Shown here: piece after piece, positions 1 through 64,000 of the stretch | How the letters are laid out: each line of letters begins with the position of its first letter | Numbering within the stretch: position 1 is the stretch's first letter | NCBI GenBank assembly: GCA_036563665.1 | Contig: DATCLY010000043.1 | Span: forward strand, 7,012-71,011 | Direction: 5' to 3' | DNA length: 64,000 bases | DNA from: Gammaproteobacteria bacterium | GTDB lineage: Bacteria; Pseudomonadota; Gammaproteobacteria; Steroidobacterales; Rariloculaceae | Translations under genes and position numbers: made by a program | Notes under the pieces: model-generated | Seen by the model: only the letters and a program-made list of their open reading frames with translations | What the model was told of the DNA's origin: nothing | Databases searched by the model: none

Positions 1-1643
1 CCGACCTCGCGCACCACCCGCACGGAGACCAGGTTCATCGATTCGACGAGAGCCTCGCGGAGCCGCGTCTCGCCGTGCCAACGGCCCGTGTAATTCTCCG
101 GCCGCCACACCGTCTCGAGCCCCGGATCGTACTGCGGCGGCAGCGGCGCATCGTTCACGATGCTCGCGGTGGTGAAGCCGTTCTCGAGCGCCGCCGAGTA
201 CACGAACGGCTTGAACGCGGAGCCGGGCTGGCGCTTCGACTGCACGGCGCGGTTGAAGTTGCTGAGCCCGAAGTCGATGCCGCCCGCGAGGGCCACGACG
301 GCGCCGTCCTGCGGGTCCACCGAGACGAAGGCGCCTTGCACGTCGGGCACCTGCGCGAGCCGCAGCTTGCCCTCCGAGTCCAGCCGGAAACGCACGATGT
401 CGCCCCGCGCGAGCACGTCCGTCACGGCCTGGGGCCGGGCACCGACCGCGTTGTCATTGATATAAGGGGCGGCCCAGGCGACCGCGTCGAGGCCGATCGT
501 CTGCACGCCGCGGCTGCGCAGGAACACGCGGGCGGAGTCCGGCTGCACGTCGAGCACGAGCGCCGTCTCGAAGCCGAGCAACGACGGGTAGTCGCCGAGC
601 AGCGCCGCCCACTCGCTTTCCGCCGCCGCCGCGTCGCCGCCCTCGTCCTCGGGCAGCGTCACGCGCGCCACCGGCCCGCGATAGCCGTGGCGCTCGTCGT
701 AGGCGATGAGCGCCTGGCGCACGGCGCGATTGGCCGCGGTCTGCAGGCGGCTGTCGATGGTCGTGGTGACCCTCAGGCCCGCGGTGTAGGCGGCGAGGCC
801 GAAGCGTCGCACCATCTCGGCGCGCACCATCTCGGCCACGTACGGGGCGTCGAGCTCGGTCTTCGGGCGGTGCAGCTTCGACAGGATGGGCTCGGCGAGC
901 GCCGCCTCGCGCTCCGCGTCCGTGATCATGCCGAGCTCCCACATGCGGCGCAGCACGTAGGCGCGCCGCGCCGCCGCGTTGGTGGGGCTCGACACGGGAT
1001 TCATGATGGACGGCCCCTGCGGAATGCCCGCGAGAATCGCCGCTTCCGACAGCGTGAGCTCGTGCAGGTCCTTGTCGAAATAGGTGCGCGCGGCCGCCAC
1101 CACGCCGTAGGAGCGCTGGCCGAAGAAGAAGGTGTTGAAGAAGAGCTCGAGGATCTGCTCCTTGGTGAGCTCGCGCTCGATCTGCAGCGCGAGGATCCAC
1201 TCCTTGAATTTCCGCACGACGGATAGTTCGCGCGACAGGAAATACTCCCGAGCCACCTGCTGGGTGATGGTGCTGCCGCCCGGCACCCGCTCGCCGCCCG
1301 TGCGGATGAAGTTGAAGACGGCTCGCGCCGTGCCCACGAAGTCGAGGCCCGGGTGCTCGAAGAAGCGATCGTCCTCGGCCGCGATGAGCGCGTCGATCAG
1401 CACCTGGGGGATGTCCTCGTAGGCAACCGGCGTGCGCCGCTGGTCGCCGAATTCCGCCATGAGCCGGCCGTCGCGGCTGTAGACGCGCAGCGGGATCTGG
1501 AACTGCACGTCGCGCAGCTCCTCGGCATTCGGCAGCGTGGGCGCAACATAGTAGTAGCCGCCGATCACGACCGCCGCCAAAGCGACTCCGCAGGCCGCCA
1601 AACCGGTCAAAAAAGCCAGCGGAATCCGTAGGTAATTACGCAT
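1..1643 (-). CDS. mrcA: Penicillin-binding protein 1A (transglycosylase/transpeptidase), truncated by the left window edge
   Basis: Manual translation from ATG at 1643: MRNYLRIPLAFLTGLAACGVALAAVVIGGYYYVAPTLPNAEELRDVQFQIPLRVYSRDG...AEDDRFFEHPGLD, with transglycosylase motifs GGSTITQQVAR and LSEAAILAGIPQGPS. Divergent from pilM, the usual arrangement. Absent from the ORF track because it runs off the edge. Confidence 0.95.
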   Translation of the reverse strand, partial: MRNYLRIPLAFLTGLAACGVALAAVVIGGYYYVAPTLPNAEELRDVQFQIPLRVYSRDGRLMAEFGDQRRTPVAYEDIPQVLIDALIAAEDDRFFEHPGLDFVGTARAVFNFIRTGGERVPGGSTITQQVAREYFLSRELSVVRKFKEWILALQIERELTKEQILELFFNTFFFGQRSYGVVAAARTYFDKDLHELTLSEAAILAGIPQGPSIMNPVSSPTNAAARRAYVLRRMWELGMITDAEREAALAEPILSKLHRPKTELDAPYVAEMVRAEMVRRFGLAAYTAGLRVTTTIDSRLQTAANRAVRQALIAYDERHGYRGPVARVTLPEDEGGDAAAAESEWAALLGDYPSLLGFETALVLDVQPDSARVFLRSRGVQTIGLDAVAWAAPYINDNAVGARPQAVTDVLARGDIVRFRLDSEGKLRLAQVPDVQGAFVSVDPQDGAVVALAGGIDFGLSNFNRAVQSKRQPGSAFKPFVYSAALENGFTTASIVNDAPLPPQYDPGLETVWRPENYTGRWHGETRLREALVESMNLVSVRVVREV

Positions 1644-1667
1644 TGCCAAATATGGATCCTACGCCCT

Positions 1668-1676
1668 TGCTAAGGT
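1668..1676 (+). promoter_or_regulatory. Candidate extended -10 promoter (TGC-TAAGGT) that would transcribe the riboswitch leader
   Basis: TGn followed by TAnnnT, predicting +1 near 1681-1683, just upstream of the aptamer. No good -35. Confidence 0.35.
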
Positions 1677-1688
1677 TGGGACCTTTGT

Positions 1689-1810
1689 GCATAGTCCGGC
1701 GCGTTGGGCAAACCCATCGAAAGGTGGGGACGCAAAGCCTCCGGTCTAAGGGCTGCATGCGGGAGCGGCTTCCAGCCGTCACCAGCCTAGGATAGCGGGG
1801 CTGCCGATGC
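1689..1810 (+). ncRNA. Cyclic di-GMP-I (GEMM-I) riboswitch aptamer in the pilM leader
   Basis: GGGCAAACCCATC-GAAA-GGTGGGGACGCAAAGCCTCCGGTCTAAG...TAGGATAGCGGGGCTGCCGATG follows the V. cholerae Vc2 aptamer (GGGCAAACCAUUCGAAAGAGUGGGACGCAAAGCCUCCGGCCUAAAC...GUAGGUAGCGGGGUUACCGAUGG) almost base for base. GAAA tetraloop and receptor, G20 (1707), A47 and C92 equivalents are present. Confidence 0.93.
1756..1783 (+). repeat. Degenerate REP-like copy inside the riboswitch variable loop
   Basis: GCGGGAGCGGCTTCCAGCCGT (1759-1779) versus the family GCGGGAGCGGCTTTCCAGCCGCGAT at 17191-17215. Confidence 0.6.
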
Positions 1811-1973
1811 AGTTGAACAGTGTCGCGTTTCCGAGACTGCTCGCCGCTTCGCAGCATTGCGAATCCTTTCCGCCCCTCGACCGAGTCCCTTGCCCACCGG
1901 AAATCCTGTTGCAACCGGGAGGTTCGTTGCACGCATGCTCGCTCGGCTCGAAATACGCTTCGGACCGCGCGCA

Positions 1974-2019
1974 TTAAGTGAGGCTGGTCACAACCTCCCG
2001 TGGCCGCATCGGTTATAGT
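1974..2019 (+). promoter_or_regulatory. CRP/Vfr/Clp-type box with downstream -10 (class II promoter geometry)
   Basis: AGTGA-GGCTGG-TCACA at 1977-1992 (one mismatch to TGTGA-N6-TCACA) and TATAGT at 2014-2019. The box centre falls at -41.5 relative to the predicted +1 (2026). Confidence 0.6.
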
Positions 2020-2085
2020 TAACCGGGGGACTTGAGAGCTCGTATAGGATTCTAACCCAACCGCCCGAGTTGGAAAGGAAAAGCC

Positions 2086-3147
2086 GTGTTCGCCAAGCGT
2101 AGACGGGGCTCCCTCATCGGCCTCGATATCACCACGTCCTCCGTGAAGCTGATCGAGCTCGCCGAGAGCGGCCGGGGCTATCGGGTCGAGGCGTACGCCG
2201 CCGAGCCCACGCCGCCGAACGCCGTCAATGACAAGACCATTGTGGACGCGGAAGCGGTGGGCGAGGCCATTCGTCGCGCGGTGAAGCGCTCCGGCACGAA
2301 GTCGCGCGAGTGCGCCATCGCCATCAGCGGCGACGCCGCGATCACGAAAGTGATCCAGATGCCCAAGAACCTGAGCGAGAACGAGCTCGAAGGCCAGGTG
2401 GAGCTGCAGGCCGATCAGTACATCCCCTTCCCGATGGAAGAGGTGAGCTTCGACTTCGAGGTGCTGGGCGAGAGCGAGCGCGATCCCGACATGATCGACG
2501 TGCTGCTCGTGGCCACCCGCACCGAGAACGTGGAGCAGCGCCAGGCAGCAGTCGAGGCCGCGGGCCTCATGGCGCGGGTCGTGGACGTGGAGGCGTTCGC
2601 GGTGGAGAACGCCTGCCAGCTGCTCACGCATCAGATGCCGGACGGCGGCGCGGACAAGTACATCGCCGTCGTGGACTTCGGCGCGAGCACCACGACCTTC
2701 AGCGTGCTGAAGAACCTCAAGATCATCTACACGCGCGACTTCGCGTTCGGCGGGCAGCAGCTCACCGAGGAGATCATGCGGACCTACGGGCTCAGCATGG
2801 AGGACGCGGGCCGCGCCAAGAAGGAGGGCGGCCTGCCGAGCAACTACCACTCCGAGGTGCTCGACGCCTTCATCGACGACATGTCGCAGCAGGTGAGCCG
2901 CTCGCTGCAGTTCTTCCTCGCCTCCGGCAGCGGCCGGGAGCAACCGGACCAGATTCTCGTGTGCGGCGGCTGCGCCAACATCCCGGGCGTGGCCGACGTG
3001 ATCGGCAGCCGTGTGGGCATCCCGACGGAGATCGGCGATCCGCTCGGCCAGATGAAAGTCTCGTCCCGAGCCAAGTCGATGGGTGTGGACAAGGACGCGA
3101 CGGCGCTCTTGACGGCGTGCGGGCTGGCGTTGAGGAGCTTCGACTGA
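2086..3147 (+). CDS. pilM: Type IV pilus assembly protein PilM
   Basis: IGLDITTSSVKLIEL actin-like N-terminus and ACGLALRSFD end. GTG start with GGAAAGGA SD. Confidence 0.97.
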   Translation: MFAKRRRGSLIGLDITTSSVKLIELAESGRGYRVEAYAAEPTPPNAVNDKTIVDAEAVGEAIRRAVKRSGTKSRECAIAISGDAAITKVIQMPKNLSENELEGQVELQADQYIPFPMEEVSFDFEVLGESERDPDMIDVLLVATRTENVEQRQAAVEAAGLMARVVDVEAFAVENACQLLTHQMPDGGADKYIAVVDFGASTTTFSVLKNLKIIYTRDFAFGGQQLTEEIMRTYGLSMEDAGRAKKEGGLPSNYHSEVLDAFIDDMSQQVSRSLQFFLASGSGREQPDQILVCGGCANIPGVADVIGSRVGIPTEIGDPLGQMKVSSRAKSMGVDKDATALLTACGLALRSFD

Positions 3148-3148
3148 C

Positions 3149-3739
3149 ATGCCAAGAATCAACCTACTCCCGTGGCGCGCAGAGCTGCGCCAGCGGCGTA
3201 AGAAAGAGTTCTTCACGGCCCTGCTCGCCACCGTGCTCTTCGGAGGCCTCTTGGTCTACGCCTCGAAGCTCACGGTGCAGGGCTGGATCTCCACGCAGAA
3301 CAAGCGCAACGAGCTGCTGCGCACCGAGATCGCCGAGCTAGAGCGGCAGATCAAGGAGATCGAGAACCTCGAGACGCAGAAGGCGCGCCTGATCGCCCGC
3401 ATGGAGATCATCGACCGCCTGCAGCGCTCGCGGCCCGAGGTGGTCCACCTCTTCGACGAGATCGTGAACGCGGTGCCGGAAGGCGTGTACCTCACGCAAG
3501 TCACCCAGAGCGACTCGCGCATCCAGATCAAGGGCATGGCGGAATCGAGCACGCGCGTGTCCACCTTCATGCGCAACATCGACAACTCCGAGCACCTGCG
3601 TGACCCGGGCCTCGACGTGGTGGAGACCGTCTCCAGCGGGCCCGGCCGCAGCTCGCAGTTCACGATCTTCGCCAGGCAGGTGCCGATGGCGGAGGAGGAA
3701 CCGGCTGAGGCCCAGACAACGGCGAGGGCGCGGCGATGA
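3149..3739 (+). CDS. pilN: Type IV pilus assembly protein PilN
   Basis: MPRINLLPWR signature (INLLP motif); operon position. Confidence 0.97.
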   Translation: MPRINLLPWRAELRQRRKKEFFTALLATVLFGGLLVYASKLTVQGWISTQNKRNELLRTEIAELERQIKEIENLETQKARLIARMEIIDRLQRSRPEVVHLFDEIVNAVPEGVYLTQVTQSDSRIQIKGMAESSTRVSTFMRNIDNSEHLRDPGLDVVETVSSGPGRSSQFTIFARQVPMAEEEPAEAQTTARARR

Positions 3740-4335
3740 ACATCATCGAAGAACTTCGAACGCTCGACGTCAACGATCCCGGCCGTTGGCCGCTCCCGAT
3801 CCGTATCGGCGCGCTCGTTCTCGCCTTCATCGCCGTGGTCGCGTTCGGCGTGTACATGTTCGTGGTGAAGACCGACATGCCGATCCTCGAGCGCGCGCAG
3901 CAGGACGAGCGCACGCTGCGCGCGACGTTCGAGGAGCGGCAGCGCAAGGCGGCCAACTTCGACGCCTACCGGGCGCAGCTCGCGGAGATCGAGCGGTCGT
4001 TCGGCGCGATGCTCCGGCAGCTGCCCGGCAAGACCGAGGTGCCGAGCCTGCTGGTGGACATCTCGCAGACCGGCCTCGGCGCCGGCCTCGAGGAGAAGCT
4101 CTTCCAGCCGCTCGGCGAGATCCAGAAGGACTTCTACGCCGAGCTGCCGATCAAGATCAGGCTCACCGGCAGCTATCACGAGTTCGGCGACTTCGTGAGC
4201 GGCATCGCGGCGCTGCCGCGCATCGTGACGCTGCACGACATCTCCATCACCCCGGTCGGGAACGGCACTTTCGACGAGCTCCAGCTCGACGTGACGGCGA
4301 AGACTTATCGATACCTCGAAGAGGAAGGGGCATAG
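3736..4335 (+). CDS. pilO: Type IV pilus assembly protein PilO
   Basis: PGRWPLPIR, MLRQLPGKTEVPSLLVDISQTG, FYAELPI, ALPRIVTLHD and AKTYRY motifs; ATGA overlap with pilN. Confidence 0.96.
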   Translation: MNIIEELRTLDVNDPGRWPLPIRIGALVLAFIAVVAFGVYMFVVKTDMPILERAQQDERTLRATFEERQRKAANFDAYRAQLAEIERSFGAMLRQLPGKTEVPSLLVDISQTGLGAGLEEKLFQPLGEIQKDFYAELPIKIRLTGSYHEFGDFVSGIAALPRIVTLHDISITPVGNGTFDELQLDVTAKTYRYLEEEGA

Positions 4336-4337
4336 CC

Positions 4338-4913
4338 ATGAGAGGCACGCGAACCCCCGCCGGTGCGCCCGCACGCAGTGCGAATCGCGTGTGCGCCGCG
4401 CTAGCACCCTCGCGCCCGTGGCGGGCCATCGCCGCGCTCGCGCTCACGGCCGCTCTGGCCGGCTGCGGCAACGACATGGACGACCTGCGCGCCTACATCG
4501 ACGAGGTGAAGGCGCGCCCCGGCGGCCGCATCGAGCCGCTGCCCGAGATTCGCCCGGCGCCGAGCTTCGTGTACGAGGCCGGCAACCGCCGCTCGCCGTT
4601 CGTGCCCGACCGGCCGCAGCGGCGCATCGATCCCGACAACCCGGGCGTGCCGGGCCCGGATCCCGACCGTCCGCCCGAGTTCCTGGAGCAGTTCCCGCTC
4701 GACACGCTGCGCATGGTGGGCACGTTGAACAACTACGGCCTCGTGCGCACGAGCGACGGCCGCGTCCACCGCGTCACGGTGGGCAATCACATGGGCCAGA
4801 ACTACGGGCGCATCACCGCGATCACCGAGTCCGAGATCCGGCTGGTGGAAATCGTCCCCGACGGCTTGGGCGGCTACCTCGAGCGCCCGGCCGCCGTCGG
4901 GCTGGCCGATTGA
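4338..4913 (+). CDS. pilP: Type IV pilus lipoprotein PilP
   Basis: C-terminal part of ORF 3600..4913 from ATG 4338. Lipobox LAGC, then PGGRIEPLP, RRSPF, EFLEQFPLDTLRMVGT and GNHMGQNYG. Confidence 0.93.
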   Translation: MRGTRTPAGAPARSANRVCAALAPSRPWRAIAALALTAALAGCGNDMDDLRAYIDEVKARPGGRIEPLPEIRPAPSFVYEAGNRRSPFVPDRPQRRIDPDNPGVPGPDPDRPPEFLEQFPLDTLRMVGTLNNYGLVRTSDGRVHRVTVGNHMGQNYGRITAITESEIRLVEIVPDGLGGYLERPAAVGLAD

Positions 4914-4937
4914 GCACCGGGCCACAGGTTTTAGGGA

Positions 4938-7070
4938 GTGAACCTTATGAATGAGTCAACTGCCGGCCGGCTCCGCCGGATCGTCGCGACCGCGGGCCTG
5001 CTCGCGAGCGCGGTTTTCTCCTGGTCCGCCGTGCAGGCGCAGAGCTTGCGCCTCGAAGCGATCGACGTGCAGCCGCTTCCCGGGCAGCAAGTCGAGCTCC
5101 GGCTGCGGCTGAACGGTAACGCGCCCGAGCCGTTGTCGTTCACCGTGGACGATCCGGCCAGGATCACCCTCGACCTGCCGGGCACCAGCATCGGCATGTC
5201 GTCGCGCCGCCGCGACGTGAACGTGGGGCCGGTCAACTCCGTGCTCCTGGCGGAGGCGGACGGCCGCACGCGCGTGGTGCTCAACATGTCGGCCCTGGCG
5301 CCCTATCAGACGCGGGTGGCGGGCGACAGCGTGTATGTCACCGTCGGCCAGGGGGTCGCGGCCTCGGCGCCGCCCTCGTTCGCGGGCCAGCCGTCGCGCG
5401 CCACCGCGGGCAGCGGCGGCGTCGTCGCGCAGGGGCCGCGGGCCATCAACAACATCGACTTCCGGCGCGGCCCCGACGGCGCCGGGCAGATCGTCGTGGA
5501 CCTGTCCGACCCGCGCACCACGGTGGACGTGCGGCAGGAAGGCGGCCGCATCGTGGTCGACTTCCAGGACACGACGCTGCCGACCGAGCTCATGCGGCGG
5601 CTCGACGTGACCGACTTCGCGACGCCGGTGTCGACGGTGGATGCGCTGCGCAGCGGCAGCAACGCCCGCCTCGTGGTGACGCCATCGGCCGACTACGAGC
5701 AGCTCGCTTACCAGTCGGACAACGTGTTCACCCTGGAGCTCAAGCCGCCGGTCGAGCAGGAGCGGGAGCCGGGCCTGTTCGACGAGACGAAGGAGTACAC
5801 GGGTGAGCGGCTCACCCTGAACTTCCAGGACATCGAGACGCGCGCGGTGCTGCAGCTGCTCGCCGAGACCAGCGGCCTCAACATCGTCGTGAGCGACACC
5901 GTGCAGGGCAGCGTGACGCTGCGCCTGCAGAACGTGCCGTGGGACCAGGCCCTGGACATCCTCATGACGACCAAGGGCCTCGACATGCGCCGCAACGGCA
6001 ACGTGATGATCGTGGCGCCGGCGGCAGAGATCGCGGCCCGCGAGCAAGCGGAGCTGCAGGCGCGCCAGGCCCTGCAGACGCTCGAGCCGCTGCGTTCCGA
6101 GTTCATCCAGGTGAACTACGCGAAGGCTTCGGAGATCGCCGACTTGATCCGCGGCAGCGGCGGCAAGCCGCTGCTCTCGGAACGGGGTAGCGTCGCCATC
6201 GACGCCCGCACCAACACGCTGCTCGTGCACGACACGAGCGAGAGCCTGGCGAACATCCGCCGGCTCGTGCAGACGCTCGACATCCCCGTGCGTCAGGTGC
6301 TGATCGAGTCGCGCATCGTCATCGTCAACGACGACTACCGGCGCGAGCTCGGCTCGCGCTTCGGCATCACCACGCGCGACGACAACGACCGGCTCGTCGG
6401 CTTCACCGGCAGCGGCTCCGGGGCGAGCCAGCTGCTCACGAATCCGACGCTGACGAGCGTGCCGCTCAGCTCCCGCTACAACGTGAACCTGCCGATCGCG
6501 AGCCCCGCCGGCCAGTTCGGGCTCGCCATCCTGAACGGCGACTACCTCGTGGACCTCGAGCTGTCGGCGCTGCAGGCGGAAGGCAAGGGACGCATCGAGT
6601 CCATGCCGCGCGTCATCACGGCGAACGGCCGCGAGGCGCGCATCGAGCAGGGCGTGGAGATCCCCTATCAGGAGTCCTCGTCGAGCGGCGCCACCACCAC
6701 CCAGTTCAAGGAGGCCGTGCTGTCGCTCACCGTGACGCCGCAGATCACGCCGGACGACCGGATCATCATGGATCTGCTGGTCACCAAGGACTCCGTGGGC
6801 GACGTGGTGCCGAGCGCCACGGGCGGCTTCGTGCCGAGCATCGACACGCGCTCCATCACGACCCAGGTGCTGGTCGACGACGGCGACACCGTCGTGCTCG
6901 GCGGCATCTACGAGAACGAGCGTCGCGACGACGAGAACAAGGTGCCTGTGCTCGGCAACATCCCCGGCATCGGCTACCTGTTCCGGAGCCGCAGCCGCGT
7001 GGACGCCAACGCGGAGCTCCTGATCTTCGTCACGCCCAAGATCCTGCGCGAGGGCGCGCGGGTCAACTGA
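4938..7070 (+). CDS. pilQ: Type IV pilus secretin PilQ
   Basis: Signal peptide, AMIN-like N-terminus, YTGERLTLNFQDIETRAVLQLLA, VPWDQALD, secretin C-domain KVPVLGNIPGIGYLF and ELLIFVTPKI. Start may be GTG 4938 or ATG 4947. Confidence 0.97.
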   Translation: MNLMNESTAGRLRRIVATAGLLASAVFSWSAVQAQSLRLEAIDVQPLPGQQVELRLRLNGNAPEPLSFTVDDPARITLDLPGTSIGMSSRRRDVNVGPVNSVLLAEADGRTRVVLNMSALAPYQTRVAGDSVYVTVGQGVAASAPPSFAGQPSRATAGSGGVVAQGPRAINNIDFRRGPDGAGQIVVDLSDPRTTVDVRQEGGRIVVDFQDTTLPTELMRRLDVTDFATPVSTVDALRSGSNARLVVTPSADYEQLAYQSDNVFTLELKPPVEQEREPGLFDETKEYTGERLTLNFQDIETRAVLQLLAETSGLNIVVSDTVQGSVTLRLQNVPWDQALDILMTTKGLDMRRNGNVMIVAPAAEIAAREQAELQARQALQTLEPLRSEFIQVNYAKASEIADLIRGSGGKPLLSERGSVAIDARTNTLLVHDTSESLANIRRLVQTLDIPVRQVLIESRIVIVNDDYRRELGSRFGITTRDDNDRLVGFTGSGSGASQLLTNPTLTSVPLSSRYNVNLPIASPAGQFGLAILNGDYLVDLELSALQAEGKGRIESMPRVITANGREARIEQGVEIPYQESSSSGATTTQFKEAVLSLTVTPQITPDDRIIMDLLVTKDSVGDVVPSATGGFVPSIDTRSITTQVLVDDGDTVVLGGIYENERRDDENKVPVLGNIPGIGYLFRSRSRVDANAELLIFVTPKILREGARVN

Positions 7071-7078
7071 TCCGAGGT

Positions 7079-7123
7079 GCTCCCGGCGGGACGATCGTGC
7101 AAGCCGGTCGTCCCGCCGGGAGC
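7079..7123. terminator. 16-bp perfect GC-rich hairpin after pilQ (terminator, pause or mRNA-stabilising element)
   Basis: GCTCCCGGCGGGACGA (7079-7094) / TCGTCCCGCCGGGAGC (7108-7123). No U-tract. Confidence 0.45.
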
Positions 7124-7171
7124 CGAAGCCCCGCCCCGCGGCCACGCACTCGTCATAATGTGGCCGCCCCA

Positions 7172-7239
7172 CCGCTCGTCGGCCCGCCCGCGCCGCTCAT
7201 CGGGCGAGCCGCCGCACAGCCAGACACCCCTCGTATAGT
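7172..7239 (+). promoter_or_regulatory. Putative LytTR (AlgR-like) activated promoter of the minor pilin operon
   Basis: Direct repeats CCGCTCGTC (7172-7180) and CCGCTCATC (7193-7201) with a 12-bp spacer, resembling the AlgR box CCGTTCGTC. -10 TATAGT at 7234-7239; no -35. Confidence 0.5.
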
Positions 7240-7246
7240 CGCCGCC

Positions 7247-7900
7247 ATGAGCATGCGAGAACAGCGCGGTTTCACTTTGTGGGAACTGATGGTGGCCGTA
7301 GCCGTCGCCGGCGTGGTGCTGGGCATCGGCATTCCCAGCTTCCGCGAGTTCCAGCGCAACAGCGCGATGGCGAGCGCCGCCAACGAGCTCGTCACGGCCG
7401 CGCTGCTCGCGCGCGCCGAGGCCGTCAAGAGGCAGGTGCCGGTGACGCTCTGCCTGAGCACGAGCTTCGATCAGGCCTCGCCCGCATGCGACGACGCGGC
7501 GGCCGCCAACAGCTCCACGGCGGGCTTCATCGTCTGGGTGGACGAAAGCGGGCCCCGGGATGCCAACGGCAGCCCCGTGATCACGGATGCAACCGATGGC
7601 AATCACGAGGTGGACGCGGGCGAGACCGAGATCCTGCGCCGCAGCCCGCCGCCGGGCGGCGCCATCACCATTTCGGCCGACGCAGGATTCGTCACCTACA
7701 TGCCGAGCGGCTATCCGCGCCGGCCTTTCGACGGTCGAGTGGTGCTCTTCTGCGACGACCGCGGCAACCGCGCCGCAGCCGGGCAGTCGAGCGCGCGCGC
7801 CGTGCGCATCGACGCCACGGGCCGGGCGCAGGTCTTCTCCGAGATCGACGACATCAGCGCCGCGCTCGCCGACATCGGCGGCGGAGCCGCTTGCCCTTGA
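7247..7900 (+). CDS. fimT: FimT/FimU (GspH-like) minor pilin
   Basis: Class III prepilin site QRG|FTLWELM, then IGIPSF and ARAEAVKRQVPVTLC. Start trimmed from ORF 7097 to ATG 7247. Confidence 0.9.
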   Translation: MSMREQRGFTLWELMVAVAVAGVVLGIGIPSFREFQRNSAMASAANELVTAALLARAEAVKRQVPVTLCLSTSFDQASPACDDAAAANSSTAGFIVWVDESGPRDANGSPVITDATDGNHEVDAGETEILRRSPPPGGAITISADAGFVTYMPSGYPRRPFDGRVVLFCDDRGNRAAAGQSSARAVRIDATGRAQVFSEIDDISAALADIGGGAACP

Positions 7901-7924
7901 TCCACTGAGCGACGCAGTCGAGTC

Positions 7925-8398
7925 ATGCAACGAGAACGTGGACGATTTCCGACGGGCCACCGCGGCTTCAGCCTGATCGAGGTGATGGTGGCGCTGCTCG
8001 TGTTGTCGGTCGGGCTGCTCGGCATCGCCGCGCTGCACGGGCAAGGGCTCGGCGCGAGCCGCGTCGCCATGTACCGCACGGTGGCGGTCAACCTCGCGGC
8101 CGACATGGCGGAACGCATTCGCGTCAACCGGCTCGGCGGCGGCGCGTACGGCGGCTCGCCGGCCGACAACGAATGCGACCCTCAAACGGGCAGCGGGGTC
8201 GATTGCACGCCGGCCGAGATGGCCGCGCACGACCTCTTCGTCTGGCAGGAGCAGGTCGCGGAGCAGCTGCCGAACGGTTCCGGCGAGGTGCAGTTCGCCG
8301 CCGGCACGCCGCCGACGTACACGATCACCGTGACGTGGGACGAGACCGGCATCGGCGAGACGTCGTACACGACTACCATCGAAGTTCCGGATATCTAG
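7925..8398 (+). CDS. pilV: Minor pilin PilV
   Basis: HRG|FSLIEVMVALLVLSVGLLGIAAL, AADMAERIRVN, DLFVWQ and LPNGSG motifs. Confidence 0.93.
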   Translation: MQRERGRFPTGHRGFSLIEVMVALLVLSVGLLGIAALHGQGLGASRVAMYRTVAVNLAADMAERIRVNRLGGGAYGGSPADNECDPQTGSGVDCTPAEMAAHDLFVWQEQVAEQLPNGSGEVQFAAGTPPTYTITVTWDETGIGETSYTTTIEVPDI

Positions 8399-8401
8399 GC
8401 C

Positions 8402-9409
8402 GTGACCAACATGTGCAACAACAGCGCGGCGATCGGCCGCCTCGGGCAGTGCCGCGGAATGACGCTCGTCGAGCTCATGGTGGCGCTCGCCATCGGCCTG
8501 TTCCTGATGATCGGCGCCATCACCGTTCTGCTGCAGGGCCGCATGACCTTCCGGGTCTCGGAAACGATATCGCGGCTGCAGGAGAACGCCCGCTTCGCGC
8601 TCGACGCCCTCGAGCCCGACATCCGCATGGCGCATTACTGGGGGCTCACGACGCGGCCGCAGAACATCGAAGGGCGCGCGCTGCAGGGCGGCACGGCCTC
8701 CGTGCTGGGGCCGCACGATTGCGGCAACAACTGGCACCTCGACGTCGAGCTCGCCGTGCAAGGCACCGACGGCACCTACACGTGGGCATGCCTCCCGGCC
8801 GTCGGCAACGCCATGGCCGGCGCCGATACGCTCGTCATTCGCCGCGCGAGCCAGAACCCCGTGGTGCCGGCGGCCGGCTGGCTGCACCTGCAATCCGCCC
8901 GCGTCCAGGACTCGAGGATATTCCTCGGCGCGACCGTTCCGGCGGGCTACATCCCGGCCACGTCGCAGACGCACCGGCTCGTCGTCAACGGCTACTACGT
9001 GAGCACCGCGTCCTCGCTCGGCAACACGGTCCCGTCGCTGCGCAGAAAGACGCTCGGCGCCGGCCCCGCCATCCGCGACGAGGAGATCCTGGCGGGCGTC
9101 GAGGACATGCAGATCCAATTCGGCGTGGACACCGATATCGCCGGAGCGGTGAACCGCGGCGTGATCGACCGGTACGTGGATCCGGACGATCCCATCCTCG
9201 ACCGGTCGCACCCGTCGTACATGGAGGATGCCGAGATCCTCGCCGTCCGCATCTGGCTGCGCATTCGTTCGGACCGCCCCGAAACCGGCTACACGGACAC
9301 GGCGACCTACAGCTACGCCGGGCAGAACGTGGGCCCGTTCAACGACGGCTTCCGGCGCCTCGTCGTGTCGAAAACGATCTACCTGCGGAACGCCCGTCCG
9401 CCCATGTAG
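8402..9409 (+). CDS. pilW: Minor pilin PilW
   Basis: CRG|MTLVELMVALAIGL, SRLQENARFAL, DIRMA, GVEDMQIQFGVD and AVRIWLRIRS. Confidence 0.93.
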   Translation: MTNMCNNSAAIGRLGQCRGMTLVELMVALAIGLFLMIGAITVLLQGRMTFRVSETISRLQENARFALDALEPDIRMAHYWGLTTRPQNIEGRALQGGTASVLGPHDCGNNWHLDVELAVQGTDGTYTWACLPAVGNAMAGADTLVIRRASQNPVVPAAGWLHLQSARVQDSRIFLGATVPAGYIPATSQTHRLVVNGYYVSTASSLGNTVPSLRRKTLGAGPAIRDEEILAGVEDMQIQFGVDTDIAGAVNRGVIDRYVDPDDPILDRSHPSYMEDAEILAVRIWLRIRSDRPETGYTDTATYSYAGQNVGPFNDGFRRLVVSKTIYLRNARPPM

Positions 9410-9423
9410 AGGAGTCGAGATCC

Positions 9424-9879
9424 ATGCGACGACATCCCCGCGGCACCCCGCACGGACAGCTTCGGCGACAGACCGGCGCCACGCTGGTCGTCGGGCTCGT
9501 CCTGCTGCTCGTGCTCACGGTCCTCGGCGTCTCCGGCATGAACATGGCGACGCTCGAGATCACGATGGCGAGCAATACCCAGTTCCAGCAGGACGCGTTC
9601 CAGGCCGCCGAGACCGGCATCGACGTGCCGATCGCGCAGCGCAACTTCACGACGTTCGAATCGAGGACGAACGAGGGCACCGTCGGCGACGGCTCCTACG
9701 AGTCGGAGACCGTGTTCGTGGACACCACGCCCGTGCCCGACATCGCGTTCAGCATGGGCACGAGCACCGGAAGCGTCCAAGCGTTTCATTTCAACGTTCG
9801 TTCCGTGGGAACGGGACCGCGGAATGCGGTTTCCACTCACGTGCAGAGCTTTTACATCGTCGGCCCGGGCGGCCCCTGA
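9424..9879 (+). CDS. pilX: Minor pilin PilX
   Basis: QTG|ATLVVGLVLLLVLTVLGVSGM (no Glu5, typical of PilX) and AFQAAETG. ATG 9424 within ORF 8173..9879. Confidence 0.9.
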   Translation: MRRHPRGTPHGQLRRQTGATLVVGLVLLLVLTVLGVSGMNMATLEITMASNTQFQQDAFQAAETGIDVPIAQRNFTTFESRTNEGTVGDGSYESETVFVDTTPVPDIAFSMGTSTGSVQAFHFNVRSVGTGPRNAVSTHVQSFYIVGPGGP

Positions 9880-9901
9880 TCGTAGCTGTGGAGAGGCAAA
9901 G

Positions 9902-10264
9902 ATGAGACGAATGACGCTGGCTGTGGCCGCCGCGTTGCTGTGCGGCGAAGTCTGGGCAGCACGCACGCTCGAGCCGATCGAAGGGGCCCACGAGGTGCGC
10001 CTGACCGATATCGTCCTGCCGCCGGGCCCGGTGGGCTCGCTCATCGTGAGGCCGTGCCCGGAATGCGATCCCGTGTCGCTCCTGGTGGACGGCAACACGA
10101 CGTACTCGCTGGCCGGGCAACCGCCCATCGCGCTGGCCGACTTCACGGTCATCGCGCAGCAGCTCCTGGCGTTGGAGAGCGAAGAAACGAGCTCGAGCGT
10201 GGGGGTGTTCTACTTGCCCGGCTCGATGCGGGCGACTCGGATCGTGCTGTACCCGGCGCGATAG
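9902..10264 (+). CDS. Small secreted protein with CxxC between pilX and pilY1 (possibly PilY2-like)
   Basis: SD GGAGAGG before ATG 9902, signal peptide ending VWA, PCPECDP motif, GC3-rich codon usage. Confidence 0.8.
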   Translation: MRRMTLAVAAALLCGEVWAARTLEPIEGAHEVRLTDIVLPPGPVGSLIVRPCPECDPVSLLVDGNTTYSLAGQPPIALADFTVIAQQLLALESEETSSSVGVFYLPGSMRATRIVLYPAR

Positions 10265-10309
10265 TCGACGTCGCCGGGAGCGCAACGGACTGCTATCGAG
10301 GAATTCCCT

Positions 10310-13300
10310 ATGGAACGCATGACTGCCAAAGTAGCGTCACTGGCCTTGGGCTGCCTCTGGTCGACGGTGGCGATGCTGCCGGCCGTCGCGGAGGACATCG
10401 AGCTGTTCGTCGGCACGACGAACTTCTCGAACTCGGCGCGACCGAACGTCCTGCTGATCCTGGACGACTCGATCAGCATGGACGCCACCCTGATCACGCA
10501 GAACAACTACGATCCGACCAAGACCTACAGCGGTCCGTGCAGCAAGGACTACGTGTACTGGGCTTCCGGGAGCAGCACGACGCCGCCTTCCTGCGGCAGC
10601 AGCAACCGGTTCCGCCTTTCGGACTTGAAGTGCAAGGCCGCGCTCGACGCCTTTGCGGCGCCCGGCGGCGGACTCTACCGCGACATGCTCGCGAGCTACG
10701 ACAGCGGCACGCAAAAGAGGTGGGAAAGCCTCGCGTCGGGCCGGCCGGTGGAATGCAAGGCCGACTGGGGGATCCACGGCGAAACCACGGGCAGCAGCGC
10801 CGTCTATCCCCGTAACGGCAACACCAGCGCGCTATGGACGTCCGGCACCACCAATCGGATAACGTGGGGCCAGAATCCGACCAACACGCACTACTGGATC
10901 TACCACGGCAACTGGCTGAACTGGTATTACAGCCCCGGCACGACGGCGACCCGGCTGCAGGTCGTGAAGGACGTGGCCAACAGCCTGGTGGCTTCGATCG
11001 ACGGCATCAACGTCGGTCTCATGCATTTCAGTCAGACGTCGTCGTCGGGGCCGCACGGCGGGCGCGTCGCGTACGCGATGGAGGACGTGACGACCGCCCG
11101 TTCCGGCATGCAGTCCGCCATCAACGCCTTGACGGCCAGCAAGTGGACGCCGCTGTCCGAGACGCTGTACGAAGCGGCGCTGTACATGCTGGGCAGGCCC
11201 GTCGATCACGGCCTCGCCAACCCGAAGAGCGTGCCCGAGTCGCATTCCGGCGGAACGGCGCCCGTCTATAACTCGCCCATCGACTACTCCTGTCAGAAGA
11301 ACTACATCGTGCTGCTCACCGACGGCGCGCCCACGGGAGACGACGACTCCGACAGCGACATACTCGCGCTGACGGACGCGGAAGGCACGGACTTCCGCAG
11401 CCTGGCGAACATCCCGAGCGGCGGCGTGTGCGATGCCGAGAGCTACGCGGGCATCGACCTGAGCCCGGAACCGGAGGGCGGCGACTGCCTCGACGACCTG
11501 GCCGAGTTCATGTTCAAGGGCGACATGTCGCCGCTGCCCGGCAAGCAGAACGTCGTGACGCACGTCGTCGGCTTCGCCCTGGAGGACCGTAACGGTCAGG
11601 TCGTGAGGCTGCCGGTGCTGCTCGATACGGCGCAGCGCGGCGGCGGCAAGTACTACGAGGCCGTCGACAGCGCCTCGCTGTTCACGACCTTGACCGGCAT
11701 CGTCACGGAGATCCTGCAGACGCAGTCGACCTTCACCTCGCCTGCCGTGTCGGTGAACAGCTTCAACCGCACGCAGAACCTCAACGACCTCTACATCACG
11801 CTGTTCGAGCCGTCCGGCACGGAGCACTGGCCCGGCAACCTCAAGAAGTTCCGCCTGCGTCCGTCCGATGCGGCCATCGTCGACGCGACCGGAAAGCCGG
11901 CGGTCGACCCGGCGACGGGCTTCTTCATCGCCGACTCCCAGAGCCTCTGGGCCGACACCCCGGACGGACAGGACATCAAGGACGCCGGCGCGGCCCACAG
12001 GATCCCGGCCGCGCGCAAGGTGTACACCCATCTGGTCGGCACCGACCTCACGGCCGACGAGAATCGAGTCTCCCTCGACAACATGGACCTCGACGACGGG
12101 CTGTTGAACACCGGCGATCCCGACCAGCCGACGCGCGAGCAGGTAATCAACTTCATCAACGGCCTCGATGCGTCGGACATCGACAACGACGGCGACGTGA
12201 CGGAGCGGCGCAATCAGATGGGAGATCCGCTGCACTCGCAGCCTGCGTCCGTCGTCTACGGACCCACCGTCGACGATGCGATCATCTTCGTCGCCACCAA
12301 CGACGGCTTCCTGCATGCGATCAATGCCCAGGACGGCGTCGAGCGTTGGGCGTTCCTGCCGCCGGAGTTCCTCAAGCAGCAGGTGAACCTGTTCCTCGAC
12401 CAGACCACGCCCATCAAGACGTACGGCATCGACGGCAACGTTCGCGTGCAGGTGCTGGGCAACAACGACGGCGTGATAGACCCGGACGCCGGCGAACGGG
12501 TGTTGCTGTTCTTCGGCATGCGGCGCGGCGAGCACGTCTACTACGGCCTCGACGTCACGAACCCCGATGCGCCGCAATTCCTGTGGCGGCATGACGAGTC
12601 GACGCTCCCCGGCCTCGGGCAGACCTGGTCTTCGCCGGCCCCCACTCGGATCGAAGTGGACGGCTCGGGCCAGAACGAGCACCACCTGGTGGTGGTGCTC
12701 GGCGGCGGTTACGAGCCGGACCAGGACAACTCGGCGGCCAGCACGGACACCGTTGGCAACTCGATCTACATCGTCGACTCCATCAACGGCACGCTGCTCT
12801 GGCACGGCAGCAAGGACGGCCGCGATGCCGATTTCGACCAGAGCGGCAAGAGCATGGACTACTCCATTCCCGCCGACGTCAAGGTCGTGGACTTCGACGG
12901 CGACGGCTATGCCGACCGGATGTACGCGGCCGACATGGGCGGCCAGATCTGGCGCTTCGACGTCTACAACGGCCAGTCGGCGGCCAACCTCGTCACCGGC
13001 GGCGTCATCGCCCAGCTCGGCGCCGCCCCCGCGGCCTCGCCGGCGCTCGCCGACGTGCGGCGCTTCTACTATTCGCCCGACGTCGCGCTCGTGAGCACCT
13101 CGGACGTCCGTTTCATCCACATCGGCATCGGCTCCGGGCACAGGCCTCACCCCCTGAGCAAGGAGAATGCCGACCGGTTCTACGCGCTGCGCGACTTCAA
13201 CGCCCTACGCAAGCTCACGCAGACGGAGTACAACGCGATCACGCCCATCACGGAAGATGATCTCGACATCATCACCGGTGTCAACACGACCGTGGCGAAC

Positions 13301-13741
13301 AACTCGGCCGGGTGGATGCTCCAGCTCGACGCCGCGGCCGGCGAGAAGGTGCTCGCCGAAGCCAGGACGTTCAACAACCAGGTGTTCTTCACGACGTTCA
13401 CTCCGAGCGCGGGTCCCGGCGCAGACCCCTGCGCGCCCACGCTCGGCACGAGCCGCCTGTACGTCGTGAGCCTGTTCGACGCCGCCCCGGTCACGAACCT
13501 CGATGGCTCGGTCGATGATTCGAACCTGACCGAAACCGACCGGTACGTCGAGTTCGGCGGCTCGATCGCGGCCGAGGTCGTGTTCCTGTTCCCGTCGCCG
13601 GAGGATCCGCAGAACTGCACGGGCAGCGAATGCACTCCGCCGCCCGTGGCCTGCGTCGACCTGTTCTGCATGCCGACGGGCTTCGCGAACAACCCCGTGC
13701 GCACGTTCTGGCGTCAGGAGAGCGTCGACAGTTTCGACTGA
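10310..13741 (+). CDS. pilY1: Type IV pilus tip adhesin PilY1 (vWA plus beta-propeller)
   Basis: Signal peptide, RPNVLLILDDSISM (MIDAS), TPLSETLYEA, YIVLLTDGAP, GDPLHSQP, TNDGFLHAI, Ca-loop DFDGDGYADRMYAADMGGQIWRFD. Confidence 0.95.
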   Translation: MERMTAKVASLALGCLWSTVAMLPAVAEDIELFVGTTNFSNSARPNVLLILDDSISMDATLITQNNYDPTKTYSGPCSKDYVYWASGSSTTPPSCGSSNRFRLSDLKCKAALDAFAAPGGGLYRDMLASYDSGTQKRWESLASGRPVECKADWGIHGETTGSSAVYPRNGNTSALWTSGTTNRITWGQNPTNTHYWIYHGNWLNWYYSPGTTATRLQVVKDVANSLVASIDGINVGLMHFSQTSSSGPHGGRVAYAMEDVTTARSGMQSAINALTASKWTPLSETLYEAALYMLGRPVDHGLANPKSVPESHSGGTAPVYNSPIDYSCQKNYIVLLTDGAPTGDDDSDSDILALTDAEGTDFRSLANIPSGGVCDAESYAGIDLSPEPEGGDCLDDLAEFMFKGDMSPLPGKQNVVTHVVGFALEDRNGQVVRLPVLLDTAQRGGGKYYEAVDSASLFTTLTGIVTEILQTQSTFTSPAVSVNSFNRTQNLNDLYITLFEPSGTEHWPGNLKKFRLRPSDAAIVDATGKPAVDPATGFFIADSQSLWADTPDGQDIKDAGAAHRIPAARKVYTHLVGTDLTADENRVSLDNMDLDDGLLNTGDPDQPTREQVINFINGLDASDIDNDGDVTERRNQMGDPLHSQPASVVYGPTVDDAIIFVATNDGFLHAINAQDGVERWAFLPPEFLKQQVNLFLDQTTPIKTYGIDGNVRVQVLGNNDGVIDPDAGERVLLFFGMRRGEHVYYGLDVTNPDAPQFLWRHDESTLPGLGQTWSSPAPTRIEVDGSGQNEHHLVVVLGGGYEPDQDNSAASTDTVGNSIYIVDSINGTLLWHGSKDGRDADFDQSGKSMDYSIPADVKVVDFDGDGYADRMYAADMGGQIWRFDVYNGQSAANLVTGGVIAQLGAAPAASPALADVRRFYYSPDVALVSTSDVRFIHIGIGSGHRPHPLSKENADRFYALRDFNALRKLTQTEYNAITPITEDDLDIITGVNTTVANNSAGWMLQLDAAAGEKVLAEARTFNNQVFFTTFTPSAGPGADPCAPTLGTSRLYVVSLFDAAPVTNLDGSVDDSNLTETDRYVEFGGSIAAEVVFLFPSPEDPQNCTGSECTPPPVACVDLFCMPTGFANNPVRTFWRQESVDSFD

Positions 13742-13762
13742 TGACGCTCGACGACCAAGGAA

Positions 13763-14212
13763 ATGCCTGAGATGGTGGTCAGTATGGATATTGCCAACGT
13801 CTTCCGCGGCAACCGCCGCCGCATGGCAGGCGTCACGCTGCTCGAGCTCATGATCGTGGTGGTGGTGGTTTCGCTGCTCGCCACGATCGCCATCCCGAGT
13901 TACCGCCAGTACGCCATTCGCGCGCAGCGAACGGAGGCGAAGTCGGCGCTGCTCCAGCTCGCGGCCAATCAGGAGCGCTACTACACGAGCAACGGCAACA
14001 CGTTCGTGAACGACCTGGCGCGCATCAACATGCCGGCGACGACGGAGGGCAACCGGTACGCCCTGGCAGTCACCCATGCGGACACCACGTCGTTCACCGC
14101 GACGGCCACGGCCATCAACGGAATGACGGACGACGACGAATGTCAGGTGTTCCAGATCGATTCCGAGGGACGGCGCTCCGCCTCACCGGATCCGCGCGGC
14201 ACCTGCTGGTAG
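13763..14212 (+). CDS. pilE: Minor pilin PilE
   Basis: MAG|VTLLELMIVVVVVSLLATIAIPSYRQY, RTEAKSALL, QERYY, C-terminal Cys pair ending CW. Confidence 0.92.
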   Translation: MPEMVVSMDIANVFRGNRRRMAGVTLLELMIVVVVVSLLATIAIPSYRQYAIRAQRTEAKSALLQLAANQERYYTSNGNTFVNDLARINMPATTEGNRYALAVTHADTTSFTATATAINGMTDDDECQVFQIDSEGRRSASPDPRGTCW

Positions 14213-14351
14213 CCCGGGGCCCGTTCCGCGCCGGCCGCGCGGGATCCGGCGGGCCTCCACTCCGCTGAGCTGACGGCGCGCGGCTTCCACGCCCCGAGGG
14301 CACGGCCGGCGAGCGCCCGGGCGGCAGCCCGCGCCGTGTACACTGCGCGCC

Positions 14352-14894
14352 ATGCTCACCCGGCGCGACAACGTCTATCTCGTGGGCCCCATGGGCTCCG
14401 GCAAGACCGCGGTCGGCCGAGAGCTCGCGCGGCTCCTCGGCAAGCGGTTCTGCGACAGCGACGCGGAGATCGAGCGCCGCACCGGGGTGGACATCCCGTT
14501 CATCTTCGAGAAGGAAGGCGAGCCCGGCTTCCGGGAGCGGGAGCGCGAGGTGATCGCCGACCTCTGCGCGCTGACCGGGATCGTGCTCGCCACGGGGGGC
14601 GGCGCGGTGCTCCATCCGGACAACCGCCAACGGCTCGTCGCGAACGGGGTCGTCGTGTACCTGCGGGCCACCGTGGACGAGCAGCTCAAGCGCACGCGCC
14701 GCGCCAGGAACCGCCCGCTGCTCGCGACCGAGAACCCGCGCGCCGTGCTGGAACGCCTCATGGCGATCCGCGGCCCGCTCTACGAGGAGATCGCCGATCT
14801 CACGGTGGACACCACCGGCCGGCAGGTCAGGAACGTGGCCGCCACCGTCCGCAAGCTGCTCGACGAGCATCGCGCCGCTCCGTTGCAAAGTTAG
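14352..14894 (+). CDS. aroK: Shikimate kinase
   Basis: [11 protein letters not shown]-loop, [23 protein letters not shown] and [10 protein letters not shown]. Confidence 0.97.
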
Positions 14895-14918
14895 AGCGCC
14901 CCTGCGAACCTTCGCCGC

Positions 14919-15995
14919 GTGGACACGGTCGACGTTCGCCTCGGAGAGCGCAGCTACACCATCCGCATCGGCCCGGGGCTGCTGCGGGACGCCGCCGTGC
15001 TCGGCGACGCCGTGCGGGCCCGCCAGGTGCTCGTGGTCAGCAACGACGTCGTCGCTCCCCTCTATCTCGGCCTCGTCGAGCGCGCCCTGGCGGGCCGCGA
15101 GCTCCGCACGCTGATCCTGCCGGACGGCGAGCAGCACAAGACGCTCGCCACCTTCGAGCGCATCGTCGACGAGCTGATCGACGCCCGCTTCCACCGCGAC
15201 GCCTGTCTCGTGGCCCTGGGCGGCGGCGTGGTGGGCGACGTGACCGGCTTCGCGGCCGCCTGCTTCCAGCGCGGGGTGGACTTCGTGCAGGTGCCGACCA
15301 CGCTCCTCGCGCAGGTCGATTCCTCCGTCGGCGGCAAGACGGCGGTCAATCACCCGCGGGCGAAAAACATGATCGGCGCGTTCCACCAGCCCGTGGCCGT
15401 GATCGCGGACACCGACGTGCTGCGCACGCTGCCGGCGCGCGAGCTCGCGGCGGGCCTCGCGGAGGTGGTGAAGTACGGCCTGATCCTCGACGAGAAGCTG
15501 TTCGCCTGGCTCGAGGAGCGCGTCGACGACCTCCGGGCCCTCGACGGGCAGGCTCTCACCTTCGCCGTGCGGCGCAGCTGCGAGATCAAGGCGGAGGTGG
15601 TGGGCGGCGACGAGCGCGAGCACGGCCGGCGCGCGCTGCTCAATCTCGGCCACACGTTCGGCCACGCGCTCGAGGCGCTCGGCGACTACCGGCGCTGGCT
15701 GCACGGCGAGGCCGTGGCGATCGGCCTCTCGCTCGCGGGCCGCACGTCGGCCGCGCTCGGCTGGCTCGGCGAGGGCGACTGCGAGCGGATCGAGGCCCTG
15801 CTCGAGCGCTGCGGGTTGCCGGTCCGCGCGAGCGGCATCGACCCGGACGCGCTGCTCGAGCGGATGTCGCTCGACAAGAAGGCCCGCCAGGGCGGGCTCA
15901 AGATGGTGCTCCTCGAACGGATCGGGCGGGCCGTGGTGACGGATGCGCCGCCCCGCGAGCTGCTCGCGCGGGTGGCGGAGGAGAGGCTCCGCTGA
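14919..15995 (+). CDS. aroB: 3-dehydroquinate synthase
   Basis: [43 protein letters not shown] and [11 protein letters not shown]. Confidence 0.98.
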
Positions 15996-17143
15996 CGCTC
16001 GCGCTCGCAGAGCTTGCGCCTTACGCCGCGCGCAGCGAGACGAGCCGCGGCCGGCGGTACCCCGAGGAGCCGCCGGCGTACCGCACCGAGTTCCAGCGCG
16101 ACCGCGACCGCATCATCCATTCCACGGCCTTCCGGCGCCTGCTCTACAAGACGCAGGTGTTCGTCAACCACGAAGGCGACCTCTACCGCACGCGCCTCAC
16201 CCACTCCCTGGAAGTCGCGCAGATCGCGCGCACCGTGGCGCGGGCGCTCAGGCTCAACGAGGACCTGGTCGAGGCGATCAGCCTCGCCCACGACCTGGGC
16301 CACACCCCGTTCGGCCACGCGGGCCAGGACGCTCTGAACGAGTGCATGCGCGACTTCGGCGGGTTCGAGCACAACCTGCAGTCGCTGCGCGTGGTGGACG
16401 AGCTCGAGGAGCGCTACGCCGCCTTCCCCGGCCTCAACCTCACGTTCGAGACCCGCGAGGGGATCCTCAAGCATTGCTCGCTCAAGAACGCCCGCGAGCT
16501 CGGCGACGTGGGCCTGCGCTTCATCGAGCGGCGCCAGCCGGGGCTCGAGGCGCAGATCGCCAACATCGCGGACGAGATCGCCTACAACAACCACGACGTG
16601 GACGACGGCCTGCGCGCCGGCCTCATCACGCTCGAGCAGCTCGCCGAGATCCCGTTCTTCGCGGAGCAGCTGGCGCGGGTGGAGAAGCTCTACCCGGGCA
16701 TCGATCCGCAGCTCAAGGGCCGCGAGGTGGTGCGGCGCATGATCGACGCGCTCGTCACGGACCTCTACCACGCGAGCGCGCGCGCCATCGAGGCCGCGGC
16801 GCCGGCCGACATCGACGCGGTGCGCGCGCAGCCCGCGCCGCTCATCCGCTTCAGCGAGGAGTACCTGGACGCGCAGCGGACGCTCAAGCGCTTCCTGCAC
16901 GAGCGGCTCTACAAGCACCCGCACGTGCGCGAGATGACGGAGCGTGCGCACGTGACGATCCGGGAGCTGTTCGACGCGTTCCTCGCCGACTACGACCGCA
17001 TGCCCCCGAGCCACGCGGCGCGGGCACGCGAGCGGGAGCGCGAGCTCGGCACGGCCGGCGCGGCGCGCGTGGTCGCCGACTACATCGCCGGCATGACCGA
17101 CCGCTTCGCCCTGCAAACCCACGCGGCCCTTCACGGCGCGTAG
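15992..17143 (+). CDS. dgt: Deoxyguanosinetriphosphate triphosphohydrolase-like HD-domain protein (probable CTG start)
   Basis: [64 protein letters not shown] and [11 protein letters not shown]. No in-frame ATG/GTG/TTG near the homologous N-terminus; CTG at 15992 follows GGAGG and overlaps the aroB TGA. Confidence 0.93.
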
Positions 17144-17145
17144 GA

Positions 17146-17215
17146 ATCGCGGCTGGAAAGCCGCTCCCACAGGCTTCGTTCGACGCCCGGGCGGGAGCGG
17201 CTTTCCAGCCGCGAT
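17146..17215. repeat. REP doublet (REPIN-like): two inverted 25-nt GTGG-type palindromic units
   Basis: ATCGCGGCTGGAAAGCCGCTCCCAC (17146-17170) and GCGGGAGCGGCTTTCCAGCCGCGAT (17191-17215) are reverse complements with one mismatch. Each has an internal GCGGCT/AGCCGC stem. Confidence 0.85.
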
Positions 17216-17237
17216 CTTCTCTCTCTAGAATGCGCTG

Positions 17238-17960
17238 GTGTCACCGATGCCCGCCCACGACATCCCCGCCCGCGAGCGGTTGATCTTCGCGCTCGACGTG
17301 CCGAGCTTCGCGGCGGCCCGCCCGCTCGTCGAGCGGCTCGGCGACGCCGTCCAGTTCTACAAGATCGGGCTCGAGCTCGCCATGTCGGGCGAGTACTTCG
17401 ACCTCATGCGGTGGCTCATCGAGCGCGACAAGAAAGTGTTCGCGGACGTGAAGCTGTACGACATCCCGGCCACGGTCGCGAGGGCCGTGCGTCAGCTCGC
17501 GCGCAGCGGCGCCACCTTCTGCACCGTGCACGGCGAGCGCGGCGTCACCGAGGCCGCGGCCGCGGAGAAGGGCGACACGCTCAAGATCCTCGCCGTCACC
17601 GTGCTCACGAGCGTCGAGCAACGCGACCTCGAGCAGGTGGGCATCACGGCCGATCTCGCCACGCTCGCCATGCGGCGCGCGGAGGTGGCCGTCGCGAGCG
17701 GCTGCGACGGCGTGATCGCCTCCGGCCACGAGGCGGCGGCGCTGCGCGCGCGGCTCGGGCCCGGGCCGCTGATCGTCACGCCGGGCATCCGGCCCGCCGC
17801 GCAGCGCGGCACCGACGACCAGAAGCGCGTCATGGGGCCCGCCGAGGCGCTGCGGGCCGGCGCGGACTACATCGTGGTGGGCCGCCCCATCCGAGACGCC
17901 GCCGATCCCTACGCCGCCGCCGTCGCCATCCAGGACGAGATCGCCGCCGCCGTCGCATGA
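17238..17960 (+). CDS. pyrF: Orotidine-5'-phosphate decarboxylase
   Basis: LIFALDV, YKIGLEL, DVKLYDIPATV, AVTVLTS, IVTPGIRP and DYIVVGRPI. Start GTG 17238 or ATG 17247. Confidence 0.97.
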   Translation: MSPMPAHDIPARERLIFALDVPSFAAARPLVERLGDAVQFYKIGLELAMSGEYFDLMRWLIERDKKVFADVKLYDIPATVARAVRQLARSGATFCTVHGERGVTEAAAAEKGDTLKILAVTVLTSVEQRDLEQVGITADLATLAMRRAEVAVASGCDGVIASGHEAAALRARLGPGPLIVTPGIRPAAQRGTDDQKRVMGPAEALRAGADYIVVGRPIRDAADPYAAAVAIQDEIAAAVA

Positions 17961-19207
17961 CGGACGCCGAGCGCGAGCTTCGCGAACGCCTGCGCCGCAT
18001 GAAGCTCGTCGCCACGGGGCTCCTCGTGGCCATGGCGGGGCTCTACGTCGTCACGAGCCTCGCGCTCGCGCGCTACCCGGCGCTCGGCTGGGTGCGCGCC
18101 TTCGCGGAGGCGGCCATGATCGGCGGGCTCGCGGACTGGTTCGCCGTCACGGCGCTGTTCCGCCGCCCGCTCGGGCTGCCGATCCCGCACACGGCCATCG
18201 TGCCCACGCGCAAGGACGAGATCGGGCGCGCGCTCGCCCGCTTCGTTCGCGACCATTTCCTCGTGCGCGAGGCCATCGAGCGCCGCCTGGCCCGCGTGGA
18301 CCTCGCGAGCCGCATCGGCGCGTGGCTCGATCAGGAGGCGACGGCCGCGCGGCTCGCGCGCGACACGAGCCGCGCGCTCGACTGGTCGATGCAGGCGGTG
18401 GACAGCGCAGAGCTGCGCACGGCCGTGAAGGACAGCCTGCGCGAGGCGCTCGACCAGGCGCCGCTGCACGTGGCGCTCGCCCTGCTCGTCGACGTGCTGC
18501 GCTCGGAGAATCACGCCCAGGCGCTCATCGACCAGCTCGTGCAGTTCGGGCGCGACCAGCTCGACGCGCACCGCGACGACATCCGCCGGCGCATCGGCGA
18601 GCGCAGCCCGTGGTGGCTGCCCAAGTTCGTGGACGAGCACATCTACGATCAGCTCGTGGGAGAGTTCGAGCGGATCCTGAACGAGATCGGCACCAACCCC
18701 GAGCACCCGGCGCGCGTCGGCCTAAACGAGCGGCTCGAAACCCTGCGGCGCGGCCTCGCGGAGGACCCGGCCCTCATCGAGAAAGCGCGCGCGCTCCAGC
18801 ACGAGTTCCTCGAGCACCCGACGGTGCACGCGTACGTGCGCGACCTCTGGGACCGCATCCGCGCGTACCTGCACGAGTCGTTCACGTCGCCGCAGTCCAC
18901 GCTCCGGACGGGGCTCGAGCGGGAGATCAGGAGCATCGGCCGGTCGATCGCCGCGGACCCCGAGGTGGGCGCGCGGCTCAACCACTGGCTCAAGGAAGGG
19001 CTGATCTATCTCGTCGAGAACTATCGCAACAGCCTGTCGGAGATCATCTCCGAGACCGTGGCGCACTGGGACCCGAAAGCCACCGCCGCCCGCGTGGAGC
19101 TGCACATCGGCAGCGACCTGCAGTACATCCGCGTGAACGGCACGCTCGTGGGCGGGCTCGTGGGCGTGCTGATCTACGCGGGCTCGCGCGCGCTCGCCCT
19201 CTCCTGA
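17957..19207 (+). CDS. DUF445 family membrane protein
   Basis: AEAAMIGGLADWFAVTALFRRP, IPHTAIVP and [20 protein letters not shown] 17957 overlaps the pyrF stop. Confidence 0.92.
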   Translation: MTDAERELRERLRRMKLVATGLLVAMAGLYVVTSLALARYPALGWVRAFAEAAMIGGLADWFAVTALFRRPLGLPIPHTAIVPTRKDEIGRALARFVRDHFLVREAIERRLARVDLASRIGAWLDQEATAARLARDTSRALDWSMQAVDSAELRTAVKDSLREALDQAPLHVALALLVDVLRSENHAQALIDQLVQFGRDQLDAHRDDIRRRIGERSPWWLPKFVDEHIYDQLVGEFERILNEIGTNPEHPARVGLNERLETLRRGLAEDPALIEKARALQHEFLEHPTVHAYVRDLWDRIRAYLHESFTSPQSTLRTGLEREIRSIGRSIAADPEVGARLNHWLKEGLIYLVENYRNSLSEIISETVAHWDPKATAARVELHIGSDLQYIRVNGTLVGGLVGVLIYAGSRALALS

Positions 19208-20880
19208 TCCTGCGCCGCGCGCGCCTTGAGCTCGCGCCGCAGCACCTTGCCCACGTTGCTCTTCGGCAGCTCCTCGATGAACTCGACGTAGCGCGGCACC
19301 TTGTATGGCGTGAGGTGCTCGCGGCAGTGCGCGAGCACGTCCTCGCGGGTGACGGTGGGGTCGGAGCGCACCACGAAGAGCTTCACGGCCTCGCCGGAGC
19401 CGCGGTCCGGCACGCCCACGGCCGCCGCCTCGACCACGCCCGGATGCCGCGCGACGACGTCCTCCACCTCGTTCGGATACACCTTGAAGCCCGAGACGAC
19501 GATGACGTCCTTCTTGCGGTCTTCGATGTAGAGGAATCCGGCCGGATCCATGCGCGCCAGGTCGCCGGTGCGCAGCCACCGCCCCGGGAAGAACACGGCC
19601 TCGGTCTCCTCCGGCCGGTTCCAGTAGCCCGCCATGACCTGCGGCCCGCGGACGCAGAGCTCGCCCACCTCGCCGAGCGGCAGGTGATTGCCCTCGTCGT
19701 CGCAGATCGCGACGTCGGTCGAGGGGAACGGCAGGCCGATCGAGCCGTTGAACTCCTTCAAATCCAGCGGATTGCCGGAGACGATGGGCGACGCCTCCGT
19801 GAGGCCGTAGCCCTGCGCGATCGGCACCCCGGTCACGCGCTGCCAGCGCTCGGCCACCTCGCGCTGCACGGCCATGCCGCCGCCCATGGCCACGCGCAAC
19901 GCGCTGAAGTCGAGCTCGGCGAAACCCGGCGTGCGCAGCAGCGCGTTGAACAGCGTGTTCACGCCCGTCATGAACGCGAAGCGCACCTTCGCGAGCTCGC
20001 GCACGAAGCCGCGCGTGTCGCGCGGGTCGGTGATCAGCAGGTTGTGCCCGCCGAGCTCCATGAAGCAGAACAAGTTCGCCGTGAGCGAGTAGACGTGGTA
20101 GAGCGGCAGCGGCGTCACCACGACCCCCGCGTCGTGCTCATAGAACGGCCGGGCCCATGCGGCCGCCTGGAGCGTGTTCGCGACCAGGTTGCGATGCGTG
20201 AGCATCGCGCCCTTCGAACGGCCCGTGGTGCCGCCCGTGTACTGCAGGAATGCGATGTCGCTGCCTCGCGACTCCACCGGCGTGAAGGCGCGCGCGGCGC
20301 CCTGGCGGAGCGCGTCGCGGTAGCGGATCGCCCCCGGCAGGCGCCATTCCGGCACGAGCCGCTTCACGTGCTTCACGGCGAGGTTCACGATCGCGCGCTT
20401 CGGGAACGGAAAGAGGTCGCCGACCTCCGTGACGATCACCGTCTCGACGGCCGTGCCCGCGAGGGCGTGCTCGACGGTGTGCGCGTAGTTCTCGAGCACC
20501 ACCACCGCCCGCGCCCCGCTGTCCGCGAGCTGCACCTGCAGCTCCGGCGCGGTGTAGAGGGGATTGGTGTTCACCACGATCATACCGGCCCGCAGCACGC
20601 CGAACACCGTCACGGGCGACTGCAGCAGGTTCGGCAGCATGACGGCCACGCGGTCGCCACGCTGGAGCCCGGGCAGCCCTTGCAGGAACGCGGCGAACGC
20701 GCGCGAGAGCCGGTCCACCTCCGCGAACGTGAGCGTCACGCCCATGTTGGTGAACGCCGGCCGGTCGGCGAAGCGCTCGAGGCTCGAGTCGATGAGCGCC
20801 GTGAGCGAAGGGTAGACGTCCGGGTCGATCTCGGCCGGGACGCCGGGCGGGTAGGCCGCGAGCCAGGGCTTGGCCGTCAT
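19174..20880 (-). CDS. fadD: Long-chain fatty acid-CoA ligase
   Basis: KPWLAAYPPGVP start, LQYTGGTTGRSKGAMLTH, QGYGLTEASP, WLRTGD and PKSNVGKVLRR. Confidence 0.95.
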   Translation of the reverse strand: MTAKPWLAAYPPGVPAEIDPDVYPSLTALIDSSLERFADRPAFTNMGVTLTFAEVDRLSRAFAAFLQGLPGLQRGDRVAVMLPNLLQSPVTVFGVLRAGMIVVNTNPLYTAPELQVQLADSGARAVVVLENYAHTVEHALAGTAVETVIVTEVGDLFPFPKRAIVNLAVKHVKRLVPEWRLPGAIRYRDALRQGAARAFTPVESRGSDIAFLQYTGGTTGRSKGAMLTHRNLVANTLQAAAWARPFYEHDAGVVVTPLPLYHVYSLTANLFCFMELGGHNLLITDPRDTRGFVRELAKVRFAFMTGVNTLFNALLRTPGFAELDFSALRVAMGGGMAVQREVAERWQRVTGVPIAQGYGLTEASPIVSGNPLDLKEFNGSIGLPFPSTDVAICDDEGNHLPLGEVGELCVRGPQVMAGYWNRPEETEAVFFPGRWLRTGDLARMDPAGFLYIEDRKKDVIVVSGFKVYPNEVEDVVARHPGVVEAAAVGVPDRGSGEAVKLFVVRSDPTVTREDVLAHCREHLTPYKVPRYVEFIEELPKSNVGKVLRRELKARAAQDQERASAREPA

Positions 20881-20890
20881 GCCGGAGGGC

Positions 20891-21505
20891 TCAGAGCAGC
20901 CCCTCGAGAACGCTCCACACGTTCTCGAGCATGCGCGGCTGGCCGGCCGCGTTCGGATGGATGCCGTCCGCCTGCATGAGGCTCGGGTCGAGCGCCACGC
21001 CTTCGAGCAGGAACGGCACGAGGGGCACGTCGTAGCGCTCCGCGAGCTCCGCGTAGACGTTGGCGAGGGCGGTGGTGTAGGCGCTGCCGTAGTTCGGCGG
21101 CAGCCGGATGCCGGCGAGCAGCACCATCGCGCCGTGGGCCTGGGCGAGCTCGATCATGCGCGCCAGGTTGTCGCGCAGCGTCTGCACGGGCAGGCCCCGG
21201 AGGCCGTCGTTGCCGCCGAGCTCGATGATCACCCACGCGGGCGCGTAGGTCTCGATGAGCTTCGGCAGACGCGCGAGGCCGCCGGCCGAGGTGTCGCCGG
21301 CGATGCTGGCGTTCACGACCTCATATTCGTACCCTTGCGTGCGCAGGCGCTCATCCAGCATCGCTACCCAGGATTGCTCCGCGGCCAGCCCGTAGCCGCT
21401 GCTCAGCGAGTCGCCTACCACGACGATCGTCGCCTCGGCCCGCGTGAGCGCGGGCGTGGAGATCAGTGCGGTCGCCGCCGCGGCCGCGAGGAAGAGTCGA
21501 CGCAT
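20891..21505 (-). CDS. tesA: Arylesterase / acyl-CoA thioesterase I (GDSL-SGNH)
   Basis: Signal peptide, VVGDSLSSGYG, NASIAGDT, ELGGNDGLRG and DGIHPN. ATG at 21505. Confidence 0.95.
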   Translation of the reverse strand: MRRLFLAAAAATALISTPALTRAEATIVVVGDSLSSGYGLAAEQSWVAMLDERLRTQGYEYEVVNASIAGDTSAGGLARLPKLIETYAPAWVIIELGGNDGLRGLPVQTLRDNLARMIELAQAHGAMVLLAGIRLPPNYGSAYTTALANVYAELAERYDVPLVPFLLEGVALDPSLMQADGIHPNAAGQPRMLENVWSVLEGLL

Positions 21506-22202
21506 GAGCACCCGAGAGGATTTGCTGCGAGCCGAGAGCTTGACGAAAAAGGTTACCAGCCCCGAAGGCGAGCTGACCATCCTCGACGACGTGAGCCTCG
21601 CCATCGCGCGGGGCGAGACCGCGGCCATCGTGGGGCCTTCGGGCGCGGGCAAGTCGACGCTGCTCGCGTTGCTCGCGGGCCTGGACGAGCCGTCGTCCGG
21701 GCGCGTGTGGCTGAACGGGGTGGAGCTCACGGCGCTCGACGAGGACGGGCGCGCGGCGCTGCGCAATCGCGAAGTGGGCTTCATCTTCCAGTCGTTCCAC
21801 CTGTTACCGTCGCTCACGGCGCTCGAGAACGTGCTGCTGCCGCTCGAGCTCGCCGGCGCCGCCCATGCGGCCGAGCGCGCGCGCCGGGCGCTCGCCGAGG
21901 TGGGCCTCGAGCACCGTCTCAAGCACTATCCGCGGCAGCTCTCCGGCGGAGAGAAGCAGCGGGTCGCCATCGCCCGCGCGTTCGTGACGGAGCCGTCGCT
22001 GCTGTTCGCGGACGAGCCTACGGGCAACTTGGACAACAAGACGGGCGCCCGGATTCTGAACCTGCTGTTCGACCTGAACGCCGCCGCCGGCACCACGCTC
22101 GTGCTCGTCACCCACGACCTCGACGCCGCCGCCCGCTGCAACCGCATCATCGAGCTCGCCGCCGGCCGCATCGCCTCCTCCACCGCCCCCGCGCCCGCGT
22201 AA
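21504..22202 (+). CDS. ybbA: YbbA-type ABC transporter ATP-binding protein
   Basis: GPSGAGKSTLL, VGFIFQSFHLLP, LSGGEKQRVAIARA and LFADEPTGNLD. Divergent and overlapping with tesA as in enterics. Confidence 0.9.
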   Translation: MSTREDLLRAESLTKKVTSPEGELTILDDVSLAIARGETAAIVGPSGAGKSTLLALLAGLDEPSSGRVWLNGVELTALDEDGRAALRNREVGFIFQSFHLLPSLTALENVLLPLELAGAAHAAERARRALAEVGLEHRLKHYPRQLSGGEKQRVAIARAFVTEPSLLFADEPTGNLDNKTGARILNLLFDLNAAAGTTLVLVTHDLDAAARCNRIIELAAGRIASSTAPAPA

Positions 22203-22300
22203 GCGGCTCGCCCCTGGGGCCGGCGTCCGCAGGCGGGCCTGTGGACGGCTTGCTGCGTGGCTCGACGGCCGAATGTGAAGACGATTCGGCGACAGCGGCA

Positions 22301-22419
22301 GGCGGACCTGCCTGACCTGGCCCCATGCGGGGACGGCGTGAATCCATCCCTGGAGCCTCGCGCGGCGCACGTCCTGTGCGCCGCGCGCCCCGCATGGGGC
22401 CAGGTCAGGCAGGTCCGCC
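22301..22419 (+). repeat. 119-bp hairpin/MITE-like element A: 32-bp perfect inverted repeat around a 55-nt structured core
   Basis: GGCGGACCTGCCTGACCTGGCCCCATGCGGGG (22301-22332) / exact reverse complement (22388-22419). Core contains TCCA-TCCC-TGGA and a 12-bp CGCGCGGCGCAC/GTGCGCCGCGCG stem. No target-site duplication seen. Confidence 0.85.
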
Positions 22420-22560
22420 GATCCCGACCCGCGTCCCGCGCCCCGGTTTCGTGCCGCCGAAGACGAGGACCGCGAGAGACACGCCGCGGCAACACCGAGC
22501 GCCCGACGCGCCACCGACGCCTACGCGCGACACTGCACGGACGCCCAGCGCGAGCGCGCA

Positions 22561-22631
22561 GACGTCTCAGCGCGGCGCGGACGTCCAACGCGACGCCCCG
22601 CGGACGTCAAACGCGACGCGCTGCAGACGTC
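22561..22631. repeat. Degenerate ~23-bp tandem repeat with GACGTC cores
   Basis: CGCGGACGTCCAACGCGACGC (22576-22596) and CGCGGACGTCAAACGCGACGC (22599-22619). GACGTC at 22561, 22580, 22603 and 22626. Confidence 0.6.
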
Positions 22632-22647
22632 GAAGAGGCGACGTGGA

Positions 22648-22742
22648 TCGCGATGGCCTGCTCCAGGGCGCTCGCGCGCAGGGATGCGCGCGCGCGAGCT
22701 ACAGGGACGTATTCACCGCGTCCCTGGAGCAGGCCATCGCGA
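22648..22742 (-). repeat. 95-bp hairpin element B: 21-bp perfect inverted repeat around a 53-nt core homologous to element A (opposite strand)
   Basis: TCGCGATGGCCTGCTCCAGGG (22648-22668) / CCCTGGAGCAGGCCATCGCGA (22722-22742). The minus-strand core ACGCGGTGAATACGTCCCTGTAGCTCGCGCG...GCATCCCTGC aligns with the element A core. Confidence 0.85.
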
Positions 22743-22896
22743 GCCGCGTCGCCGCCCGCGATGAGGTCGACCGCGTCGCACCCGCCAGCGCCCACCCGCG
22801 TCGCGCCTGCGCACACGTCCACCCGTCGCACGCGCCACACGCAGGCGCGTCGCGCTCGGACACGCAGGCGCAACGCGCGACGAAGCAAGGAGAAGG

Positions 22897-23871
22897 TCAG
22901 ACGACGCGGCGGAGGCGCTCGCCGCGGAGGTAGGCGGCGATGTTCTCGGTGACCTGGTCCAAAGCGCGCTGGCGCGCCTCCTTCGCCGCCCAGGCGATGT
23001 GGGGCGTCACGATGAGGTTCGGCAGCTCCGCCGCCGCGCGCAGCAACACGTCGTCGGGCGTCGGCGGCTCCGTCGGGAGCACGTCGATGCCGGCCCCGGC
23101 GAGGCGCCCTTCCCGCAGCGCTTCGACCAGCGCCTCGTTGTCGACCAGCGCCCCGCGGGCCGTGTTGATCAGCAGCGCGTCGCGCTTCATGCGGCCGAGC
23201 TCCGCCCGTCCGATCATGTGGTGCGTCGCCTCCGTCAGCGGGCAGTGGAGCGTCAGCACGTCCGCCTGCTCGAGCACCGTCTCGAACGGCACGCGGCCCG
23301 ACGGCACCTGGTCGGGCGCGAGCCCGCGGCGCGCGGCCACGGCCAGGCGCATGCCCAGCGACTCCCCGAGCCGCCCCACCGCCTGCCCGAGCGAGCCGTA
23401 GCCGATGATCCCGAGCGTCCGTCCCGCGAGTTCGCGGATCGGGTAGTCGAACAGCGCGAAGGAGCGGCTGCGGGTCCACTCGCCGCCCACGACCAGCGCG
23501 TGATACCGGCCGACGTGCTGCGTGAGCCCGAGCACCAGCGCGAACACGTGCTGCACCACCGAGGTGCTGCAGTAGTCCCGGATGTTGGCGACGGCCACGC
23601 CGCGCTCGCGGGCGACGGCGGTGGCCACGTTGTCCGTGCCCGTGGCCGACACGACGATGAGCTCGAGGTCCGGAGCCCCGGCGATGGCGTCGCCGCTGAT
23701 CGGCGCCTTGTTGGTGATGGCGATCTTGCAGTCGCGGATCCGCTCCGCCACCTCCGCGGGCGTCGAGTACGGGTAATACTCCGCATCGACCAGCGCATCG
23801 AGCTTGCCGGTATCGATCCCGGGCCCGAGCGTGGCGGCGTCCAAAAAGACGGTTTTCGGTCGGGTCGCCAT
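22897..23871 (-). CDS. hprA: D-glycerate / hydroxypyruvate reductase (D-2-hydroxyacid dehydrogenase)
   Basis: VFLDAATL, ITNKAPI, SATGTDNV, ELAGRTLGIIGYGSLG, LHCPLT, INTARGALVD and TPHIAW. ATG 23871 within the long ORF 22897..26805. Confidence 0.9.
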   Translation of the reverse strand: MATRPKTVFLDAATLGPGIDTGKLDALVDAEYYPYSTPAEVAERIRDCKIAITNKAPISGDAIAGAPDLELIVVSATGTDNVATAVARERGVAVANIRDYCSTSVVQHVFALVLGLTQHVGRYHALVVGGEWTRSRSFALFDYPIRELAGRTLGIIGYGSLGQAVGRLGESLGMRLAVAARRGLAPDQVPSGRVPFETVLEQADVLTLHCPLTEATHHMIGRAELGRMKRDALLINTARGALVDNEALVEALREGRLAGAGIDVLPTEPPTPDDVLLRAAAELPNLIVTPHIAWAAKEARQRALDQVTENIAAYLRGERLRRVV

Positions 23872-23903
23872 GGCGACCAAGCTTACACCACGGCGGCGCG
23901 CGC

Positions 23904-26639
23904 TCAGCCGGTGCTCTGCATCCCGTGCGCGATGCCGTTCACGCTCGCGAGCAGCGCCTCGAGCAGCGCGTCCGCGGGCCGGCCCGCGCGGCGCCAGCGC
24001 GCGAGCAGGTTCACTTGAAGAAAACTCATCGGATCGACGTAGGGATTGCGCAGCCTGATGGAGCGCGCGAGCGTGCGCGACTCCTCGAGCAGCTCGCTCT
24101 GGCCGGAGAGCTTGAGCACGAGCTCCACCGCGCGATCGTACTCGGCGCGGATCGCCGGGAAGAACCGCTCGTGCAGCGGCCCCGCGAGGCGCGAGTACTG
24201 CTCCGCCACGTCGAGGTCGGCCTTGGCGAGCGCGGTGGCGGCATCGGACACGAGCACGCGGAAGAAGTGCCAGCGCTGGAACATGTCGTGCAGAGCCTCC
24301 TCGCCGTAGCGCTCGATGCCGTGCGCGAGGCCCGATGCGAAGCCGAACCAGGCGGGCAGCAGGCAGCGCGTCTGCGTCCACGCGAAGGCCCACGCCACCG
24401 CGTGCAGCTCCTCGATGCTCGTCGCCTCTTCGCCCGCGCCGCGCCGTGAGGTCACGCCAAGCCGCTCGATCACGTCGATGGGCGTCGCCGCGCGGAAGTA
24501 GGCGAAGAAGTCGCTCGAGTCGTACACGAGCGCCTGATACGTCTCGCGGCTGCGCTCCGCCATCGCTTCCATGATCTCGAACCACCGGGCCTCGCCGTCG
24601 TGCTCGGACGCGGGAAGCCCCGTCACGAGGATCACGGAGGAGAGGGTCTGCTCGAGGCTGCGCAGCGCGATGCCGCGCAGGCCGTATTTCTCGTTGATGG
24701 TCTCGCCCGGCTCGGTCATCCGCAGCCGCCCCGCGACGGCGCCGCGCGGGGCGGCGAGCACGGCCTCGTGCAGCCGGCCGCCGCCGCGGCTCACGGTGCC
24801 GCCCCGGCCGTGGAACAGCGTGAGCTCCACGCCGAGCCGCCCGAGCGTGGCGACCAGCGCGCGCTGCGCCTGGTGCACGGTCCAACGGGCCGACATGAGG
24901 CCGCCGTCCTTGGCGCTGTCGGAGTAGCCGACCATCACGATCTGGCGATCGCCGCGCGAGCGCAGGTGTCGCCGATAACGCTCGTCGCGGACCAGCCGCT
25001 CCATGATCGTGGGCGCGTTGGCCAGGTCCTCCACCGTCTCGAAGAGCGGCGCGACGTCGAGCGCCACGTCGTCGCCGGGCCGGCCCAGGTGTCCCCAGTG
25101 CGCGAGCAGCAGCACCGACAGCACGTCGTCGGGGCCGTGCGTTCTGCCGACGATGTAGGGGCCGATCGAATCGGGGCCGTACTTGCGCCGGGCGTGAGCG
25201 ATGGCCTGGAACACGCCGAGCGTGCGGCGCGCCTCGGACGACAGCGTGCCGAGCGGCGACTCGCGGCGCTCGAGCGCCTCGTCGAGGCGCCGCGTGCGCT
25301 CCTCGCTGCCGAGCTCGAGCCAGCGCGCCTCCTGCAGCCCTTCGCCCACCACGCGCCGGTGCGCGAGCGCGTTCTGCTTGATGTCGAGCGTGGCCACGTG
25401 GAAGCCGAAGGTCTGCGCCCTGCGGAGCAGCCGCTGCACCGCGAACAGCCCCGCGTTGCGGCCCTTGTTGGCGCGCAAGCTGTCCGCGATGGCCTCGATG
25501 TCGGCGATGAACTCCTGCGGCGATTCGTACGGGAACGCGGCGTCGTCGTAGGTGGCCTTGAGCCGCGCGGCCACGAGCCGCAGGAAGACCCGATACGGCA
25601 TGTCGCGGTGGCGCGCCGGCACGGAGGCCGCGGCTTCGGGGAAGTGCCCGGCGTAGAGACGGCTGCGGCTCTTGATCTCCTCCGCCACACCGATCCGGCT
25701 CTCGCTCTGCGAGAGATCGCGCGCGAGGTAGTGGCACTCCTTGTAATAGAGGTCGAGGATCACGGCCCGGTGCCGCGCGAGCGTCTCGCGGATGCTCTTC
25801 GCGGTGACGTCGGGGTCGCCGTCGAGGTCGCCGCCCACCCACGAGCAGAAGCGCACCACCGTCGGCACGCGAATCCGGCCCGCGTGCTCGGGGAACACGG
25901 CCGCGAGTGCGCTCTCGAGGCTCTCGTAGAACGCCGGGATCACGCGATAGACCACTTCCGTGAGGAAGAACAGCACCTGCTCGGCCTCGTCGCGCAGCCG
26001 CGCCCCGTGCGCCTTGTGCTCCGCCGTCTGCCAGGCGGTGGTCATCTCCATGCGGATGCGGCCGAGCGTCGACTCGAGCTCCTGCGGCGTCAGGTAGGGG
26101 TCGAGCATGTCCACGAGGTGCCTGGCGATCCGCTGCTGCTTGCGGAGCAGCGTGCGACGCGTGACGTCCGTCGGATGCGCCGTGAAGACGGGCTCCACGC
26201 AGATGCGCCCCACCACGCGCTCGATCTCGTCCGCGTCCACCCCCGCGGCCTTGAGCCGGCTCAGGATGTCGACGAAACCGAAGGGCTGCGGCGCCTTCGC
26301 GTCGCGCAGGTACTCCCGGCGCCGCCGGATGCGGTGCACCTTCTCCGCCAGGTTGACCACCTGGAAGTAGGTGGAGAAGGCGCGGATGAGCTCGCGGGCC
26401 GTGCTCGGCGCGAGCGCTCCGAGCACCTCGGCGAGCTTGCCGTGGGCCGCGGGGTCCCCTTCGCGCCGGGCGATGGCGGCGCGCCGGGCGGCCTCCACGA
26501 GGTCGAAGAGCGCCTCGCCGCCTTGCTCGCGCACGAGCTCCCCCACGAGCTCGCCCAGGCGATGCACGTCCTCGCGCAGCGCGCGATCTTTCTCGGCGAA
26601 GAAGAGGTTGGCGCGGGCCGGCGGGGTAGGAGTGGCCAT
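23904..26639 (-). CDS. ppc: Phosphoenolpyruvate carboxylase family protein with divergent active-site motifs
   Basis: VFTAHPT, APLFET, MVGYSDSAKDGG, FHGRGGTVSRGGG and RNPYVDP are intact. GGDLDGDP, TEPGE, LHAVAW and the C-terminal QSTG deviate from consensus. Confidence 0.92.
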   Translation of the reverse strand: MATPTPPARANLFFAEKDRALREDVHRLGELVGELVREQGGEALFDLVEAARRAAIARREGDPAAHGKLAEVLGALAPSTARELIRAFSTYFQVVNLAEKVHRIRRRREYLRDAKAPQPFGFVDILSRLKAAGVDADEIERVVGRICVEPVFTAHPTDVTRRTLLRKQQRIARHLVDMLDPYLTPQELESTLGRIRMEMTTAWQTAEHKAHGARLRDEAEQVLFFLTEVVYRVIPAFYESLESALAAVFPEHAGRIRVPTVVRFCSWVGGDLDGDPDVTAKSIRETLARHRAVILDLYYKECHYLARDLSQSESRIGVAEEIKSRSRLYAGHFPEAAASVPARHRDMPYRVFLRLVAARLKATYDDAAFPYESPQEFIADIEAIADSLRANKGRNAGLFAVQRLLRRAQTFGFHVATLDIKQNALAHRRVVGEGLQEARWLELGSEERTRRLDEALERRESPLGTLSSEARRTLGVFQAIAHARRKYGPDSIGPYIVGRTHGPDDVLSVLLLAHWGHLGRPGDDVALDVAPLFETVEDLANAPTIMERLVRDERYRRHLRSRGDRQIVMVGYSDSAKDGGLMSARWTVHQAQRALVATLGRLGVELTLFHGRGGTVSRGGGRLHEAVLAAPRGAVAGRLRMTEPGETINEKYGLRGIALRSLEQTLSSVILVTGLPASEHDGEARWFEIMEAMAERSRETYQALVYDSSDFFAYFRAATPIDVIERLGVTSRRGAGEEATSIEELHAVAWAFAWTQTRCLLPAWFGFASGLAHGIERYGEEALHDMFQRWHFFRVLVSDAATALAKADLDVAEQYSRLAGPLHERFFPAIRAEYDRAVELVLKLSGQSELLEESRTLARSIRLRNPYVDPMSFLQVNLLARWRRAGRPADALLEALLASVNGIAHGMQSTG

Positions 26640-26680
26640 CGGAGGCTCCGGGGCGGAATTCTACCCCAGCGTCCGCGCCA

Positions 26681-28552
26681 CTACCGGTAAGCGCGCGCCT
26701 GCAGCTCGAACAGCCGCGCGTAACGGCCGCCGCGCGCCATGAGCTCGTCGTGCGTGCCCTGCTCGACGATGCGGCCCTGATCGAGCACCACGATGCAATC
26801 GGCATGGCGCACGGTCGAGAAGCGGTGCGAGATCAGGATCGAGATCTTGCCGCGCGTGAGCTCGCGAAAGTGCTCGAAGAGCTCGGCTTCCGTCTCGGCG
26901 TCGAGCGACGCCGTGGGCTCGTCGAGCACGAGGATCTCCGCGCCGTCGCGCATGAACGCGCGGGCCAGCGCGATGCGCTGCCACTGGCCGCCGGAGAGCT
27001 CCTGACCGTCCTCGAACCAGCGGCCGAGCTGCGTGTGATAGCCCTGCGGCAGCCGCTCGATGAACTCCGCCGCGCGGCCCTTCTCCGCGGCCTCCGCCCA
27101 GCGCCGTTCGTCGTCGAACGCGGCCACGTCGCCCGCGCCGATGTTCTCGCCGACGGCGAACTGATAACGGTTGAAGTCCTGGAAGATCACGGCGTACCGC
27201 CGCTTGAGCGCCGCCGGGTCCCACTCCGCGAGGTCGCGGCCCTGGTAGCGAACGGTGCCCCGGTCCGGCCGGTAGAGGCCGGCGAGGAGCTTCACGAGCG
27301 TGGTCTTGCCCGAGCCGTTCAGGCCCACGAGCGCCAGGCTCCCGCCCGGCGGAATCGTGAGCGTGACGTCCCGGATCGCGGGGGTCTCCGCGCCCGGATA
27401 GGTGAACGTCACGCCCTCGATCTCGAGCCCGGCCGACGGATCCGGGCCGCTCGTCGCCGTGCCCTTCGGCACGAGCGAGGGCTGCTCGAGGTACTCGTAG
27501 AGATTCGACAGATACAGGTTGTCCTCGTACATGCCGCCGATGGCGCTCAGCATGGCGGACACGGACGTCTGGCCCTGCTTGAACACCAGCAGATACATCG
27601 TCATCTGGCCGAGCGTGATGACGCCCTGGATCGTGGCCACGGCGATCCACGCATACGCGCCGTAGAAGGCCGCGTTGCTCACGAGGCCGAGCGCGAACCC
27701 CCACGTGTCGCGTCGGATGGTGAGCCGCCGCTCCTCCGCGTAGAGGCGGCGGAAGATGGCCTTGTAGCGGTCGAGCAGGCGCGGCCCGAGCTCGAAGAGC
27801 TGCACCTCCTTGGCGTGGTCCTCGCGCGCGAGCACCACCTCGAGGTAGGCGAGCCGGCGCCGCTCCGGCGAGCGCCACTTGAACACGCGGAAGCGCTCGC
27901 CCGAGAAACGCGTCTCCGCGAGGAACGCGGGCAGGCCGGCGACCACCAGGATCACCACGGCCCAGGCGGAGAACTGCAGCAGCAGCCCCGCGTAGCTCAC
28001 GAGCGCGATGCCGTTGCGCGCGAGCGTGAACGTGCGCGTCACGAGCGACAGCGGCCGGGCCGACGCCTCCTGCCGCGCCCGCGTGAGCTTGTCGTAGAAC
28101 TCCGAGTCTTCGAACTGGGCGAAGTCGAGCGTGAGCGCCTTCTCGAGGATCAAGATGTGCACGCGCTGCGACAGCAGCACGCGCAGCAGCGACTGGCAGA
28201 AGTCGATGCCGCGCTCGGCGCCCGCGAGCCCGGCGACGAGCACCCCTTCTGCGCCGACGAGCAGCAGGACGCCCGCGTAGTCCGGCGTGCCGCCTGCGGA
28301 GAAGGCGCCGATGGCGGCGACCACGGCGTCGACGATGAGCTGGCCCACGTAGGCGATGCCCGCCGGCGCGAGACCCGCGGCGATCGTCAGCAGCGCGAGC
28401 GACACGGTGAGCCCGCGGTGCGTGGACCAGACGAGCGCCACCGCCCGGCGGCTGTAACGCCAGAAGCCGAGGTAGCCTTCGAGAGGAGGCGGCTGCTCGG
28501 CGCGGGACGCGGGCGCGCGCCGTCCCGCCAGCTCCGCGTGACGGACGCTCAC
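26681..28552 (-). CDS. ABC exporter (fused TMD-NBD, HlyB/MsbA-like)
   Basis: Multiple TM segments, FEDSEFYDKLTRA, GLNGSGKTT, LSGGQWQRIALARA, LVLDEPTASLD and ILISHRFSTV. Confidence 0.93.
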   Translation of the reverse strand: MSVRHAELAGRRAPASRAEQPPPLEGYLGFWRYSRRAVALVWSTHRGLTVSLALLTIAAGLAPAGIAYVGQLIVDAVVAAIGAFSAGGTPDYAGVLLLVGAEGVLVAGLAGAERGIDFCQSLLRVLLSQRVHILILEKALTLDFAQFEDSEFYDKLTRARQEASARPLSLVTRTFTLARNGIALVSYAGLLLQFSAWAVVILVVAGLPAFLAETRFSGERFRVFKWRSPERRRLAYLEVVLAREDHAKEVQLFELGPRLLDRYKAIFRRLYAEERRLTIRRDTWGFALGLVSNAAFYGAYAWIAVATIQGVITLGQMTMYLLVFKQGQTSVSAMLSAIGGMYEDNLYLSNLYEYLEQPSLVPKGTATSGPDPSAGLEIEGVTFTYPGAETPAIRDVTLTIPPGGSLALVGLNGSGKTTLVKLLAGLYRPDRGTVRYQGRDLAEWDPAALKRRYAVIFQDFNRYQFAVGENIGAGDVAAFDDERRWAEAAEKGRAAEFIERLPQGYHTQLGRWFEDGQELSGGQWQRIALARAFMRDGAEILVLDEPTASLDAETEAELFEHFRELTRGKISILISHRFSTVRHADCIVVLDQGRIVEQGTHDELMARGGRYARLFELQARAYR

Positions 28553-28562
28553 CGCTCGGGGC

Positions 28563-28901
28563 TCAGCCCGTGCCGCCCCGGGCCGCTTCCAGCTCCGCGC
28601 GCTTCTGCCGGGTGAGGGCGAGGAACCGCGGCATCGGCCCGCGATCCTCGTACACCGGGTCGCCGTACTCGTCCTCGCGGATCACCTTCGGGCCCGGCTC
28701 GTACGGCATGGCCTCGGTCAGCTCGTCGAGGGCGGTGCGCAGCAGGTCCGTGATCACCGCCTCTTTCGATAAGTGGTACATCTCCGCGAGCGCGAGCACG
28801 CGGGCCGCGTCCTCGATGGGCAGCCGCACGGCGAACTGTTCCGCCGTGAGCTCGGTCTCGGGATGGTTTTGCCAACGGCGCAACAGCGCCTTGAAGCTCA
28901 T
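28563..28901 (-). CDS. Small conserved protein with a ribbon-helix-helix-like core (homologues often labelled pilin assembly protein)
   Basis: FAVRLPIEDAARVLALAEMY...ITDLLRTALDEL...PYEPG.KVI..DEYGDPVYEDRGPMPRFLAL resembles a Pseudomonas/Marinobacter family (recalled, not searched). Confidence 0.8.
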   Translation of the reverse strand: MSFKALLRRWQNHPETELTAEQFAVRLPIEDAARVLALAEMYHLSKEAVITDLLRTALDELTEAMPYEPGPKVIREDEYGDPVYEDRGPMPRFLALTRQKRAELEAARGGTG

Positions 28902-29041
28902 GAGGTGCTTACTCCGTGACTAACAGACTCGGGGGTCGGCGCCGGGGTGTCAAGCCGGCCCGCCGACCGCCGCGGCCCCGATTCTGTCACGTGGCGCGAG
29001 CGTCCGACGCCGGCCACGCGCCGGGGTCCCGGCCGTGCCGC

Positions 29042-29071
29042 TTGACCCCCGACGGCGGGCAAGCCCATACT
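29042..29071 (+). promoter_or_regulatory. Sigma70-type trp operon promoter
   Basis: TTGACC (29042-29047), 18-nt spacer, CATACT (29066-29071); predicted +1 within 1-2 nt of the trpL ATG. Confidence 0.65.
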
Positions 29072-29079
29072 GCCGCGGC

Positions 29080-29160
29080 ATGAGCGGACAGCGCGATCTG
29101 CGAGCCGAGAACAACCGTTGGTGGCGCCGCCTACCAGCGGAGAGGCTTGCGCGCGCGTAA
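29080..29160 (+). CDS. trpL: Trp operon leader peptide MSGQRDLRAENNRWWRRLPAERLARA
   Basis: 26-codon ORF with tandem TGG TGG (29119-29124) directly upstream of the attenuator and trpE. Confidence 0.85.
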   Translation: MSGQRDLRAENNRWWRRLPAERLARA

Positions 29161-29194
29161 TCGTACACTCCACTTTCGTTTTCGACTCCAGAGC

Positions 29195-29235
29195 AGGCCC
29201 ACTCCGCTACGACGGAGCTGGGCCTTTGCCGTTTT
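29195..29235 (+). terminator. trp attenuator terminator hairpin
   Basis: AGGCCCA-CTCCG / CGGAG-(C)-TGGGCCT stem followed by TTGCCGTTTT. Its 5' arm can alternatively pair with CGGAGAGGCTTGC (29138-29150) as an antiterminator. Confidence 0.75.
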
Positions 29236-29289
29236 AGGAGATCGGTTTTCCGCTCGCGGAGCGCGGCGAGAAGGACGAAGAGAGCGACC

Positions 29290-30675
29290 ATGCAGACAGC
29301 GTTCGACATCACCGCCGACCTGGATACGCCGGTGTCGGCGTACCTGAAGCTCGCGCCGTTCGAGCCGCGTTTCCTGCTCGAGAGCGTGGAAAGCGGCGAG
29401 CGCCTCGCGCGCTACTCCTTCCTGGGGCTCGGCGACGGCCTGCGGCTCGAGCTCTCGCCCGAGGGCGCGGTGCTTGACGGCCGGCGGCTGTCGGCGCCCA
29501 CGACCGCGGCCGAATGGCGCGCGCTCATGCGCGACGCGCTCGCGCGCTGCCCGGAGCTCACGCCGTCCATCCCCGGCCTGCCGTTCACGGGGGGCCTCGT
29601 CGGCGCCACCGGGTACGACGTCGTGCGCTACTTCGAGCGGCTGCCGGCGCACCGCGCGCCGCTGCCGGGGCTGCCGCTCGGCACCTACGTGGCCCCGCGG
29701 TCGCTGCTCGTGTTCGACCATCTGACCCGACGCCTCGCGCTGCTGCACCAGGGGCCCGAGAGCGAGCGGCAGGCGCTGCGGGCCGAGGTCGTGCGGGCTC
29801 TGCGGGGCGGCATCGACAACGGCGGCGCGCGCAGGGGCTTCTCGCCCGCGGAGGCGAGCGCCACGGAGGAGGAGTTCGTCGGCGCCGTGGTCCGGGCCCA
29901 GGACCACATCCGCGCCGGCGACATCTACCAGATCGTGCTGTCCGTGCGCTTCAAGGGCCGCACCGACCTCGACGCGTTCCAGATCTATCGGGGCCTGCGG
30001 CTGCTGAACCCGTCGCCGTACATGTTCTTTCTCGACCTCGGGCAGCTCAAGATCGCGGGCTCCTCGCCCGAGGCGCTCGTGCGGCTCGCGGGCCGCGAAG
30101 CTTCCCTGCGGCCCATCGCGGGCACGCGCCCCCGCGGCGCCACGGACGAGCTCGATCAGGCGCTCGAGCGCGAGCTGCTCGCGGATCCGAAGGAGAACGC
30201 GGAGCACGTCATGCTCGTGGACCTGGCCCGCAACGACCTGGGCCGCGTGGCCCGCTCGGGCTCGGTGCACGTGGACCCCTACCGGCGCATCGAGCGCTAC
30301 AGCCACGTGATGCACATCGTGAGCGGCGTCAAAGGCGAGCTCGACGCCGGCAAGGACGCCTTCGACCTGTTCGCGGCCGCGTTCCCGGCCGGGACGCTCG
30401 TGGGCGCGCCGAAGGTGCGCGCCATGGAGCTCATCGCGGATCTCGAGCCCGTGGGCCGCGGTCTCTACGGCGGCACCGTGGGCTACTTCGCGAAGAACGG
30501 CAACATGGACCAGGCCATCACCATTCGCACGCTGGTGCTCGACGGCGACGAGTACAGCTTCCAGGCCGGCGCCGGCATCGTGGCCGACAGCGTGCCGAAG
30601 CGGGAATACCAAGAAGTGCTGGCGAAGAGCGCCATCCTGCGTCACGCGCTCGAGCTCGCGGAGGAAGGACTGTGA
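29290..30675 (+). CDS. trpE: Anthranilate synthase component I
   Basis: [63 protein letters not shown] and [15 protein letters not shown]. Confidence 0.97.
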
Positions 30676-31259
30676 GCGCCCGTGTGCTGCTGATCGACAA
30701 CTACGATTCTTTCACCTACAACCTCGTGCAGGCGTTCCTCGTGCTCGACGCCGAGGTGCTCGTCTACCGCAACGACGCGCTCACGCCGCAGCAGGCGCTC
30801 GAGCTCGATCCCTCGCACGTCGTGATCTCTCCGGGGCCCGGCCGCCCGGAGGACGCCGGCGTGTCGCTCGCGATCATCGAGACGTTCGCGGGCCGGAAAC
30901 CCCTTCTGGGCGTCTGCCTCGGCCACCAGGCCATCGTGCACCACTTCGGCGGTCGCATCGTGTCGGCCGCGGCGCTCATGCACGGCAAGACGTCGCTCGT
31001 GCAGCACGACGGGGCGACGGTGTTCCGCGGGCTCACGAATCCGTTCGAGGCCGGGCGCTACCACTCGCTCGCCGCGGACCGCACCAACGTGCCGCCCGCG
31101 CTCGAGGTGTCGGCCCGCACGGCCGACGGCGAGATCATGGCCGTGCGCCACCGCGAGCTTCCGGTCGAGGGCGTGCAGTTCCACCCGGAGAGCGTGCTGA
31201 CGCCGGAAGGGCCGCGGCTGCTCGAGAATTTCCTCTACCCGGAACGGGCATCGTCATGA
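30672..31259 (+). CDS. trpG: Anthranilate synthase component II (glutamine amidotransferase)
   Basis: [38 protein letters not shown] and [11 protein letters not shown] 30672 overlaps the trpE stop. Confidence 0.96.
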
Positions 31260-32290
31260 GCGTGAAGGGCAACGAGCTCCTCGAGCGGCTGCTCGCGGGG
31301 CAGGACCTGGACGAGGCGACCGCGGCGGCGCTGCTGCGCGCGCTCGCGAGCGCCGAGATCGAGCCCGCGCTCGCGGGCGGCCTGCTGGTGGCGCTCCGGC
31401 GCAAGGGCGAGAGCGCGGCCGAGATCCGCGGCTTCGCGCAGGCGATGCGCGAGCTCGCCCGGCGCCCCGACATTCCCGCGGACGGGCCGTACGTGGACGT
31501 GGTCGGCACGGGCGGGGACCGCTCCGGCAGCCTGAACCTGTCCACGGGCGCCGCGTTGCTCGCCGCCGCCTGCGGCGCGCGCGTGGTGAAGCACGGCAAC
31601 CGCTCGGTCTCGAGCCGCTGCGGCAGCGCCGACGTGCTGCAGGCGCTCGGCCTGCCCGTGCCGCTCGAGGAGCAGGGCGCAGGGCGCTGCCTCGAAGCGC
31701 TCGGGTTCACGTTCCTGTTCGCGCCGCACTACCACCCCGCGATGAAGCACATCGCGCCCGTGCGGGCGGCGCTCGGCGTGCGCACGGTGTTCAACATCCT
31801 GGGGCCGCTCGCGAATCCCGCCTCGCCGCCGTTCCACGTGATCGGCGCCTACAGCGACGCCGTCGCGGCCCTCATGGCGGAGACACTGTCGGGCATGGCG
31901 TGCACGCGCGCGTTCGTGATCCACGGCGCGGACGGCTGGGACGAGGCGACGCCGATGGGACCGTTCGTCTGCTACGAGGTGACACCGGGCCGGGTCACGC
32001 GCACGGTGCGCGACCCGCGCGATTACGGCATCGAGCGTTGCAACGGCGACGGGCTCGTGGGCGGCGACGCCGCCGAGAACGCGCGGCGGCTGCGGGCCGC
32101 CCTCGAAGGCGGCGACACCGCGGCCCACCGCGACGCGCTCGCGCTCGGGGCCGCCCTCGCGCTCGAGGTGACCGGGCTCGTGCCGGACACCGCGGCCGGC
32201 GTCGCCTGCGCGCGCGAGGCGATCGCGGACGGCCGCGCCGCGCGGCTGCTCGAGCGGCTCGACGAGTTCGCCCGCCGGGAAGCGGCATGA
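31256..32290 (+). CDS. trpD: Anthranilate phosphoribosyltransferase
   Basis: [36 protein letters not shown] and [13 protein letters not shown]. Confidence 0.97.
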
Positions 32291-33123
32291 GCGGCTTTCT
32301 GGAGCGCATGGCCGAGGCGAGCCGCGTACGCGTGCGGGACGCCCGCGCCCGCACGCCCGAGGCGACGCTGCTCGCGCGCGCGCGGGCCGCCCCGCCCCCG
32401 CCCCGGCTCGCGCTCGGCGCCTTCGACGTCATCGCGGAGCTCAAGCTGCGCTCGCCTTCGGCCGGCGCGCTCGCCCCCGACACGCTCGATCTCGCCCGGC
32501 AGGTCGAGGGCTACGCCCGCGGCGGCGCGGCCGCGGTGTCCGTGCTGACCGAGCCCGACGCGTTCGGCGGCTCGCTCGAGCACCTCGGGGAGGCGGCCGC
32601 GCGGCTCGCGCCGCTCGGCGTGCCCGTCATGCGCAAGGACTTCCTCGTCGACCCGTACCAGGTGCTCGAGGCCCGCGCGGCCGGGGCAGGCGGCGTGCTC
32701 GTCATCGTGACCATGCTGTCTGACGACGCCGTGCGCGCGCTCGTCGCGAGCGCCGCGGAGCTCGGTCTCTTCGTGCTGCTCGAGGCGTTCGACGCCGCGG
32801 ACCTCGAGCGCATCGCGCGCCTCGAGCGTCCGGCCGGGGCGGCGCTGCTCGCGGGCGTGAACTGCCGCGACCTGCGCACGCTGCAGGTGGACGCCGGGCG
32901 CTTCGCCGATCTCGCGCCCCATCTGCCGCCGGGGCTGCCTGCGGTCGCGGAGAGCGGGCTCGAGCGCGCGGAAGACGCGGCGCGCGTGGCGGAGCTCGGC
33001 TATTCGCTCGCCCTGATCGGCTCGGCGCTCATGCGCGCGGGCGACCCGGCCGCGGGCGTCGCGGCGTTCGCCGCCGCCGGCCGCGGCGCGGCGGCGCGCC
33101 GCGGGGAGGCCGCGTGTTCGTGA
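32287..33123 (+). CDS. trpC: Indole-3-glycerol phosphate synthase
   Basis: [42 protein letters not shown] and VAESG. ATG 32287. Confidence 0.95.
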
Positions 33124-33728
33124 AGATCTGCGGCATCACGACGGCGGCCGCGCTCGAGGCCGCCGTCGAGGCCGGCGCGGACGCCGTGGGCTTCGTGTTC
33201 GCGGACTCGCCGCGGCGCGTGACGCCCGAGGCGGCGGCGCGCCTCGCCGCGGACCTGCCCCAGGGCGTGCTGCGCGTGGCCGTCATGCGCCATCCGCCCG
33301 CGGAGCTGTGGCTGCGCGTGCACGAGGCGCTCGCGCCCGACTGGCTGCAGACGGACGCCGAGGACTTCGCCGCGCTCGACGTGCCCGACGGCTGCACGCC
33401 GCTGCCGGTCTATCGCAGCGGCGCCGTGCAGCCCGCGGACCTGCCGCCGCGCCTGCTCTTCGAGGGCCCGCGCAGCGGCAGCGGCGAGACCGCCGACTGG
33501 GCCGAGGCGCGCGCGCTCGCGCGCCGGACGAAGCTCGTGCTGGCAGGCGGCCTCGGCGTGGGCAACGTCGCGGCCGCCATCGCGGCGGTGCAACCCTGGG
33601 GCGTGGACGTCTCGAGCGGCGTCGAGCGCCGTCGAGGCGAGAAGGATCCGGCGCTCATCAAGGAATTCGTGGCGCGGGTGCGCGCGCTCGAGCGCGAGCG
33701 CGCCGCCGCGGCCGAGGAGGAAACGTGA
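33114..33728 (+). CDS. trpF: Phosphoribosylanthranilate isomerase
   Basis: [29 protein letters not shown] and [11 protein letters not shown]. Confidence 0.96.
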
Positions 33729-34978
33729 TGCTCGAGGACGAGACTCAACACGAGGCGCTGCTCGGCGCGCTGCTCGACGGCCGCCTGCCGGACGCCCAGG
33801 GACGGTTCGGGCCGTACGGCGGCCGCTACGTGCCGGAGACGCTCATGGTGGCCGTGAACCGGCTGGCCGACGGCGTGCGCGACATCCTGCCGTCGCCCGA
33901 CTTCCAGCGCACGCTCGAGCGGGAGCTCAAGACCTGGGTGGGCCGGCCCACGGCGTTGACCCACGCGCCGCGGCTCGGCGCCCGCTGGGGCGCGGAGGTG
34001 TGGCTCAAGCGCGAGGATCTCGCCCACACGGGCGCCCACAAGATCAACAACGCCATCGGGCAGGCGCTGCTCGCGCGCGCGCTCGGCGCCAAGCGCATCG
34101 TGGCGGAGACGGGCGCGGGCCAGCACGGCGTGGCTTCGGCAGCCGCCTGCGCACGGGTGGGGCTGCCCTGCACCGTGTACATGGGCGCCGTCGACGTCGA
34201 GCGGCAGGCGCCGAACGTCGATCGCATGCGGCGCCTTGGCGCCCGCGTCGTGCCCGTCGAGTCCGGCGACCGGACGCTGCGGGCCGCCATCGACGAGGCG
34301 ATCCGCGACTGGGTCTCCGACCCCGAGGGCACGTACTACCTGCTGGGGTCGGCGGTGGGGCCGCATCCCTACCCGTACCTGGTCCGGGAACTCCAGGCCG
34401 TCATCGGCCGCGAGGCCCGCGACCAGATCCGCATGGCCGCGGGCCGGCTGCCGGACGCCGTGTTCGCCTGCGTGGGCGGGGGCTCGAACGCCATCGGCCT
34501 GTTCCACGGCTTCCTCAAGGACCGCGAGGTGGAGCTCATCGGCGTGGAGGCCGGCGGCACGGGCACGGCGCTCGGCGAGCACGCGGCCACGCTCGCGGGC
34601 GGCCGCCCCGGCGTGCTGCATGGCGCATACTCCATGCTGCTCTACGACGAGCACGGGCAGGTGCAGGAGACGCATTCGGTGTCCGCGGGCCTCGACTATC
34701 CGGGCGTGGGTCCGGAGCACGCGTTCCTCAAGCTCGTGGGGCGCGTCGAGTACGTCACCGCGAGCGATCGCGAGGCGCTCGAGGCGCTGGACGAGCTCTG
34801 CGAGACCGAGGGCATCCTGCCGGCGCTCGAGAGCTCGCACGCGCTCGCGGGCGCGCGGCGCTACGCGGCGGAGCATCCCGGCCGGCGTCTGCTCGTCGGG
34901 CTCTCCGGGCGCGGCGACAAGGACATGCCGATCCTCGCCCGATACCCTCGCGCGGAGGCGACCCATGCAGCCGCGTGA
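33728..34978 (+). CDS. trpB: Tryptophan synthase beta chain
   Basis: [62 protein letters not shown] and LSGRGDKD. Confidence 0.98.
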
Positions 34979-35738
34979 GGCGATCCGGCGGGCGCTCGCC
35001 CGCGACCTCGCGGCCGGCGACCCGGCGCTCGTTGCGTTCGTCACGGCCGGCTACCCGCGCCCCGAGGGGTTCCTCGCCACGCTCGAGCGCGTGGCCGAGG
35101 CGGCGGACGCGATCGAGATCGGCGTGCCGTTCAGCGACCCGATGGCGGACGGCGTCACGATCCAGCGCGCGAGCCGCGAGGCCATCGCGAACGGCGTGAC
35201 GCTCGCGTGGATCTTCGCGGAGCTCGAGCGCCGCACGGGCGCGCGCGACACGCCGCTGCTGCTCATGAGCTATCTGAACCCACTGCTCGCGTTCGGCTAC
35301 GAGCGGCTCGCCGCCCGGGCGGCGGAAACGGGCGTCGCGGGGTTCATCGTGCCGGACCTGCCGTACGAGGAGAGCGGCCCGCTGCACGAGGCGCTCGCGC
35401 CGCACGGCCTCGCGCTCGTGCAGCTCGTGACGCCGGCGACGCCGCGGGAGCGGCTGCGCGCGCTCTGCGCGGCGAGCGAAGGCTTCGTCTACGCGGTGAC
35501 CCGCACGGGGATCACGGGCGACGCGCGGCTGCCCGCGGAGCTCGCCGAGTATCTCGACGCCGTGAAGGCCGCGAGCCCGATCCCCGTCTGCGCCGGCTTC
35601 GGCGTGCGCCGGCCGGAGCAGGTGGCGCTGGTCGGCGCGCATGCGGACGGCGTCATCGTGGGCTCGGCGCTCGTGGAAGCGCTCGAGCGCGGCGAGGATC
35701 CGGGCGCGTTCCTGCGCGCCCTGCGACGCGAGGGATGA
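34965..35738 (+). CDS. trpA: Tryptophan synthase alpha chain
   Basis: [50 protein letters not shown] and [10 protein letters not shown]. Confidence 0.96.
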
Positions 35739-36682
35739 GCGGGGCGCTGCGGCTCGCCGAGATCGTGCTGCTCGCCGCGGCCGCGGCGTCCGTGGGCGTG
35801 ACCGTCGCCGCGTTCGCGGGCGAAGCCTCGTGGCTCCTCGACCTCACGACGCACTTCCGCTGGCAGTACGTCGCCGTGCAGGTGCTCCTGCTGCCCGCGC
35901 TGCTCGCGCTGCGCCGCCGCCGCTTCGCAGCGGCGACGGCCGCGGCGCTCGTGCTGAACCTCGCGGCCCTGGGACCTTATCTGCCCCGCTTCGCGACCGC
36001 CGCGGCGGCCCGCGACGAGGCGCTCGGCGTGCTGGTCGTGAACCTCCTCTGGGAGAACGAAGACGCCGCCGCGCTGCTCGAGACGGTCGCCCGCGAGCCG
36101 CACGACGTGCTGGTGCTCACCGAGTTCACGCACGACTGGGCCGCGCGGCTCGCGCCGCTCGAGGAGCGCTACCCGTATCGCGTGGAAGAGCCGCGCGGAG
36201 ACGCGTGGGGCATCGCGCTGCTCTCGCGGCTGCCGCTCGCGGACGCGGGCGTGGTGGATCTCGAAGGCATGCCCGCGGTCGACGCGCGCGTCGTCGCGCC
36301 CGCCGGCACGTTCAGGCTGCTCGGCGTGCATCTGCGGCCGCCCACGCGGCCCCAATGGGCGCGGCAGCGCAACCGCCAGCTCGCGACGCTCGGCCGCTGG
36401 GCGGCCGACGCCGCCGAGCCCCTGGTCGTGGCCGGCGACTTCAACAGCACGCCGTACTCGCCGCATTTCGCGGCGATGCTCGAAGCGGGCGGGCTGCGCA
36501 CCACCGGCGCGGGCCGCGGCTTCCACTTCACCTGGCCCTCCTTCTTGCCATTGCTCGGCATCCCCATCGATCATTGCGCCGTGAGCGGCGAATTCACCGT
36601 GCTCGAGCACCGGCGGCTGGCGCCCGTCGGCTCGGACCACTACCCACTCCTCGCGCGGCTCGCGCTCGCGGAGCGCCGATGA
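35735..36682 (+). CDS. Endonuclease/exonuclease/phosphatase (EEP) family membrane protein
   Basis: N-terminal TM helices, VVNLLWEN, DVLVLTE, GVHL, VAGDFNSTP, IPIDH and GSDHYP. ATGA overlap with trpA. Confidence 0.9.
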   Translation: MSGALRLAEIVLLAAAAASVGVTVAAFAGEASWLLDLTTHFRWQYVAVQVLLLPALLALRRRRFAAATAAALVLNLAALGPYLPRFATAAAARDEALGVLVVNLLWENEDAAALLETVAREPHDVLVLTEFTHDWAARLAPLEERYPYRVEEPRGDAWGIALLSRLPLADAGVVDLEGMPAVDARVVAPAGTFRLLGVHLRPPTRPQWARQRNRQLATLGRWAADAAEPLVVAGDFNSTPYSPHFAAMLEAGGLRTTGAGRGFHFTWPSFLPLLGIPIDHCAVSGEFTVLEHRRLAPVGSDHYPLLARLALAERR

Positions 36683-37416
36683 CGCAGAAAACCCCGACGG
36701 CCTGCGTGCTGCTCATCGGCAACGAGCTCCTGTCCGGCAAGACGCAGGACGCGAACCTGAAATTCCTCGCCGTGGAGCTCGGCAAGCTCGGGATCCGGCT
36801 CGAGGAAGCGCGCGTGATCCGCGACGAGCGCGACGCCATCGTCGCGCACCTGAACGAGTGCCGGCGCAAGTTCACGTACGTGTTCACCACGGGCGGCATC
36901 GGCCCCACGCACGACGACATCACGGCGGAGTGCGTGGCCGCCGCGTTCGGCGTGGACCTCGTGGTGGATCCCGAGGCGAAGCGGCGCCTCGAGCAGCGCT
37001 ACGAGCTCAACGAGGCCCGGCTCAAGATGGCCCGCGTGCCCCGCGGCGCCACGCTCATCGACAACTCCGTGAGCCTCGCGCCCGGCTTCCGGATGGGCAA
37101 CGTGTTCGTGCTGGCCGGCATCCCCGCCATCGCGCAGGCGATGTTCGCGGCGGCCGCCCGCGAGCTCGAGACCGGCGCCGAGATTCGCTCGGCGTCGGTG
37201 GACGCGCTGCTCAAGGAAGGCGACTTCGCGGAGTCGCTCACCCGCATCGCGGAGGCGCACCCCGAGGTCGAGATCGGCAGCTACCCGTTCCACCGCGACG
37301 GCGTGTACGGCGCCACGCTCGTCGTGCGCGGCACCGACGAGCGCGCCATCGCGGCCGTGCTCGAGGAGATCAAGGCGGCCATCGTCGCCATCGGCGGCCC
37401 GGCCGCGCTCGGCTGA
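36679..37416 (+). CDS. CinA-like molybdopterin-binding (COG1058) protein without the C-terminal PncC domain
   Basis: LLIGNELLSGKTQDAN, TTGGIGPTHDDIT, NSVSLAPGF, LAGIP and EIGSYPF. Confidence 0.88.
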   Translation: MTQKTPTACVLLIGNELLSGKTQDANLKFLAVELGKLGIRLEEARVIRDERDAIVAHLNECRRKFTYVFTTGGIGPTHDDITAECVAAAFGVDLVVDPEAKRRLEQRYELNEARLKMARVPRGATLIDNSVSLAPGFRMGNVFVLAGIPAIAQAMFAAAARELETGAEIRSASVDALLKEGDFAESLTRIAEAHPEVEIGSYPFHRDGVYGATLVVRGTDERAIAAVLEEIKAAIVAIGGPAALG

Positions 37417-37426
37417 GCGGCTCGGG

Positions 37427-39043
37427 TCAGCGACCGTCGCGCGGCCAGAAGAGCAGCGCGACCCCGAGCCCGGCGCCCACGTAGCCGACCCAGGCGGGCG
37501 CGACGAGGCCCGCCCAGAGCACGCCCGCGATCAGCAACGCGCCGGCCGCGAGCGTGCGCTCGGGTCGAACGTTCGCGCGCCGCTCGACCGGCAGCCGGTA
37601 GGGCGGCCGCACCGGCGCCTCGGCCGCGTCCGCCCTGCGGATGGCCCGGTGCAGCAGGCCCGGCAGCAGGCTCAGGTCCTCCTGCACGGTGGGCCAGGCG
37701 CGATAGAGCTCGGCGAGCCGCGTGCGCGGGTCGTGCCGCTGCGCCATCCACTCCTCGAGCACCGGCTGCGCGGTCTGCCAGAGGTCGAGGTCCGGATAGA
37801 GCTGGCGGCCCAGGCCTTCGATCGCGAGCAGCGTCTTCTGCAGCAGCACGAGCTGCGGCTGCACCTCCATGTGGAACGCGCGCGCCGTCTGAAAGAGCCG
37901 CAGCAGCACGAGGCCGAACGAGATGTCCTTGAGGGGCTTGTTGAAGATCGGCTCGCAGACGGCCCGGATGGCCGATTCGAGCTCCACCACGCGCGTGCCG
38001 CGCGGCACCCAGCCCGAGTCCACGTGCAGCGCGGCCACGCGGCGGTAGTCGCGGCGGAAGAAAGCGAGGAAGTTCTCCGCCAGGTAGTGCTGGTCGCGGG
38101 CGTCGAGCGTGCCCACGATGCCGAAGTCCACGGCGATGTAGCGCGGCCACTCGGGGTCCGTCACGTCCACGAAGATGTTCCCCGGGTGCATGTCGGCGTG
38201 GAAAAAGTTGTGGCGGAAGACCTGCGTGAAGAAGATCTCCACGCCGTTCTCGGCCAGCCGCTTGATGTTCGTGCCGCGGCGCTTGAGCTCCTCCACGTGG
38301 CTGATCGGCACGCCGCTGATGCGCTCCATGGTCAGCACGTTCGGCCGGCAGTAGTCCCAGTAGACGGCGGGCACGTAGAGCATGTCGGAGCCCGCGAAGT
38401 TGCGCTTGAGCTGCGCCGCGTTGGCGGCCTCGCGCATGAGGTCGAGCTCGTTCGCGAGCGTGCGCTCGAACTCGGCCACGACCTCGATCGGATGGAGCCT
38501 GCGCGCCTCGGGCCAATAGCGCTCGGCCAGCCCCGCGAGCGCGTACAGCACCTCGAGATCGCGCGCGATGAGCTCCGCCACGTGGGGCCGCAGGATCTTG
38601 ACGACTACGCGCTCCCCGCCCGTGAGCTCCGCGCCGTGCACCTGCGCGATGGACGCGGCCGCGATCGGCGTCTCCTCGAACGAAGCGAACACCTCGGCGA
38701 GCGGACGGCCGAAGGCGCGCTCCAGGATGGCGACGGCCTCCGCGGACGGGAACGGCGGCACCTGGTCCTGCAGCTTCGCGAGCTCGTCGGCGATGTCGGG
38801 CGGCAGCAGGTCGCGGCGTACCGAGATCGCCTGGCCGAACTTCACGAAGATCGGCCCGAGCTCCTCGAGCGCGAGGCGGATGCGCACGCCGAGCGGCGCG
38901 CGGCGGGCCCTGCCCGGCAAGAGCCGCAGCAGCGGCGCCACCGGCCGGAACAGATGCGTGCGCCAGACGATCTCGTCGAGGCCGTGACGGATCAGCGCCC
39001 GCTGGATGGCGAGCAGCCGAAACAGCAGCCGCAGGCGCCGCAT
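37427..39043 (-). CDS. ubiB: Ubiquinone biosynthesis kinase-like protein UbiB
   Basis: [48 protein letters not shown] and [15 protein letters not shown] 39043. Confidence 0.97.
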
Positions 39044-39051
39044 GGCCCCCG

Positions 39052-39768
39052 TCAGGCGCCGTGCCGGGCGGCGAGCCGGCGCAGGCGCTCGGCGGCGCGC
39101 TCGACGTCGTCGCGCAGGCGCTCCACGTCCGCGAGGAAGGCGCGCGCCTCGGCGGGCGCGGGCAGCGCGCGGCGCTCCTCCTGGAGGTATTCCGCCGCAT
39201 CGGTGAGCAGCGCGCGGTGCGCGCGCGCGACCCAGCCCGCCGCGCCCCGGGCGAGCGAGCCCAGGTCGTGCGCGGCCAGGTCGCCGATCCACCGCGCGAG
39301 CTCTTCCTCGAGGTCGGGCCGCGCGTGCGCGAGCAGCGCCACGTAGCGCTCCGCGACGTCGACGCCGCCCGTGAGCTCCGCGCGCGTGCGTTTCAGCGCG
39401 GCGAGGTCGCCCGCGCGCACGAGCCGCAGCAGATCGAGCGGCGCCGCACGCAGCAGGGCGCGCCGCCTCGCCGCAGCGGCCTCCGGCAGCTCCGGCGCTC
39501 CCGCTCCGGTCAGCGCGAGGGTCACGCGGCCGCCGTCGCTCGCGAGCACGACGGCGAGCGACAGGCCTTCGACGATCACCGTGAGAGCGGCGCCTTCGAG
39601 CTCGGCCACGAGCCGGCGGGCCGGCGTGGACTCTGCGATGCAGCGCGCGAGCAGCCGCTCGGCCGCGCGCACCGCGCGCTCGCCGGCCGCAGACGCGGCC
39701 TTTCCACCGAGCCGCGCCGGGACGAAACCCGCGCGCAGCGCCGCCCGGCTAAAGCTTGTAACCCACAT
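39052..39768 (-). CDS. ubiJ: Ubiquinone biosynthesis SCP2-domain protein UbiJ (start uncertain; GTG 39672 also possible)
   Basis: [23 protein letters not shown] and [11 protein letters not shown]; sits between ubiE and ubiB. Confidence 0.85.
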
Positions 39769-40519
39769 GCAGAGCGACGATGCCCCCGGAGAGATTGAAA
39801 TACCGGCACCGCTCGAGGCCGCTCTCCTCCATGAGGGCGCGCAGCGACTCCTGGTCGGGATGGCGACGGATGGATTCCGCGAGGTAGCGGTAGCTCGCCG
39901 AGTCGCCCGCGAGCCAAGACCCGAGCCTCGGCAGCACCTGGAAGGAATACAGGTCGTAGAGCGGCTCGAGGGGTCCCAGGTGCGGCTTCGAGAACTCGAG
40001 CACGAGCAGCCGCCCGCCCGGCTTGAGCACTTCCCGCATCGAGCGCAGCGCGGCCGCCTTGTCGGTCACGTTGCGCAGGCCGAAGCCGATCGTCACGCAG
40101 TGGAACGTGTTGGGCTTGAACGGCAGCCGCTCGGCGTCGGCCTGCACGTAGTGGACGTTGCCGACGAGCCCCTCGTCGACGAGGCGGTCGCGCCCGAGGG
40201 AGAGCATCCGGGCGTTGATGTCGGTCACGACCACGAGGCCCGTCCTGCCCACGCGGCGCGCGAGCCCCACCGCGAGGTCGCCGCTGCCGGCGGCGACGTC
40301 GAGCGCGCGGTCGCCGGGCCGGAGGCCCGTCTGCTGCACCGTGAAGCGCTTCCACAGACGGTGGAGCCCGACCGACATGACGTCGTTCATGAGGTCGTAG
40401 CGCGGCGCCACGGAGTCGAACACCCCGCGCACGCGCCGCTTCTTCGCGGTCCACGGCACGCGCTCGTAGCCGAAGTCCGCGAACCGTGCCTCGGAAGCTG
40501 GATCGTCGCTGGTCGTCAT
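39749..40519 (-). CDS. ubiE: Ubiquinone/menaquinone C-methyltransferase
   Basis: [54 protein letters not shown] and [12 protein letters not shown]. Confidence 0.97.
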
Positions 40520-40563
40520 GGTCGCCCGTCGCGGGAGCGTTCCGCCCGGCGCGCCGGGCCCCG

Positions 40564-40986
40564 TCATTCGTCTTCCTGAGCCGCTCGAGGCCGCGCCGGG
40601 CCGCCGGCCGGCCGCTCGCGGCTCTTTCCCGCCCGCTCGAGGCGCTCGAGGTAGCGGCGCCAGTTCGCGTCGTGGTGGCGGCAGAGGTCGTAGAGTATAG
40701 GCCAGGTGTAGAGGCCGGTATTGTGGCCGTCGTCGAATACGAGCCGCACGGCATAGTGGCCCACGGGCTCGATGCGCTCGATGCCGACGTCCTTCTTGCC
40801 CGCCACGAGCACGCCCTCTCCGCCGCCGTGGCCCTTGACCTCGGCCGAAGGCGAGTGCACGCGCAGGTACTCGGCGCTGAGCCGCCCGCGCACGCCGTCC
40901 GCGAACTCGATCTCGAGCTCGCGCGAGCGCTTGTGCAGCTTGATCTCGATCGGCGGCGAAGACGCGTCGGCCACGCGAGCCCTCAC
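40564..40986 (-). CDS. DUF971 / gamma-butyrobetaine hydroxylase N-terminal-like protein
   Basis: [41 protein letters not shown]; usual hslU-DUF971-ubiE order. Confidence 0.92.
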
Positions 40987-42293
40987 AGGATGTAGCGCGT
41001 CAGGTCCTCGTCCTTGACGAGGTCGCCGAGCTCGCGGTCCACATAGGCGGCGTCGATGACCACGGTCTGGCCGCCGCGGTCCGCCGCCTCGAACGACACC
41101 TTCTCGAGCAGCCGCTCGAGCACGGTGTGCAGCCGCCGCGCCCCGATGTTCTCGCTGCGCTCGTTCACCTGGTACGCCACCTCCGCGATCCGCCGAATGC
41201 CGGACGGAGCGAACTCGAGGTTCACGCGCTCGGTGGCGAGCAGCTCTCTGTACTGCTCGGTGAGCGAGGCGTCGGGCTCGGTCAGGATGCGCTCGAACTC
41301 CTCGATGCCGAGCGAGTCGAGCTCCACGCGGATCGGGAAGCGGCCCTGGAGCTCCGGGATCAGGTCGGACGGCTTCGCGACGCTGAACGCCCCCGAGGCG
41401 ATGAACAGAATGTGGTCGGTGCGCACCATGCCGTAGCGGGTGGACACCGTCGAGCCCTCCACGAGCGGCAGCAGGTCGCGCTGCACGCCTTCGCGCGAGA
41501 CGTCGGCGCCGTAGGACTCCGAGCGGCGGGCGATCTTGTCGATCTCGTCGAGAAACACGATGCCGTTCTGCTCCACCGCCCGCACGGCCTCGAGCTTGAT
41601 CTCTTCCTCGTTCACGAGCTTCGCCGCCTCCTCGTCCTTGAGGAGCTTCATCGCGTCCTTGACCTTGAGCTTGCGCCGCCGGACGCGGCCGCCGCCGAGG
41701 CTCCGGAACATGCTCTGCAGCTGCTGGGTCATCTCCTCCATGCCGGGCGGCGCCATGATCTCGACGCCGAGCGTGGGCGCCTGCACCTCCACCTCCACCT
41801 CGCGCTCGTCGAGCGCGTGCTCGCGCAGCATCTTGCGGAAGCGCTGGCGCGTGTCGCGGCCCTCGCCCGCGTCGAGGCGCGAGCCGGGCAGCAGCGCGTC
41901 GAGCAGCCGCTCCTCGGCCAGGTCCTCGGCGCGGGTGCTCACCTTCTGCATGGCTTCCTCGCGGAGCATCTTCACGGCCATGTCCACGAGGTCGCGGATG
42001 ATCGAATCCACGTCGCGGCCGACGTAGCCCACCTCCGTGAACTTGGTGGCCTCCACCTTGATGAACGGCGCGTTCGCGAGCTTCGCGAGCCGGCGGGCGA
42101 TCTCGGTCTTGCCGACGCCCGTGGGGCCGATCATGAGGATGTTCTTCGGCGTGATCTCGCTGCGCAGCGGCTCCGGGATCTGCGCCCGGCGCCAGCGGTT
42201 ACGCAGCGCGATCGCCACGGCGCGCTTCGCCTCGTGCTGGCCGACGATGTGCTTGTCGAGCTCCTCGACGATCTCGCGAGGCGTCATCGACAT
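40983..42293 (-). CDS. hslU: ATP-dependent protease ATPase subunit HslU
   Basis: [49 protein letters not shown] and [10 protein letters not shown]. Confidence 0.98.
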
Positions 42294-42309
42294 GGTCCGC
42301 TCCCGTCCA

Positions 42310-42852
42310 TTAGAGCTCCTCGATCACCACTTCGCGGTTGGTGTAGATGCAGATGTCCCCCGCGATGGCGAGCGCCTTCTCCACGATAGCGCGGGCGTCG
42401 AGCTCCGTGTTCTCGAGGAGCGCGAGCGCGGCGGCCTGTGCGTACGCGCCGCCCGAGCCGATGGCGAGCAGGTCCCGCTCGGGCTCGATGACGTCGCCGG
42501 TGCCGGAAAGGAGCAGCGACTGGTTCTTGTCCGCCACGATGAGCAACGCCTCGAGCCGCCGCAGCATGCGGTCCGTGCGCCAGTCCTTGGCGAGCTCGAT
42601 GGCCGCCCGCGTGAGGTTGCCGTACTGGTCGAGCTTGCCCTCGAAGTGCTCGAACAGCGTGAACGCGTCGGCCGTGGCGCCCGCGAACCCGGCGAGCACC
42701 TTGTCGCCGTGCAGCCGGCGCACCTTGCGGGCGTTGCCTTTGACGACCTTGTCGCCGAGCGTGACCTGGCCGTCGCCGCCGAGCGCCACGCGGCCGTTGC
42801 GCCGCACGCACAGGATGGTGGTGCCGTGAAAAACGTCGCTGCCTTTGGCCAT
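42310..42852 (-). CDS. hslV: ATP-dependent protease subunit HslV (with short propeptide)
   Basis: FHG|[30 protein letters not shown] and ICIYTN. Confidence 0.97.
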
Positions 42853-42891
42853 GCGTGGAGTCTTCCTCTCTGCCGGGCTCAGCGGCCCGGA

Positions 42892-43812
42892 TCAGCCTTG
42901 GCGGCGCCGGGCGCGGGGATGGGCTCGGTCGTAAATGTGGGCCAGATGCTGGAAATCAACGTGGGTGTACACCTGGGTGGTGGACAGGCTCGCGTGCCCC
43001 AGCATCTCCTGCACCGCCCGCAGGTCGCCGCTCGACTCGAGCAGGTGCGTGGCGAACGAGTGGCGCAGCATGTGCGGGTGAACGTGCATCGGCGCGCCCT
43101 GGCGGCGGGCCCAATGGGCGACCCGCGCCTGGATCGTGCGGTGCGCGAGCCGCCGCCCCCGCCCGCTCACGAAGAGCGGCCCCGTGGCCGTATCCGCGCC
43201 GGCGCCCACCTCCCGCAGCCGCCGCGCCCGCACGGGCAGCCACGCCTCGAGCGCTTCCCGGGCCCGGCGCCCGACGGGCACGATGCGGGCCTTGGAGCCC
43301 TTGCCCAGGACCCGCACGGTGCCGTCCGCGAGGTCCACGTCCGGCACGTCGAGCCCGGCGAGCTCCGCGAGCCGCAGGCCGGACGAGTAGAAGAGCTCGA
43401 GGACCGCCCGGTCGCGCACGGCCTCGAAGCCGTCTCCGCGGATCTCGAGCAGGCTCGCGACCTGGTCGACGTCGAGGGTCTTCGGCAGCCGCCGGCCGGC
43501 CTTCGGCGCCTGCACGTGCACGGCCGGGTTCGACTCGAGCCGGCCGCGCTCCACGAGGAAGCCGAGAAAGGTCCGCACGGCCGAGAGCCGTCGCGCGAGG
43601 CTGCGCGGCTTGAGGCCGCGGCGATGGCCTTCCGCCACGAAGCGGCGGATGGCGTAGGAGTCGAGCGCGGCGAACGACTCGATGCCGAACCGGCGGCAAT
43701 GCTCGATCAGCGCCGCGACGTCGCGCCCGTAGGCGGCGACCGTGTGGCGGGAGAGCCGCCGCTCGGTGCCGAGCCTCGCGAGAAACTCCGCGAGGTCCCG
43801 CTCCGCGTTCAC
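42892..43812 (-). CDS. xerC: Tyrosine recombinase XerC
   Basis: RDRAVLELFYSSGLRLAEL, VLGKGSKAR, HPHMLRHSFATHLL and LGHASLSTTQVYTHV. Usual dapF-DUF484-xerC-hslV context; GTG 43812. Confidence 0.95.
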   Translation of the reverse strand: MNAERDLAEFLARLGTERRLSRHTVAAYGRDVAALIEHCRRFGIESFAALDSYAIRRFVAEGHRRGLKPRSLARRLSAVRTFLGFLVERGRLESNPAVHVQAPKAGRRLPKTLDVDQVASLLEIRGDGFEAVRDRAVLELFYSSGLRLAELAGLDVPDVDLADGTVRVLGKGSKARIVPVGRRAREALEAWLPVRARRLREVGAGADTATGPLFVSGRGRRLAHRTIQARVAHWARRQGAPMHVHPHMLRHSFATHLLESSGDLRAVQEMLGHASLSTTQVYTHVDFQHLAHIYDRAHPRARRRQG

Positions 43813-44531
43813 CGCGCGGGTGCCGGGAACAGCGCGACGGTGATGAGCTCGCCCAGGCGGCTCAGGAAATCCATGCGCTTGCCCGGGTGGAAGTGCTCGG
43901 GGTCGCGGTTGCCGATGATGAGGAAACCGCCCTCCGGGTGCCCCGCCTCGGTCAGGGGGCCGAGCGGCACCATGGCGGCGGACCCGAGCACCTCGCCGTC
44001 GCGGCCGAAGAGGTCCTTCTGGCGGTCGCGCAGCACGCCGCACCGCGGCCGCCCGGCACGCAGGAAGGTGGCGAACGGCTTCAAGGCCGCGTCGTCCGGA
44101 TCGAGCCGGAGCACGAAGCCGTCGCGCACGAGCGCGGGGTCCGCCTGCGGGAACAGCACGAGCAGCGCCCGCTCGGCCAGGAAGTCCTCGCGCAGGCTGG
44201 TCTCGATGCGCTCGAGCAGGGCGGCCGGGGAGTCCGCCGCGAGGAGCCCCGTGGCGAGCCGGTGCAGCTTCTCGACGAGCGCGTCGTTCTCCTTGGCCAC
44301 GGCCACGAGGTCCTTGAGCTGCCGCTCGAGCTGCGCGTTGCGCTCGCGCAGCACCGCCACCTGGCGCTCGATGAGCGAGATGGTGGCGCCGCCGCTACGG
44401 TGCTGCAGCCTGAGCCCGAGCAGCAGGAGCGGATGGCGCTCGAAGAAGTCGGGATGGGTTCGCAGGTACTCGGCGATTTCGGCCTCCTGGAACGAATCGC
44501 CGACCGCGGCTTGGCTCTTCGGTTGACTCAT
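43809..44531 (-). CDS. DUF484 (YigA) family protein
   Basis: IAEYLRTHPDFF, SLIERQVAVLRERN and FHPGKRMDFL. ATG 44531 overlaps the dapF stop. Confidence 0.92.
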   Translation of the reverse strand: MSQPKSQAAVGDSFQEAEIAEYLRTHPDFFERHPLLLLGLRLQHRSGGATISLIERQVAVLRERNAQLERQLKDLVAVAKENDALVEKLHRLATGLLAADSPAALLERIETSLREDFLAERALLVLFPQADPALVRDGFVLRLDPDDAALKPFATFLRAGRPRCGVLRDRQKDLFGRDGEVLGSAAMVPLGPLTEAGHPEGGFLIIGNRDPEHFHPGKRMDFLSRLGELITVALFPAPAR

Positions 44532-45343
44532 AGATCGATTCGACCCTCGTACACCGTGGTCGCGGGGCCCGTCTGTTGCAGCGACGCGCCCGGCCCCGGC
44601 CAGCGCACCGTCAGCGAGCCGCCGGGCAGCGCCACCTCGACTTCGGGCTCGAGCAGGCCCCAGCGCCTGCCCACCGCCACGGCCGCGGCTGCGCCGCTGC
44701 CGCACGCGAGCGTCTCGCCCGCGCCGCGCTCGAAGACGCGCAGACGGATGCGCGAAGGCGTCACGCGCTCCATGAATCCGACGTTGACCCCTCTCGGAAA
44801 AGCAGCATGTGCTTGCAGCTCCGGAGCCAGTATACCGACGGGCGCGCGTTCCACCGAATCCACCGGGATGACCGCGTGCGGGTTACCCATCGACACGGCG
44901 CCGAGCTCCACCTCGCCGCTCGCGACGCGCAGCCGGTACCGCTCGCGCTCCTCGTCCGCGACGAACGGCAGCGACGCCGGGCGGAAGTCCGGCACGCCCA
45001 AGTCCACGGTGACGAGGCCGCGCTCGTCCACGCGGGCCGTGATACGCCCGGCGCCGCCTTCGAGCAGCACCTCGCCGCCGCCGGACGGCGCGAGGTAGCG
45101 GGCGAGGCAGCGCACGCCGTTGCCCGACTGCTCGGCCTCGCCGCCGTCCGAGTTGAAGACGCGGTAGGTGGCCGTCACGCCCGGACGACGGCCGATCAGA
45201 AGGAGCTGATCGAAGCCGATGCCCCGGCGGCGGTCGCCCAGGCGCCGGATGCGTTCGGGCGCGGGGGCCGGCACGCCTTCGGGCCACTCCATGAGCACGA
45301 AGTCGTTGCCGAGCGCCTCCATCTTGGTGAACGGCAGCCGCAT
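44528..45343 (-). CDS. dapF: Diaminopimelate epimerase with Ser replacing the first catalytic Cys
   Basis: FTKMEALGNDF, GIGFDQLL, FNSDG, EQSGNG (normally EQCGNG), SMGNPH, GVNVGF, RVFERGAGETLACGSG. Confidence 0.92.
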   Translation of the reverse strand: MRLPFTKMEALGNDFVLMEWPEGVPAPAPERIRRLGDRRRGIGFDQLLLIGRRPGVTATYRVFNSDGGEAEQSGNGVRCLARYLAPSGGGEVLLEGGAGRITARVDERGLVTVDLGVPDFRPASLPFVADEERERYRLRVASGEVELGAVSMGNPHAVIPVDSVERAPVGILAPELQAHAAFPRGVNVGFMERVTPSRIRLRVFERGAGETLACGSGAAAAVAVGRRWGLLEPEVEVALPGGSLTVRWPGPGASLQQTGPATTVYEGRIDL

Positions 45344-45478
45344 GCTGTCTGTCGCGGGCCGCGCGCGGCCGCGTTTCCCCCTCTGCTCTGGTAATGCCCG
45401 GTATGGAAGGTTAATGTCGCCCGCCGGCGCGCGTTTCGTGGACGCGGCGGCAACGCGGATTATAGTGGTTAATCGATA

Positions 45479-46972
45479 GTGGATTCGATCTGGCAGCGGC
45501 CGCACGCCACCTACCGGGACCTGCGCGAGTTCCTGGACGCGCTGCGCGCGCGAGGCGAGCTTCGCGAGATCGCCGCGCCCGTGAGCCCCGTGCTCGAGCT
45601 CACCGAGATCTCGCGCCGGGTGCTCGCCCGCGGCGGCCCGGCGCTGCTCTTCACGCACGTGGGCGACGGTCGCGTGCGCACGCTCACCAACCTCTTCGGC
45701 ACGCCCGGCCGCGTGGCCGCCGCGCTCGGCGCGGACGACACGCGGGCGCTCGCCGAGCTCGGCAAGCTGCTCGCGGCGCTGCGGGCGCCCGAGCCGCCGA
45801 AGGGCATCGCCGAGGCCTTCCGCACCCTGCCGCTGATCCGCGAGGCGCTCAAGATGGCGCCCCGCACCGTGCGCAGCGCGCCCTGCCAGGAGGAGCGCGT
45901 GGAAGGCGCCGCCGTCGACCTCGCCCGCTGGCCCGTGCAGACCTGCTGGCCCGAGGACGCGGGCCCGCTGATCACCTGGGGCCTCACCACCACCCGGGGT
46001 CCCGACGGCGGCCGCCAGAATCTCGGTGTCTATCGCCAGCAGGTCATCGGCCCCAACAAGGTCATCATGCGCTGGCTCGCCCACCGCGGCGGCGCCGGGG
46101 ATTACCGGGCGTGGCTCGCGGCCCGTCCCGGCGAGCGCTTCCCCGTGGCGGTCAGCATCGGGGCCGACCCGGCCACGATCCTCGCGGCCGTCACGCCGAT
46201 CCCGAACACGCTGTCGGAGTACTCGTTCGCGGGGCTGCTGCGAGGCGAGAGGACGGAGCTCGTGCGGTGCCTGGGCTCCGATCTCCTCGTGCCCGCCAGC
46301 GCCGAGATCACGCTCGAGGGGTACATCGAGCCCGGCGAGGAGGCGCCCGAAGGGCCGTTCGGCGACCACACCGGCTACTACAACGAGGTCGAGCGCTTCC
46401 CGGTGATGACGATCGAGCGCATCACCCACCGCCGCGACCCGATCTACCACACCACGTACACGGGGCGGCCCCCCGACGAGCCGGCGGTGCTCGGCCTCGC
46501 CCTGAACGACGTGTTCGTGCCGATCTTGAAGACGCAGTTCCCGGAGATCGTGGACTTCTACCTGCCCGCCGAGGCCTGCTCCTACCGCCTGGCCGTGGTC
46601 AGCATCCGCAAGGAGTACCCCGGGCACGCGCGGCGCATCATGTTCGGGGTGTGGTCCTACCTGCGGCAGTTCATGTACACGAAGTTCATCATCGTGGTGG
46701 ACGACGACATCGACGCCCGCAACTGGCAGGACGTGATCTGGGCGGTGTCCACGCGCGTCGACCCCGCCCGCGACACGGTGCTGGTGGAATCGACGCCGAT
46801 CGACTACCTCGATTTCGCCTCGCCGACCGCCGGCCTAGGCTCGAAGCTCGGCATCGACGCCACCACGAAGTGGCCGGGGGAGGTCACGCGGACGCAAGGG
46901 CGCCCGATCACGATGACCGCGGACGTCGTGGCGCGCGTCGATCGGATGTGGAGCGAGCTCGGCCTCGAGTGA
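45479..46972 (+). CDS. ubiD: 3-polyprenyl-4-hydroxybenzoate decarboxylase
   Basis: [44 protein letters not shown] and YLDFASP. Confidence 0.97.
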
Positions 46973-46981
46973 CCGCTCTTG

Positions 46982-47007
46982 AAATGTCCAACCGATTGGA
47001 CATTTTT
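46982..47007. promoter_or_regulatory. AT-rich 10-bp inverted repeat: operator upstream of parA-like gene or weak ubiD terminator
   Basis: AAATGTCCAA-CCGA-TTGGACATTT followed by TT. Confidence 0.45.
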
Positions 47008-47087
47008 CATAACCCTGATTACTTTATGCGCACGCCGTGGGGGGCGGCCGCCGCCAGCACAATCATCCGAATCGCCCGGAGAAGCCG

Positions 47088-47732
47088 ATGCGACACATAT
47101 TGGTGACCAACGCCAAGGGAGGCTGCGGCAAGAGCACGATCGCCACGAGTCTCGCCGCGTACTACGCCTCCGAGGGCTACGCCACGGCGCTCGTGGACTT
47201 CGATCCGCAGGGCTCGGCGCTCGCGTGGCTGGAGCAGCGGCCCGAGGACTACGCGCCGATCACCGGCGTGTCGGGGCTCGACGGGGGCCTGCGCAACGTG
47301 CCCCGCAACACCGAGTACCTCATCATCGACTCGCCGGCGCGGGCCCACGGCAAGGAGCTGGTCGAGCTCGTGCGGCGGGCCGAGACCATCATCGTGCCCG
47401 TCCTGCCGTCGCCCATCGACATCAAGGCCGCCGAGAGCTTCGTGGACGAGCTGCTGTCGATAAACAAGGTGGCCGAGAAGAAGGCCAAGGCCGCGCTGGT
47501 GGCGAACCGCATCCGGGAGAACACGCTGATCTTCGAGGAGCTCGACGAGGTGCTGACGCGGCTCAAGGTGCCCTACGTCGCCACCCTGCGCGAGGCCCAG
47601 AACTACATCCGCGCCTACCAGCGAGGGCTCGGCATCCACGAGCTGCCGCCCTATCTCGCCTGGCCCGACTGGGAGCAGTGGGACCCGCTGCTCGAGTGGC
47701 TCGACTCCCGCCGCTCGCAGCCCCGCGCCTAG
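47088..47732 (+). CDS. Orphan ParA/CbiA family ATPase
   Basis: Deviant Walker A NAKGGCGKST, DFDPQGS, IIDSPA and PVLPSPID. No parB nearby. Confidence 0.92.
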   Translation: MRHILVTNAKGGCGKSTIATSLAAYYASEGYATALVDFDPQGSALAWLEQRPEDYAPITGVSGLDGGLRNVPRNTEYLIIDSPARAHGKELVELVRRAETIIVPVLPSPIDIKAAESFVDELLSINKVAEKKAKAALVANRIRENTLIFEELDEVLTRLKVPYVATLREAQNYIRAYQRGLGIHELPPYLAWPDWEQWDPLLEWLDSRRSQPRA

Positions 47733-47753
47733 CGCAGGAAGGCGCCGCGCGGC

Positions 47754-48965
47754 TCAGGGCTTGGCGTCCGCCGCCGGCGGCGACAGCGCCGGTGCCTCGA
47801 GCGGCACGCGGCTCGTGAGGGCCAGCCCCGACTTGAACGCCTGCGCGGCGCGCTCCGCCTCGCCGAGCTGGGTCAGCAGCCTCCCGTAGAGCGCATAGGC
47901 GTCCGCATCGGGCGCGATGGCGATGCTCGACTCGAGGTAGCTGCGCGCCTTGCCCCAGAGCTCGTTGGCGATGCAGAGCTTCGCGGCCGTGGCGAGCAGC
48001 ACGGGGTCCTCCGGATGCGTCTCGAGCCAGGCCTCCGCCTGGCGGAGCTGCTTCAGCACGTCGCTGCTTCGCACCTCGCCGTAGGCCGCGACGAGCGGCG
48101 CCGCGAACGAGCGCTTCAGGGCGGCCTTGAGCTCGCGCTCGGCGTCGTCGGGCCGCCCCACTTGCTGTAACGCGAGCGCGCGGCGGGCCACGAGCGCCGG
48201 CGACCGGCGCAGCGCCGGCGGCAGGGCCGCCCACAGCGCCTCGAGCTTCTCCGCGGTGAGGTCCGGCGCCTCGACGGCGGCCGCGAACGCCTCGGCCGCG
48301 AGCGCTTCGAGCGCGCCGGCGTCGAGCGCGGCGTTCTTGAGCCGCGGCAGGAGCTCCGCGAGCTGCCGGCGGTCGCCCAGGGCCGCGTGCGCGCGCGCGA
48401 GGAGCGCCACCGCGCCCGGATGGTCCGGCGCCCGCCGCAGCAGCGGCTCGAGCACCGTGCGGGCCCGCGCCGCGTCGCCGCTCTCGAGCGCGAGCTCGGC
48501 CTCGGTGAGCGCGACGGCCGCGGCCGCGTCGGGCATGCGCTCTGCCGCGAGCTTGAGCCAGCGATCGCGCCGGTCCGGGGCCCCCTGGCGGTGCGCGGCC
48601 CGGGCCGCGAGCAGGTAATTCGCGAGCGGCGCGTCGCTGCCCTTGAGCCCCTGCGTGAGCACCCGCTCCGCGCGCCGCCAGTCGCCCTCCACGAGATGCA
48701 CGAGGCCATGCGTGAGGCGGCCGCCCGCCCGGCGCAGCTGCCGCTCGGCGAGCGCGCCGCGGAGCCTGCGGGGCGCGCGCGCCACCGCGATCAGCGCCCG
48801 CACGGCGGCATAGAGCAGCACGAGGCCCATGACGAGCGCGGGCACCGATGTCTCGATCACCCAGCCCTTGAGCCCGATCAGCACGTAGCCGCGGTCCTCC
48901 AGGAGGAAGTGAGCGAGAAACGCGCCGACGAACAGCGCGGCGAGCGCGGCCACTCCGAGGCGCAT
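47754..48965 (-). CDS. hemY: HemY family membrane protein (HemY_N plus TPR)
   Basis: DRGYVLI, IETSV, LVEGDWRRAE, YLLAARAAH and LCIANELWGKARSYLE. ATG 48965. Confidence 0.92.
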   Translation of the reverse strand: MRLGVAALAALFVGAFLAHFLLEDRGYVLIGLKGWVIETSVPALVMGLVLLYAAVRALIAVARAPRRLRGALAERQLRRAGGRLTHGLVHLVEGDWRRAERVLTQGLKGSDAPLANYLLAARAAHRQGAPDRRDRWLKLAAERMPDAAAAVALTEAELALESGDAARARTVLEPLLRRAPDHPGAVALLARAHAALGDRRQLAELLPRLKNAALDAGALEALAAEAFAAAVEAPDLTAEKLEALWAALPPALRRSPALVARRALALQQVGRPDDAERELKAALKRSFAAPLVAAYGEVRSSDVLKQLRQAEAWLETHPEDPVLLATAAKLCIANELWGKARSYLESSIAIAPDADAYALYGRLLTQLGEAERAAQAFKSGLALTSRVPLEAPALSPPAADAKP

Positions 48966-50065
48966 CAATCGCCCTCTGCGGCGGCCGCCCCGCGCAGCAA
49001 CGTGAGCGAGCGGCCGATGGCCGGCCGCTCCGGGTCGATGTCGATACGGAGCATGCCCTGGAGCAGCTCCATGGCGCCCTCCACCTCGGCGGCGGTTGTG
49101 TCGAAGCGGCCTTCGAGCAGATCGAGCGCCCGGCGGAGCGCCGACTCGAACGCCTCGGCCCGGCCGTCGAGCGCGGCGAGCCGCGCCAGCGCGAGCTCGA
49201 GCGCGAGCTCCCGGCGCGTGAGCAGCCGCTCCGCGGCCGTGAGCTCGGGCCCCACGGGCTGGTCGCGGCGCTCCACGCGCACGAGGCCGAGCAGCGCCTG
49301 CTTCACGCTGGCCCAGAGCCGGCCGAGCCCGGGCTCCGCTTCCGCCGGCGCCTCGGGCGCGAGATCGTAGGCGGCCGGCGAGTCGGCCTCGAGCGGCAGC
49401 TCGTCCACGCGGGCAGCGAGCCGCCCCAGGCTGAAGACCAGGCCGTCGATGTCCGGCAGCCGCACGGCCCTGAGCGACAGCAGCTCGTCCGCGATCGCGG
49501 CCCGCACGGCGTTGAGCTCCGGGTCCGCGAGCTCCGCGAGCCGCTCGTCCGCGAGCGCGAGCGCGCGAATCGCGTTCTCCCACCGCCCCGCGAGCGCGAG
49601 CTCGGTGTTGGCGACGGTGAGGTAGTACTCCGCCTCGGCCCTGAGCCAGCTCGCGCGCGCCTCGAACGAGGCGCCCTGCGCGGCGGCGATGCGCCGCTCG
49701 AGGTCCGCGAAGCGGGTCGGCAGCGCGGCGAGCCGCTGCTCGAGGTCGCCGCGGGCGGCGCGCTCCGTCGCGATGCCGCCCTCGAGGTCTTGCAGGCGGT
49801 CGTCGAAGGCGCGCAGCTCCGCTCGCACGCGCTCGAGCGCCGCGGCGGTCTCGTCGTCCGCGCTCGCGAGCGCCACGTAGAACTGGCGGTACTGCCACCA
49901 CAGGAAGCCCGCGATCATCACGGCAACGAGCGCCACCGCGAGCGTGAAGATCGCGACGGGCGGCAAGCGCGGCCGGCCGCCGGCGGGCGGCGGCGCCGGC
50001 TCCTCCGGCGTCGCAGGCGCAGTGACGGGGCTCGGCGCGTCGTCGGTGGTCGGTGGATCGCTCAT
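48965..50065 (-). CDS. hemX: HemX family protein
   Basis: Pro-rich N-terminus, one TM helix, coiled coil, WLRAEAEYYLTVAN, ALALADERL and VRAAIADEL. TGATG coupling to hemY. Confidence 0.88.
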   Translation of the reverse strand: MSDPPTTDDAPSPVTAPATPEEPAPPPAGGRPRLPPVAIFTLAVALVAVMIAGFLWWQYRQFYVALASADDETAAALERVRAELRAFDDRLQDLEGGIATERAARGDLEQRLAALPTRFADLERRIAAAQGASFEARASWLRAEAEYYLTVANTELALAGRWENAIRALALADERLAELADPELNAVRAAIADELLSLRAVRLPDIDGLVFSLGRLAARVDELPLEADSPAAYDLAPEAPAEAEPGLGRLWASVKQALLGLVRVERRDQPVGPELTAAERLLTRRELALELALARLAALDGRAEAFESALRRALDLLEGRFDTTAAEVEGAMELLQGMLRIDIDPERPAIGRSLTLLRGAAAAEGD

Positions 50066-50108
50066 CGGCTGGGCGGGTGATCGTCCGGTGGTCGCACCTT
50101 TTACCACT

Positions 50109-50861
50109 TTAACGCCCGGCGAGCCGCCGCTTGAGCTCGCCGAGCTGGCGGCGGCTCACCGGCAGGGGCTCCGCGTGCCCCCGCAGCCGCAGGCAGTGCC
50201 CGCCGTCGGCCGTGCGCTCGAGCGCCTCCACGTGTGCCACGCTCACGAGCAGGCTGCGGTGCGCCCGCACGAAGAGCTCGTCGAACTCCTCCTCGAGCTG
50301 GCGCAGCGACTCGTCGGTGAGATCTTCGCCGCCCGCGTGGCGAATCACCACGTATTTCTGCTCCGCCCGGCAGAAGACGATGTCCCGCACGGCGATGAGC
50401 TTCAGGCCGTCGCGCACGCGGATCGCGAGGTGCTGCCGCCGCGCGAGCGGCGCGCGCCCGGCCACGAGCCCCTGCAGCTGCCGGGCGCTCAGGCGCGCGG
50501 CATGGGCGAGCGCGTCCTGGAGCCGCTCGCGCCGCACGGGCTTCAGCAGATAGCCCACGGCGCGCGACTCGAATGCCTCGAGCGCATATTCGTCGTAGGC
50601 CGTGGTGAACACCACGGCGGGGGGCTCGTCGAGCGCGTTCATGTGGCGCGCGGCTTCGATGCCCGTCATGCCCGGCATGCGGATGTCGAGCAGCACCACG
50701 GCCGGCCGCAGCGCCGCCACCTGCTCGAGCGCCTCGCGTCCCGTGGCGCACGTGCCCACCACGCGAAAGCCGTCGAGCTCGGTCACGAGCCGCTCCAGGC
50801 GCTCGCGCGCGGGCGGCTCGTCGTCGACGATCAGCACCCCGAGGCGCTCGTCCGACCGCAT
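50109..50861 (-). CDS. algR: LytTR family response regulator (AlgR-like)
   Basis: LIVDDEPPARERL, LLDIRMPG, VFTTAY, YLLKP, AEQKYV and FVRAHRSLLV. Confidence 0.9.
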   Translation of the reverse strand: MRSDERLGVLIVDDEPPARERLERLVTELDGFRVVGTCATGREALEQVAALRPAVVLLDIRMPGMTGIEAARHMNALDEPPAVVFTTAYDEYALEAFESRAVGYLLKPVRRERLQDALAHAARLSARQLQGLVAGRAPLARRQHLAIRVRDGLKLIAVRDIVFCRAEQKYVVIRHAGGEDLTDESLRQLEEEFDELFVRAHRSLLVSVAHVEALERTADGGHCLRLRGHAEPLPVSRRQLGELKRRLAGR

Positions 50862-50865
50862 GAGC

Positions 50866-51984
50866 TCATTCCTGCCGCGGGAAGCGGATCGTCACCGCGA
50901 ACTCGCCGGGCCGCTGCTCGACGGAGAGGCCGTCCTGCTCGCCGTAGGCGAGCTCGAGCCGCTGGCGGATGTTGTCGAGCGCGAGCCGATTGCCCGGCCG
51001 CTCCGGACCGGCCGTCGGCATCGGGTTGGTCACCGTGATGCACACGCGGTCGTTCTCGAGCCGGCCGTCCACCGTGACCGTGCCGCCGCCGGCGAGCCGC
51101 TCGATGCCGTGGTAGATGGCGTTCTCGAGCAGGGGCTGCAGGGTGAGCCCCGGGATCCGGCAGCGCATCGGCAGCCCCTCCACGTTCCACCTGACCTCGA
51201 GCCGCTCGCCGAGCCGCGCTTCCTCGATGCGCTGGTAGATGCGCGCGAGCTCGAGCTCCTCCTTGAGCGTGAGGAGGTTGTCGGAGTCGCGCAGCGTGGC
51301 CCGGAAGAGGTCCGCGAGGTCCTCCACGGCCTCCTCCGCGCGCGCCGGATCGCTGCGCGTCAACGCCGCGATGGTGTTCATGCTGTTGAAGAGGAAATGC
51401 GGGCGGATCCTGGCCTGCAGGGCATCGATGCGCGAGCGCGCCTCGGCCCGCACGTGCCGCCGCCACTCGTGCGTGACGAAGAAGTAGCGCAGCAGCATCG
51501 CGGTCACGATGAGGCAGATGCCCTCGTTGCGCAGCAGGAACGCCCAGCGCTCGGCCGGGAACAGCAGATCGGCGGCGCCGCGCTCGATGGCTCGCCGGCC
51601 GAGCCATACTGCCGCCTCCGAGATCACCGCGGTGTTCGCCATGAGCAGCACGAACACGGCCGCGGACGCCCACGCCACGGGGAGGGCGGCGAGCCGCGGC
51701 CGGGCGAGGCACAGCAGGCCCGCGCTCGTGAGGCCGAGCCACTGCACGAACAGCGACACGCGCGCGAGCTCCGTGAGGAACGGCTGCGACGGCCGGGCGA
51801 GCGCGAGCACCACGGCCAGCAGCTCCGCGAGCAGCACCACGGCGAAGACCATGCGCGGCGCGCAGAAGTCCGGCAGGAAGAACTCCGCCGGGCGGCCCGC
51901 CTCGGCTGCGGGCTCGGCGCGCGTCAGGCATTCCTGCGGCGGCGTGGAGGCGTTCGGAAGGTCAGTCGCACCAGAGTTCGACAT
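50866..51984 (-). CDS. algZ: LytS-type sensor histidine kinase (AlgZ/FimS-like)
   Basis: FFLPDFC, TM helices, LQARIRPHFLFNSMNTIA, LFRATL, LQPLLENAIYHG and ALDNIRQRL. Confidence 0.9.
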   Translation of the reverse strand: MSNSGATDLPNASTPPQECLTRAEPAAEAGRPAEFFLPDFCAPRMVFAVVLLAELLAVVLALARPSQPFLTELARVSLFVQWLGLTSAGLLCLARPRLAALPVAWASAAVFVLLMANTAVISEAAVWLGRRAIERGAADLLFPAERWAFLLRNEGICLIVTAMLLRYFFVTHEWRRHVRAEARSRIDALQARIRPHFLFNSMNTIAALTRSDPARAEEAVEDLADLFRATLRDSDNLLTLKEELELARIYQRIEEARLGERLEVRWNVEGLPMRCRIPGLTLQPLLENAIYHGIERLAGGGTVTVDGRLENDRVCITVTNPMPTAGPERPGNRLALDNIRQRLELAYGEQDGLSVEQRPGEFAVTIRFPRQE

Positions 51985-52405
51985 TCGCCGCGGCTTGTGC
52001 TCGGGCTTCGTCGATCTCTGCGTCCGTGAGATATTCGCGCCCGCCGTTCGGGAGTTGACGGTAGAGGCGATTCGTCGCGGCGTAGCGCTGCACGCGCTCC
52101 CGGGCGATCTCGCAGTTGCGGGCCCGGATCTCGGCCTCTTCCTCGGGCGTGCGCTGCGGCGCGGGCCGCTGCGCCTGCTCCGCCGCGGGCTGCTGCGCGG
52201 GCGCGGCGGCCTGCGTGGTCGCGGGCGGCGGCGCAGACGGCGTGCTCGACGGCCGAGCCATGATGATCGAGACGACCTCGGCGCGGCTGCTCAGCGGGCG
52301 ATCGCTGTAGGCGACGTTGCCTTGCTCGTCGGTCCAGCGATACACCTCGGCCGAGAAAGCGGCCGTCGCGAGGAAGGACACGAGGATGGAGCCGATGAGT
52401 CGCAC
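51962..52405 (-). CDS. DUF4124 domain secreted protein
   Basis: Signal peptide, then VYRWTDEQGNVAYSDRP, Pro/Ala linker and NCEIARE. Confidence 0.88.
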   Translation of the reverse strand: MRLIGSILVSFLATAAFSAEVYRWTDEQGNVAYSDRPLSSRAEVVSIIMARPSSTPSAPPPATTQAAAPAQQPAAEQAQRPAPQRTPEEEAEIRARNCEIARERVQRYAATNRLYRQLPNGGREYLTDAEIDEARAQAAANVELWCD

Positions 52406-52632
52406 TGCGGACGCCTCCGGATGGCCGAATGGAGTCTAGCACCGGGTGTTGCGCCCGCCGCGTGACCCATTTCGCCTTTTGCCTGTCCCGGCGCGCGTCC
52501 CTGGGCGCCGGGGCGCCCTTACGTTAAATCAGCCGGGTCCGACAGTACAGGTTATGATCGATGTCCGCGACGCGCATTCCCGTGCCGATGCACGCGAATT
52601 CCGGCTCGTCACCGCGCGCGGAGGGAAGTGAA

Positions 52633-52911
52633 ATGAGCGATCAGTCGCCCCGATTCAACTTGGATGAGCTCGCGAGACAGCTGGCCCAGTCGGTGCCGCA
52701 GAACCTCAAGGTTCTCGGCGAGGACCTCGAGCGCAACTTCAAGGCGCTGCTCAAGTCGGGACTGGAGCGCATGGAGGTGGTCACGCGGGAAGAGTTCGAC
52801 GTGCAGCGCGCGGTGCTCGAGCGCACCCGCGAGAAGCTCGAGGCCCTCGAGGCGCGGCTCGCGGAGCTCGAGAAGAGCCTCTCCGACAAGAGCCCGCCCG
52901 CCGGCGGCTGA
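52633..52911 (+). CDS. ubiK: Accessory factor UbiK (YqiC/BMFP) family
   Basis: VVTREEFDVQRAVLERTREKLEALEARLAELE. ATG 52633 after SD GAGGGAAG. Confidence 0.92.
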   Translation: MSDQSPRFNLDELARQLAQSVPQNLKVLGEDLERNFKALLKSGLERMEVVTREEFDVQRAVLERTREKLEALEARLAELEKSLSDKSPPAGG

Positions 52912-52962
52912 CGCCCAGGGCGCCGCGCAGTCCCGCCGCGGCCCGTAAGGCCGCAGCTCCGC

Positions 52963-54504
52963 GTGGCGCTCGCGAGGCTCCTCTCCCGCGGCCAGTCCGG
53001 TCTCGACGCCTACGAGGTCACCGTCGAGGTTCACATCGCGAACGGCTTGCCCGGCTTCGCGGTGACGGGCCTGCCGGCCGCCGCCGTGCGCGAAAGCAAG
53101 GACCGCGTGCGGGCGGCGCTCGACACCTGCGGCTTCGGCGCGCCGACTCGCCGCGTGACCGTGCATCTCGGGCCGGCCGACGTGCCGAAGGAGGGCGGCC
53201 GGTTCGACCTCGCCATCGCCCTCGGAGTGATCGCGGCGGAGCGGCACCGCGGCTGGGACACGCGGGACTACGAGTTCCTCGGGGAGCTCGCGCTGAACGG
53301 CGAGCTGCGCCCCATCGTGGGCGCGTTGCCGGCCGCGCTCGCGGCGCACGGGGCCGGCCGGAAGCTCGTGCTGCCGGTCGGCAACGCCGCGGAAGCGGCG
53401 CTCGTCACCGGCGGCGAGATCTACGCGGCGAGAAGCCTCGTCGAGGTGGTGGAGCACCTCGACGGCGGACAGCCGCTCGAGCGCGCGCGCGCGGATCAGC
53501 GACCGGCCGCCGCGCCGAAAATCCTCGATCTCGCGGACGTGCGGGGACAGGCACACGCGAAGCGCGCGCTGGTCATCGCGGCGGCTGGCGCCCACTCGCT
53601 GCTGATGGTAGGTCCGCCCGGCAGCGGCAAGAGCATGCTCGCCGAGCGGCTGCCCGGGCTGCTGCCGTCGCTCACGCTCGATGAGATGTTCTGCGCGGCC
53701 AGCATCGCGTCCGTCGCCGGCCAGCCGCTGCCGGGCGTGGTGAGCTTGGCGCGGCCGTTCCGCGCGCCGCACCATACGACGTCGCCGCAGGCGCTCGTCG
53801 GGGGCGGCTCGCACCCGCGGCCCGGGGAGGTGTCGCTCGCCCACCTCGGCGTGCTGTTCCTCGACGAGCTGCCGGAATTCTCCCGCACCGCGCTCGAGGC
53901 GCTGCGCGAGCCCATCGAGACCGGCGTCGTGCGCGTGTCGCGCGTGCGCGGGCAGGTGACATTCCCGGCGGAGTTCCAGCTCGTGGCCGCCATGAATCCC
54001 TGCCCGTGCGGCTACCGGGGCGACGGCACGGAGCGCTGCCAGTGCTCGCCGCCGCGCGTGGAGCAGTATCGCGCGCGGATCTCAGGCCCGCTGCTCGACC
54101 GCTTCGACCTGCAGATCGAGGTGCCGCGGGTCGGCTTCGCCGAGATCGCGGCGCCGCCGCCGCAGGGCGGCGAGTCCGCGGCGTTGCGCCGCGTGGTGGA
54201 GCGCGTTCGACGCCGGCAGCTCGAGCGGCAAGGCACCGTCAACGCCCGGCTGTCCGCGGCCGACGTGTGGCGGTCGATCCCGCTCGGGCGCGAAGCGCGC
54301 GCGCTGCTGAAGCGAGCAGTCGATCGGTGGCAGCTCTCGGGCCGGAGCGTGGTCCGCATCATCAAGGTGGCACGGACCATCGCCGATCTCGCCGAGAGCG
54401 ACGCCGTCGAAGCGCGGCATTTGGGCGAGGCCATCCAGCTCCGTTGCCTCGACCGGGCGCAGCCGGCCCCGCTGCCGCTGCCCCAGCGTAGCGAGGGGAC
54501 CTGA
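52963..54504 (+). CDS. comM: YifB/ComM family Mg-chelatase-like AAA+ ATPase
   Basis: VRESKDRVRAAL, KEGGRFDLAIALG, GPPGSGKSML, RAPHHT, GEVSLAHLGVLFLDELPEF, AMNPCPCG and ISGPLLDRFDL. Confidence 0.96.
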   Translation: MALARLLSRGQSGLDAYEVTVEVHIANGLPGFAVTGLPAAAVRESKDRVRAALDTCGFGAPTRRVTVHLGPADVPKEGGRFDLAIALGVIAAERHRGWDTRDYEFLGELALNGELRPIVGALPAALAAHGAGRKLVLPVGNAAEAALVTGGEIYAARSLVEVVEHLDGGQPLERARADQRPAAAPKILDLADVRGQAHAKRALVIAAAGAHSLLMVGPPGSGKSMLAERLPGLLPSLTLDEMFCAASIASVAGQPLPGVVSLARPFRAPHHTTSPQALVGGGSHPRPGEVSLAHLGVLFLDELPEFSRTALEALREPIETGVVRVSRVRGQVTFPAEFQLVAAMNPCPCGYRGDGTERCQCSPPRVEQYRARISGPLLDRFDLQIEVPRVGFAEIAAPPPQGGESAALRRVVERVRRRQLERQGTVNARLSAADVWRSIPLGREARALLKRAVDRWQLSGRSVVRIIKVARTIADLAESDAVEARHLGEAIQLRCLDRAQPAPLPLPQRSEGT

Positions 54505-54547
54505 CCCTTGCGCTATACTGGCGCCCGCTCGAGACAGGGGTCCGGTT

Positions 54548-55063
54548 GTGCGCCAACACGATCAGCAATTCTTCGACAGCTTCATGCTCGTTATCGGCAT
54601 CCTCCTCGGCGTGACCGTGGGGCTCATACTCCTCGCGCGCGCCGTGCAGCTGGACACGCAGAGCCAGTTCATGCTCGAAGACCCGGTCGTGCAGGCGGCG
54701 ATCGAGGAACGCATTCGGCCCGTCGGCGAGGTGGCGCTGATCGGCGAGGTGGAGCAGGAGGCGGCCGCCGCGGCCGCCGTGCAGCCGGAGCAGGTGGCCG
54801 CGCCGATGTCCGGCCCGCAGGTCTTCAACGCGGCCTGCTATCTCTGTCACTCCGCGCCCGGCGTGGGCGGCGCACCGGTGGTCGGCGACGCGTCCGCCTG
54901 GGGGCCGCGCATCGAGCAAGGCCTGGACGTGCTGGTGCAGCACGCGCTCAACGGCTACCAGGGCCAGGCCGGCTTCATGCCTCCCAAGGGCGGCCGCGTG
55001 GACCTCTCCGACGAGGAGGTCAGGGCCGCCGTGGAGTACATGGTCGAGCAGGTGCAGCAGTAA
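54548..55063 (+). CDS. Cytochrome c5 family protein
   Basis: N-terminal TM helix, ERIRPVG, CYLCH heme motif, GAP and MPPKGG. Confidence 0.93.
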   Translation: MRQHDQQFFDSFMLVIGILLGVTVGLILLARAVQLDTQSQFMLEDPVVQAAIEERIRPVGEVALIGEVEQEAAAAAAVQPEQVAAPMSGPQVFNAACYLCHSAPGVGGAPVVGDASAWGPRIEQGLDVLVQHALNGYQGQAGFMPPKGGRVDLSDEEVRAAVEYMVEQVQQ

Positions 55064-55080
55064 GGCGCGAGCGCGCTACC

Positions 55081-55106
55081 GCGGGCGGCTTTCCAGCCGC
55101 GGTCTT
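55081..55106 (+). repeat. Degenerate REP copy between cytochrome c5 and tRNA
   Basis: GCGGGCGGCTTTCCAGCCGCGGTCTT versus GCGGGAGCGGCTTTCCAGCCGCGATCTT at 17191. Confidence 0.7.
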
Positions 55107-55171
55107 TGCGCCAGAGCCCGGAGTTGCGCCTCTAAAGACGCTTGCCTTGCGCGGCTTCGCCGCCGGGTGAT

Positions 55172-55247
55172 TGGCGCGCCCGGAGGGATTTGAACCCCCG
55201 ACCCCTGCCTCCGGAGGGCAGTGCTCTATCCGCTGAGCTACGGGCGC
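55172..55247 (-). tRNA. tRNA-Arg (anticodon CCG)
   Basis: GCGCCCGTAGCTCAGCGGATAGAGCACTGCCCTCCGGAGGCAGGGGTCGGGGGTTCAAATCCCTCCGGGCGCGCCA folds into a 76-nt cloverleaf with encoded CCA. Confidence 0.97.
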
Positions 55248-55329
55248 GGCGAGCGCCAGTATAGCGGACTCGACCCGCGCGGCGCCCGCCGCGCGGCCCG
55301 CTCACCGCTCGGGCCTCTCCGCTACGGCG

Positions 55330-55761
55330 CTACGGCAGCAGCCAGCCCCAGAGGTTGCCGTCGGGCGCGGCCTCGCTGTCGATCTGCAGGTACAGCCTGC
55401 GCTCCCGCAGCGCTTCCACGAGCTCCCGCGTGAGCTCGACTTGCGCTTCGAACGAGCCGTCGGTGGCCGCGGGCACGGGGACGTCCGCCACGGCGGGGCC
55501 GCGCACGCCGAGCACGGGGCCACGGTGCAGCCGCGCGGCGACGGCGGGTCCCTTGAGCCCGGCGAACCGGCCGGACAGCGTGAGGCGGCGCCCGTCGAGC
55601 GTGGCGGTCGCCTCGCCCGCGCCCGTGACGTTGGCGCGGGTCGCGGTCTCGATGGGCACGGTCGTGAGGCGGACGCGGAAGGTTTCCTGCGCGGACGCCG
55701 CGAAGCTCGCGAGAGCGAGGCTCAGCAACCCGGCAGCCGTCGCGACGCGCCGAACGTTCAC
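55330..55761 (-). CDS. CHRD domain secreted protein
   Basis: Signal peptide, GAGEATATL, AARLHRG and LYLQIDSEAAPDGNLWGWL. Confidence 0.85.
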   Translation of the reverse strand: MNVRRVATAAGLLSLALASFAASAQETFRVRLTTVPIETATRANVTGAGEATATLDGRRLTLSGRFAGLKGPAVAARLHRGPVLGVRGPAVADVPVPAATDGSFEAQVELTRELVEALRERRLYLQIDSEAAPDGNLWGWLLP

Positions 55762-55765
55762 GCGT

Positions 55766-56029
55766 TCACTCCCGCGTCGCGAGACGCCCGGAGTTCCACA
55801 GCGATTCGAACTCCGCTTGCGACACGTTGCTCGTCAGCATGGGCAACGAGAGCCGCACGAGACCGAACCAGCCCGGCCGGCGGTCGGTGGGCACGAGCTG
55901 ATGCGTGACGAGACCGTGATCGTCCACGCCGACCTCGCGCTGCACCCAACCGTCCTCGTCCACCTCGGTGTACAGCGCCTGCATGTCCAGCGTGGCGAGG
56001 TCGCTCGAGGTCCACTTGAGATAGATCAT
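55766..56029 (-). CDS. Small hypothetical protein (88 codons)
   Basis: MIYLKWTSSDLATLDMQALYTEVDEDGWVQREVG...SQAEFESLW; protein-like composition from ATG 56029. Confidence 0.7.
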   Translation of the reverse strand: MIYLKWTSSDLATLDMQALYTEVDEDGWVQREVGVDDHGLVTHQLVPTDRRPGWFGLVRLSLPMLTSNVSQAEFESLWNSGRLATRE

Positions 56030-56244
56030 GGTGCCGCCGTCGACGCGTGAGGAGCGTAGGCGAGAGTATACGTCGGCGTCACGGCGGACGGTGCGCGGGA
56101 CGCAATCGGGCGTGGGACGCGAGATCGTACTATGCCGCTGTCGCCGCCGACATCGAAACCGCTTCGACGCCTCGCGCCGAAGCGCGAACGAACTCAAAGC
56201 GCGGGTGGTCGGCGCGTCAAGCGCCGCTCACCCGGCTGCGCGGC

Positions 56245-56496
56245 TCAACGCCGCTCGCGGGGGCGAGCCTCGTTGATGCGCAGCGTGCGTCCGCCCAGGT
56301 CCTTGCCGTTCAGTTGCGCGATCGCAGCTTCGGCTTCGCTTTGGTTCGGCATCTCGACGAAACCGAACCCCCTGGAGCGACCCGTCTCGCGATCGATCAA
56401 GATCTTGACCGAAGAAACTTCCCCGAATGCGGCAAAGGCTTCGCGAAGCTCCCCCTCGCTCATGCCGTATGACAGGTTCCCGACGTAGATATTCAT
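56245..56496 (-). CDS. Single-RRM RNA-binding protein
   Basis: RNP2 IYVGNL, RNP1 RGFGFVEM, DRETGRSRG and LRINEARP. Confidence 0.96.
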   Translation of the reverse strand: MNIYVGNLSYGMSEGELREAFAAFGEVSSVKILIDRETGRSRGFGFVEMPNQSEAEAAIAQLNGKDLGGRTLRINEARPRERR

Positions 56497-56503
56497 TCCA
56501 AGC

Positions 56504-56570
56504 TCTCACGCCGTTGCCACAACGCACTTCTCTAGCAGCTCAATCGACGGCGTGAGATCAAGCGCTAGAG
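56504..56570 (-). promoter_or_regulatory. Structured 5' leader of the RRM gene with H-type pseudoknot topology
   Basis: 11-bp stem 56547-56557 / 56504-56514 interleaved with a 7-bp stem 56564-56570 / 56530-56536; ends 7 nt before the AUG. Confidence 0.45.
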
Positions 56571-56735
56571 CGGTGGATCAATTTCTTTTGTCGTTATTGT
56601 GTGAGCGCACTGTTCCGCAAGCGCCAGACCTTGACCTACCGAACCGCGCCCTCGCTTCGTTGCTCGGGCGTGTCCTGACTCTACGGCGGCCCACCCCGAC
56701 CGGTCAATCCCGCATCCGGTACCGCACGACCGGGT

Positions 56736-57176
56736 TCAGTTTTCGTCCCGACGCCTCCGCCGATCGCACGCGACATAAGCCCAGGACCACGTGCAGAGCG
56801 CGGCGAGCGCCGCGAGCCAAACGTAAAATCCAACTCGCCAGTCAAGTTGCGGCACCGCCATGCCCGCCGCGCGTGCGGTGTCCGCGGCGAAGAAGCTGCT
56901 CAACCCGAGCAGCAACGCAACGGCGGACAGCACGCCGGCGGCGCGCGCCATTCCTGCGGCACCGAGCAGCGCCGCGACGACGAACAGCGGATTGGCATAC
57001 CACGCGTAGACGTGCGCGCGCGCGGCGCGAAAGCCGCCGAGCAGCAGATCGAGCCCCGCATACGTCTGACCGGACGACGCGATTTGCACGGCGGGGAGCG
57101 CGAGCGACGCGGCCCAGAGCACGGCGATCGCGACGAACGCCGCGCGTCGCGGCGGCAAGCGCCACGCCGACGGCAC
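56736..57176 (-). CDS. Hypothetical four-TM membrane protein
   Basis: Hydrophobic helices, AWYANPLF and GFYVWLAA. GTG 57176 overlaps the upstream TAG. Confidence 0.75.
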   Translation of the reverse strand: MPSAWRLPPRRAAFVAIAVLWAASLALPAVQIASSGQTYAGLDLLLGGFRAARAHVYAWYANPLFVVAALLGAAGMARAAGVLSAVALLLGLSSFFAADTARAAGMAVPQLDWRVGFYVWLAALAALCTWSWAYVACDRRRRRDEN

Positions 57177-57652
57177 TAGGGGGAGAGCCGCTCCACGCGC
57201 GTGAGCCGCAAGTCGAGCTCGTCGCCGATGAACTCGGCGTCGTAATCGATGTAGAGCTCGGCCGGATAGCCCAGGGTCGCATCGTAGCGCGCGCGCACCG
57301 TGGCGCCGCGCTCGATCGCGCTCTCGAGCAGATCGAAGAGACCTTCCATGGTCCAGTAGTACTGCAGGTTGCGGTCCTCGGCCGGCACCTCGAGCGCGTA
57401 ATCCTGGGGCCGGTGACGCACGCGCACGACCTCGCCGCCGCGAATCGTCACCAGCGTCTCGGGCGGCGCCTCGCGATGGCATTCGCAGAACTTGCGGTAG
57501 CCGTACTCGTAGTCGCCGAGCGCCGCGGCCCGCCACCGCGCGCGGGCGGCCTCGAGCTCGGCCGCGGGCCCTTCGGCGGCCGCGGCGGCGCCGGCGAGCG
57601 CGCCGCCGAGCACGAGGAGGCTTAGGAGCATTCGCGTCGTCATCGGTTGCAC
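57176..57652 (-). CDS. DUF6174-like secreted protein
   Basis: Signal peptide, W...DYEY....CEC, TMEGLFD, YDATLGYP and IGDE pattern. Confidence 0.8.
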   Translation of the reverse strand: MQPMTTRMLLSLLVLGGALAGAAAAAEGPAAELEAARARWRAAALGDYEYGYRKFCECHREAPPETLVTIRGGEVVRVRHRPQDYALEVPAEDRNLQYYWTMEGLFDLLESAIERGATVRARYDATLGYPAELYIDYDAEFIGDELDLRLTRVERLSP

Positions 57653-57706
57653 CGGCTTCGCTTCACGACCGCCGCATGATACAGCGCGTCCGCGCCGTGC
57701 GGCATC

Positions 57707-57889
57707 TCACTCGAGGATGCAGTGCCGCGCGAAGTCGAGCGCTTCGTTCGCCGTCCAGTCGCCCCGCGGCTTCTCGCGCATCGCCTCGCACCAGCGCGGC
57801 GAGCCCACCTCGGGCGCGCAGCCGGCGAGGACCGCGACGCCGAGCGCGCAGAGCCATACGAGCCTCAGAGCAGGCAGCAGCGTGTGCAT
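57707..57889 (-). CDS. DUF3012 family lipoprotein
   Basis: Lipobox LAGC, then APEVGSPRWCEAMREKPRGDWTANEALDFARHC. Confidence 0.9.
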   Translation of the reverse strand: MHTLLPALRLVWLCALGVAVLAGCAPEVGSPRWCEAMREKPRGDWTANEALDFARHCILE

Positions 57890-57925
57890 GTCGTTTCCTT
57901 CTGCAAAAAGCCGGCGCACGGGCGC

Positions 57926-58306
57926 TCAAGGCAGCGGCGGCAGCTCCGCGACGTGCTGCTCCCAGTGCGCGCCGTCGAACGGGGTGACGGTCATGCCGCG
58001 CACGGTGCCGGGGTCCAGGCAGCGGGCGTTCACGCTGATCCCGTCGGGATGCGAGCGCGGCACGTAGAACGATTTGACGCCGCAGTAGCGGCAGAACAGG
58101 TGCCGCGCGGTGCCGGTATTGAAGCGGTAGCACGTGAGATGCTCTTCCCCCGTGAGCAGCGTGAAATCGCTGCGCGGCACGATGAAATGCAGGTACCCCA
58201 CCTTGGAGCAGATCGAGCAGTTGCACTCCGTCACCGCGAGCTCCGCCGGCCCGCGCACCGCGAAGCGCACGCGGCCGCAATGGCAGCCGCCGAAATGCGT
58301 GGTCAT
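57926..58306 (-). CDS. GFA (glutathione-dependent formaldehyde-activating / CENP-V) family protein
   Basis: GGCHCGRVRF, CNCSICSK, FCRYCG and VNARCLD. Confidence 0.93.
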   Translation of the reverse strand: MTTHFGGCHCGRVRFAVRGPAELAVTECNCSICSKVGYLHFIVPRSDFTLLTGEEHLTCYRFNTGTARHLFCRYCGVKSFYVPRSHPDGISVNARCLDPGTVRGMTVTPFDGAHWEQHVAELPPLP

Positions 58307-58683
58307 TGCCGCACCTCACCGCCCGCCTCGGCGGGCACCTTGTCCGTCATGCGGCGCGCGGCGAAGACGAGCGCCGCCGCGACCGGAAACCCGAAGTCGA
58401 GCATCGCGACGTAGCGCAGCCAGTGATCCGTCGTGAGCCAGAAGAAGCCCACGGGGAAGAACGACGCGAGGAACACGAGCACGAGCACGACCGCGTGCCC
58501 GCGATGCGCGGCGATGGCGCCGATCAGCGCTAACAGCGCCATCAGCAGCGCGCCGACGAAGCTCACGCCCGACAGCCGGATGCCGGCCGACGGCACCCAC
58601 ATGGCGTAGCTCCACGCGAGCGCCGCCACCCCGCCGCAGCCGACGCCGACGATCCGGGCGATCCAGAGGAGGGTGCGCGCCAC
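58303..58683 (-). CDS. Hypothetical membrane protein
   Basis: Four hydrophobic segments; ATGA-type overlap with the GFA gene. Confidence 0.7.
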   Translation of the reverse strand: MARTLLWIARIVGVGCGGVAALAWSYAMWVPSAGIRLSGVSFVGALLMALLALIGAIAAHRGHAVVLVLVFLASFFPVGFFWLTTDHWLRYVAMLDFGFPVAAALVFAARRMTDKVPAEAGGEVRQ

Positions 58684-58684
58684 G

Positions 58685-59011
58685 TTAGCTTCCCTGCGCG
58701 CCGAACAGGCGCAGCCCCGCGATGCCCATGACGATGAGCACGATGCTCACGATCCGCAAGGCGTCGCGCGACTCGCCGAAGAACGCCATCCCGAGCGCGG
58801 CCACGCCGACCGCGCCGATGCCGGTCCACACCGCGTACGCCGTGCCCACCGGGATCGAGCGCATGGCGAGCGCGAGCAGCCTGAAGCTCGCCACCATGGC
58901 GACGATCGTGAAGACCGACGGCCACAGCCGCGTGAAGCCGTTGCTGAGCTTGAGGCCGACGGCCCAGGCGCACTCGAGGAGGCCCGCGACGACCAGATAG
59001 AACCACGCCAT
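58685..59011 (-). CDS. sugE: SMR family exporter, Gdx/SugE subtype
   Basis: [21 protein letters not shown] (conserved membrane Glu), [13 protein letters not shown] and GE...RI. Confidence 0.92.
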
Positions 59012-59054
59012 GGTGCGGGGAGTGTAGCCGCGCTGCGGCACGCCGCGCGACGGC

Positions 59055-59261
59055 TCAGTCGGTCGCGATGACGAAGGCGGCCGCGAGCAGCGCGATGCCG
59101 ACGCCTATGCCCAACCCCGCGCCGATCGCGCCGCCGATGGCCGCGTTGCCGAGCACGGCGCCGACGAGCAGGCCCACCACGGGGCCCCAGAGCGCGCCGA
59201 CCGGCAGGGCCCACGCGCCCCAGCGGGGAAACCGCCTCCGCCTGTCCGTCTCGCGGCCCAT
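59055..59261 (-). CDS. Small glycine-zipper-like membrane protein
   Basis: Basic N-terminus and two Gly-rich hydrophobic helices. Confidence 0.6.
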
Positions 59262-59325
59262 CGTGCCGTCCCGCCGGGCGATGACTCCATCATACGCCCC
59301 CGGAGCGCGGGCGTCGGCGGGGCGG

Positions 59326-59631
59326 CTAGTACGGCGGGACGTCGCGGCCTTCGACGATCTCCGTGCGGCGGAAGATGCGCGCCCGGCGCTCGGCCAGGGC
59401 CTGCATGCCGGGATCGGCGCGGTACGCGGCGAGGCTCGCGGCGTCGGGGAAGCTCACGACGTGCACCTCGAACGGGGCATCCGGCGAGCCCGAGGTGATG
59501 CGGATCGCCCGCTCGATCTTGCCGCCGTGGCGCTGCTGGATCTTCGCGATCTCGCGCTCGAACTCCTCGAATGCGGCCACTTGCCCTTCCTGCAGCCACA
59601 CGCTCACCACCAGCACCACGCGTTCGCTCAT
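59326..59631 (-). CDS. DUF1330-like dimeric alpha-beta barrel protein
   Basis: QRHGGKI, VHVVSFPD and AYRADP pattern. Confidence 0.75.
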   Translation of the reverse strand: MSERVVLVVSVWLQEGQVAAFEEFEREIAKIQQRHGGKIERAIRITSGSPDAPFEVHVVSFPDAASLAAYRADPGMQALAERRARIFRRTEIVEGRDVPPY

Positions 59632-59680
59632 CGGTCCTCCTCACGATCAGGCCGGGACGCCGATTGTGCCCGAAGACGCG

Positions 59681-59719
59681 GAAGATCGCGGCTCGAAAGC
59701 CGCTCCCACCGGCTTCGTT
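59681..59719 (+). repeat. REP copy between GGDEF and DUF1330 genes
   Basis: ATCGCGGCTCGAAAGCCGCTCCCACCGGCTTCGTT (59685-59719) matches 17146-17180 at 33 of 35 positions. Confidence 0.85.
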
Positions 59720-59746
59720 GGGCGCCTGCGAGAACCGCGAACGTCG

Positions 59747-60808
59747 TCAGCGCCGCCTGAAGATCAGCTTGCCCTTGGGGGGCTCGCGGAGCTCCTTGTC
59801 CTTGTACATCGCCCGGTCCGCGGCCGTCATGACGGTCTGGAGCGCGATGCCGTCCCGGGGGAACGTGCCGACGCCGACGCTCACTTTCACCCGGACGATC
59901 TTCACGTCCACCTCGAGCGTGGTGGAGAACACCACGTTGCGAATCCGCTGCGCGATCTCCTCGGCGGCCTCCGCGTTCGCCCCGGGCAGCAGCACGATGA
60001 ACTCGTCGCCGCCGAAACGCGCCGCGACGTCCGTTTTGCGCGTGATGCGCAGCAGCGCGTCGCCCACGAGCTTGATCGCGCGATTGCCGGCCTCGTGCCC
60101 GAACGTGTCGTTGATGGCCTTCAACCCGTCGAGGTCCACCATGAGCACGGAGTACGACCCGCCCCCGCGGCTCGCGAGCTCGTGCTCGCGCTCCGCGACC
60201 CGTTTGAACGCGCGCATGTTGTAGAGCCCGGTGAGCTCGTCGCGGTCGGACAGCGCGCGGATGCGCTCCGTGGCCGTGTTGATGCTCTCGGCGAGCCGCG
60301 TGGTGAGCAGCGCCACCAGCACGAACGGCGCGAGCACCGTGAACGCGCCGGTCGCGACCGCCGGGGTGAGCCCTTGGGCCTCGAGCGCCGCGCTCCCGAG
60401 ATAGCTCATGGCCACGAGCAGCACGACGAGCACCGTGGCGCGCCTGCCGAGCGCGAGCGCCGCCGTCACGATGGGCAGCAGATACAGGTTCACCAGCGCG
60501 CTCGAGGCCGCCCCGGCGAGCACGACCACGCCCGTCACGAAGGCGATCATGAGCGCGACCTCGACGCACAGCTTGAGCCGCGGCCGGCCCGCGAGCGGCT
60601 TCGCGTAGCGGAACACGAGCACGAGCCCCGCGAACGTCACGAGCGTAGCCAGCATGAGCACGTCGGCGGCCAGGTTCGGACTCGCCACGAACAGGTACAG
60701 CAGCACGAGGATCAGCAGCAGCCATTCCACCTCGACCACGCTGCGGGCAAAGCCCTGGAGCTGCGCCTGCTCGATCTCGACGCTGCGAGGCAACGAATCG
60801 CGGCTCAT
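59747..60808 (-). CDS. Membrane-bound GGDEF (diguanylate cyclase family) protein
   Basis: N-terminal TM bundle, DELTGLYN, VDLDGLKAINDTFGH, RxxD I-site (RKTD) and RFGGDEF. Confidence 0.94.
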   Translation of the reverse strand: MSRDSLPRSVEIEQAQLQGFARSVVEVEWLLLILVLLYLFVASPNLAADVLMLATLVTFAGLVLVFRYAKPLAGRPRLKLCVEVALMIAFVTGVVVLAGAASSALVNLYLLPIVTAALALGRRATVLVVLLVAMSYLGSAALEAQGLTPAVATGAFTVLAPFVLVALLTTRLAESINTATERIRALSDRDELTGLYNMRAFKRVAEREHELASRGGGSYSVLMVDLDGLKAINDTFGHEAGNRAIKLVGDALLRITRKTDVAARFGGDEFIVLLPGANAEAAEEIAQRIRNVVFSTTLEVDVKIVRVKVSVGVGTFPRDGIALQTVMTAADRAMYKDKELREPPKGKLIFRRR

Positions 60809-60841
60809 CCGGGTCTTTCGAGACGGGATCGGACGCGCCCG

Positions 60842-62089
60842 TCAGTGGGCGCGGCTCAACGATATCGCATTCTCGTAGCCCAGGATGCGAAGTGCTTCGA
60901 GAAGCTGGGGGTCTTCGTCCGGTTCCGCGCCGCCCGGCACGCCGCGGTACAGGCGCCGCGGCTCGGGGGTCGGCACGAGGAGGTCGGGCTCGATGCCGGC
61001 GCCGTTGATGGAGCGCCCGGCGGGGGTGATGTAGAGCGACGTGGTGAGCTTCAGCGCGCTGCCTTCACCGAGCGGCATGACGGTCTGGACCGAGCCCTTG
61101 CCGTAGGTGCGCTCCCCCACGAGCCGCGCCCGGGCGTGATCCTGCAGCGCGCCCGCGACGATCTCCGACGCCGAGGCCGAGCCGCCGTTCACCAGCACCA
61201 CGAGGGCCACGTCCTCGAGCTCGTCGCCCGGGCTCGCGTAGCGCTCGAACCGCGCCTGGCGCACCCGGCCGTTGCCGCGCACGATGAGGCCGCGGGCGAG
61301 GAACACGTCCGCCACTTCCACGGCCGCGTCGAGCACGCCGCCGGGGTTGTTGCGCAGATCGAGCACCACGCCGCGGAGCCCGCCGCGCTCGGACTTGCGC
61401 CGCAGCTCCTTGGCGGCCGCCGCGAGCTCCTCCCCCGTGCCCTCCGAGAACGAGTTCACGCGCACGTAGCCCAGGCCGTTGCCCAGGTACTCGGTGCGCA
61501 CGGATTTGACGAGGATGGGCGCGCGAGTCAGGGCGAAGCGCAGCGGTCGGTCGACGCCGGGCCGCAGAACATCGAGCGTGACGGAGGTGCCGGGCGTGCC
61601 GCGCATCCGGCTCACGGTGGCCTCGACGTTGTTCTCGTCCACCGGCACGTCGTCCACCGACACCACGATGTCGCCTGGCAGGATGCCGGCCCGCTCGGCG
61701 GGCGCGCCGTCGAGCGGCGCCACGACCGTGAGCTTGCCGTCGTCCACGGTGACGTCGAGCCCGACGCCCGTGTAGTTGCCCGTGGTGCTGATCAGGATCT
61801 CTTCGTACTGCTTCGCGTCGAGATAGCGCGAGTGGGGGTCGAGCCCCTCGAGGATGCCGCGGATGGCGCCCTCCACCAGGCGCCGGTCGTCCACGTCGTC
61901 CACGTATTCGCGCCGCACGCGGTCGATCACCTCTGCGATCAGCGCCGCGTGCTCGCTCGTGAGGTCGCGCGTGCGGTGGGCGGCGCGCTCCGCGCGCAGG
62001 TCGTTCAGCAGGTTGCCGCCCGCCGATACCGCGAGCCCGAGGACGGTGCCCGCCACCAGTACGACGATGCTTCGCGCGCGTAAGCTCAT
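60842..62089 (-). CDS. ctpA: S41 family carboxyl-terminal processing protease
   Basis: LDPHSRY, PDZ, DLRNNPGG, NGGSASASEIVAGALQDH and GKGSVQ. Confidence 0.95.
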   Translation of the reverse strand: MSLRARSIVVLVAGTVLGLAVSAGGNLLNDLRAERAAHRTRDLTSEHAALIAEVIDRVRREYVDDVDDRRLVEGAIRGILEGLDPHSRYLDAKQYEEILISTTGNYTGVGLDVTVDDGKLTVVAPLDGAPAERAGILPGDIVVSVDDVPVDENNVEATVSRMRGTPGTSVTLDVLRPGVDRPLRFALTRAPILVKSVRTEYLGNGLGYVRVNSFSEGTGEELAAAAKELRRKSERGGLRGVVLDLRNNPGGVLDAAVEVADVFLARGLIVRGNGRVRQARFERYASPGDELEDVALVVLVNGGSASASEIVAGALQDHARARLVGERTYGKGSVQTVMPLGEGSALKLTTSLYITPAGRSINGAGIEPDLLVPTPEPRRLYRGVPGGAEPDEDPQLLEALRILGYENAISLSRAH

Positions 62090-62191
62090 GCTCCGCGTCT
62101 TCTTGTCTCCGGCTCCCCCTGCGGGACCGAATCCACCTTAGCACAGCGTTTCGGGACGAGGAAACGCGCGCGCCGTCGGTGCCGAATTTCT

Positions 62192-63349
62192 TTACGGTGC
62201 CGCCTTCGCGATCCAGGGGTGGGGGTTCACGGGCTCGCCGTCCTGGCGGATCTCGAAGTAGAGCGCGGGCCCGGCCCGTCCGCCGCTGTCGCCCACGCGC
62301 GCGAGGGGTTCCCCCGGCGCCACCCAGTCGCCGGGCTCCTTGAGCAGCGCCTCGTTGTGCCCGTAGAGGCTCATGAAGCCGTCGCCGTGATCCACGATGA
62401 TCAGAAGGCCGAGCCCCGCGAGCCAGTCGGCGAACACCACGCGGCCGTGGTACACGGCCCGCACGGGCGCGCCACGCTCCGCCTCGAGCAGCACGCCGTT
62501 CCACTTGAGCCCCCCCGCGCGGGGCTTGCCGAAGTCCTCCACGATGCGGCCGGCCACGGGCCAGGCGAGGCGGCCCTTCAAGCGCGGGAACGGCTCGTCC
62601 GAGTCCACGGGGAAGGGGGCGAGCGCCTTGGTGAGCTCCGCCACGAGCTCCGCGAGCCGCGCTTCCTCGCCTCTGAGGCGCTCGACCTCGGCGTCGCCGC
62701 GCTGGATGTCGCGTTCGAGCGCCGCGAGCGCGGCTCGCCGCTCGTCGCGGGCGGCTTCCAGGGCGGCGGCTTCCCGGGCGCGCTGCTGCTCGAGCGCGGC
62801 CAGGCGCCGGCCGACCTCCTCGCTCTCGGCCCGCAGCGCAGCGAGGCGCCCGAGCTCCGCCCGGACCCGCGCGATGCGCTCGCCGCGGGCCCGGTTCACG
62901 TAGTCGTAGTAGATCATCATGCGGCCGAGAGACGCCGGATCCTGCTGCGACAGGAGCACCTTGGCGAGCTCCCCGCGCCCGGTCACGTAGCTCATGCGGA
63001 CCTGCGCTGCGAGCGCGGCGCGCTCGGCGTCGAGGCGGCGCTCGGCGGCCGCGTGCTCCGCCGCGAGCTCGCCCTGGCGCGCCTCGGCGGCCGCGAGCTC
63101 CGCGCGCACCGCCTCGAGGGCCCGGGACGCCTCGGCCACCTGGAGCTCGCTCTCGCGCAAGGCCCGGCTGCTGCGCTCCCGCTCGGCCCGGCTCCGCGAG
63201 AGCCGCTGCTCGAGCGCCGCGATCTCGGCTCGCACCGCCTCGAGCGCCTGCCGTTCGTCGCGCTGGCCGGACGCGGGCACCGCCGCGAGGCAAGCGGCGG
63301 CCGCCGCGCACGCAGGGAGCAGGCGCCGAATGGTCGCGGGACGATGCAT
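62192..63349 (-). CDS. envC: Murein hydrolase activator EnvC (coiled coil plus degenerate LytM/M23)
   Basis: Signal peptide, long coiled coil, KGRLAWPVAG, WNGVLL, VVFADWLAGLG, SLYGHN and LYFEIRQ. ATG 63349. Confidence 0.92.
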   Translation of the reverse strand: MHRPATIRRLLPACAAAAACLAAVPASGQRDERQALEAVRAEIAALEQRLSRSRAERERSSRALRESELQVAEASRALEAVRAELAAAEARQGELAAEHAAAERRLDAERAALAAQVRMSYVTGRGELAKVLLSQQDPASLGRMMIYYDYVNRARGERIARVRAELGRLAALRAESEEVGRRLAALEQQRAREAAALEAARDERRAALAALERDIQRGDAEVERLRGEEARLAELVAELTKALAPFPVDSDEPFPRLKGRLAWPVAGRIVEDFGKPRAGGLKWNGVLLEAERGAPVRAVYHGRVVFADWLAGLGLLIIVDHGDGFMSLYGHNEALLKEPGDWVAPGEPLARVGDSGGRAGPALYFEIRQDGEPVNPHPWIAKAAP

Positions 63350-63451
63350 CGGGGAGGGCAGTCTAGTGCGTCGGACGGCCGAACTCACGCGTCGGGCGGC
63401 CGCAACGGCGCTGCTATACTCTGCGCCTTTGCCGGACGGCCGCTTTCGGGC

Positions 63452-63874
63452 ATGGGCCAGCTTGCCGAGTTCATCAGCAATCATCCCTGGTTGATCACAG
63501 GCCTCGTCGTGAGCTGGCTCGCGGTCATGACCTACGAGCTCCGGCTCAAGAGCCAGAGCCTCACCCACGTGTCGGTCAACGACGCGGTGCGGCTCATCAA
63601 CAACAAGGGCGCGCTGGTCATCGACGTCCGGGAGCCCGAGGCCTACGCGGCCGGGCACATCGTGAACTCGCGGAACATCCCGCTCAAGCAGCTCATGTCG
63701 GGCGAGGACGTGGTCAAGAAGCAGAAGAACAAGGTGTTGCTCACCGTCTGCGACCGCGGGACGATTTCCGGCAAGGCCGCGATCGCCTTGCGCAAGGCCG
63801 GCTACCAGAGCACTTTCAGCTTGAAGGGCGGCCTCGCGGGCTGGCGCGCCGAGAACCTGCCGCTGGTGAAATAG
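63452..63874 (+). CDS. Rhodanese-like membrane protein (YibN-like)
   Basis: EFISNHP, TM helix, VIDVRE, GHIVNSRNIP and LKGGLAGWRAENLPL. Confidence 0.92.
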   Translation: MGQLAEFISNHPWLITGLVVSWLAVMTYELRLKSQSLTHVSVNDAVRLINNKGALVIDVREPEAYAAGHIVNSRNIPLKQLMSGEDVVKKQKNKVLLTVCDRGTISGKAAIALRKAGYQSTFSLKGGLAGWRAENLPLVK

Positions 63875-63876
63875 CC

Positions 63877-64000
63877 ATGCCCCGACCCGCCGTCGTGGTC
63901 TATTCTTCGCCTTTCTGCGGCTACTGCGCGGCCGCCAAGCGTCTGCTCACGTCCAAAGGCGTGGAGTTCACCGAGGTGGACGTCCTGGCGGACCCGGAGC
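63877..64000 (+). CDS. grxC: Glutaredoxin 3, truncated by the right window edge
   Basis: MPRPAVVVYSSPFCGYCAAAKRLLTSKGVEFTEVDV with a CGYC active site; follows the rhodanese gene as in yibN-grxC-secB. Confidence 0.9.
   Translation, partial: MPRPAVVVYSSPFCGYCAAAKRLLTSKGVEFTEVDVLADPE

What the first reader, a model, noticed from the sequence alone, without database searches (positions are those of the whole stretch)
1689..1810. Cyclic-dinucleotide (GEMM-I) riboswitch heading the whole type IV pilus machinery locus
Seen: a near base-for-base match to the Vc2 c-di-GMP-I aptamer, on the pilM strand about 275 nt upstream of pilM. Established: G at aptamer position 20 selects c-di-GMP and A20 selects 3',3'-cGAMP; here it is G (1707). 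GEMM-type control of pilus genes is known in Geobacter and Clostridioides, but pilMNOPQ in model Gammaproteobacteria is not known to me to be riboswitch-controlled. Inference: c-di-GMP directly gates pilus biogenesis at RNA level in this lineage. No clean U-tailed terminator follows, so the expression platform is unclear. Candidates are a weak TCGCA/TGCGA hairpin near 1849-1862, a 9-bp long-range stem 1916-1924/1992-2000, or Rho.
Basis: partly seen in the sequence, partly recalled or inferred. Interest (0 to 1): 0.8.

Follow-up and report, generated by a model that had tools for sequence, protein, structure and literature searches.

The report
c-di-GMP riboswitch before pilMNOPQ operon
A genuine RNA sensor for the bacterial signal molecule cyclic-di-GMP sits in the long leader of the type IV pilus assembly operon of an uncultured soil gammaproteobacterium; it is a sound, lineage-restricted new example of a known kind of switch, and the operon also keeps a second promoter that bypasses it.

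Summary
Window 1697-1808 (+) matches Rfam c-di-GMP-I (RF01051) over the full model at 76.1 bits against a cut-off of 35. The ligand-contact bases are G20 (1707), A47 (1734) and C92 (1804). The aptamer lies 278 nt upstream of pilM, on the pilM strand. A conserved sigma-70-like promoter sits directly upstream of it.

Orthologous aptamers precede pilM in 65 of 78 close relatives, all Steroidobacterales-like MAGs. They occur in 23 of 68 genomes drawn evenly from the order. None was found in 91 other families of the class. A PilM tree requires at least 6 independent losses.

The aptamer's 3' strand can pair with a conserved downstream segment. This helix covaries in 19 close relatives: 91.5% of cells pair and 4 pairs show compensatory changes. 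A C-rich, G-poor tract follows it, and there is no U-tract terminator. The genome as a whole has few canonical terminators. The polarity of the switch (ON or OFF) and any role of Rho remain unresolved.

A conserved CRP-type class II promoter lies between the riboswitch and pilM. The switch can therefore gate only transcripts from the distal promoter.

GEMM-pilM association has been published since 2007, and the Geobacter pilM (cGAMP) riboswitch is a studied model. Verdict: a new member of a known kind, of modest interest.

The parts
1667..1695 (+). Distal promoter-like element P1: -35 TTGCTA (1667-1672), 17-nt spacer, -10 CATAGT (1690-1695). The predicted transcript start is about 1701-1703, a few nt before the aptamer core.
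   Evidence: Read from the sequence. It scores 8 of 12 matches, below the 9 of 12 needed by the scan. TTGnnn-N16-18-CATAGT/CATATT lies directly upstream of the aptamer in 62 of 79 loci, with 10-16 nt between the -10 and G20. Most loci that lost the aptamer keep it. The promoter function is inferred.
1697..1808 (+). c-di-GMP-I (GEMM-I) aptamer. The first hairpin is 1713-1728 with a GAAA tetraloop at 1719-1722. Closing pairs are G1708-C1733 and C1709-G1732. The second hairpin is 1736-1802. Ligand-contact bases are G1707 (G20), A1734 (A47) and C1804 (C92).
   Evidence: Rfam RF01051, 76.1 bits against a gathering score of 35, full model. RNAalifold on 59 orthologues gives 23 pairs, 10 of them with compensatory changes. 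Own model R1 scores it at 85.7 bits.
1751..1788 (+). Lineage-variable extension of the second hairpin's loop, containing a small internal hairpin at about 1765-1779 (GCGGCU-UCC-AGCCGU).
   Evidence: The Rfam alignment shows a 28-nt insertion. Orthologues carry loop inserts of about 0-45 nt with unrelated sequence. blastn-short finds no repeated copy in the 4.1-Mb genome, so it is not a REP-type repeat.
1800..1855 (+). Anti-aptamer (competitor) helix. 1800-1825 pairs with 1832-1855 as an imperfect rod. It consumes the 3' strand of the second hairpin, C1804 (C92) and the P1 3' strand. The conserved 3' arm is GCUUCGCAGC at 1846-1855.
   Evidence: It forms part of the unconstrained MFE fold of 1701-1875 (-70.8 kcal/mol). 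The aptamer-constrained fold is -67.7. The rod alone is -24. In 19 close loci the outer 10 pairs are 91.5% paired, and 4 pairs have changes on both sides. No shuffle of 500 reaches this, and slid controls give 23-54%.
1848..1871 (+). Small hairpin UUCGCA/UGCGAA (1848-1853/1858-1863) followed by UCCUUUCC (1864-1871). This is a weak terminator-like element specific to this window, and it overlaps the 3' arm of the rod.
   Evidence: dG -6.4. It forms in the aptamer-constrained fold. No counterpart exists in the aligned relatives.
1856..1915 (+). C-rich, G-poor tract after the rod, a candidate Rho loading (rut) region.
   Evidence: 1854-1915 holds C 25 and G 12. The 60-nt C-G skew is 0.35, about the 99th percentile of random 60-mers in this genome. 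A similar tract (skew about 0.25-0.43) follows the rod in most of the closest relatives. Rho involvement is inferred.
1978..2019 (+). Proximal promoter-like element P2. A CRP/Clp/Vfr-type palindrome GTGA-N6-TCACA lies at 1978-1992 and a -10 TATAGT at 2014-2019. The site centre (1984.5) is 41.5 nt upstream of the transcript start predicted at about 2026.
   Evidence: From the sequence. Both elements are conserved blocks in the leader alignment, including in loci without the riboswitch (L020, L023, L063, L065). A perfect GTGA-N6-TCAC precedes pilM in 43 of 80 close loci, 29 of 67 of the order sample and 0 of 91 of the class sample. The genome encodes 3-4 CRP/FNR-type regulators. Function is inferred.
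2057..2088 (+). Conserved 5'-UTR hairpin CCAAC-N7-GUUGG (2057-2073), Shine-Dalgarno AAGGA (2075-2079) and the GTG start of pilM (2086).
   Evidence: This block is conserved in the alignment of the window with 24 close loci.
2086..7070 (+). pilM (2086-3147), pilN (3149-3739), pilO (3736-4335), presumed pilP (4391-4954) and pilQ (4938-7070).
   Evidence: TIGR01175 PilM at E 2.5e-114 and TIGR02515 PilQ at E 2.3e-157. PF05137 PilN and PF04350 PilO. The pilP ORF has no family hit and is named by position only.
3..1649 (-). Divergent mrcA (PBP1A), 5' part. The likely ATG is at 1643-1641.
   Evidence: NF008643 MrcA at E 2.8e-156.

Best explanation
Window 1697-1808 encodes a functional class I cyclic-di-GMP riboswitch aptamer with a G20 pocket. 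It is transcribed from its own distal promoter (-10 at 1690-1695) as the start of a leader of about 385 nt for pilMNOPQ.

When the ligand is absent, the aptamer's 3' strand (1800-1810, including the ligand-pairing C1804) pairs with a conserved downstream segment (1846-1855). This forms a long rod (1800-1855) that is mutually exclusive with the binding pocket. Bound c-di-GMP locks the aptamer and prevents the rod. The two folds decide whether RNA polymerase from the distal promoter continues through the C-rich leader into pilM.

I favour the rod acting as the attenuating structure, through non-canonical or factor-assisted termination. High c-di-GMP would then raise pilMNOPQ transcription, making this an ON switch like the Geobacter pilM riboswitch. 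A second, CRP-type class II promoter about 60 nt upstream of pilM supplies transcription independent of the riboswitch. The RNA therefore adds a c-di-GMP input rather than being the sole gate.

Shown: the aptamer identity, its conservation and covariation, the covarying anti-aptamer helix, and the taxonomic distribution. Inferred: the promoters, ligand binding, the attenuation mechanism and the polarity.
For: - **Aptamer.** Rfam hit at 76.1 bits over the full model, with G20, A47 and C92 present.
- **Structure in orthologues.** 23 consensus pairs, 10 with compensatory changes, in 59 orthologues.
- **Conservation near pilM.** On the same strand, 220-360 nt upstream of pilM, in 65 of 78 close loci plus 3 decayed relics. 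Also in 23 of 68 genomes drawn evenly from the order.
- **Model check.** My model recovers all 8 paralogous GEMM-I copies in this genome at 60-86 bits, so the negative results are meaningful.
- **Distal promoter.** A promoter-like element is directly upstream in 62 of 79 loci.
- **Anti-aptamer helix.** 91.5% paired, 4 compensatory pairs, 0 of 500 shuffles, slid controls 23-54%.
- **Energetics.** The rod-containing fold (-70.8) and the aptamer fold (-67.7) are nearly iso-energetic.
- **No third element.** No conserved block lies between the rod's 3' arm and the CRP site in the leader alignment. This fits a two-state design like Geobacter pilM, whose terminator and aptamer are mutually exclusive and which is an ON switch (PMC9262584).
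- **Signalling context.** The genome has 22 GGDEF domains and 8 GEMM-I aptamers.
Against: - No RNA data exist for this organism.
- For single sequences, complementarity between the aptamer's 3' strand and the downstream 110 nt is no better than in shuffled GC-rich sequence (median z -0.5). The helix therefore rests on conservation and covariation in only 19 related loci.
- The rod is not followed by a U-tract, so intrinsic termination is doubtful.
- In this window a small hairpin (1848-1863) plus UCCUUUCC could act as a terminator that forms only when the aptamer is closed. That would make the switch OFF.
- A 6-bp P1 can be drawn in the window, but its register is not conserved (34% paired).
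- The proximal promoter can bypass the switch.
- At least 6 independent losses show the switch is dispensable.
Confidence: 0.65

Rival explanations
1. OFF switch. The rod is an anti-terminator or anti-rut structure. When c-di-GMP closes the aptamer, the freed C-rich 3' arm and the following C-rich tract recruit Rho. In this window the freed arm can also form the small hairpin 1848-1863 with its UCCUUUCC tail. Transcripts from the distal promoter then stop before pilM.
For: In the aptamer-constrained fold the 3' arm forms the hairpin 1848-1853/1858-1863 followed by a pyrimidine tail. A C-rich, G-poor tract at the 99th percentile of skew follows the rod here and in most of the closest relatives. 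The genome has few canonical terminators, 42 against 6 in shuffles under a strict rule and no excess under a lenient rule. Factor-dependent termination is therefore plausible. From my own knowledge, the known Rho-dependent riboswitches (mgtA, ribB, lysC) are OFF on ligand binding.
Against: The small hairpin is not conserved in any aligned relative. Closing the aptamer lengthens the single-stranded C-rich stretch by only about 10 nt, because the inner rod (1812-1844) can still fold. The characterised pilus-associated cyclic-dinucleotide riboswitch read here is an ON switch (Geobacter pilM).
Confidence: 0.22
2. The aptamer is not a transcriptional gate for pilM. Instead it is part of a short stand-alone RNA from the distal promoter. 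Ligand binding changes that RNA's stability or 3' end, as reported for Vibrio cholerae Vc2. pilMNOPQ would be expressed essentially from the proximal CRP-type promoter.
For: The proximal promoter is conserved with or without the aptamer. No canonical platform was found. The aptamer has been lost at least 6 times without loss of pilM.
Against: The position and strand relative to pilM are strictly conserved over many families, at 220-360 nt upstream. The covarying anti-aptamer helix is typical of a cis-acting platform. The distal promoter is kept even where the aptamer is gone, which suggests it feeds pilM.
Confidence: 0.08
3. The copy in this window is a decaying, non-functional relic.
For: Relics and deletions of the aptamer occur in related loci: L035, L074 and L077 at 28-40 bits, and L067, L068 and L087 with partial deletions.
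Against: The window's copy scores 76 bits in Rfam and 85.7 bits with the orthologue model. It keeps every invariant column of the 59-sequence alignment and the three ligand-contact bases.
Confidence: 0.04

Closest known systems
c-di-GMP-I riboswitch (GEMM-I, Rfam RF01051), e.g. Vibrio cholerae Vc2
   Same: It has the same two-hairpin aptamer, with a GAAA tetraloop and a receptor-like CUAAG/UAGG motif. It keeps G20, A47 and C92 and matches the full Rfam model at 76 bits. As with Vc2 (my own knowledge), no clean intrinsic terminator follows.
   Different: The second hairpin carries a 28-nt lineage-specific loop extension. The downstream genes are pilMNOPQ rather than tfoY. The platform is a long covarying anti-aptamer rod followed by a C-rich tract.
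Geobacter metallireducens / G. sulfurreducens pilM riboswitch (GEMM-Ib, 3',3'-cGAMP ON switch; PMC9262584)
   Same: It has the same fold and the same downstream operon type (pilM...). An alternative helix uses the aptamer's 3' strand and is mutually exclusive with the binding pocket.
   Different: The Geobacter RNA has A20 and senses cGAMP. Here position 20 is G in the window and in all 58 regex-selected orthologues aligned with it; the regex required G at this position. Geobacter uses a canonical intrinsic terminator, and none is present here. The phylum differs, and a second, CRP-type promoter lies downstream of the switch here.
GEMM-associated pilus genes listed at the discovery of the motif (Weinberg et al. 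2007, PMC1950547, Table 2: pilM, pilO, pilQ)
   Same: The same association of a GEMM RNA with pilM, pilO and pilQ.
   Different: That paper names Geobacter for the pilus association. Within gamma-proteobacteria it describes GEMM as ubiquitous in Alteromonadales and Vibrionales. The Steroidobacterales-like order was not covered.
Rho-dependent riboswitches (Salmonella mgtA Mg2+, E. coli ribB FMN, lysC); own knowledge
   Same: A long untranslated leader with a C-rich, G-poor tract downstream of the sensor and no U-tract terminator.
   Different: No Rho dependence has been shown here. My literature search found no report of a c-di-GMP-I riboswitch acting through Rho.

Membership tests
c-di-GMP-I riboswitch (Rfam RF01051) | Covariance-model score above the curated gathering score, over the whole model | tested here: met
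   76.1 bits against 35, model positions 1-87 of 87, E 3.7e-13.
c-di-GMP-I riboswitch (Rfam RF01051) | Two-hairpin secondary structure maintained by compensatory changes in relatives | tested here: met
   RNAalifold on 59 pilM-upstream orthologues gives 23 pairs, 10 with changes on both sides. One example is columns 20/33 with UA 29, CG 23 and UG 7.
c-di-GMP-I riboswitch (Rfam RF01051) | Ligand-contact nucleotides G20, A47 and C92 (Vc2 numbering) | tested here: met
   G1707, A1734 and C1804 by the Rfam alignment. The corresponding columns are invariant in the 59-sequence alignment. The selecting regex fixed some of them, including the G at position 20.
c-di-GMP-I riboswitch (Rfam RF01051) | Sense orientation in a 5' leader of the regulated gene, downstream of a promoter | tested here: met
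   It lies on the pilM strand, 278 nt upstream of the GTG. A conserved promoter-like element ends 12 nt before G20. The promoter function is inferred.
c-di-GMP-I riboswitch (Rfam RF01051) | Binds c-di-GMP with high affinity and selectivity | not testable with these tools
   This needs in-line probing or ITC of the 1695-1815 RNA.
c-di-GMP-I riboswitch (Rfam RF01051) | Expression platform whose fold competes with the aptamer | tested here: inconclusive
   A covarying anti-aptamer helix is present. There is no canonical terminator and no RBS sequestration. Single-sequence complementarity is no better than chance. The output mechanism is unknown.
GEMM-Ib (3',3'-cGAMP) riboswitch, Geobacter type | Adenine at position 20 | tested here: not met
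   Position 20 is G in the window (1707). It is also G in all 58 aligned orthologues, but the selecting regex required G there. None of the regex-negative upstream sequences printed shows an A at this position in a recognisable core.
Class II CRP-dependent promoter (context element P2) | TGTGA-N6-TCACA-like palindrome centred near -41.5 relative to the transcript start | tested here: inconclusive
   The sequence geometry fits. GTGA-N6-TCACA lies at 1978-1992 and its centre is 41.5 nt from the start predicted from TATAGT at 2014-2019. It is conserved within the order. The transcript start and regulator binding are untested.
   blastn-short of 1746-1795 against the 4.1-Mb assembly finds only itself, plus 12-19-nt and a few longer imperfect (up to 26-nt) chance-level matches.

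The most novel reading that the evidence does not exclude
Across one order of uncultured soil and sediment Gammaproteobacteria, pilMNOPQ is wired to two nucleotide signals through tandem promoters. A distal transcript would be gated by a c-di-GMP-I riboswitch whose platform works without an intrinsic terminator, via Rho acting on the C-rich leader. That would be the first Rho-coupled c-di-GMP riboswitch. A proximal class II promoter would be driven by a CRP/Clp-type regulator. If that regulator is Clp-like and itself binds c-di-GMP, the operon would read the same messenger twice, with possibly opposite signs.
Probability: 0.15. Interest if true: 0.55.

Novelty: new member of a known kind. Interest (0 to 1): 0.35.

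Why it matters
This adds a c-di-GMP (G20) counterpart to the cGAMP-sensing Geobacter pilM riboswitch. The same RNA fold has been placed in front of the same pilus-assembly operon in an unrelated lineage, an order of widespread but uncultured soil and sediment Gammaproteobacteria. The association is clade-restricted: absent from 91 other sampled families of the class, and lost at least six times within the clade. The platform lacks a terminator, and a second CRP-type promoter follows the switch. Together these make the locus a workable case for studying how GC-rich bacteria with few intrinsic terminators couple riboswitches to transcription. It also shows how RNA and protein inputs are layered on pilus biogenesis. 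It does not change the picture of what GEMM-I riboswitches are or which gene classes they control.

Tried and rejected
1. **RNA-seq support.** No RNA run holds the stretch; only DNA metagenomes do.
2. **Canonical terminator or promoter scan of 1500-2300.** No terminator was found. The only promoter hit is on the minus strand at 2076-2049.
3. **Single-sequence test of complementarity.** I compared the aptamer's 3' strand with the next 110 nt against dinucleotide shuffles. The result was not significant (median z -0.5, 3% of loci at p<=0.05). I therefore rely on covariation instead.
4. **A conserved P1 helix.** A 6-bp P1 (1701-1706/1805-1810) can be drawn in the window. In 59 orthologues only 34% of cells pair in that register, no better than shuffled or slid controls. 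I rejected it as a conserved feature.
6. **Leader peptide.** The window has a 55-codon ORF from ATG 1808 to TAA 1975. In relatives the start codon, its type and the length (24-70 codons) vary, and there is no Shine-Dalgarno at a workable spacing. The common stop position is simply the A/T-rich -10 region. I rejected it as chance.
There are no other copies in the genome.
8. **cGAMP (A20) subtype.** Rejected, because position 20 is G.

Full report
**Observation**

Rfam cmscan of the 64-kb window returns two hits. One is a tRNA at 55175-55247 (-). The other is c-di-GMP-I (RF01051) at 1697-1808 (+), scoring 76.1 bits against a gathering score of 35 (E 3.7e-13). It covers the whole model and has a 28-nt insertion in the loop of the second hairpin.

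I anchored Vc2 numbering on the G21-C46 and C22-G45 closing pairs and on A47.

The gene layout around the aptamer is as follows.
- mrcA (PBP1A) is divergent at 3-1649 (-).
- pilM is at 2086-3147 (GTG start, TIGR01175 E 2.5e-114).
- pilN is at 3149-3739 and pilO at 3736-4335.
- An ORF in the pilP position is at 4391-4954. It has no family hit.
- pilQ is at 4938-7070.
- After a gap of about 200 nt, a minor-pilin cluster follows (pilV-like, pilW and others).

**Organism and signalling context**

The closest PilM-encoding records are all MAGs. They are labelled uncultured Gammaproteobacteria, Steroidobacteraceae, Woeseiaceae or Candidatus Rariloculaceae, with 79-90% PilM identity. The DNA is found in soil and mangrove metagenomes.

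The genome (4.14 Mb, 95 contigs) carries 8 GEMM-I aptamers, including a tandem pair, and 22 GGDEF domains. Forty of 41 relatives carry 2-15 GEMM-I aptamers each.

**Conservation upstream of pilM**

I built a covariance model (R1) from 59 pilM-upstream aptamers. It recovers all eight paralogous GEMM-I copies of this genome at 60-86 bits. It is therefore a general GEMM-I detector, and its negative results carry weight.

| Sample | Loci assessed | Aptamer upstream of pilM |
|---|---|---|
| Closest species-representative loci | 78 (of 80) | 65 strong (55-98 bits), plus 3 sub-threshold relics (28-40 bits) |
| Even sample of the order | 68 | 23, in 11 families; none in about 10 other families |
| Even sample of the class, one genome per family | 91 | 0 (best 14.3 bits, E 0.13; filters off) |

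The strong matches in the closest loci lie on the pilM strand, 220-360 nt upstream of pilM. Five lower-scoring ones were confirmed above the Rfam gathering score. Several of the remaining loci show partial deletions of the aptamer.

A PilM tree of 79 loci places aptamer-bearing loci on both sides of the midpoint root. Aptamer-less and relic loci are nested inside aptamer clades. Well-supported branches force at least 6 changes of state. The simplest reading is presence in the ancestor of this clade, followed by repeated decay.

**Aptamer structure**

RNAalifold on the 59 sequences reproduces the GEMM-I fold with 23 pairs. Ten of these have compensatory changes, concentrated in the tetraloop hairpin and the distal part of the second hairpin.

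The loop of the second hairpin carries inserts of about 0-45 nt with unrelated sequence in different lineages.

A 6-bp P1 (1701-1706/1805-1810) can be drawn in the window. That register is not conserved: 34% of cells pair, no better than controls.

**Promoters**

*Distal promoter.* Directly upstream of the aptamer lies a conserved element, TTGnnn-N16-18-CATAGT/CATATT. In the window this is TTGCTA at 1667-1672 and CATAGT at 1690-1695. It is present in 62 of 79 loci, with 10-16 nt between the -10 and G20. Most loci that lost the aptamer retain it. It predicts a transcript start at about 1701-1703.

*Proximal promoter.* Between the riboswitch and pilM lies a second conserved module.
- GTGA-N6-TCACA at 1978-1992, a CRP/Clp/Vfr-type palindrome.
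- TATAGT at 2014-2019.
- The palindrome centre is 41.5 nt from the start predicted from that -10, which is the class II CRP geometry.

This module is conserved in loci with and without the aptamer. It occurs as a perfect GTGA-N6-TCAC in 43 of 80 close loci, 29 of 67 order-sample loci and 0 of 91 class-sample loci. The genome has 3-4 CRP/FNR-family regulators.

Both promoters are inferences from sequence. If the proximal one is real, the riboswitch can gate only transcripts from the distal promoter.

**Expression platform**

No hairpin plus U-tract terminator is present. In the leader alignment, the only conserved block between the aptamer and the CRP site is GCUUCGC(C)AGC, which is 1846-1855 in the window. 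It is complementary to the aptamer's 3' strand, GCUGCCGA(A/U)GC, at 1800-1810.

In the window this closes a long imperfect rod, 1800-1825 paired with 1832-1855. Its dG is -24 kcal/mol, and it pairs C1804 (C92) with G1851.
- The rod is part of the unconstrained MFE fold of 1701-1875 (-70.8 kcal/mol).
- The aptamer-constrained fold is -67.7, so the two states are nearly iso-energetic.

Across 19 close loci, the outer 10 pairs of the rod behave as follows.
- 91.5% of cells are paired.
- Four pairs have changes on both sides.
- None of 500 shuffles reaches these values.
- Slid registers give 23-54% pairing.

One caution applies. For single sequences, the complementarity is no better than in shuffled GC-rich sequence. 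The helix therefore rests on comparative evidence from related loci.

More distant groups of the order have different but analogous partners for the aptamer's 3' strand. Examples are CCAGACC...GGUCUG and GCCGGUCNGGACGAU...AUCGUC...GACCG.

**What follows the rod**

A pyrimidine-rich, G-poor tract follows the rod. In the window, 1854-1915 has C 25 and G 12. The skew of 0.35 is at the 99th percentile of random 60-mers from this genome. Most of the closest relatives show a similar tract, and the effect is weaker in one distant group.

Canonical terminators are rare in this genome. A strict rule finds 42 against 6 in shuffles, and lenient rules find no excess. The lack of a U-tail is therefore uninformative. 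Factor-dependent or non-canonical termination is plausible.

I found no report of a Rho-coupled c-di-GMP riboswitch.

**Polarity**

Two readings remain open.

*ON.* The rod is itself the attenuator, so c-di-GMP prevents it and allows read-through. This is favoured by the two-element design. Nothing else is conserved downstream that could serve as a separate terminator. It is also favoured by the Geobacter pilM precedent, where the aptamer and terminator are mutually exclusive and the switch is ON (PMC9262584).

*OFF.* The rod is protective. Closing the aptamer frees the C-rich arm for Rho. In this window the freed arm can also form the small hairpin 1848-1863 with its UCCUUUCC tail. That hairpin is not conserved.

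I put ON at roughly twice the odds of OFF, but neither is shown.

**Other ideas checked**

The window has an ATG-started 55-codon ORF at 1808-1975. Comparable ORFs in relatives vary in start codon and length and lack a usable Shine-Dalgarno. They end where the A/T-rich -10 region supplies stop codons. I treat these as chance ORFs in GC-rich DNA.

**Comparison with what is known**

The paper that defined GEMM already lists pilM, pilO and pilQ among gene families associated with the motif in more than one instance. It names Geobacter pilus genes (PMC1950547). The G. metallireducens pilM riboswitch is a biophysically dissected cGAMP ON switch (PMC9262584).

The present RNA differs in four ways.
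- It has G20, so the predicted ligand is c-di-GMP.
- It has no intrinsic terminator.
- It lies in a different phylum.
- It is followed by a second, CRP-type promoter.

It meets every sequence-testable criterion for c-di-GMP-I membership and fails the A20 criterion of the cGAMP subtype.

An earlier follow-up in this scan, on a sister genome, reached the same general verdict: a genuine riboswitch with a riboswitch-independent promoter, and modestly new. I treated it as a lead and re-derived the points independently here.

**Verdict**

This is a real riboswitch, well conserved within one order. It is a new member of a known kind. The mechanism of its platform and its polarity are open. The claim that it gates the whole pilus machinery is overstated, because of the proximal promoter and the repeated evolutionary loss.

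- Interest: 0.35.
- Confidence that it is a c-di-GMP-I aptamer: above 0.95.
- Confidence that it acts in cis on pilMNOPQ transcripts from the distal promoter through the anti-aptamer helix: about 0.65.
- Confidence that it is an ON switch: about 0.45.

Noticed in passing
G000 contig C78:93192-93502 (-), loci L003/L005: Two GEMM-I aptamers lie in tandem about 110 nt apart (starts about 210 nt apart). They sit upstream of a lipoprotein with a Pro/Thr-rich linker and Ig/FN3-like repeats. Similar pairs with starts spaced about 200-230 nt apart appear in many same-genus genomes, for example G002:C8:61851/62056, G003:C9:1106144/1106343, G013:C11:372802/373011, G016:C8:398978/399180 and G021:C2:1718215/1718412.
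   Followed up: partly
window 1978-2019: A CRP/Clp/Vfr-type palindrome GTGA-N6-TCACA is centred 41.5 nt upstream of the start predicted from TATAGT. It is conserved upstream of pilM within this order (43 of 80 and 29 of 67 loci) but was not found in 91 other families of the class. It is also present in loci that lack the riboswitch.
   Followed up: partly
whole genome G000: Canonical hairpin plus U-tract terminators are rare. A strict rule finds 42 against 6 in shuffled sequence, and lenient rules find no excess. Most transcription units in this organism probably end by other means.
   Followed up: partly
window 2057-2073: A CCAAC-N7-GUUGG hairpin lies immediately before the pilM Shine-Dalgarno. 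It is conserved at the sequence level across close relatives, including those without the riboswitch. Its function is unknown.
   Followed up: no
G000 C74:46616-46702 (-), C93:148184-148269 (-), C74:27732-27815 (-), C68:175964-176046 (+), C22:19019-19106 (+): These are the other five single GEMM-I aptamers of the genome. Three precede a lipoprotein with Ig/FN3-like repeats, an FAD-binding oxidase-like protein and a secreted right-handed beta-helix protein, judged by eye from the translations. For the other two, the downstream frames were not resolved. None is followed by a clear U-tract terminator.
   Followed up: partly
window 7279-14212: A minor-pilin cluster follows pilQ on the same strand after a gap of about 200 nt. 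It includes a pilV-like gene at 7925-8398, pilW at 8402-9409 and a 1143-aa ORF at 10310-13741 in the pilY1 position. Whether riboswitch-gated transcripts reach it is unknown.
   Followed up: no
window 4391-4954: The ORF in the pilP position has no Pfam or NCBIfam match at E <= 0.001. It may be a divergent PilP, or its start may be miscalled.
   Followed up: no

What the first reader, a model, noticed from the sequence alone, without database searches (positions are those of the whole stretch)
22301..22742. Twin elements: a conserved, covarying two-hairpin core wrapped in unrelated perfect inverted-repeat arms
Seen: element A (+) core ACGGCGTGAATCCATCCCTGGAGCCTCGCGCGGCGCACGTCCTGTGCGCCGCGCG and element B (-) core ACGCGGTGAATACGTCCCTGTAGCTCGCGCGCGCGCATCCCTGCGCGCGAGCG are clearly homologous. 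Both form GTGAA, then a small hairpin with a TCCC loop (TCCA/TGGA versus TACG/TGTA, compensatory with a G-T wobble), then a longer hairpin with a GTCCT/TCCC loop. Yet their flanking arms are perfect (32 and 21 bp) and share little beyond the inner GGG. Ordinary MITEs conserve the termini and let the middle drift; this is the reverse. Inference: a single-stranded (RNA or ssDNA) mobile or structural element whose arms are regenerated from local sequence, or kept perfect by intra-strand conversion, with the core as the protein-recognition site. I recall similar GTGAA..CATCCCTG..CATCCCTG repeats in other Gammaproteobacteria but know no mechanism or mobilising enzyme, so this is the best candidate here for an undescribed system.
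Basis: partly seen in the sequence, partly recalled or inferred. Interest (0 to 1): 0.72.

Follow-up and report, generated by a model that had tools for sequence, protein, structure and literature searches.

The report
Palindromic repeat family with conserved two-hairpin core
The two "twin" hairpins are copies of an undescribed, genus-wide family of small non-coding palindromic repeats, akin to REP/REPIN elements, that insert as whole units; their conserved centre carries two textbook CsrA-protein binding loops on one strand, and whether that protein really binds them is untested.

Summary
Elements A (22301-22419) and B (22637-22753) are real. They share a covarying two-hairpin core and have different, almost perfectly complementary arms.

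They are two of about 62 copies in this genome. Every one of 22 congeneric genomes carries 1-49 copies. No Rfam family matches.

Across the genus the core stays about 73% identical, while arm positions 9-28 are near random (35% against 29% expected). Within each copy the arms pair at about 95%.

- Identical arms recur at 11-17 loci in three subfamilies of this genome.
- No palindrome with these arms exists without a core.
- In at least 9 filled-versus-empty orthologous sites, the empty site has no arm and no joined palindrome.

So the whole hairpin is the inserted unit. The arms then drift while staying complementary.

No RAYT gene accompanies the family.

Arm mismatches are strongly strand-biased (A.C 77 against G.T 13). 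On that strand both hairpin tips read AC-A(N)GGAN-GU, the CsrA/RsmA binding consensus, about 24 nt apart.

Verdict: a new variant of the REP/REPIN kind. The possible CsrA-binding RNA function is unproven.

The parts
22301..22419 (+). The strand whose folding is preserved (bottom) is the - strand.
   Evidence: Perfect 32-nt arms (I1). CM R1 scores 86.6 bits. Folding z is -12.4 on + and -13.6 on -.
22301..22332 (+). A, left arm. The inner 15 nt (TGGCCCCATGCGGGG) resemble five other A-type copies. The outer part is unique to this copy.
22333..22387 (+). A, core: P2 GGC/GCC (22335-22337 with 22355-22357); GTGAA internal loop (22338-22342); small hairpin 22343-22354; GC hairpin P3 22359-22387 with loop GTCCT. 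On the - strand the two tips read CCAGGGAUGG and ACAGGACGU.
22388..22419 (+). A, right arm, 100% complementary to the left arm.
22420..22636 (.). Spacer between the twins. Its first ~45 nt (CCGACC.GCGTC.CG.GGC..GTT) are shared with the other A-type copies. Bases 22531-22616 hold 23-nt direct repeats carrying a GACGTC motif; by eye the same motif continues to about 22636, and the repeats look like multiplied copies of the module that flanks B-type elements.
   Evidence: (family D1), alignment, flanks.
22637..22753 (-). Element B. The top strand is the - strand; the folded (bottom) strand is the + strand.
   Evidence: Arms 32 nt, 94% complementary (I2). CM R1 scores 92.3 bits on -. Folding z is -10.6 on + and -10.2 on -.
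22669..22721 (-). B, core. On the + strand: P3 22669-22696 with AGGGAT at 22680-22685; small hairpin TAC-AGGGAC-GTA at 22700-22711; TTCAC at 22712-22716.
   Evidence: (I15).
22221..22247 (+). Degenerate solo arm-like piece (GGCGTCCGCAGGCGGGCCTGTGGACGG). It resembles the outer left flank and arm of the commonest subfamilies and of A (GCAGGCGGACCTG).
   Evidence: (family D8). Judged by eye only.
21444..22202 (+). Upstream flanking gene, an ABC-transporter ATPase. Its stop codon lies 98 nt before A.
22897..23916 (-). Convergent flanking gene, a D-2-hydroxyacid dehydrogenase-like protein. Its stop is at 22897-22899, 144 nt from B. The start coordinate is approximate.
   Evidence: translation and tblastn.

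Best explanation
A and B are a paired set of copies from a genus-wide family of non-autonomous, REP/REPIN-like palindromic repeats, each about 115-125 nt. They lie with their GC-hairpin ends facing each other.

Shown:
- There are about 62 copies in this genome. All 22 congeners carry copies, as do one sister genus and one other family of the order.
- The copies sit in intergenic DNA, mostly at gene 3' ends.
- The whole hairpin (arms plus core) is what is present or absent at a site.
- The arms fall into subfamilies that burst recently in this genome. Between lineages they are almost randomised yet remain about 95% self-complementary.
- The core is conserved and all four helices covary.
- Mismatches are strand-biased. 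On the complement of the GTGAA strand they read as G.U, G.A or G.G.

Inferred:
- The element acts, and is selected, as a folded single strand, RNA or ssDNA, of that complementary strand.
- A mutation in one arm is either reverted or copied to the other arm. This could happen by hairpin-templated repair or by template switching, as known for quasipalindromes. It would let the arms drift at about the neutral rate without losing pairing.
- The core is held by a sequence-specific binding partner. On the folded strand its two tips are AC-A(N)GGAN-GU hexaloop hairpins about 24 nt apart. That is the geometry bound by one CsrA/RsmA dimer, so the best functional guess is a CsrA-binding RNA module.
- Spread depends on an enzyme supplied in trans that is not a RAYT and was not identified. 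In this genome 25 of 59 copies travel inside an inverted pair of the main 550-copy REP.
For: Copy number and distribution.

Covariation.

Core versus arm divergence: core identity 0.73; arm positions 9-28 0.35, against 0.29 for shuffles; within-copy pairing 0.949; arms 29-44 nt.

Subfamilies: clusters of 17, 12 and 11 copies, and 54 arm clusters among 106 copies.

No palindromes with these arms lack a core.

Empty orthologous sites lack arms.

Genomic context: 27 of 52 sites lie between convergent genes and only 3 between divergent genes.

Mismatch asymmetry: A.C 77 against G.T 13 events in the arms, p = 3e-12, and 34 against 10 outside the hot spot. In the 80-nt core region it is 30 against 3. 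On the top strand, pyrimidine-pyrimidine mismatches number 38 and purine-purine 8.

GGA motifs: 114 of 115 cores carry two GGA on the bottom strand, 24 nt apart in 84, and both sit in a CA(N)GGANG context in 108.

Published consensus: RUACARGGAUGU; an ANGGAN hexaloop closed by AC/GU; one dimer bridges sites 10-63 nt apart (PMC7652899).

The csrA gene is present in this genome.

REP embedding at fixed distances of 15 and 22 nt.
Against: - No transcript evidence exists for either strand, and no promoter or terminator consensus was found.
- Where genes run in tandem, the GTGAA strand, not the GGA strand, is the sense strand of the upstream gene: 26 of 38 cases. Simple read-through would therefore usually make the strand without GGA.
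- The conserved mismatch in the GC hairpin is G.A on the GTGAA strand and U.C on the GGA strand. That does not fit 'the GGA strand is always the better fold'.
- A perfect 30-40-bp RNA stem would be an RNase III substrate.
- CsrA is near-universal in the order (40 of 41 genomes), so its presence does not discriminate.
- The mobilising enzyme is unknown, and target duplications could not be assessed because no close strains were available.
- Conversion between the arms is inferred from the pattern, not observed.
Confidence: 0.72

Rival explanations
1. The arms are made anew at each insertion from local target sequence, by inverted duplication of the target, around a mobile ~55-nt core.
For: - Arms differ in almost every lineage while the core is conserved.
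- A's outer arm is unique in this genome.
- A 13-nt stretch of A's left arm resembles sequence 69 nt upstream (family D8).
Against: - Identical 29-32-nt arms occur at 11-17 unrelated loci.
- The upstream look-alike is itself a degenerate copy of the family's shared outer-arm motif (CGCAGGSG), which is found at most copies.
- Empty orthologous sites carry no arm.
- Orthologous copies in two species (L089 and L172) keep the same arms.
Confidence: 0.04
2. Only the core moves, as an IS200/IS605-like single-strand mini-element with two same-strand hairpins. It would insert at the tip of pre-existing hairpins such as terminators or REPs, so the arms would be target DNA.
For: - The core has two hairpins in direct orientation on one strand, with GTAG before the second in 83 of 115 copies.
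- The inner arm ends resemble a short palindromic target (CCNGGR|YCCNGG).
- Intergenic sites that are empty in this genome often hold other small hairpins.
- There is a weak bias for the GTGAA strand to be the sense strand, which is the lagging-strand template of co-oriented genes.
Against: - No palindrome with subfamily arms exists without a core in this genome.
- The hairpins at empty sites are unrelated to the arms at the corresponding filled sites.
- No Y1 transposase is found in this genome or in 16 of 22 congeners, including near-complete long-read assemblies carrying 12-48 copies.
- The Y1 genes that do exist have their own GGGGACATTCCG inverted ends and no element beside them.
- GTAG is one strand of a helix and covaries, so it is not an invariant tag.
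- Mismatches disfavour folding of this strand.
Confidence: 0.08
3. The elements are not mobile. They are a family of functional structured RNA genes or 3'-end stabiliser/terminator hairpins, multiplied by ordinary duplication and kept by selection on RNA structure alone.
For: - Strong covariation, including in the arms.
- Position at gene 3' ends.
- G.U-type mismatch bias on one strand.
- CsrA-like loops.
Against: - There are 11-17 near-identical copies at dispersed loci, and several break contig ends.
- Presence and absence differ between congeners at orthologous sites.
- Copy number ranges from 1 to 49 within one genus.
- No U-tract follows the stem.
- The orientation bias runs against the GGA strand being the read-through product.
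- Function and mobility are not mutually exclusive.
Confidence: 0.12

Closest known systems
REP / BIME / REPIN elements of Proteobacteria (GTAG-tagged palindromes, with RAYT)
   Same: - High-copy, extragenic and mostly downstream of genes.
- An imperfect GC-rich hairpin preceded by GTAG in 72% of copies, with a conserved internal mismatch.
- Inverted pairs with 50-220-nt variable spacers, never tandem, like the HH/TT dimers described in PMC3733652.
- Long hairpin-forming units that replicate as a whole, like REPINs (PMC3116915, PMC3337134).
- In this genome many copies sit inside an inverted pair of a classic REP.
   Different: - No RAYT in this genome or in most congeners, and no element beside the RAYT-like genes that do exist.
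- The conserved part is an asymmetric two-hairpin junction at the centre, not two symmetric REPs.
- The long stem is hypervariable.
- GTAG is part of a covarying helix.
MITEs such as Correia, ERIC or RUP
   Same: - Size of roughly 100-200 nt.
- Terminal inverted repeats.
- Intergenic, with many copies in subfamilies.
- Can fold into long RNA hairpins.
   Different: - MITE termini are conserved because the transposase binds them, and the middle drifts. Here the middle is conserved and most of the arm is free to vary.
- No parent IS was found.
- No target duplication could be established.
CsrA/RsmA-sequestering RNAs (CsrB, RsmY/Z, RsmU) and high-affinity CsrA hairpins
   Same: On one strand both hairpin tips are A(N)GGAN loops closed by AC/GU. 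A and GGA are invariant and the N positions vary. The sites lie 24 nt apart, within the 10-63-nt range that one dimer can bridge.
   Different: - Only two sites per unit, clamped by a 30-40-bp stem.
- Dispersed in about 60 copies rather than one to three dedicated genes.
- No promoter identified.
- No Rfam Csr/Rsm match in this region.
- Neither binding nor expression has been tested.
Integron attC sites
   Same: Recombination-type sites in which structure is conserved rather than sequence, acting as a folded single strand with strand-specific features.
   Different: - attC sites conserve the outer R/L boxes (GTTRRRY) and vary in the centre. Here it is the opposite.
- The elements are not arranged in cassette arrays.
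- No GTTRRRY ends are visible in the sequence. This was judged by eye; no formal search was run.

Membership tests
REP/REPIN-RAYT system | Short imperfect palindrome tagged by GTAG (or CGTC) at one end | tested here: inconclusive
   GTAG precedes the GC hairpin in 83 of 115 copies. The tetranucleotide is the 3' strand of the small hairpin and changes with its partner (GGAG, GGGG, GTGG, GCGG).
REP/REPIN-RAYT system | High copy number, extragenic, preferentially downstream of genes | tested here: met
   About 62 copies. Contexts: 27 convergent, 22 tandem and 3 divergent of 52, using a crude GC3-based gene finder.
REP/REPIN-RAYT system | Inverted dimers (HH/TT), with tandem dimers rare | tested here: met
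   17 paired loci, all in the same inverted orientation, plus 2 fused doublets and no tandem pair.
REP/REPIN-RAYT system | A cognate single-copy RAYT (Y1 HUH transposase, PF01797) in the genome, flanked by the repeats | tested here: not met
   No PF01797 hit in this genome. It is absent from 16 of 22 congeners. The three RAYT-like loci examined carry no element and have their own GGGGACATTCCG inverted repeats. Caveat: this genome is a 95-contig draft.
MITE | Conserved terminal inverted repeats matching an autonomous IS, plus target-site duplication | tested here: inconclusive
   Arms are inverted repeats but are only 35% identical between clusters. Some subfamilies share outer ends (GTCCCGGCG). 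No parent IS was sought systematically. Target duplication could not be assessed because the relatives are too distant.
CsrA/RsmA-binding RNA | GGA motifs presented in hairpin loops matching RUACARGGAUGU or an ANGGAN loop, two or more sites 10-63 nt apart | tested here: met
   108 of 115 cores have two CA(N)GGANG sites on the bottom strand, and the spacing is 24 nt in 84. Consensus taken from PMC7652899.
CsrA/RsmA-binding RNA | The RNA of that strand is made and binds CsrA | not testable with these tools
   No RNA run covers the elements. The csrA gene is present.
IS200/IS605-derived mini-elements (PATE) | TnpA (Y1) supplied in trans; left-end and right-end hairpins on the active strand | tested here: not met
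   Two same-strand hairpins exist, but there is no Y1 transposase, and mismatches disfavour folding of that strand.
Any Rfam family | A covariance-model match | tested here: not met
   An E-value-threshold scan of 21500-23500 returned only chance matches to long-hairpin miRNA models, far below their gathering scores.

The most novel reading that the evidence does not exclude
The family could be a dispersed, self-propagating set of CsrA/RsmA decoys. Each copy, when transcribed on its GGA strand, would give a long stem, possibly trimmed by RNase III, capped by two optimal CsrA hairpins that one CsrA dimer could bridge. Some 60 copies would then add about 120 high-affinity sites to the transcriptome. 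They would either buffer CsrA or place the 3' ends of many operons under CsrA control. This would make it a repeat family whose conserved core is a binding site for a global host regulator rather than for a transposase. The free-drifting but self-correcting arms would be a second unusual property.
Probability: 0.2. Interest if true: 0.8.

Novelty: new variant of a known kind. Interest (0 to 1): 0.55.

Why it matters
REP-type repeats are among the commonest non-coding features of bacterial genomes. Outside the RAYT paradigm, how they spread and what they do is still open.

This family offers a clean case in which three things hold together:
1. The enzyme expected from that paradigm is absent.
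2. The selected part is a small asymmetric core, while about 70 nt of stem evolves almost freely without losing pairing. That makes arm-to-arm correction directly testable.
3. The core matches, position by position, the binding site of the global regulator CsrA on exactly the strand that an independent mismatch analysis identifies as the folded one.

If CsrA binding were confirmed, it would link mobile repeats to post-transcriptional global regulation. If it were refuted, the element would still be a well-defined new REP-like family for soil Gammaproteobacteria, and a useful marker that breaks short-read assemblies.

Tried and rejected
- **Rfam scan of both strands.** Only chance hits to long-hairpin models.
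- **RAYT/Y1 transposase as the mobiliser.** Absent or unlinked. The Y1 genes in congeners carry their own short inverted ends.
- **Palindromes with the subfamily arms but no core, in this genome.** None found.
- **Arms as self-folding hairpins.** Some GTCCCGGCG...GCCGGGA arms look internally palindromic, but over 58 distinct arms the fold z-scores do not differ from random genomic 33-mers (Mann-Whitney p = 0.27).
- **Promoter and intrinsic-terminator consensus scan of 22150-22950.** Nothing found.
- **RNA evidence.** No RNA run holds the window locus. One metatranscriptome contig stops at the REP before an element.
- **Population variation in 20 soil metagenomes that hold the locus.** Contigs break inside the arms. 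One low-identity contig joins the two genes with a 30-nt spacer, which is a relative with an empty site.
- **Search for a canonical Rsm-type sRNA as clusters of CA(N)GGANG.** The motif is too common in GC-rich coding DNA to be informative.
- **Mismatch typing inside the GC hairpin with an ad-hoc loop finder.** Unreliable near the loop. The CM-aligned count was used instead.
- **attC, retron and Y-RNA analogies.** Considered and dropped because of architecture and copy number.

Full report
**1. What is at the coordinates**

The 695-nt spacer between a convergent ABC-ATPase gene (stop at 22200-22202) and a 2-hydroxyacid-dehydrogenase-like gene (stop at 22897-22899) holds two long hairpins.

- Element A has perfect 32-nt arms (22301-22332 and 22388-22419) around a 55-nt core.
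- Element B has 32-nt arms that are 94% complementary (22637-22668 and 22722-22753) around a 53-nt core homologous to A's, read on the other strand.
- Both fold 10-13 standard deviations better than dinucleotide shuffles.
- An E-value-threshold Rfam scan of both strands gave only chance hits to long-hairpin models.

**2. It is a family**

The window is part of a 4.14-Mb, 95-contig, 70.5% G+C assembly.

- A regex, an nhmmer profile and a covariance model (R1) each find about 62-69 copies in this genome. Several sit at contig ends.
- R1 finds 1-49 copies in every one of 22 genomes of the same genus. It finds 3 in a sister genus and 14 in one other family of the order. It finds none in 15 further families of the order.
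- The nearest named relatives of the flanking ABC gene are uncultured Gammaproteobacteria and Steroidobacteraceae MAGs.

**3. Architecture and covariation**

- arm (29-44 nt);
- two unpaired bases;
- a 3-bp helix (GSC);
- the internal loop GTGAA, or GCAAG or GGAAG in some copies;
- a 3-bp hairpin with a 6-nt loop (NTCCCT);
- the closing strand of the 3-bp helix;
- a 10-12-bp GC hairpin with loop (A/G)TCC(C)T and a conserved internal G.A mismatch;
- the second arm.

Covariation supports this structure.

| Alignment | Cells that pair | Pairs changed on both sides | Shuffles reaching this |
|---|---|---|---|
| 40 copies, this genome | 95.6% | 17 of 30 | 0 of 500 |
| 85 copies, 14 congeners | 95.9% | 27 of 30 | 0 of 500 |

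- With the pairing partner slid by 1-3 columns, only 30-50% of cells pair.
- The second alignment was fitted to the model, which biases it towards the structure. Even so, the GC-hairpin stem is replaced wholesale in many copies.
- Copies are paralogues, so cells are not independent events.

**4. Are the arms unrelated, and are they local?**

Within this genome the arms fall into a few subfamilies. Clusters of 17, 12 and 11 copies have nearly identical 29-32-nt arms.
- B's arms are a diverged version of the commonest type and share its two conserved mismatches (GCGGCTCGC against GCGATCCAC).
- A's inner arm matches five other copies, with a compensated A:T/T:A change.

- 106 copies fall into 54 arm clusters.
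- Between clusters the core is 73% identical. Arm positions 9-28 are 35% identical, against 29% for composition-matched shuffles.
- Within each copy the arms are 94.9% complementary.

Four tests speak against arms made from local sequence:
1. The same arms occur at many unrelated loci.
2. No arm pair occurs without a 50-55-nt core between the arms.
3. None of 18 congeneric orthologues of the ABC gene has an element nearby. In the two that keep the convergent dehydrogenase gene, the stops are only about 15-30 nt apart and there is no arm.
4. Flanks of 71 loci from relatives were mapped back onto this genome. This gave at least 9 filled-versus-empty pairs. The empty sites hold short unrelated spacers, other small hairpins or classic REPs, and never an arm or a joined palindrome.

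The whole hairpin is therefore the inserted unit.
- Orthologous copies can keep their arms (L089 and L172).
- They can also differ greatly in the middle of the arm, about as much as the surrounding non-coding DNA does (L179 and L174).

This pattern is what arm-to-arm correction would give, with drift at the neutral rate and pairing retained. Template switching at quasipalindromes is an established mutational route of this type (my own knowledge; not tested here).

**5. Higher-order arrangement**

A and B are not a chance pair.
- In this genome an A-type copy followed by an inverted B-type copy recurs at two further loci (C83, C10).
- Two more loci (C32, C7) carry the fused product expected from a deletion between the two GC hairpins.
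- In relatives, 14 of 71 sampled loci carry a second copy within 200 nt, always with the GC-hairpin ends facing each other.
- This mirrors the HH/TT dimers of REPs, in which tandem dimers are rare (PMC3733652).

In this genome 25 of 59 copies also lie inside an inverted pair of the main REP (GTGGGAGCGGCTTTCCAGCCGCGAT, 548-588 copies). The REPs sit at fixed distances of 15 and 22 nt from the element, so the recent bursts were of a larger REPIN-like composite. A and B themselves lack these REPs.

**6. Mobilising enzyme**

- No Y1 HUH transposase (PF01797) is detectable in this genome.
- It is also absent from 16 of 22 congeners. These include near-complete assemblies of 7-70 contigs that carry 12-48 copies.
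- The Y1 genes that exist in congeners have no element within 1.5 kb.
- The one examined in detail is bounded by its own GGGGACATTCCG inverted repeats.

RAYT membership therefore fails. Other enzyme classes were not surveyed, and the mobiliser is unknown.

**7. Which strand folds**

Arm mismatches are strongly biased. Counting each cluster, position and type once, there are on the top strand:
- 77 A.C mismatches against 13 G.T (p = 3e-12), and 34 against 10 outside a mismatch hot spot 20-24 nt from the core;
- 38 pyrimidine-pyrimidine mismatches against 8 purine-purine.

In the CM-aligned 80-nt core region of 85 copies the count is 30 A.C against 3 G.T.

On the complementary ('bottom') strand these become G.U, G.A and G.G, the tolerated non-canonical pairs. 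The expected replication- or transcription-linked C-to-T bias would act in the opposite direction. I therefore read the asymmetry as selection, or strand-specific exposure, acting on the bottom strand as RNA or ssDNA.

One point goes the other way: the conserved mismatch in the GC hairpin is G.A on top and U.C on the bottom.

**8. What the bottom strand shows**

On the bottom strand the two tips read GCGCAC-AGGGAU-GUGCGC and UAC-AGGGAY-GUA.
- 114 of 115 cores have two GGA motifs on this strand, 24 nt apart in 84.
- 108 have both as CA(N)GGANG.
- A and GGA are invariant, both N positions vary, and the closing pairs covary (AC/GU, GC/GC, CC/GG).
- The top strand has 0.25 GGA per core against 2.15 on the bottom.

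This matches the published CsrA SELEX consensus RUACARGGAUGU, the ANGGAN hexaloop closed by AC/GU, and the 10-63-nt window that one dimer can bridge (PMC7652899). A csrA gene is present in this genome, but also in 40 of 41 genomes of the order. No paper in the library links CsrA to REP-type repeats.

Against a simple read-through model:
- In tandem gene contexts the top strand is the sense strand in 26 of 38 cases.
- No promoter consensus was found.
- No RNA data cover the elements.

CsrA binding is therefore a specific, testable hypothesis to which I give about 20%. It is not a finding.

**9. Verdict**

This is a real, apparently undescribed family that works like REP/REPIN elements but fails the RAYT criterion. 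It inverts the usual conservation pattern of MITEs. The added points are that the relevant strand is the opposite one and that its loops look like CsrA sites.

Noticed in passing
Whole genome (e.g. G000 C2:22044, C5:2752); not in the finding's coordinates: A classic Pseudomonas/Xanthomonas-type REP (GTGGGAGCGGCTTTCCAGCCGCGAT) is present in 548-588 copies. Yet no Y1/RAYT transposase is detectable in the assembly.
   Followed up: partly
window 22531-22616 (motif by eye to about 22636): One search found three 23-nt direct repeats carrying a GACGTC motif at 22531-22616. By eye the motif recurs up to B's arm. The repeats resemble the module that flanks B-type and SF2-type copies elsewhere.
   Followed up: no
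L095:1331-1355 and 2228-2250 (congener G002): The Y1 transposase gene of a congener is bounded by 12-bp inverted repeats (GGGGACATTCCG / CGGAATGTCCCC). This looks like the TIR-associated tyrosine transposases described in PMC3733652 rather than a REP-flanked RAYT.
   Followed up: partly
G000 C56:36636-36661 compared with L146, L179 and L174: Three congeners carry an element at the same convergent intergenic site that is empty in this genome. The core is in opposite orientation in one of them, and the arm middles are very different. This could reflect independent insertions at a hot spot or flipping between the arms.
   Followed up: partly
Arms of many copies, 20-24 nt from the core: There is a mismatch hot spot here (15.8% of pairs against about 4% elsewhere), mostly C in the 5' arm opposite A in the 3' arm on the GTGAA strand. 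On the other strand this is a conserved G.U.
   Followed up: partly
G000 C68:97184-97783 and L135: In two species, elements of unrelated arm type and opposite orientation sit just downstream of the same tRNA gene.
   Followed up: no
G000 C7:15945-16006: Where two congeners have an element, this genome has a different perfect hairpin (GGGGCGCGCGC-CAA-GCGCGCGCCCC) preceded by CCCC-GTTTGAAA-GGGG. This suggests turnover of unrelated hairpins at the same gene end.
   Followed up: no

What the first reader, a model, noticed from the sequence alone, without database searches (positions are those of the whole stretch)
23904..26639. Full-length PEP carboxylase with eroded PEP-binding motifs: pseudoenzyme or new activity
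Seen (codons checked): GGDLDGDP for GGDRDGNP, TEPGE for TEQGE, LHAVAW for LRAIPW, TSRRG for GSRP, DIKQN for D(I/V)RQE, and C-terminal QSTG for (R/Q)NTG. H138, E506, D543, K546, R581, R587, K773 and R832 equivalents (E. coli numbering) are intact, with no frameshifts or stops over 911 aa. Established: R396, R699 and R713 bind the PEP phosphate/analogue and N881 binds the inhibitor aspartate. Caveat: from memory Xanthomonadales Ppc already has GGDMDGNP, so the first change alone is not diagnostic, but R713H and Q-to-P are. Inference: a purifying-selected paralogue that keeps the metal site and fold but has lost or changed substrate. It could be a regulatory or scaffold subunit of a second Ppc, or act on another substrate linked to the adjacent hydroxypyruvate reductase.
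Basis: partly seen in the sequence, partly recalled or inferred. Interest (0 to 1): 0.7.

Follow-up and report, generated by a model that had tools for sequence, protein, structure and literature searches.

The report
Native PEP carboxylase losing its active site
This soil gammaproteobacterium keeps its inherited PEP carboxylase gene intact but with several substrate-binding and lid residues replaced, and it also carries a fully canonical copy acquired from another phylum, so this looks like an enzyme caught while it is being replaced.

Summary
Window 23904-26639 (minus strand) is an intact 911-aa PEPC-fold protein. It carries R396K, R713H, Q613P, N256D, N881S and a KRR-to-AGE active-site lid. 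H138, E506, D543, K546, R581, R587, R699, K773 and R832 are kept. Identical contigs in four independent metagenome studies rule out assembly error.

The interpretation needs correcting. This gene is the vertically inherited, syntenic ppc orthologue of a Steroidobacterales-like lineage, not a duplicate. The extra copy is the canonical one, on contig C46 beside a broken integron. It is Gemmatimonadota-like and shared only with the sister genome G022.

The erosion is not private to this genome. Of the 121 nearest homologues, 84 have a non-canonical lid and correlated loss of otherwise invariant residues. The 37 with a canonical lid keep every one of them.

In G000 and G022 the native copy has 3.5-4.8 times more amino-acid change than congeners at equal synonymous divergence. 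dN/dS is about 0.33, against 0.05-0.09. That indicates relaxed but persisting selection.

My best reading is a catalytically compromised native Ppc whose anaplerotic role has passed to the acquired copy. A still-working isozyme or a new activity cannot be excluded without an assay. The adjacent 2-hydroxyacid dehydrogenase is ancestral synteny, not a functional clue.

The parts
23904..26639 (-). Native ppc orthologue: a 911-aa PEPC-fold protein with an eroded PEP-binding site and lid (P0001).
   Evidence: ORF and translation. PF00311 831 bits and NF000584 837 bits against a cut-off of 815. GC3 0.95, as in neighbouring genes. AF2 model pLDDT 86.7; TM 0.84-0.88 to 1JQN and plant PEPCs.
26646..26649 (-). 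Shine-Dalgarno GGAG, 6 nt before the ATG at 26639.
   Evidence: Read directly from the sequence.
25377..25379 (-). Codon AAG = K421, the equivalent of E. coli R396 (PEP phosphate binding). This is the R396K change.
   Evidence: It is R in 120/120 nearest homologues and in 120/120 homologues of the canonical copy.
24390..24458 (-). Active-site lid region (E. coli 695-717), reading GVTSRRGAGEEATSIEELHAVAW. K702/R703/R704 become A/G/E, R713 becomes H (codon 24402-24404), and P716 becomes A.
   Evidence: The role and conservation of the lid are described in PMC8637149. The model has low pLDDT at residues 730-736.
24708..24710 (-). Codon CCG = P644, the equivalent of Q613 in the TEQGE motif (Q613P).
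   Evidence: Q is present in 120/120 canonical-set sequences. The same Q613P change occurs independently in G027.
25815..25826 (-). The GGD-L-DG-D-P loop. R253 becomes L (the clade norm is M) and N256 becomes D.
   Evidence: The model has low pLDDT at residues 270-275.
23913..23918 (-). C-terminal QS of MQSTG. N881S removes the inhibitor-aspartate ligand. Q880 is normal for this clade.
22897..23871 (-). D-2-hydroxyacid dehydrogenase gene (324 aa), starting 33 bp downstream of ppc. It is hidden inside a 1302-aa open frame in the ORF list.
   Evidence: GC3 frame plot and translation. NCBIfam PRK06487 382 bits, below its cut-off of 448. The adjacency to ppc is ancestral.
26681..28552 (-). ABC exporter (MsbA-like permease/ATPase fusion) directly upstream on the same strand.
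   Evidence: The same neighbour is present in G021.

Best explanation
The window gene is the lineage's own, vertically inherited PEP carboxylase gene, at its ancestral locus (trp operon - ABC exporter - ppc - 2-hydroxyacid dehydrogenase - GDSL lipase - acyl-CoA synthetase).

In the genus to which this genome belongs, the catalytic lid loop and a correlated set of otherwise invariant residues had already been remodelled. The common ancestor of this genome (G000) and its sister G022 then acquired a fully canonical, Gemmatimonadota-like ppc by horizontal transfer. That copy now lies beside a broken integron on contig C46.

With canonical PEP carboxylation supplied by the acquired copy, constraint on the native copy weakened. 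On the G000 branch it lost two of the three PEP-phosphate arginines (R396K, R713H). It also lost N256, Q613, E141, S475 and M476.

The protein still folds as a PEPC. It keeps the metal site, H138 and the glycine-rich loop, and it is still under some purifying selection. So it is most likely a catalytically compromised PEPC with poor PEP binding and no functional lid. It persists for a residual or secondary role and is not a dead gene.

Shown here: orthology, the foreign origin of the canonical copy, the substitutions and their reality, the fold, and the raised dN/dS. Inferred: loss of efficient PEP carboxylation, and the causal order of events.
For: Orthology:
- ppc followed by the dehydrogenase is syntenic in G017, G022, G023, G024, G034 and G019.
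- The full trp-ABC-ppc-GDSL-AMP-binding synteny is present in G021.
- The gene nests inside the order's ppc tree.

Second copy:
- G000:C46:9812-12472 scores 1040 bits and has all motifs canonical.
- Its homologues below about 66% identity are Gemmatimonadota.
- It is only 40% identical to the native copy and 90% identical to the G022 copy.
- C46 is a genuine contig of this genome. Its tetranucleotide distance ranks 38 of 70, and a neighbouring gene is 66-71% identical to genes in congeners.
- A frameshifted intI and low-GC cassettes lie next to it.
- G000 and G022 are sisters with 100/99 support.

Erosion:
- The window protein deviates at 14 of 152 columns that are invariant in nine canonical-looking PEPCs.
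- Eight of those positions are invariant in 120/120 homologues of the canonical copy; in the 37 canonical-lid relatives the seven tabulated there are near-invariant (R703 36/37, V770 34/37).
- A published screen uses H138, R396, R587, R703 and R713 as PEPC verification residues (PMC13147460). This protein fails three of the five.
- The lid loop is described as critical and conserved (PMC8637149).

Relaxed selection:
- The G000-G022 native pair has dN 0.163 at dS 0.50 (ratio 0.33).
- GC3-matched congeneric pairs at dS 0.38-0.49 have dN 0.019-0.046 (ratio 0.05-0.09).
- The canonical pair has a ratio of 0.18.
- Parsimony branch ratios are 0.48 (G000) and 0.39 (G022), against 0.03-0.21 elsewhere.

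Still maintained:
- Intact ORF, Shine-Dalgarno sequence and GC3 of 0.95.
- The protein branch is not longer than in congeners.
- The sequence is identical in four studies.
Against: - No assay exists. K for R396 and H for R713 keep a potential positive charge. R699, H138, R581, R587, K620 and both metal ligands are intact, so appreciable activity is possible.
- The lid was already non-canonical in most of the genus, where this is the only PEPC-family gene and no pyruvate carboxylase or archaeal-type PEPC is present. This suggests that lid-less forms may still work, or that these bacteria do not need PEPC.
- The protein-level branch length of G000 is not elevated.
- The dN/dS estimates are crude (NG86 and parsimony) in a gene with 95% GC3.
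- Only two genomes carry the acquired copy, so the link between acquisition and relaxation rests on one evolutionary event.
- Four of the seven private changes are the same amino-acid replacement seen in independent lineages. That fits adaptation as well as decay.
Confidence: 0.5

Rival explanations
1. It is still a working PEP carboxylase. G000 and G022 then simply have two isozymes with different regulation. N881S and the new lid would make the native one insensitive to aspartate/malate inhibition. K396 and H746 would still bind the PEP phosphate.
For: - H138, E506, D543, K546, R581, R587, K620 and R699 are all kept.
- The substitutions are semi-conservative.
- R713H recurs in 9 of 120 relatives.
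- NF000584 is still passed.
- Most congeners have only a lid-modified copy, and no pyruvate carboxylase or archaeal-type PEPC. Lid-modified forms may therefore carry the anaplerotic load.
That is a lead only.
Against: - R396, R703, R713, Q613 and N256 are invariant in 120/120 homologues of the canonical copy and in all 37 canonical-lid relatives bar one R703G.
- The KRR lid triplet is replaced by AGE.
- dN/dS is raised 3.5- to 6.5-fold over the close congeneric pairs.
- Within the same genus H138 itself is replaced (by L, Q, D or N) in about 16% of sequences. So the clade as a whole does not behave like a constrained carboxylase.
Confidence: 0.27
2. It has a new function: a PEPC-fold enzyme with changed substrate or chemistry. 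Examples are bicarbonate-dependent or plain PEP hydrolysis, another enol-phosphate or 2-oxo acid, or oxaloacetate decarboxylation. This activity would be shared with the other lid-remodelled members of the clade.
For: - The metal site and hydrophobic pocket (W248, L504, M538) are kept.
- In 61 relatives the lid is replaced by a new conserved motif (SKSERAEH) with fixed K546R and G878A, under strong purifying selection (dN/dS 0.05-0.09). This holds even where H138 is L.
- All seven G000-private changes fall on sites also hit in three independent eroded lineages (P about 5e-4). Four of them are identical replacements: R396K, Q613P, S475G and M476R.
Against: - The window protein does not carry the conserved SER-type motif.
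- Its lid, and those of G022 and G017, are all different from one another. That looks unconstrained, not retooled.
- dN/dS is raised, not lowered.
- No conserved new gene neighbour exists. The dehydrogenase adjacency is ancestral.
- No candidate reaction is indicated by any tool.
Confidence: 0.16
3. It is a non-catalytic regulatory or scaffold subunit that forms hetero-oligomers with the acquired canonical Ppc. Plant class-2 PEPC complexes of bacterial-type and plant-type subunits are the analogy.
For: Two divergent PEPCs coexist in G000 and G022. The fold is fully retained. The plant precedent is recalled from my own knowledge.
Against: - The two copies are only 40% identical, come from different phyla and lie on different contigs.
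- About 20 congeners with eroded copies have no partner.
- Selection is relaxed, not newly intensified.
Confidence: 0.05
4. It is an artefact. Either the substitutions are sequencing or assembly errors, or the second ppc sits on a mis-binned contig.
For: The genome is a 95-contig metagenome-assembled genome. The closest database relative of the window protein is only 76% identical.
Against: - Contigs from four independent studies match the gene with 0-1 differences, none at the key codons.
- C46 fits the genome in GC content and tetranucleotides and carries a gene 66-71% identical to genes in congeners.
- The sister genome G022 and a third MAG hold the same canonical copy at 90-92% identity.
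Confidence: 0.02

Closest known systems
Bacterial/plant-type phosphoenolpyruvate carboxylase (Ppc, EC 4.1.1.31; Pfam PF00311, NCBIfam NF000584; E. coli 1JQN/1FIY, maize 1JQO)
   Same: Full-length collinear homologue at 34-35% identity to E. coli Ppc. The fold matches (TM 0.84-0.88). The metal ligands E506 and D543, H138, R581 and R587 in the glycine-rich loop, K620, R699, K773 and R832 are all kept. The gene sits at the ancestral ppc locus of its order.
   Different: R396K, R713H, Q613P, N256D and E141D. The lid K702/R703/R704 reads A/G/E. N881S is present. dN/dS is raised. The genome has a separate canonical Ppc.
Xenologous gene displacement: a native enzyme gene replaced by a horizontally acquired functional equivalent
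   Same: The native orthologue and a foreign, canonical copy coexist. The foreign copy is more conserved between sister genomes (90% against 76% identity). The native copy shows relaxed selection and loss of invariant catalytic residues.
   Different: Displacement is incomplete. The native gene is still intact, uses native codon bias and has dN/dS below 1. Erosion of the lid predates the acquisition and is genus-wide.
Plant bacterial-type PEPC (BTPC) subunits in class-2 PEPC hetero-oligomers (recalled from my own knowledge)
   Same: A divergent PEPC coexists with a standard one in the same organism. A regulatory role was proposed for the divergent copy.
   Different: Plant BTPC keeps all catalytic residues and is active. 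Here catalytic and binding residues are replaced. No interaction evidence exists, and most relatives lack a partner.
Other divergent PEPC-fold lineages with rebuilt lids noted earlier in this scan (alphaproteobacterial and aminotransferase-fused branches)
   Same: The PEPC fold and metal site are kept, and the lid loop is rewritten.
   Different: Those are deep, old branches with far lower identity to canonical PEPC. This one is a shallow, recent derivative: it is 65-76% identical to fully canonical orthologues, and intermediate states are visible.

Membership tests
PEP carboxylase (PF00311 / NF000584, EC 4.1.1.31) | Full-length match to the family models above their curated cut-offs | tested here: met
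   PF00311 scores 831 bits over positions 1-919 of 919. NF000584 scores 837.4 bits against a cut-off of 815, a narrow pass. The genome's canonical copy scores 1040 bits.
PEP carboxylase (PF00311 / NF000584, EC 4.1.1.31) | PEPC fold (all-helical shell around a beta-barrel) | tested here: met
   The AF2 model has pLDDT 86.7 and pTM 0.88. The top PDB match is 1JQN (TM 0.84/0.88), followed by plant PEPCs at 0.85-0.88.
PEP carboxylase (PF00311 / NF000584, EC 4.1.1.31) | Metal ligands E506 and D543, and catalytic H138 | tested here: met
   The motifs PLFET, GYSDSAK and TAHPTD are present. The neighbouring E141 is changed to D.
PEP carboxylase (PF00311 / NF000584, EC 4.1.1.31) | Glycine-rich loop FHGRGGxxGRGG with R581 and R587 | tested here: met
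   The loop reads FHGRGGTVSRGG, so both arginines and G588/G589 are kept.
PEP carboxylase (PF00311 / NF000584, EC 4.1.1.31) | PEP-phosphate arginines R396, R699 and R713 | tested here: not met
   R396 is K and R713 is H; only R699 is kept. R396 and R713 are invariant in 157/157 reference sequences. Both are used as PEPC verification residues in PMC13147460.
PEP carboxylase (PF00311 / NF000584, EC 4.1.1.31) | Conserved active-site lid with the basic triplet K702/R703/R704 | tested here: not met
   The triplet reads A/G/E (TSRRGAGEEATS). R703 is present in 120/120 and 36/37 reference sequences. The importance of the lid is described in PMC8637149.
PEP carboxylase (PF00311 / NF000584, EC 4.1.1.31) | Aspartate/malate inhibitor site K773, R832 and N881 | tested here: not met
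PEP carboxylase (PF00311 / NF000584, EC 4.1.1.31) | Catalyses HCO3-dependent carboxylation of PEP to oxaloacetate | not testable with these tools
   This needs an enzyme assay or complementation.
Xenologous displacement in progress | The eroded copy is the vertical orthologue (synteny and phylogeny) | tested here: met
Xenologous displacement in progress | The canonical copy is of foreign origin and lies in the same genome | tested here: met
   Its nearest relatives outside the genus are Gemmatimonadota. It is 40% identical to the native copy. The contig is native by composition and by a neighbouring gene. An integron lies adjacent.
Xenologous displacement in progress | Relaxed selection on the native copy relative to lineages without the xenologue | tested here: met
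   dN/dS is 0.33 against 0.05-0.09 at matched dS and GC3. Branch ratios are 0.39-0.48 against 0.03-0.21. The methods are crude and the comparison rests on a single event.
Pseudoenzyme | Loss of catalysis while the protein is retained under selection | tested here: inconclusive
   Binding and lid residues are lost and dN/dS is below 1. However, the catalytic H138 and the metal site are kept, and activity has not been measured.
Heteromeric PEPC complex (plant class-2-like) | The divergent subunit always co-occurs with a canonical partner | tested here: not met
   Only G000, G022 and G013 out of 23 congeners have a second PF00311 gene.

The most novel reading that the evidence does not exclude
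PEPC has been repeatedly converted into a lid-less PEPC-fold protein with a different, still unknown activity in a widespread group of soil Steroidobacterales-like gammaproteobacteria. There were at least five lid changes among the 121 nearest homologues.

Supporting observations:
- 61 sequences share a new conserved lid motif (SKSERAEH) with fixed K546R and G878A, and none retains N881.
- About a quarter of those 61 lack the catalytic His138.
- They nevertheless evolve at dN/dS 0.03-0.09 and are the only PEPC-family gene in their genomes.

Under this reading the window protein would be a second, independent trajectory toward the same state. It shows the identical replacements R396K, Q613P, S475G and M476R seen in three other lineages.
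Probability: 0.17. Interest if true: 0.8.

Novelty: new variant of a known kind. Interest (0 to 1): 0.55.

Why it matters
PEPC is treated as a textbook, uniformly conserved anaplerotic enzyme. Databases label all of these proteins 'phosphoenolpyruvate carboxylase'.

This lineage offers a graded natural series, all at one syntenic locus:
- fully canonical orthologues;
- lid-remodelled forms that are the sole PEPC-family gene in their genome;
- His138-less forms;
- this copy, which has lost PEP-binding arginines beside an acquired replacement.

The series makes three things testable. It shows which 'invariant' PEPC residues travel together. It allows a test of whether lid-less PEPCs still carboxylate PEP. 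It shows how an essential-type enzyme is displaced by a xenologue.

There is also a practical consequence. Metabolic reconstructions of these abundant soil bacteria may wrongly credit them with PEPC activity.

Tried and rejected
- RNA evidence: no public RNA run holds the gene, so expression is untested.
- Literature: searches for the residue numbers and for 'pseudoenzyme' with PEPC found only a residue checklist (PMC13147460) and a lid description (PMC8637149). Nothing describes such variants.
- The search for related loci with the single protein returned only four distant loci. They served only to name the wider group (MAGs labelled Steroidobacteraceae and Chromatiales).
- A phylogenetically independent test of lid state against core-residue loss was underpowered. 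It gave 4-5 independent pairs and a sign test of p=0.5, although the direction was consistent.
- NG86 dS is saturated beyond the genus (pS 0.8), so no dN/dS is given at family level.
- The count of deviations at 97%-conserved columns (15 against a median of 2) is biased. The window protein and P0002 form a small sister group to the bulk of the alignment, so I did not rely on it.
- 'Overall acceleration of the protein' was rejected. The ML branch lengths of G000 and G022 are like those of congeners. The relaxation shows only when scaled to synonymous change.
- I looked for a link between erosion and pyruvate carboxylase. G027 has one, but G023, G038 and the whole genus lack a full-length one. 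No archaeal-type PEPC is present anywhere. No simple replacement rule emerges.
- The frameshifted pieces of ppc in G002, G008, G010, G012, G013, G019 and G020 were set aside as likely long-read indel errors. Those assemblies have few contigs and many breaks.
- A functional link to the dehydrogenase was rejected as ancestral synteny.
Full report
**What is at the coordinates**

The open frame 23904-26639 lies on the minus strand. It encodes 911 residues without stops.
- It matches Pfam PF00311 end to end (831 bits).
- It passes the NCBIfam PEPC equivalog only narrowly, at 837 bits against a cut-off of 815.
- Its GC3 is 0.95, like its neighbours.
- A GGAG Shine-Dalgarno sequence lies 6 nt before the ATG.
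- An AlphaFold model built with 64 homologues is confident (pLDDT 86.7, pTM 0.88).
- Low confidence occurs only at the N-terminus and at three known mobile loops: 270-275, 618-620 and 730-736.
- The model superposes on E. coli PEPC 1JQN and on plant PEPCs with TM 0.84-0.88.

Aligned with E. coli Ppc (fetched; alignments), the protein shows these changes:
- GGDLDGDP: R253L and N256D.
- DIKQN: R396K and E398N.
- TEPGE: Q613P.
- TSRRG: R699 kept, P700R.
- LHAVAW: R713H and P716A.
- MQSTG: N881S.
- Also TAHPTD (E141D), S475G and M476R.
- The basic lid triplet K702/R703/R704 is replaced by A/G/E.

H138, E506, D543, K546, R581, R587, K620, K773 and R832 are intact.

A recent genome survey uses H138, R396, R587, R703 and R713 as the residues that verify a bacterial-type PEPC (PMC13147460). 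This protein fails three of the five. The maize loop N755-R773 corresponds to E. coli residues 695-713. It is described as the active-site lid, with a sequence highly conserved in bacterial and plant PEPCs (PMC8637149).

**The substitutions are real**

The gene occurs at near-identity in at least 20 public metagenome runs from seven or more studies. I laid contigs from four studies (soil and mangrove) onto the gene.
- One contig of 2819 bp and one of 2515 bp match with zero differences.
- The few variant positions reported (24676, 25212, 25811-2, 26357, 26431) do not touch any key codon.
- No RNA run holds the gene.

**It is the native orthologue, not a duplicate**

I searched 40 related genomes.
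- Most have a single PEPC-family gene, and that gene is the counterpart of the window gene at 46-76% identity.
- Only G000, G022 and G013 (same genus) have a second copy.
- One order-level genome, G032, has only a distant type.

The gene order is conserved.
- A D-2-hydroxyacid dehydrogenase lies at 22897-23871 on the minus strand, found by GC3 framing and translation.
- The same dehydrogenase sits immediately downstream of ppc in G017, G022, G023, G024, G034 and G019.
- It lies within 1-3 kb in G025, G027 and G035.
- In G021 the whole neighbourhood is kept: trpEGDCFBA, ABC exporter, ppc, GDSL lipase and AMP-binding enzyme (window annotation).

G024, G025 and G035 have fully canonical motifs, so the dehydrogenase adjacency says nothing about the variant.

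Named relatives include MAGs labelled Steroidobacteraceae and Chromatiales.

**The canonical copy is the newcomer**

G000:C46:9812-12472 encodes an 886-aa Ppc that scores 1040 bits, with every motif canonical.
- It is 40% identical to the native copy and 47% identical to E. coli Ppc.
- It is 90% identical to the second copy of G022 and 92% identical to one other gammaproteobacterial MAG protein.
- Its remaining homologues, at 60-66% identity, are annotated Gemmatimonadota.

Contig C46 is not mis-binned.
- Its GC content (0.695) and tetranucleotide profile are typical of the genome, ranking 38 of 70 contigs by distance.
- A permease gene 12 kb away has 66-71% identical orthologues in five congeners.

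Directly upstream of this ppc lies an integron integrase split by a frameshift. It is followed by about 3.5 kb of low-GC cassettes at 54-62% GC.

In the maximum-likelihood tree G000 and G022 are sisters with 100/99 support. One acquisition in their common ancestor therefore suffices.

**The erosion is a clade phenomenon with a sharp dichotomy**

Order-level orthologues G024, G025, G026, G029, G033, G035 and G036 are canonical everywhere except GGDMDGNP.

The 121 nearest homologues, all 65-76% identical to the window protein, fall into three groups.

1. Thirty-seven have a canonical lid.
   - All 37 keep H138, N256, R396, K546, G583, G588, G589, Q613, R699, R713, P716, N881 and T882.
2. Sixty-one have a new, conserved 'SKSERAEH' lid.
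   - K546R and G878A are fixed in 61/61.
   - N881 is retained in 0/61.
   - H138 is replaced in 16/61 and R713 in 14/61.
3. Twenty-three, including the window protein, have idiosyncratic lids.
   - The lids of G000, G022 and G017 are all different from one another.

Further points on this dichotomy:
- A tree built without the lid and C-terminal columns places the canonical forms basally. It needs at least five changes of lid state.
- There are too few independent contrasts for a formal test.
- The same positions are invariant in 120/120 homologues of the canonical copy.
- Three further order-level genomes (G023, G027, G038) carry independently and heavily eroded sole copies on long branches.

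**What is special about this copy**

I took 152 columns that are invariant in nine canonical-looking PEPCs.
- Genus members deviate at 9-16 of them. The window protein deviates at 14.
- Seven of its deviations are private within the genus: E141D, N256D, R396K, S475G, M476R, Q613P and R713H.
- All seven fall on positions also changed in at least one of G023, G027 or G038. The hypergeometric P is 5e-4, or 8e-5 in a restricted universe.
- Four are the identical replacement: R396K in G038, Q613P and S475G in G027, and M476R in G023.

So a defined module of 'invariant' residues is released together, or is re-selected together.

**Selection**

| Comparison | dN | dS | dN/dS |
|---|---|---|---|
| Close congeneric pairs with only the native gene (range) | 0.019-0.046 | 0.38-0.49 | 0.05-0.09 |
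| G000-G022, native copy | 0.163 | 0.50 | 0.33 |
| G000-G022, canonical copy | 0.054 | 0.30 | 0.18 |

- The close congeneric pairs include the His138-less pair G003-G016.
- GC3 is comparable across these pairs.
- A parsimony count gives branch ratios of 0.48 for G000 and 0.39 for G022, against 0.03-0.21 on other branches.
- Protein branch lengths of G000 and G022 are not longer than in congeners. The relaxation is visible only relative to the synonymous clock.
- The ratio stays well below 1.
- These estimators are crude, and the contrast rests on a single acquisition event.

**Physiological context**

No genome of the genus, including G000, has a full-length pyruvate carboxylase. G026, G027, G031 and G032 do have one. 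No archaeal-type PEPC exists in any of the 41 genomes.

For most congeners the lid-remodelled protein is therefore the only recognisable C3-carboxylating anaplerotic candidate that I checked. This cuts against calling the whole clade inactive. It remains unexplained, especially for the His138-less members.

**Reading**

The best-supported account is xenologous displacement in progress.
- An already lid-modified native Ppc lost further PEP-binding residues under weakened constraint.
- This happened after a canonical Gemmatimonadota-like ppc arrived.
- The native gene is nevertheless still maintained.

I put this at about 0.5. The alternatives are:
- a working isozyme with altered regulation, about 0.27;
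- a new activity shared with the other lid-less forms, about 0.16;
- a regulatory subunit, about 0.05;
- an artefact, about 0.02.

Earlier notes of this scan describe other, much deeper PEPC-fold branches with rebuilt lids. I took them as context only.

Noticed in passing
G000 contig C46:12718-17400 (outside the window; locus L001 covers part of it): An integron lies directly upstream of the acquired canonical ppc. Its IntI-type integrase is split by a frameshift into two overlapping frames (13224-13925 and 12718-13356, minus strand). About 3.5 kb of low-GC (54-62%) cassette-like ORFs follow on the plus strand, including a DUF3800-like and a glyoxalase/VOC-like ORF.
   Followed up: partly
Relatives G003 (L008), G016 (L010), G011 (L014); proteins P0018, P0027, P0030, P0040, P0054, P0056, P0015-17, P0029: The catalytic His138 of PEPC is replaced by L, N, Q or D in about 16% of the clade. 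Yet the G003-G016 pair evolves at dN/dS 0.05. These genomes have no second PEPC, no pyruvate carboxylase and no archaeal-type PEPC. What these proteins do is unexplained.
   Followed up: partly
Relatives G023 (L017), G027 (L028), G038 (L021): Three independent, heavily eroded sole PEPC-family genes sit on long branches. G023 reads TSMSTR/FSARRW, G027 reads GADLKGNP/CHERGG/TEPGE, and G038 reads SAHPTA/DLKQS/IDQGE. Only G027 has a full-length pyruvate carboxylase.
   Followed up: partly
G013:C6:153690-156347 (L034): A third kind of second ppc occurs in one congener. It is a 907-aa protein with canonical motifs apart from a C-terminal LRNSG. It is only about 35-39% identical to the native copy, the Gemmatimonadota-like copy and E. 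coli Ppc.
   Followed up: no
window 22897-26805 (minus strand): The ORF lister reports a 1302-aa open frame that overlaps ppc out of frame. Only its last 324 codons (22897-23871) are a real gene, the 2-hydroxyacid dehydrogenase. In this 71% GC genome long spurious frames hide real short genes.
   Followed up: yes
window 29290-32290 (plus strand) and 19174-21922 (minus strand): trpE, trpG and trpD are divergent from the ABC-ppc unit. An AMP-binding acyl-CoA synthetase-like gene and a GDSL lipase lie downstream. The same arrangement is present in G021.
   Followed up: yes
Genus genomes G002, G008, G010, G012, G019, G020: In these few-contig assemblies the ppc orthologue is broken into 3-6 pieces, with stops or frame changes. 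This is probably long-read indel error, not pseudogenisation, but I did not check it.
   Followed up: no
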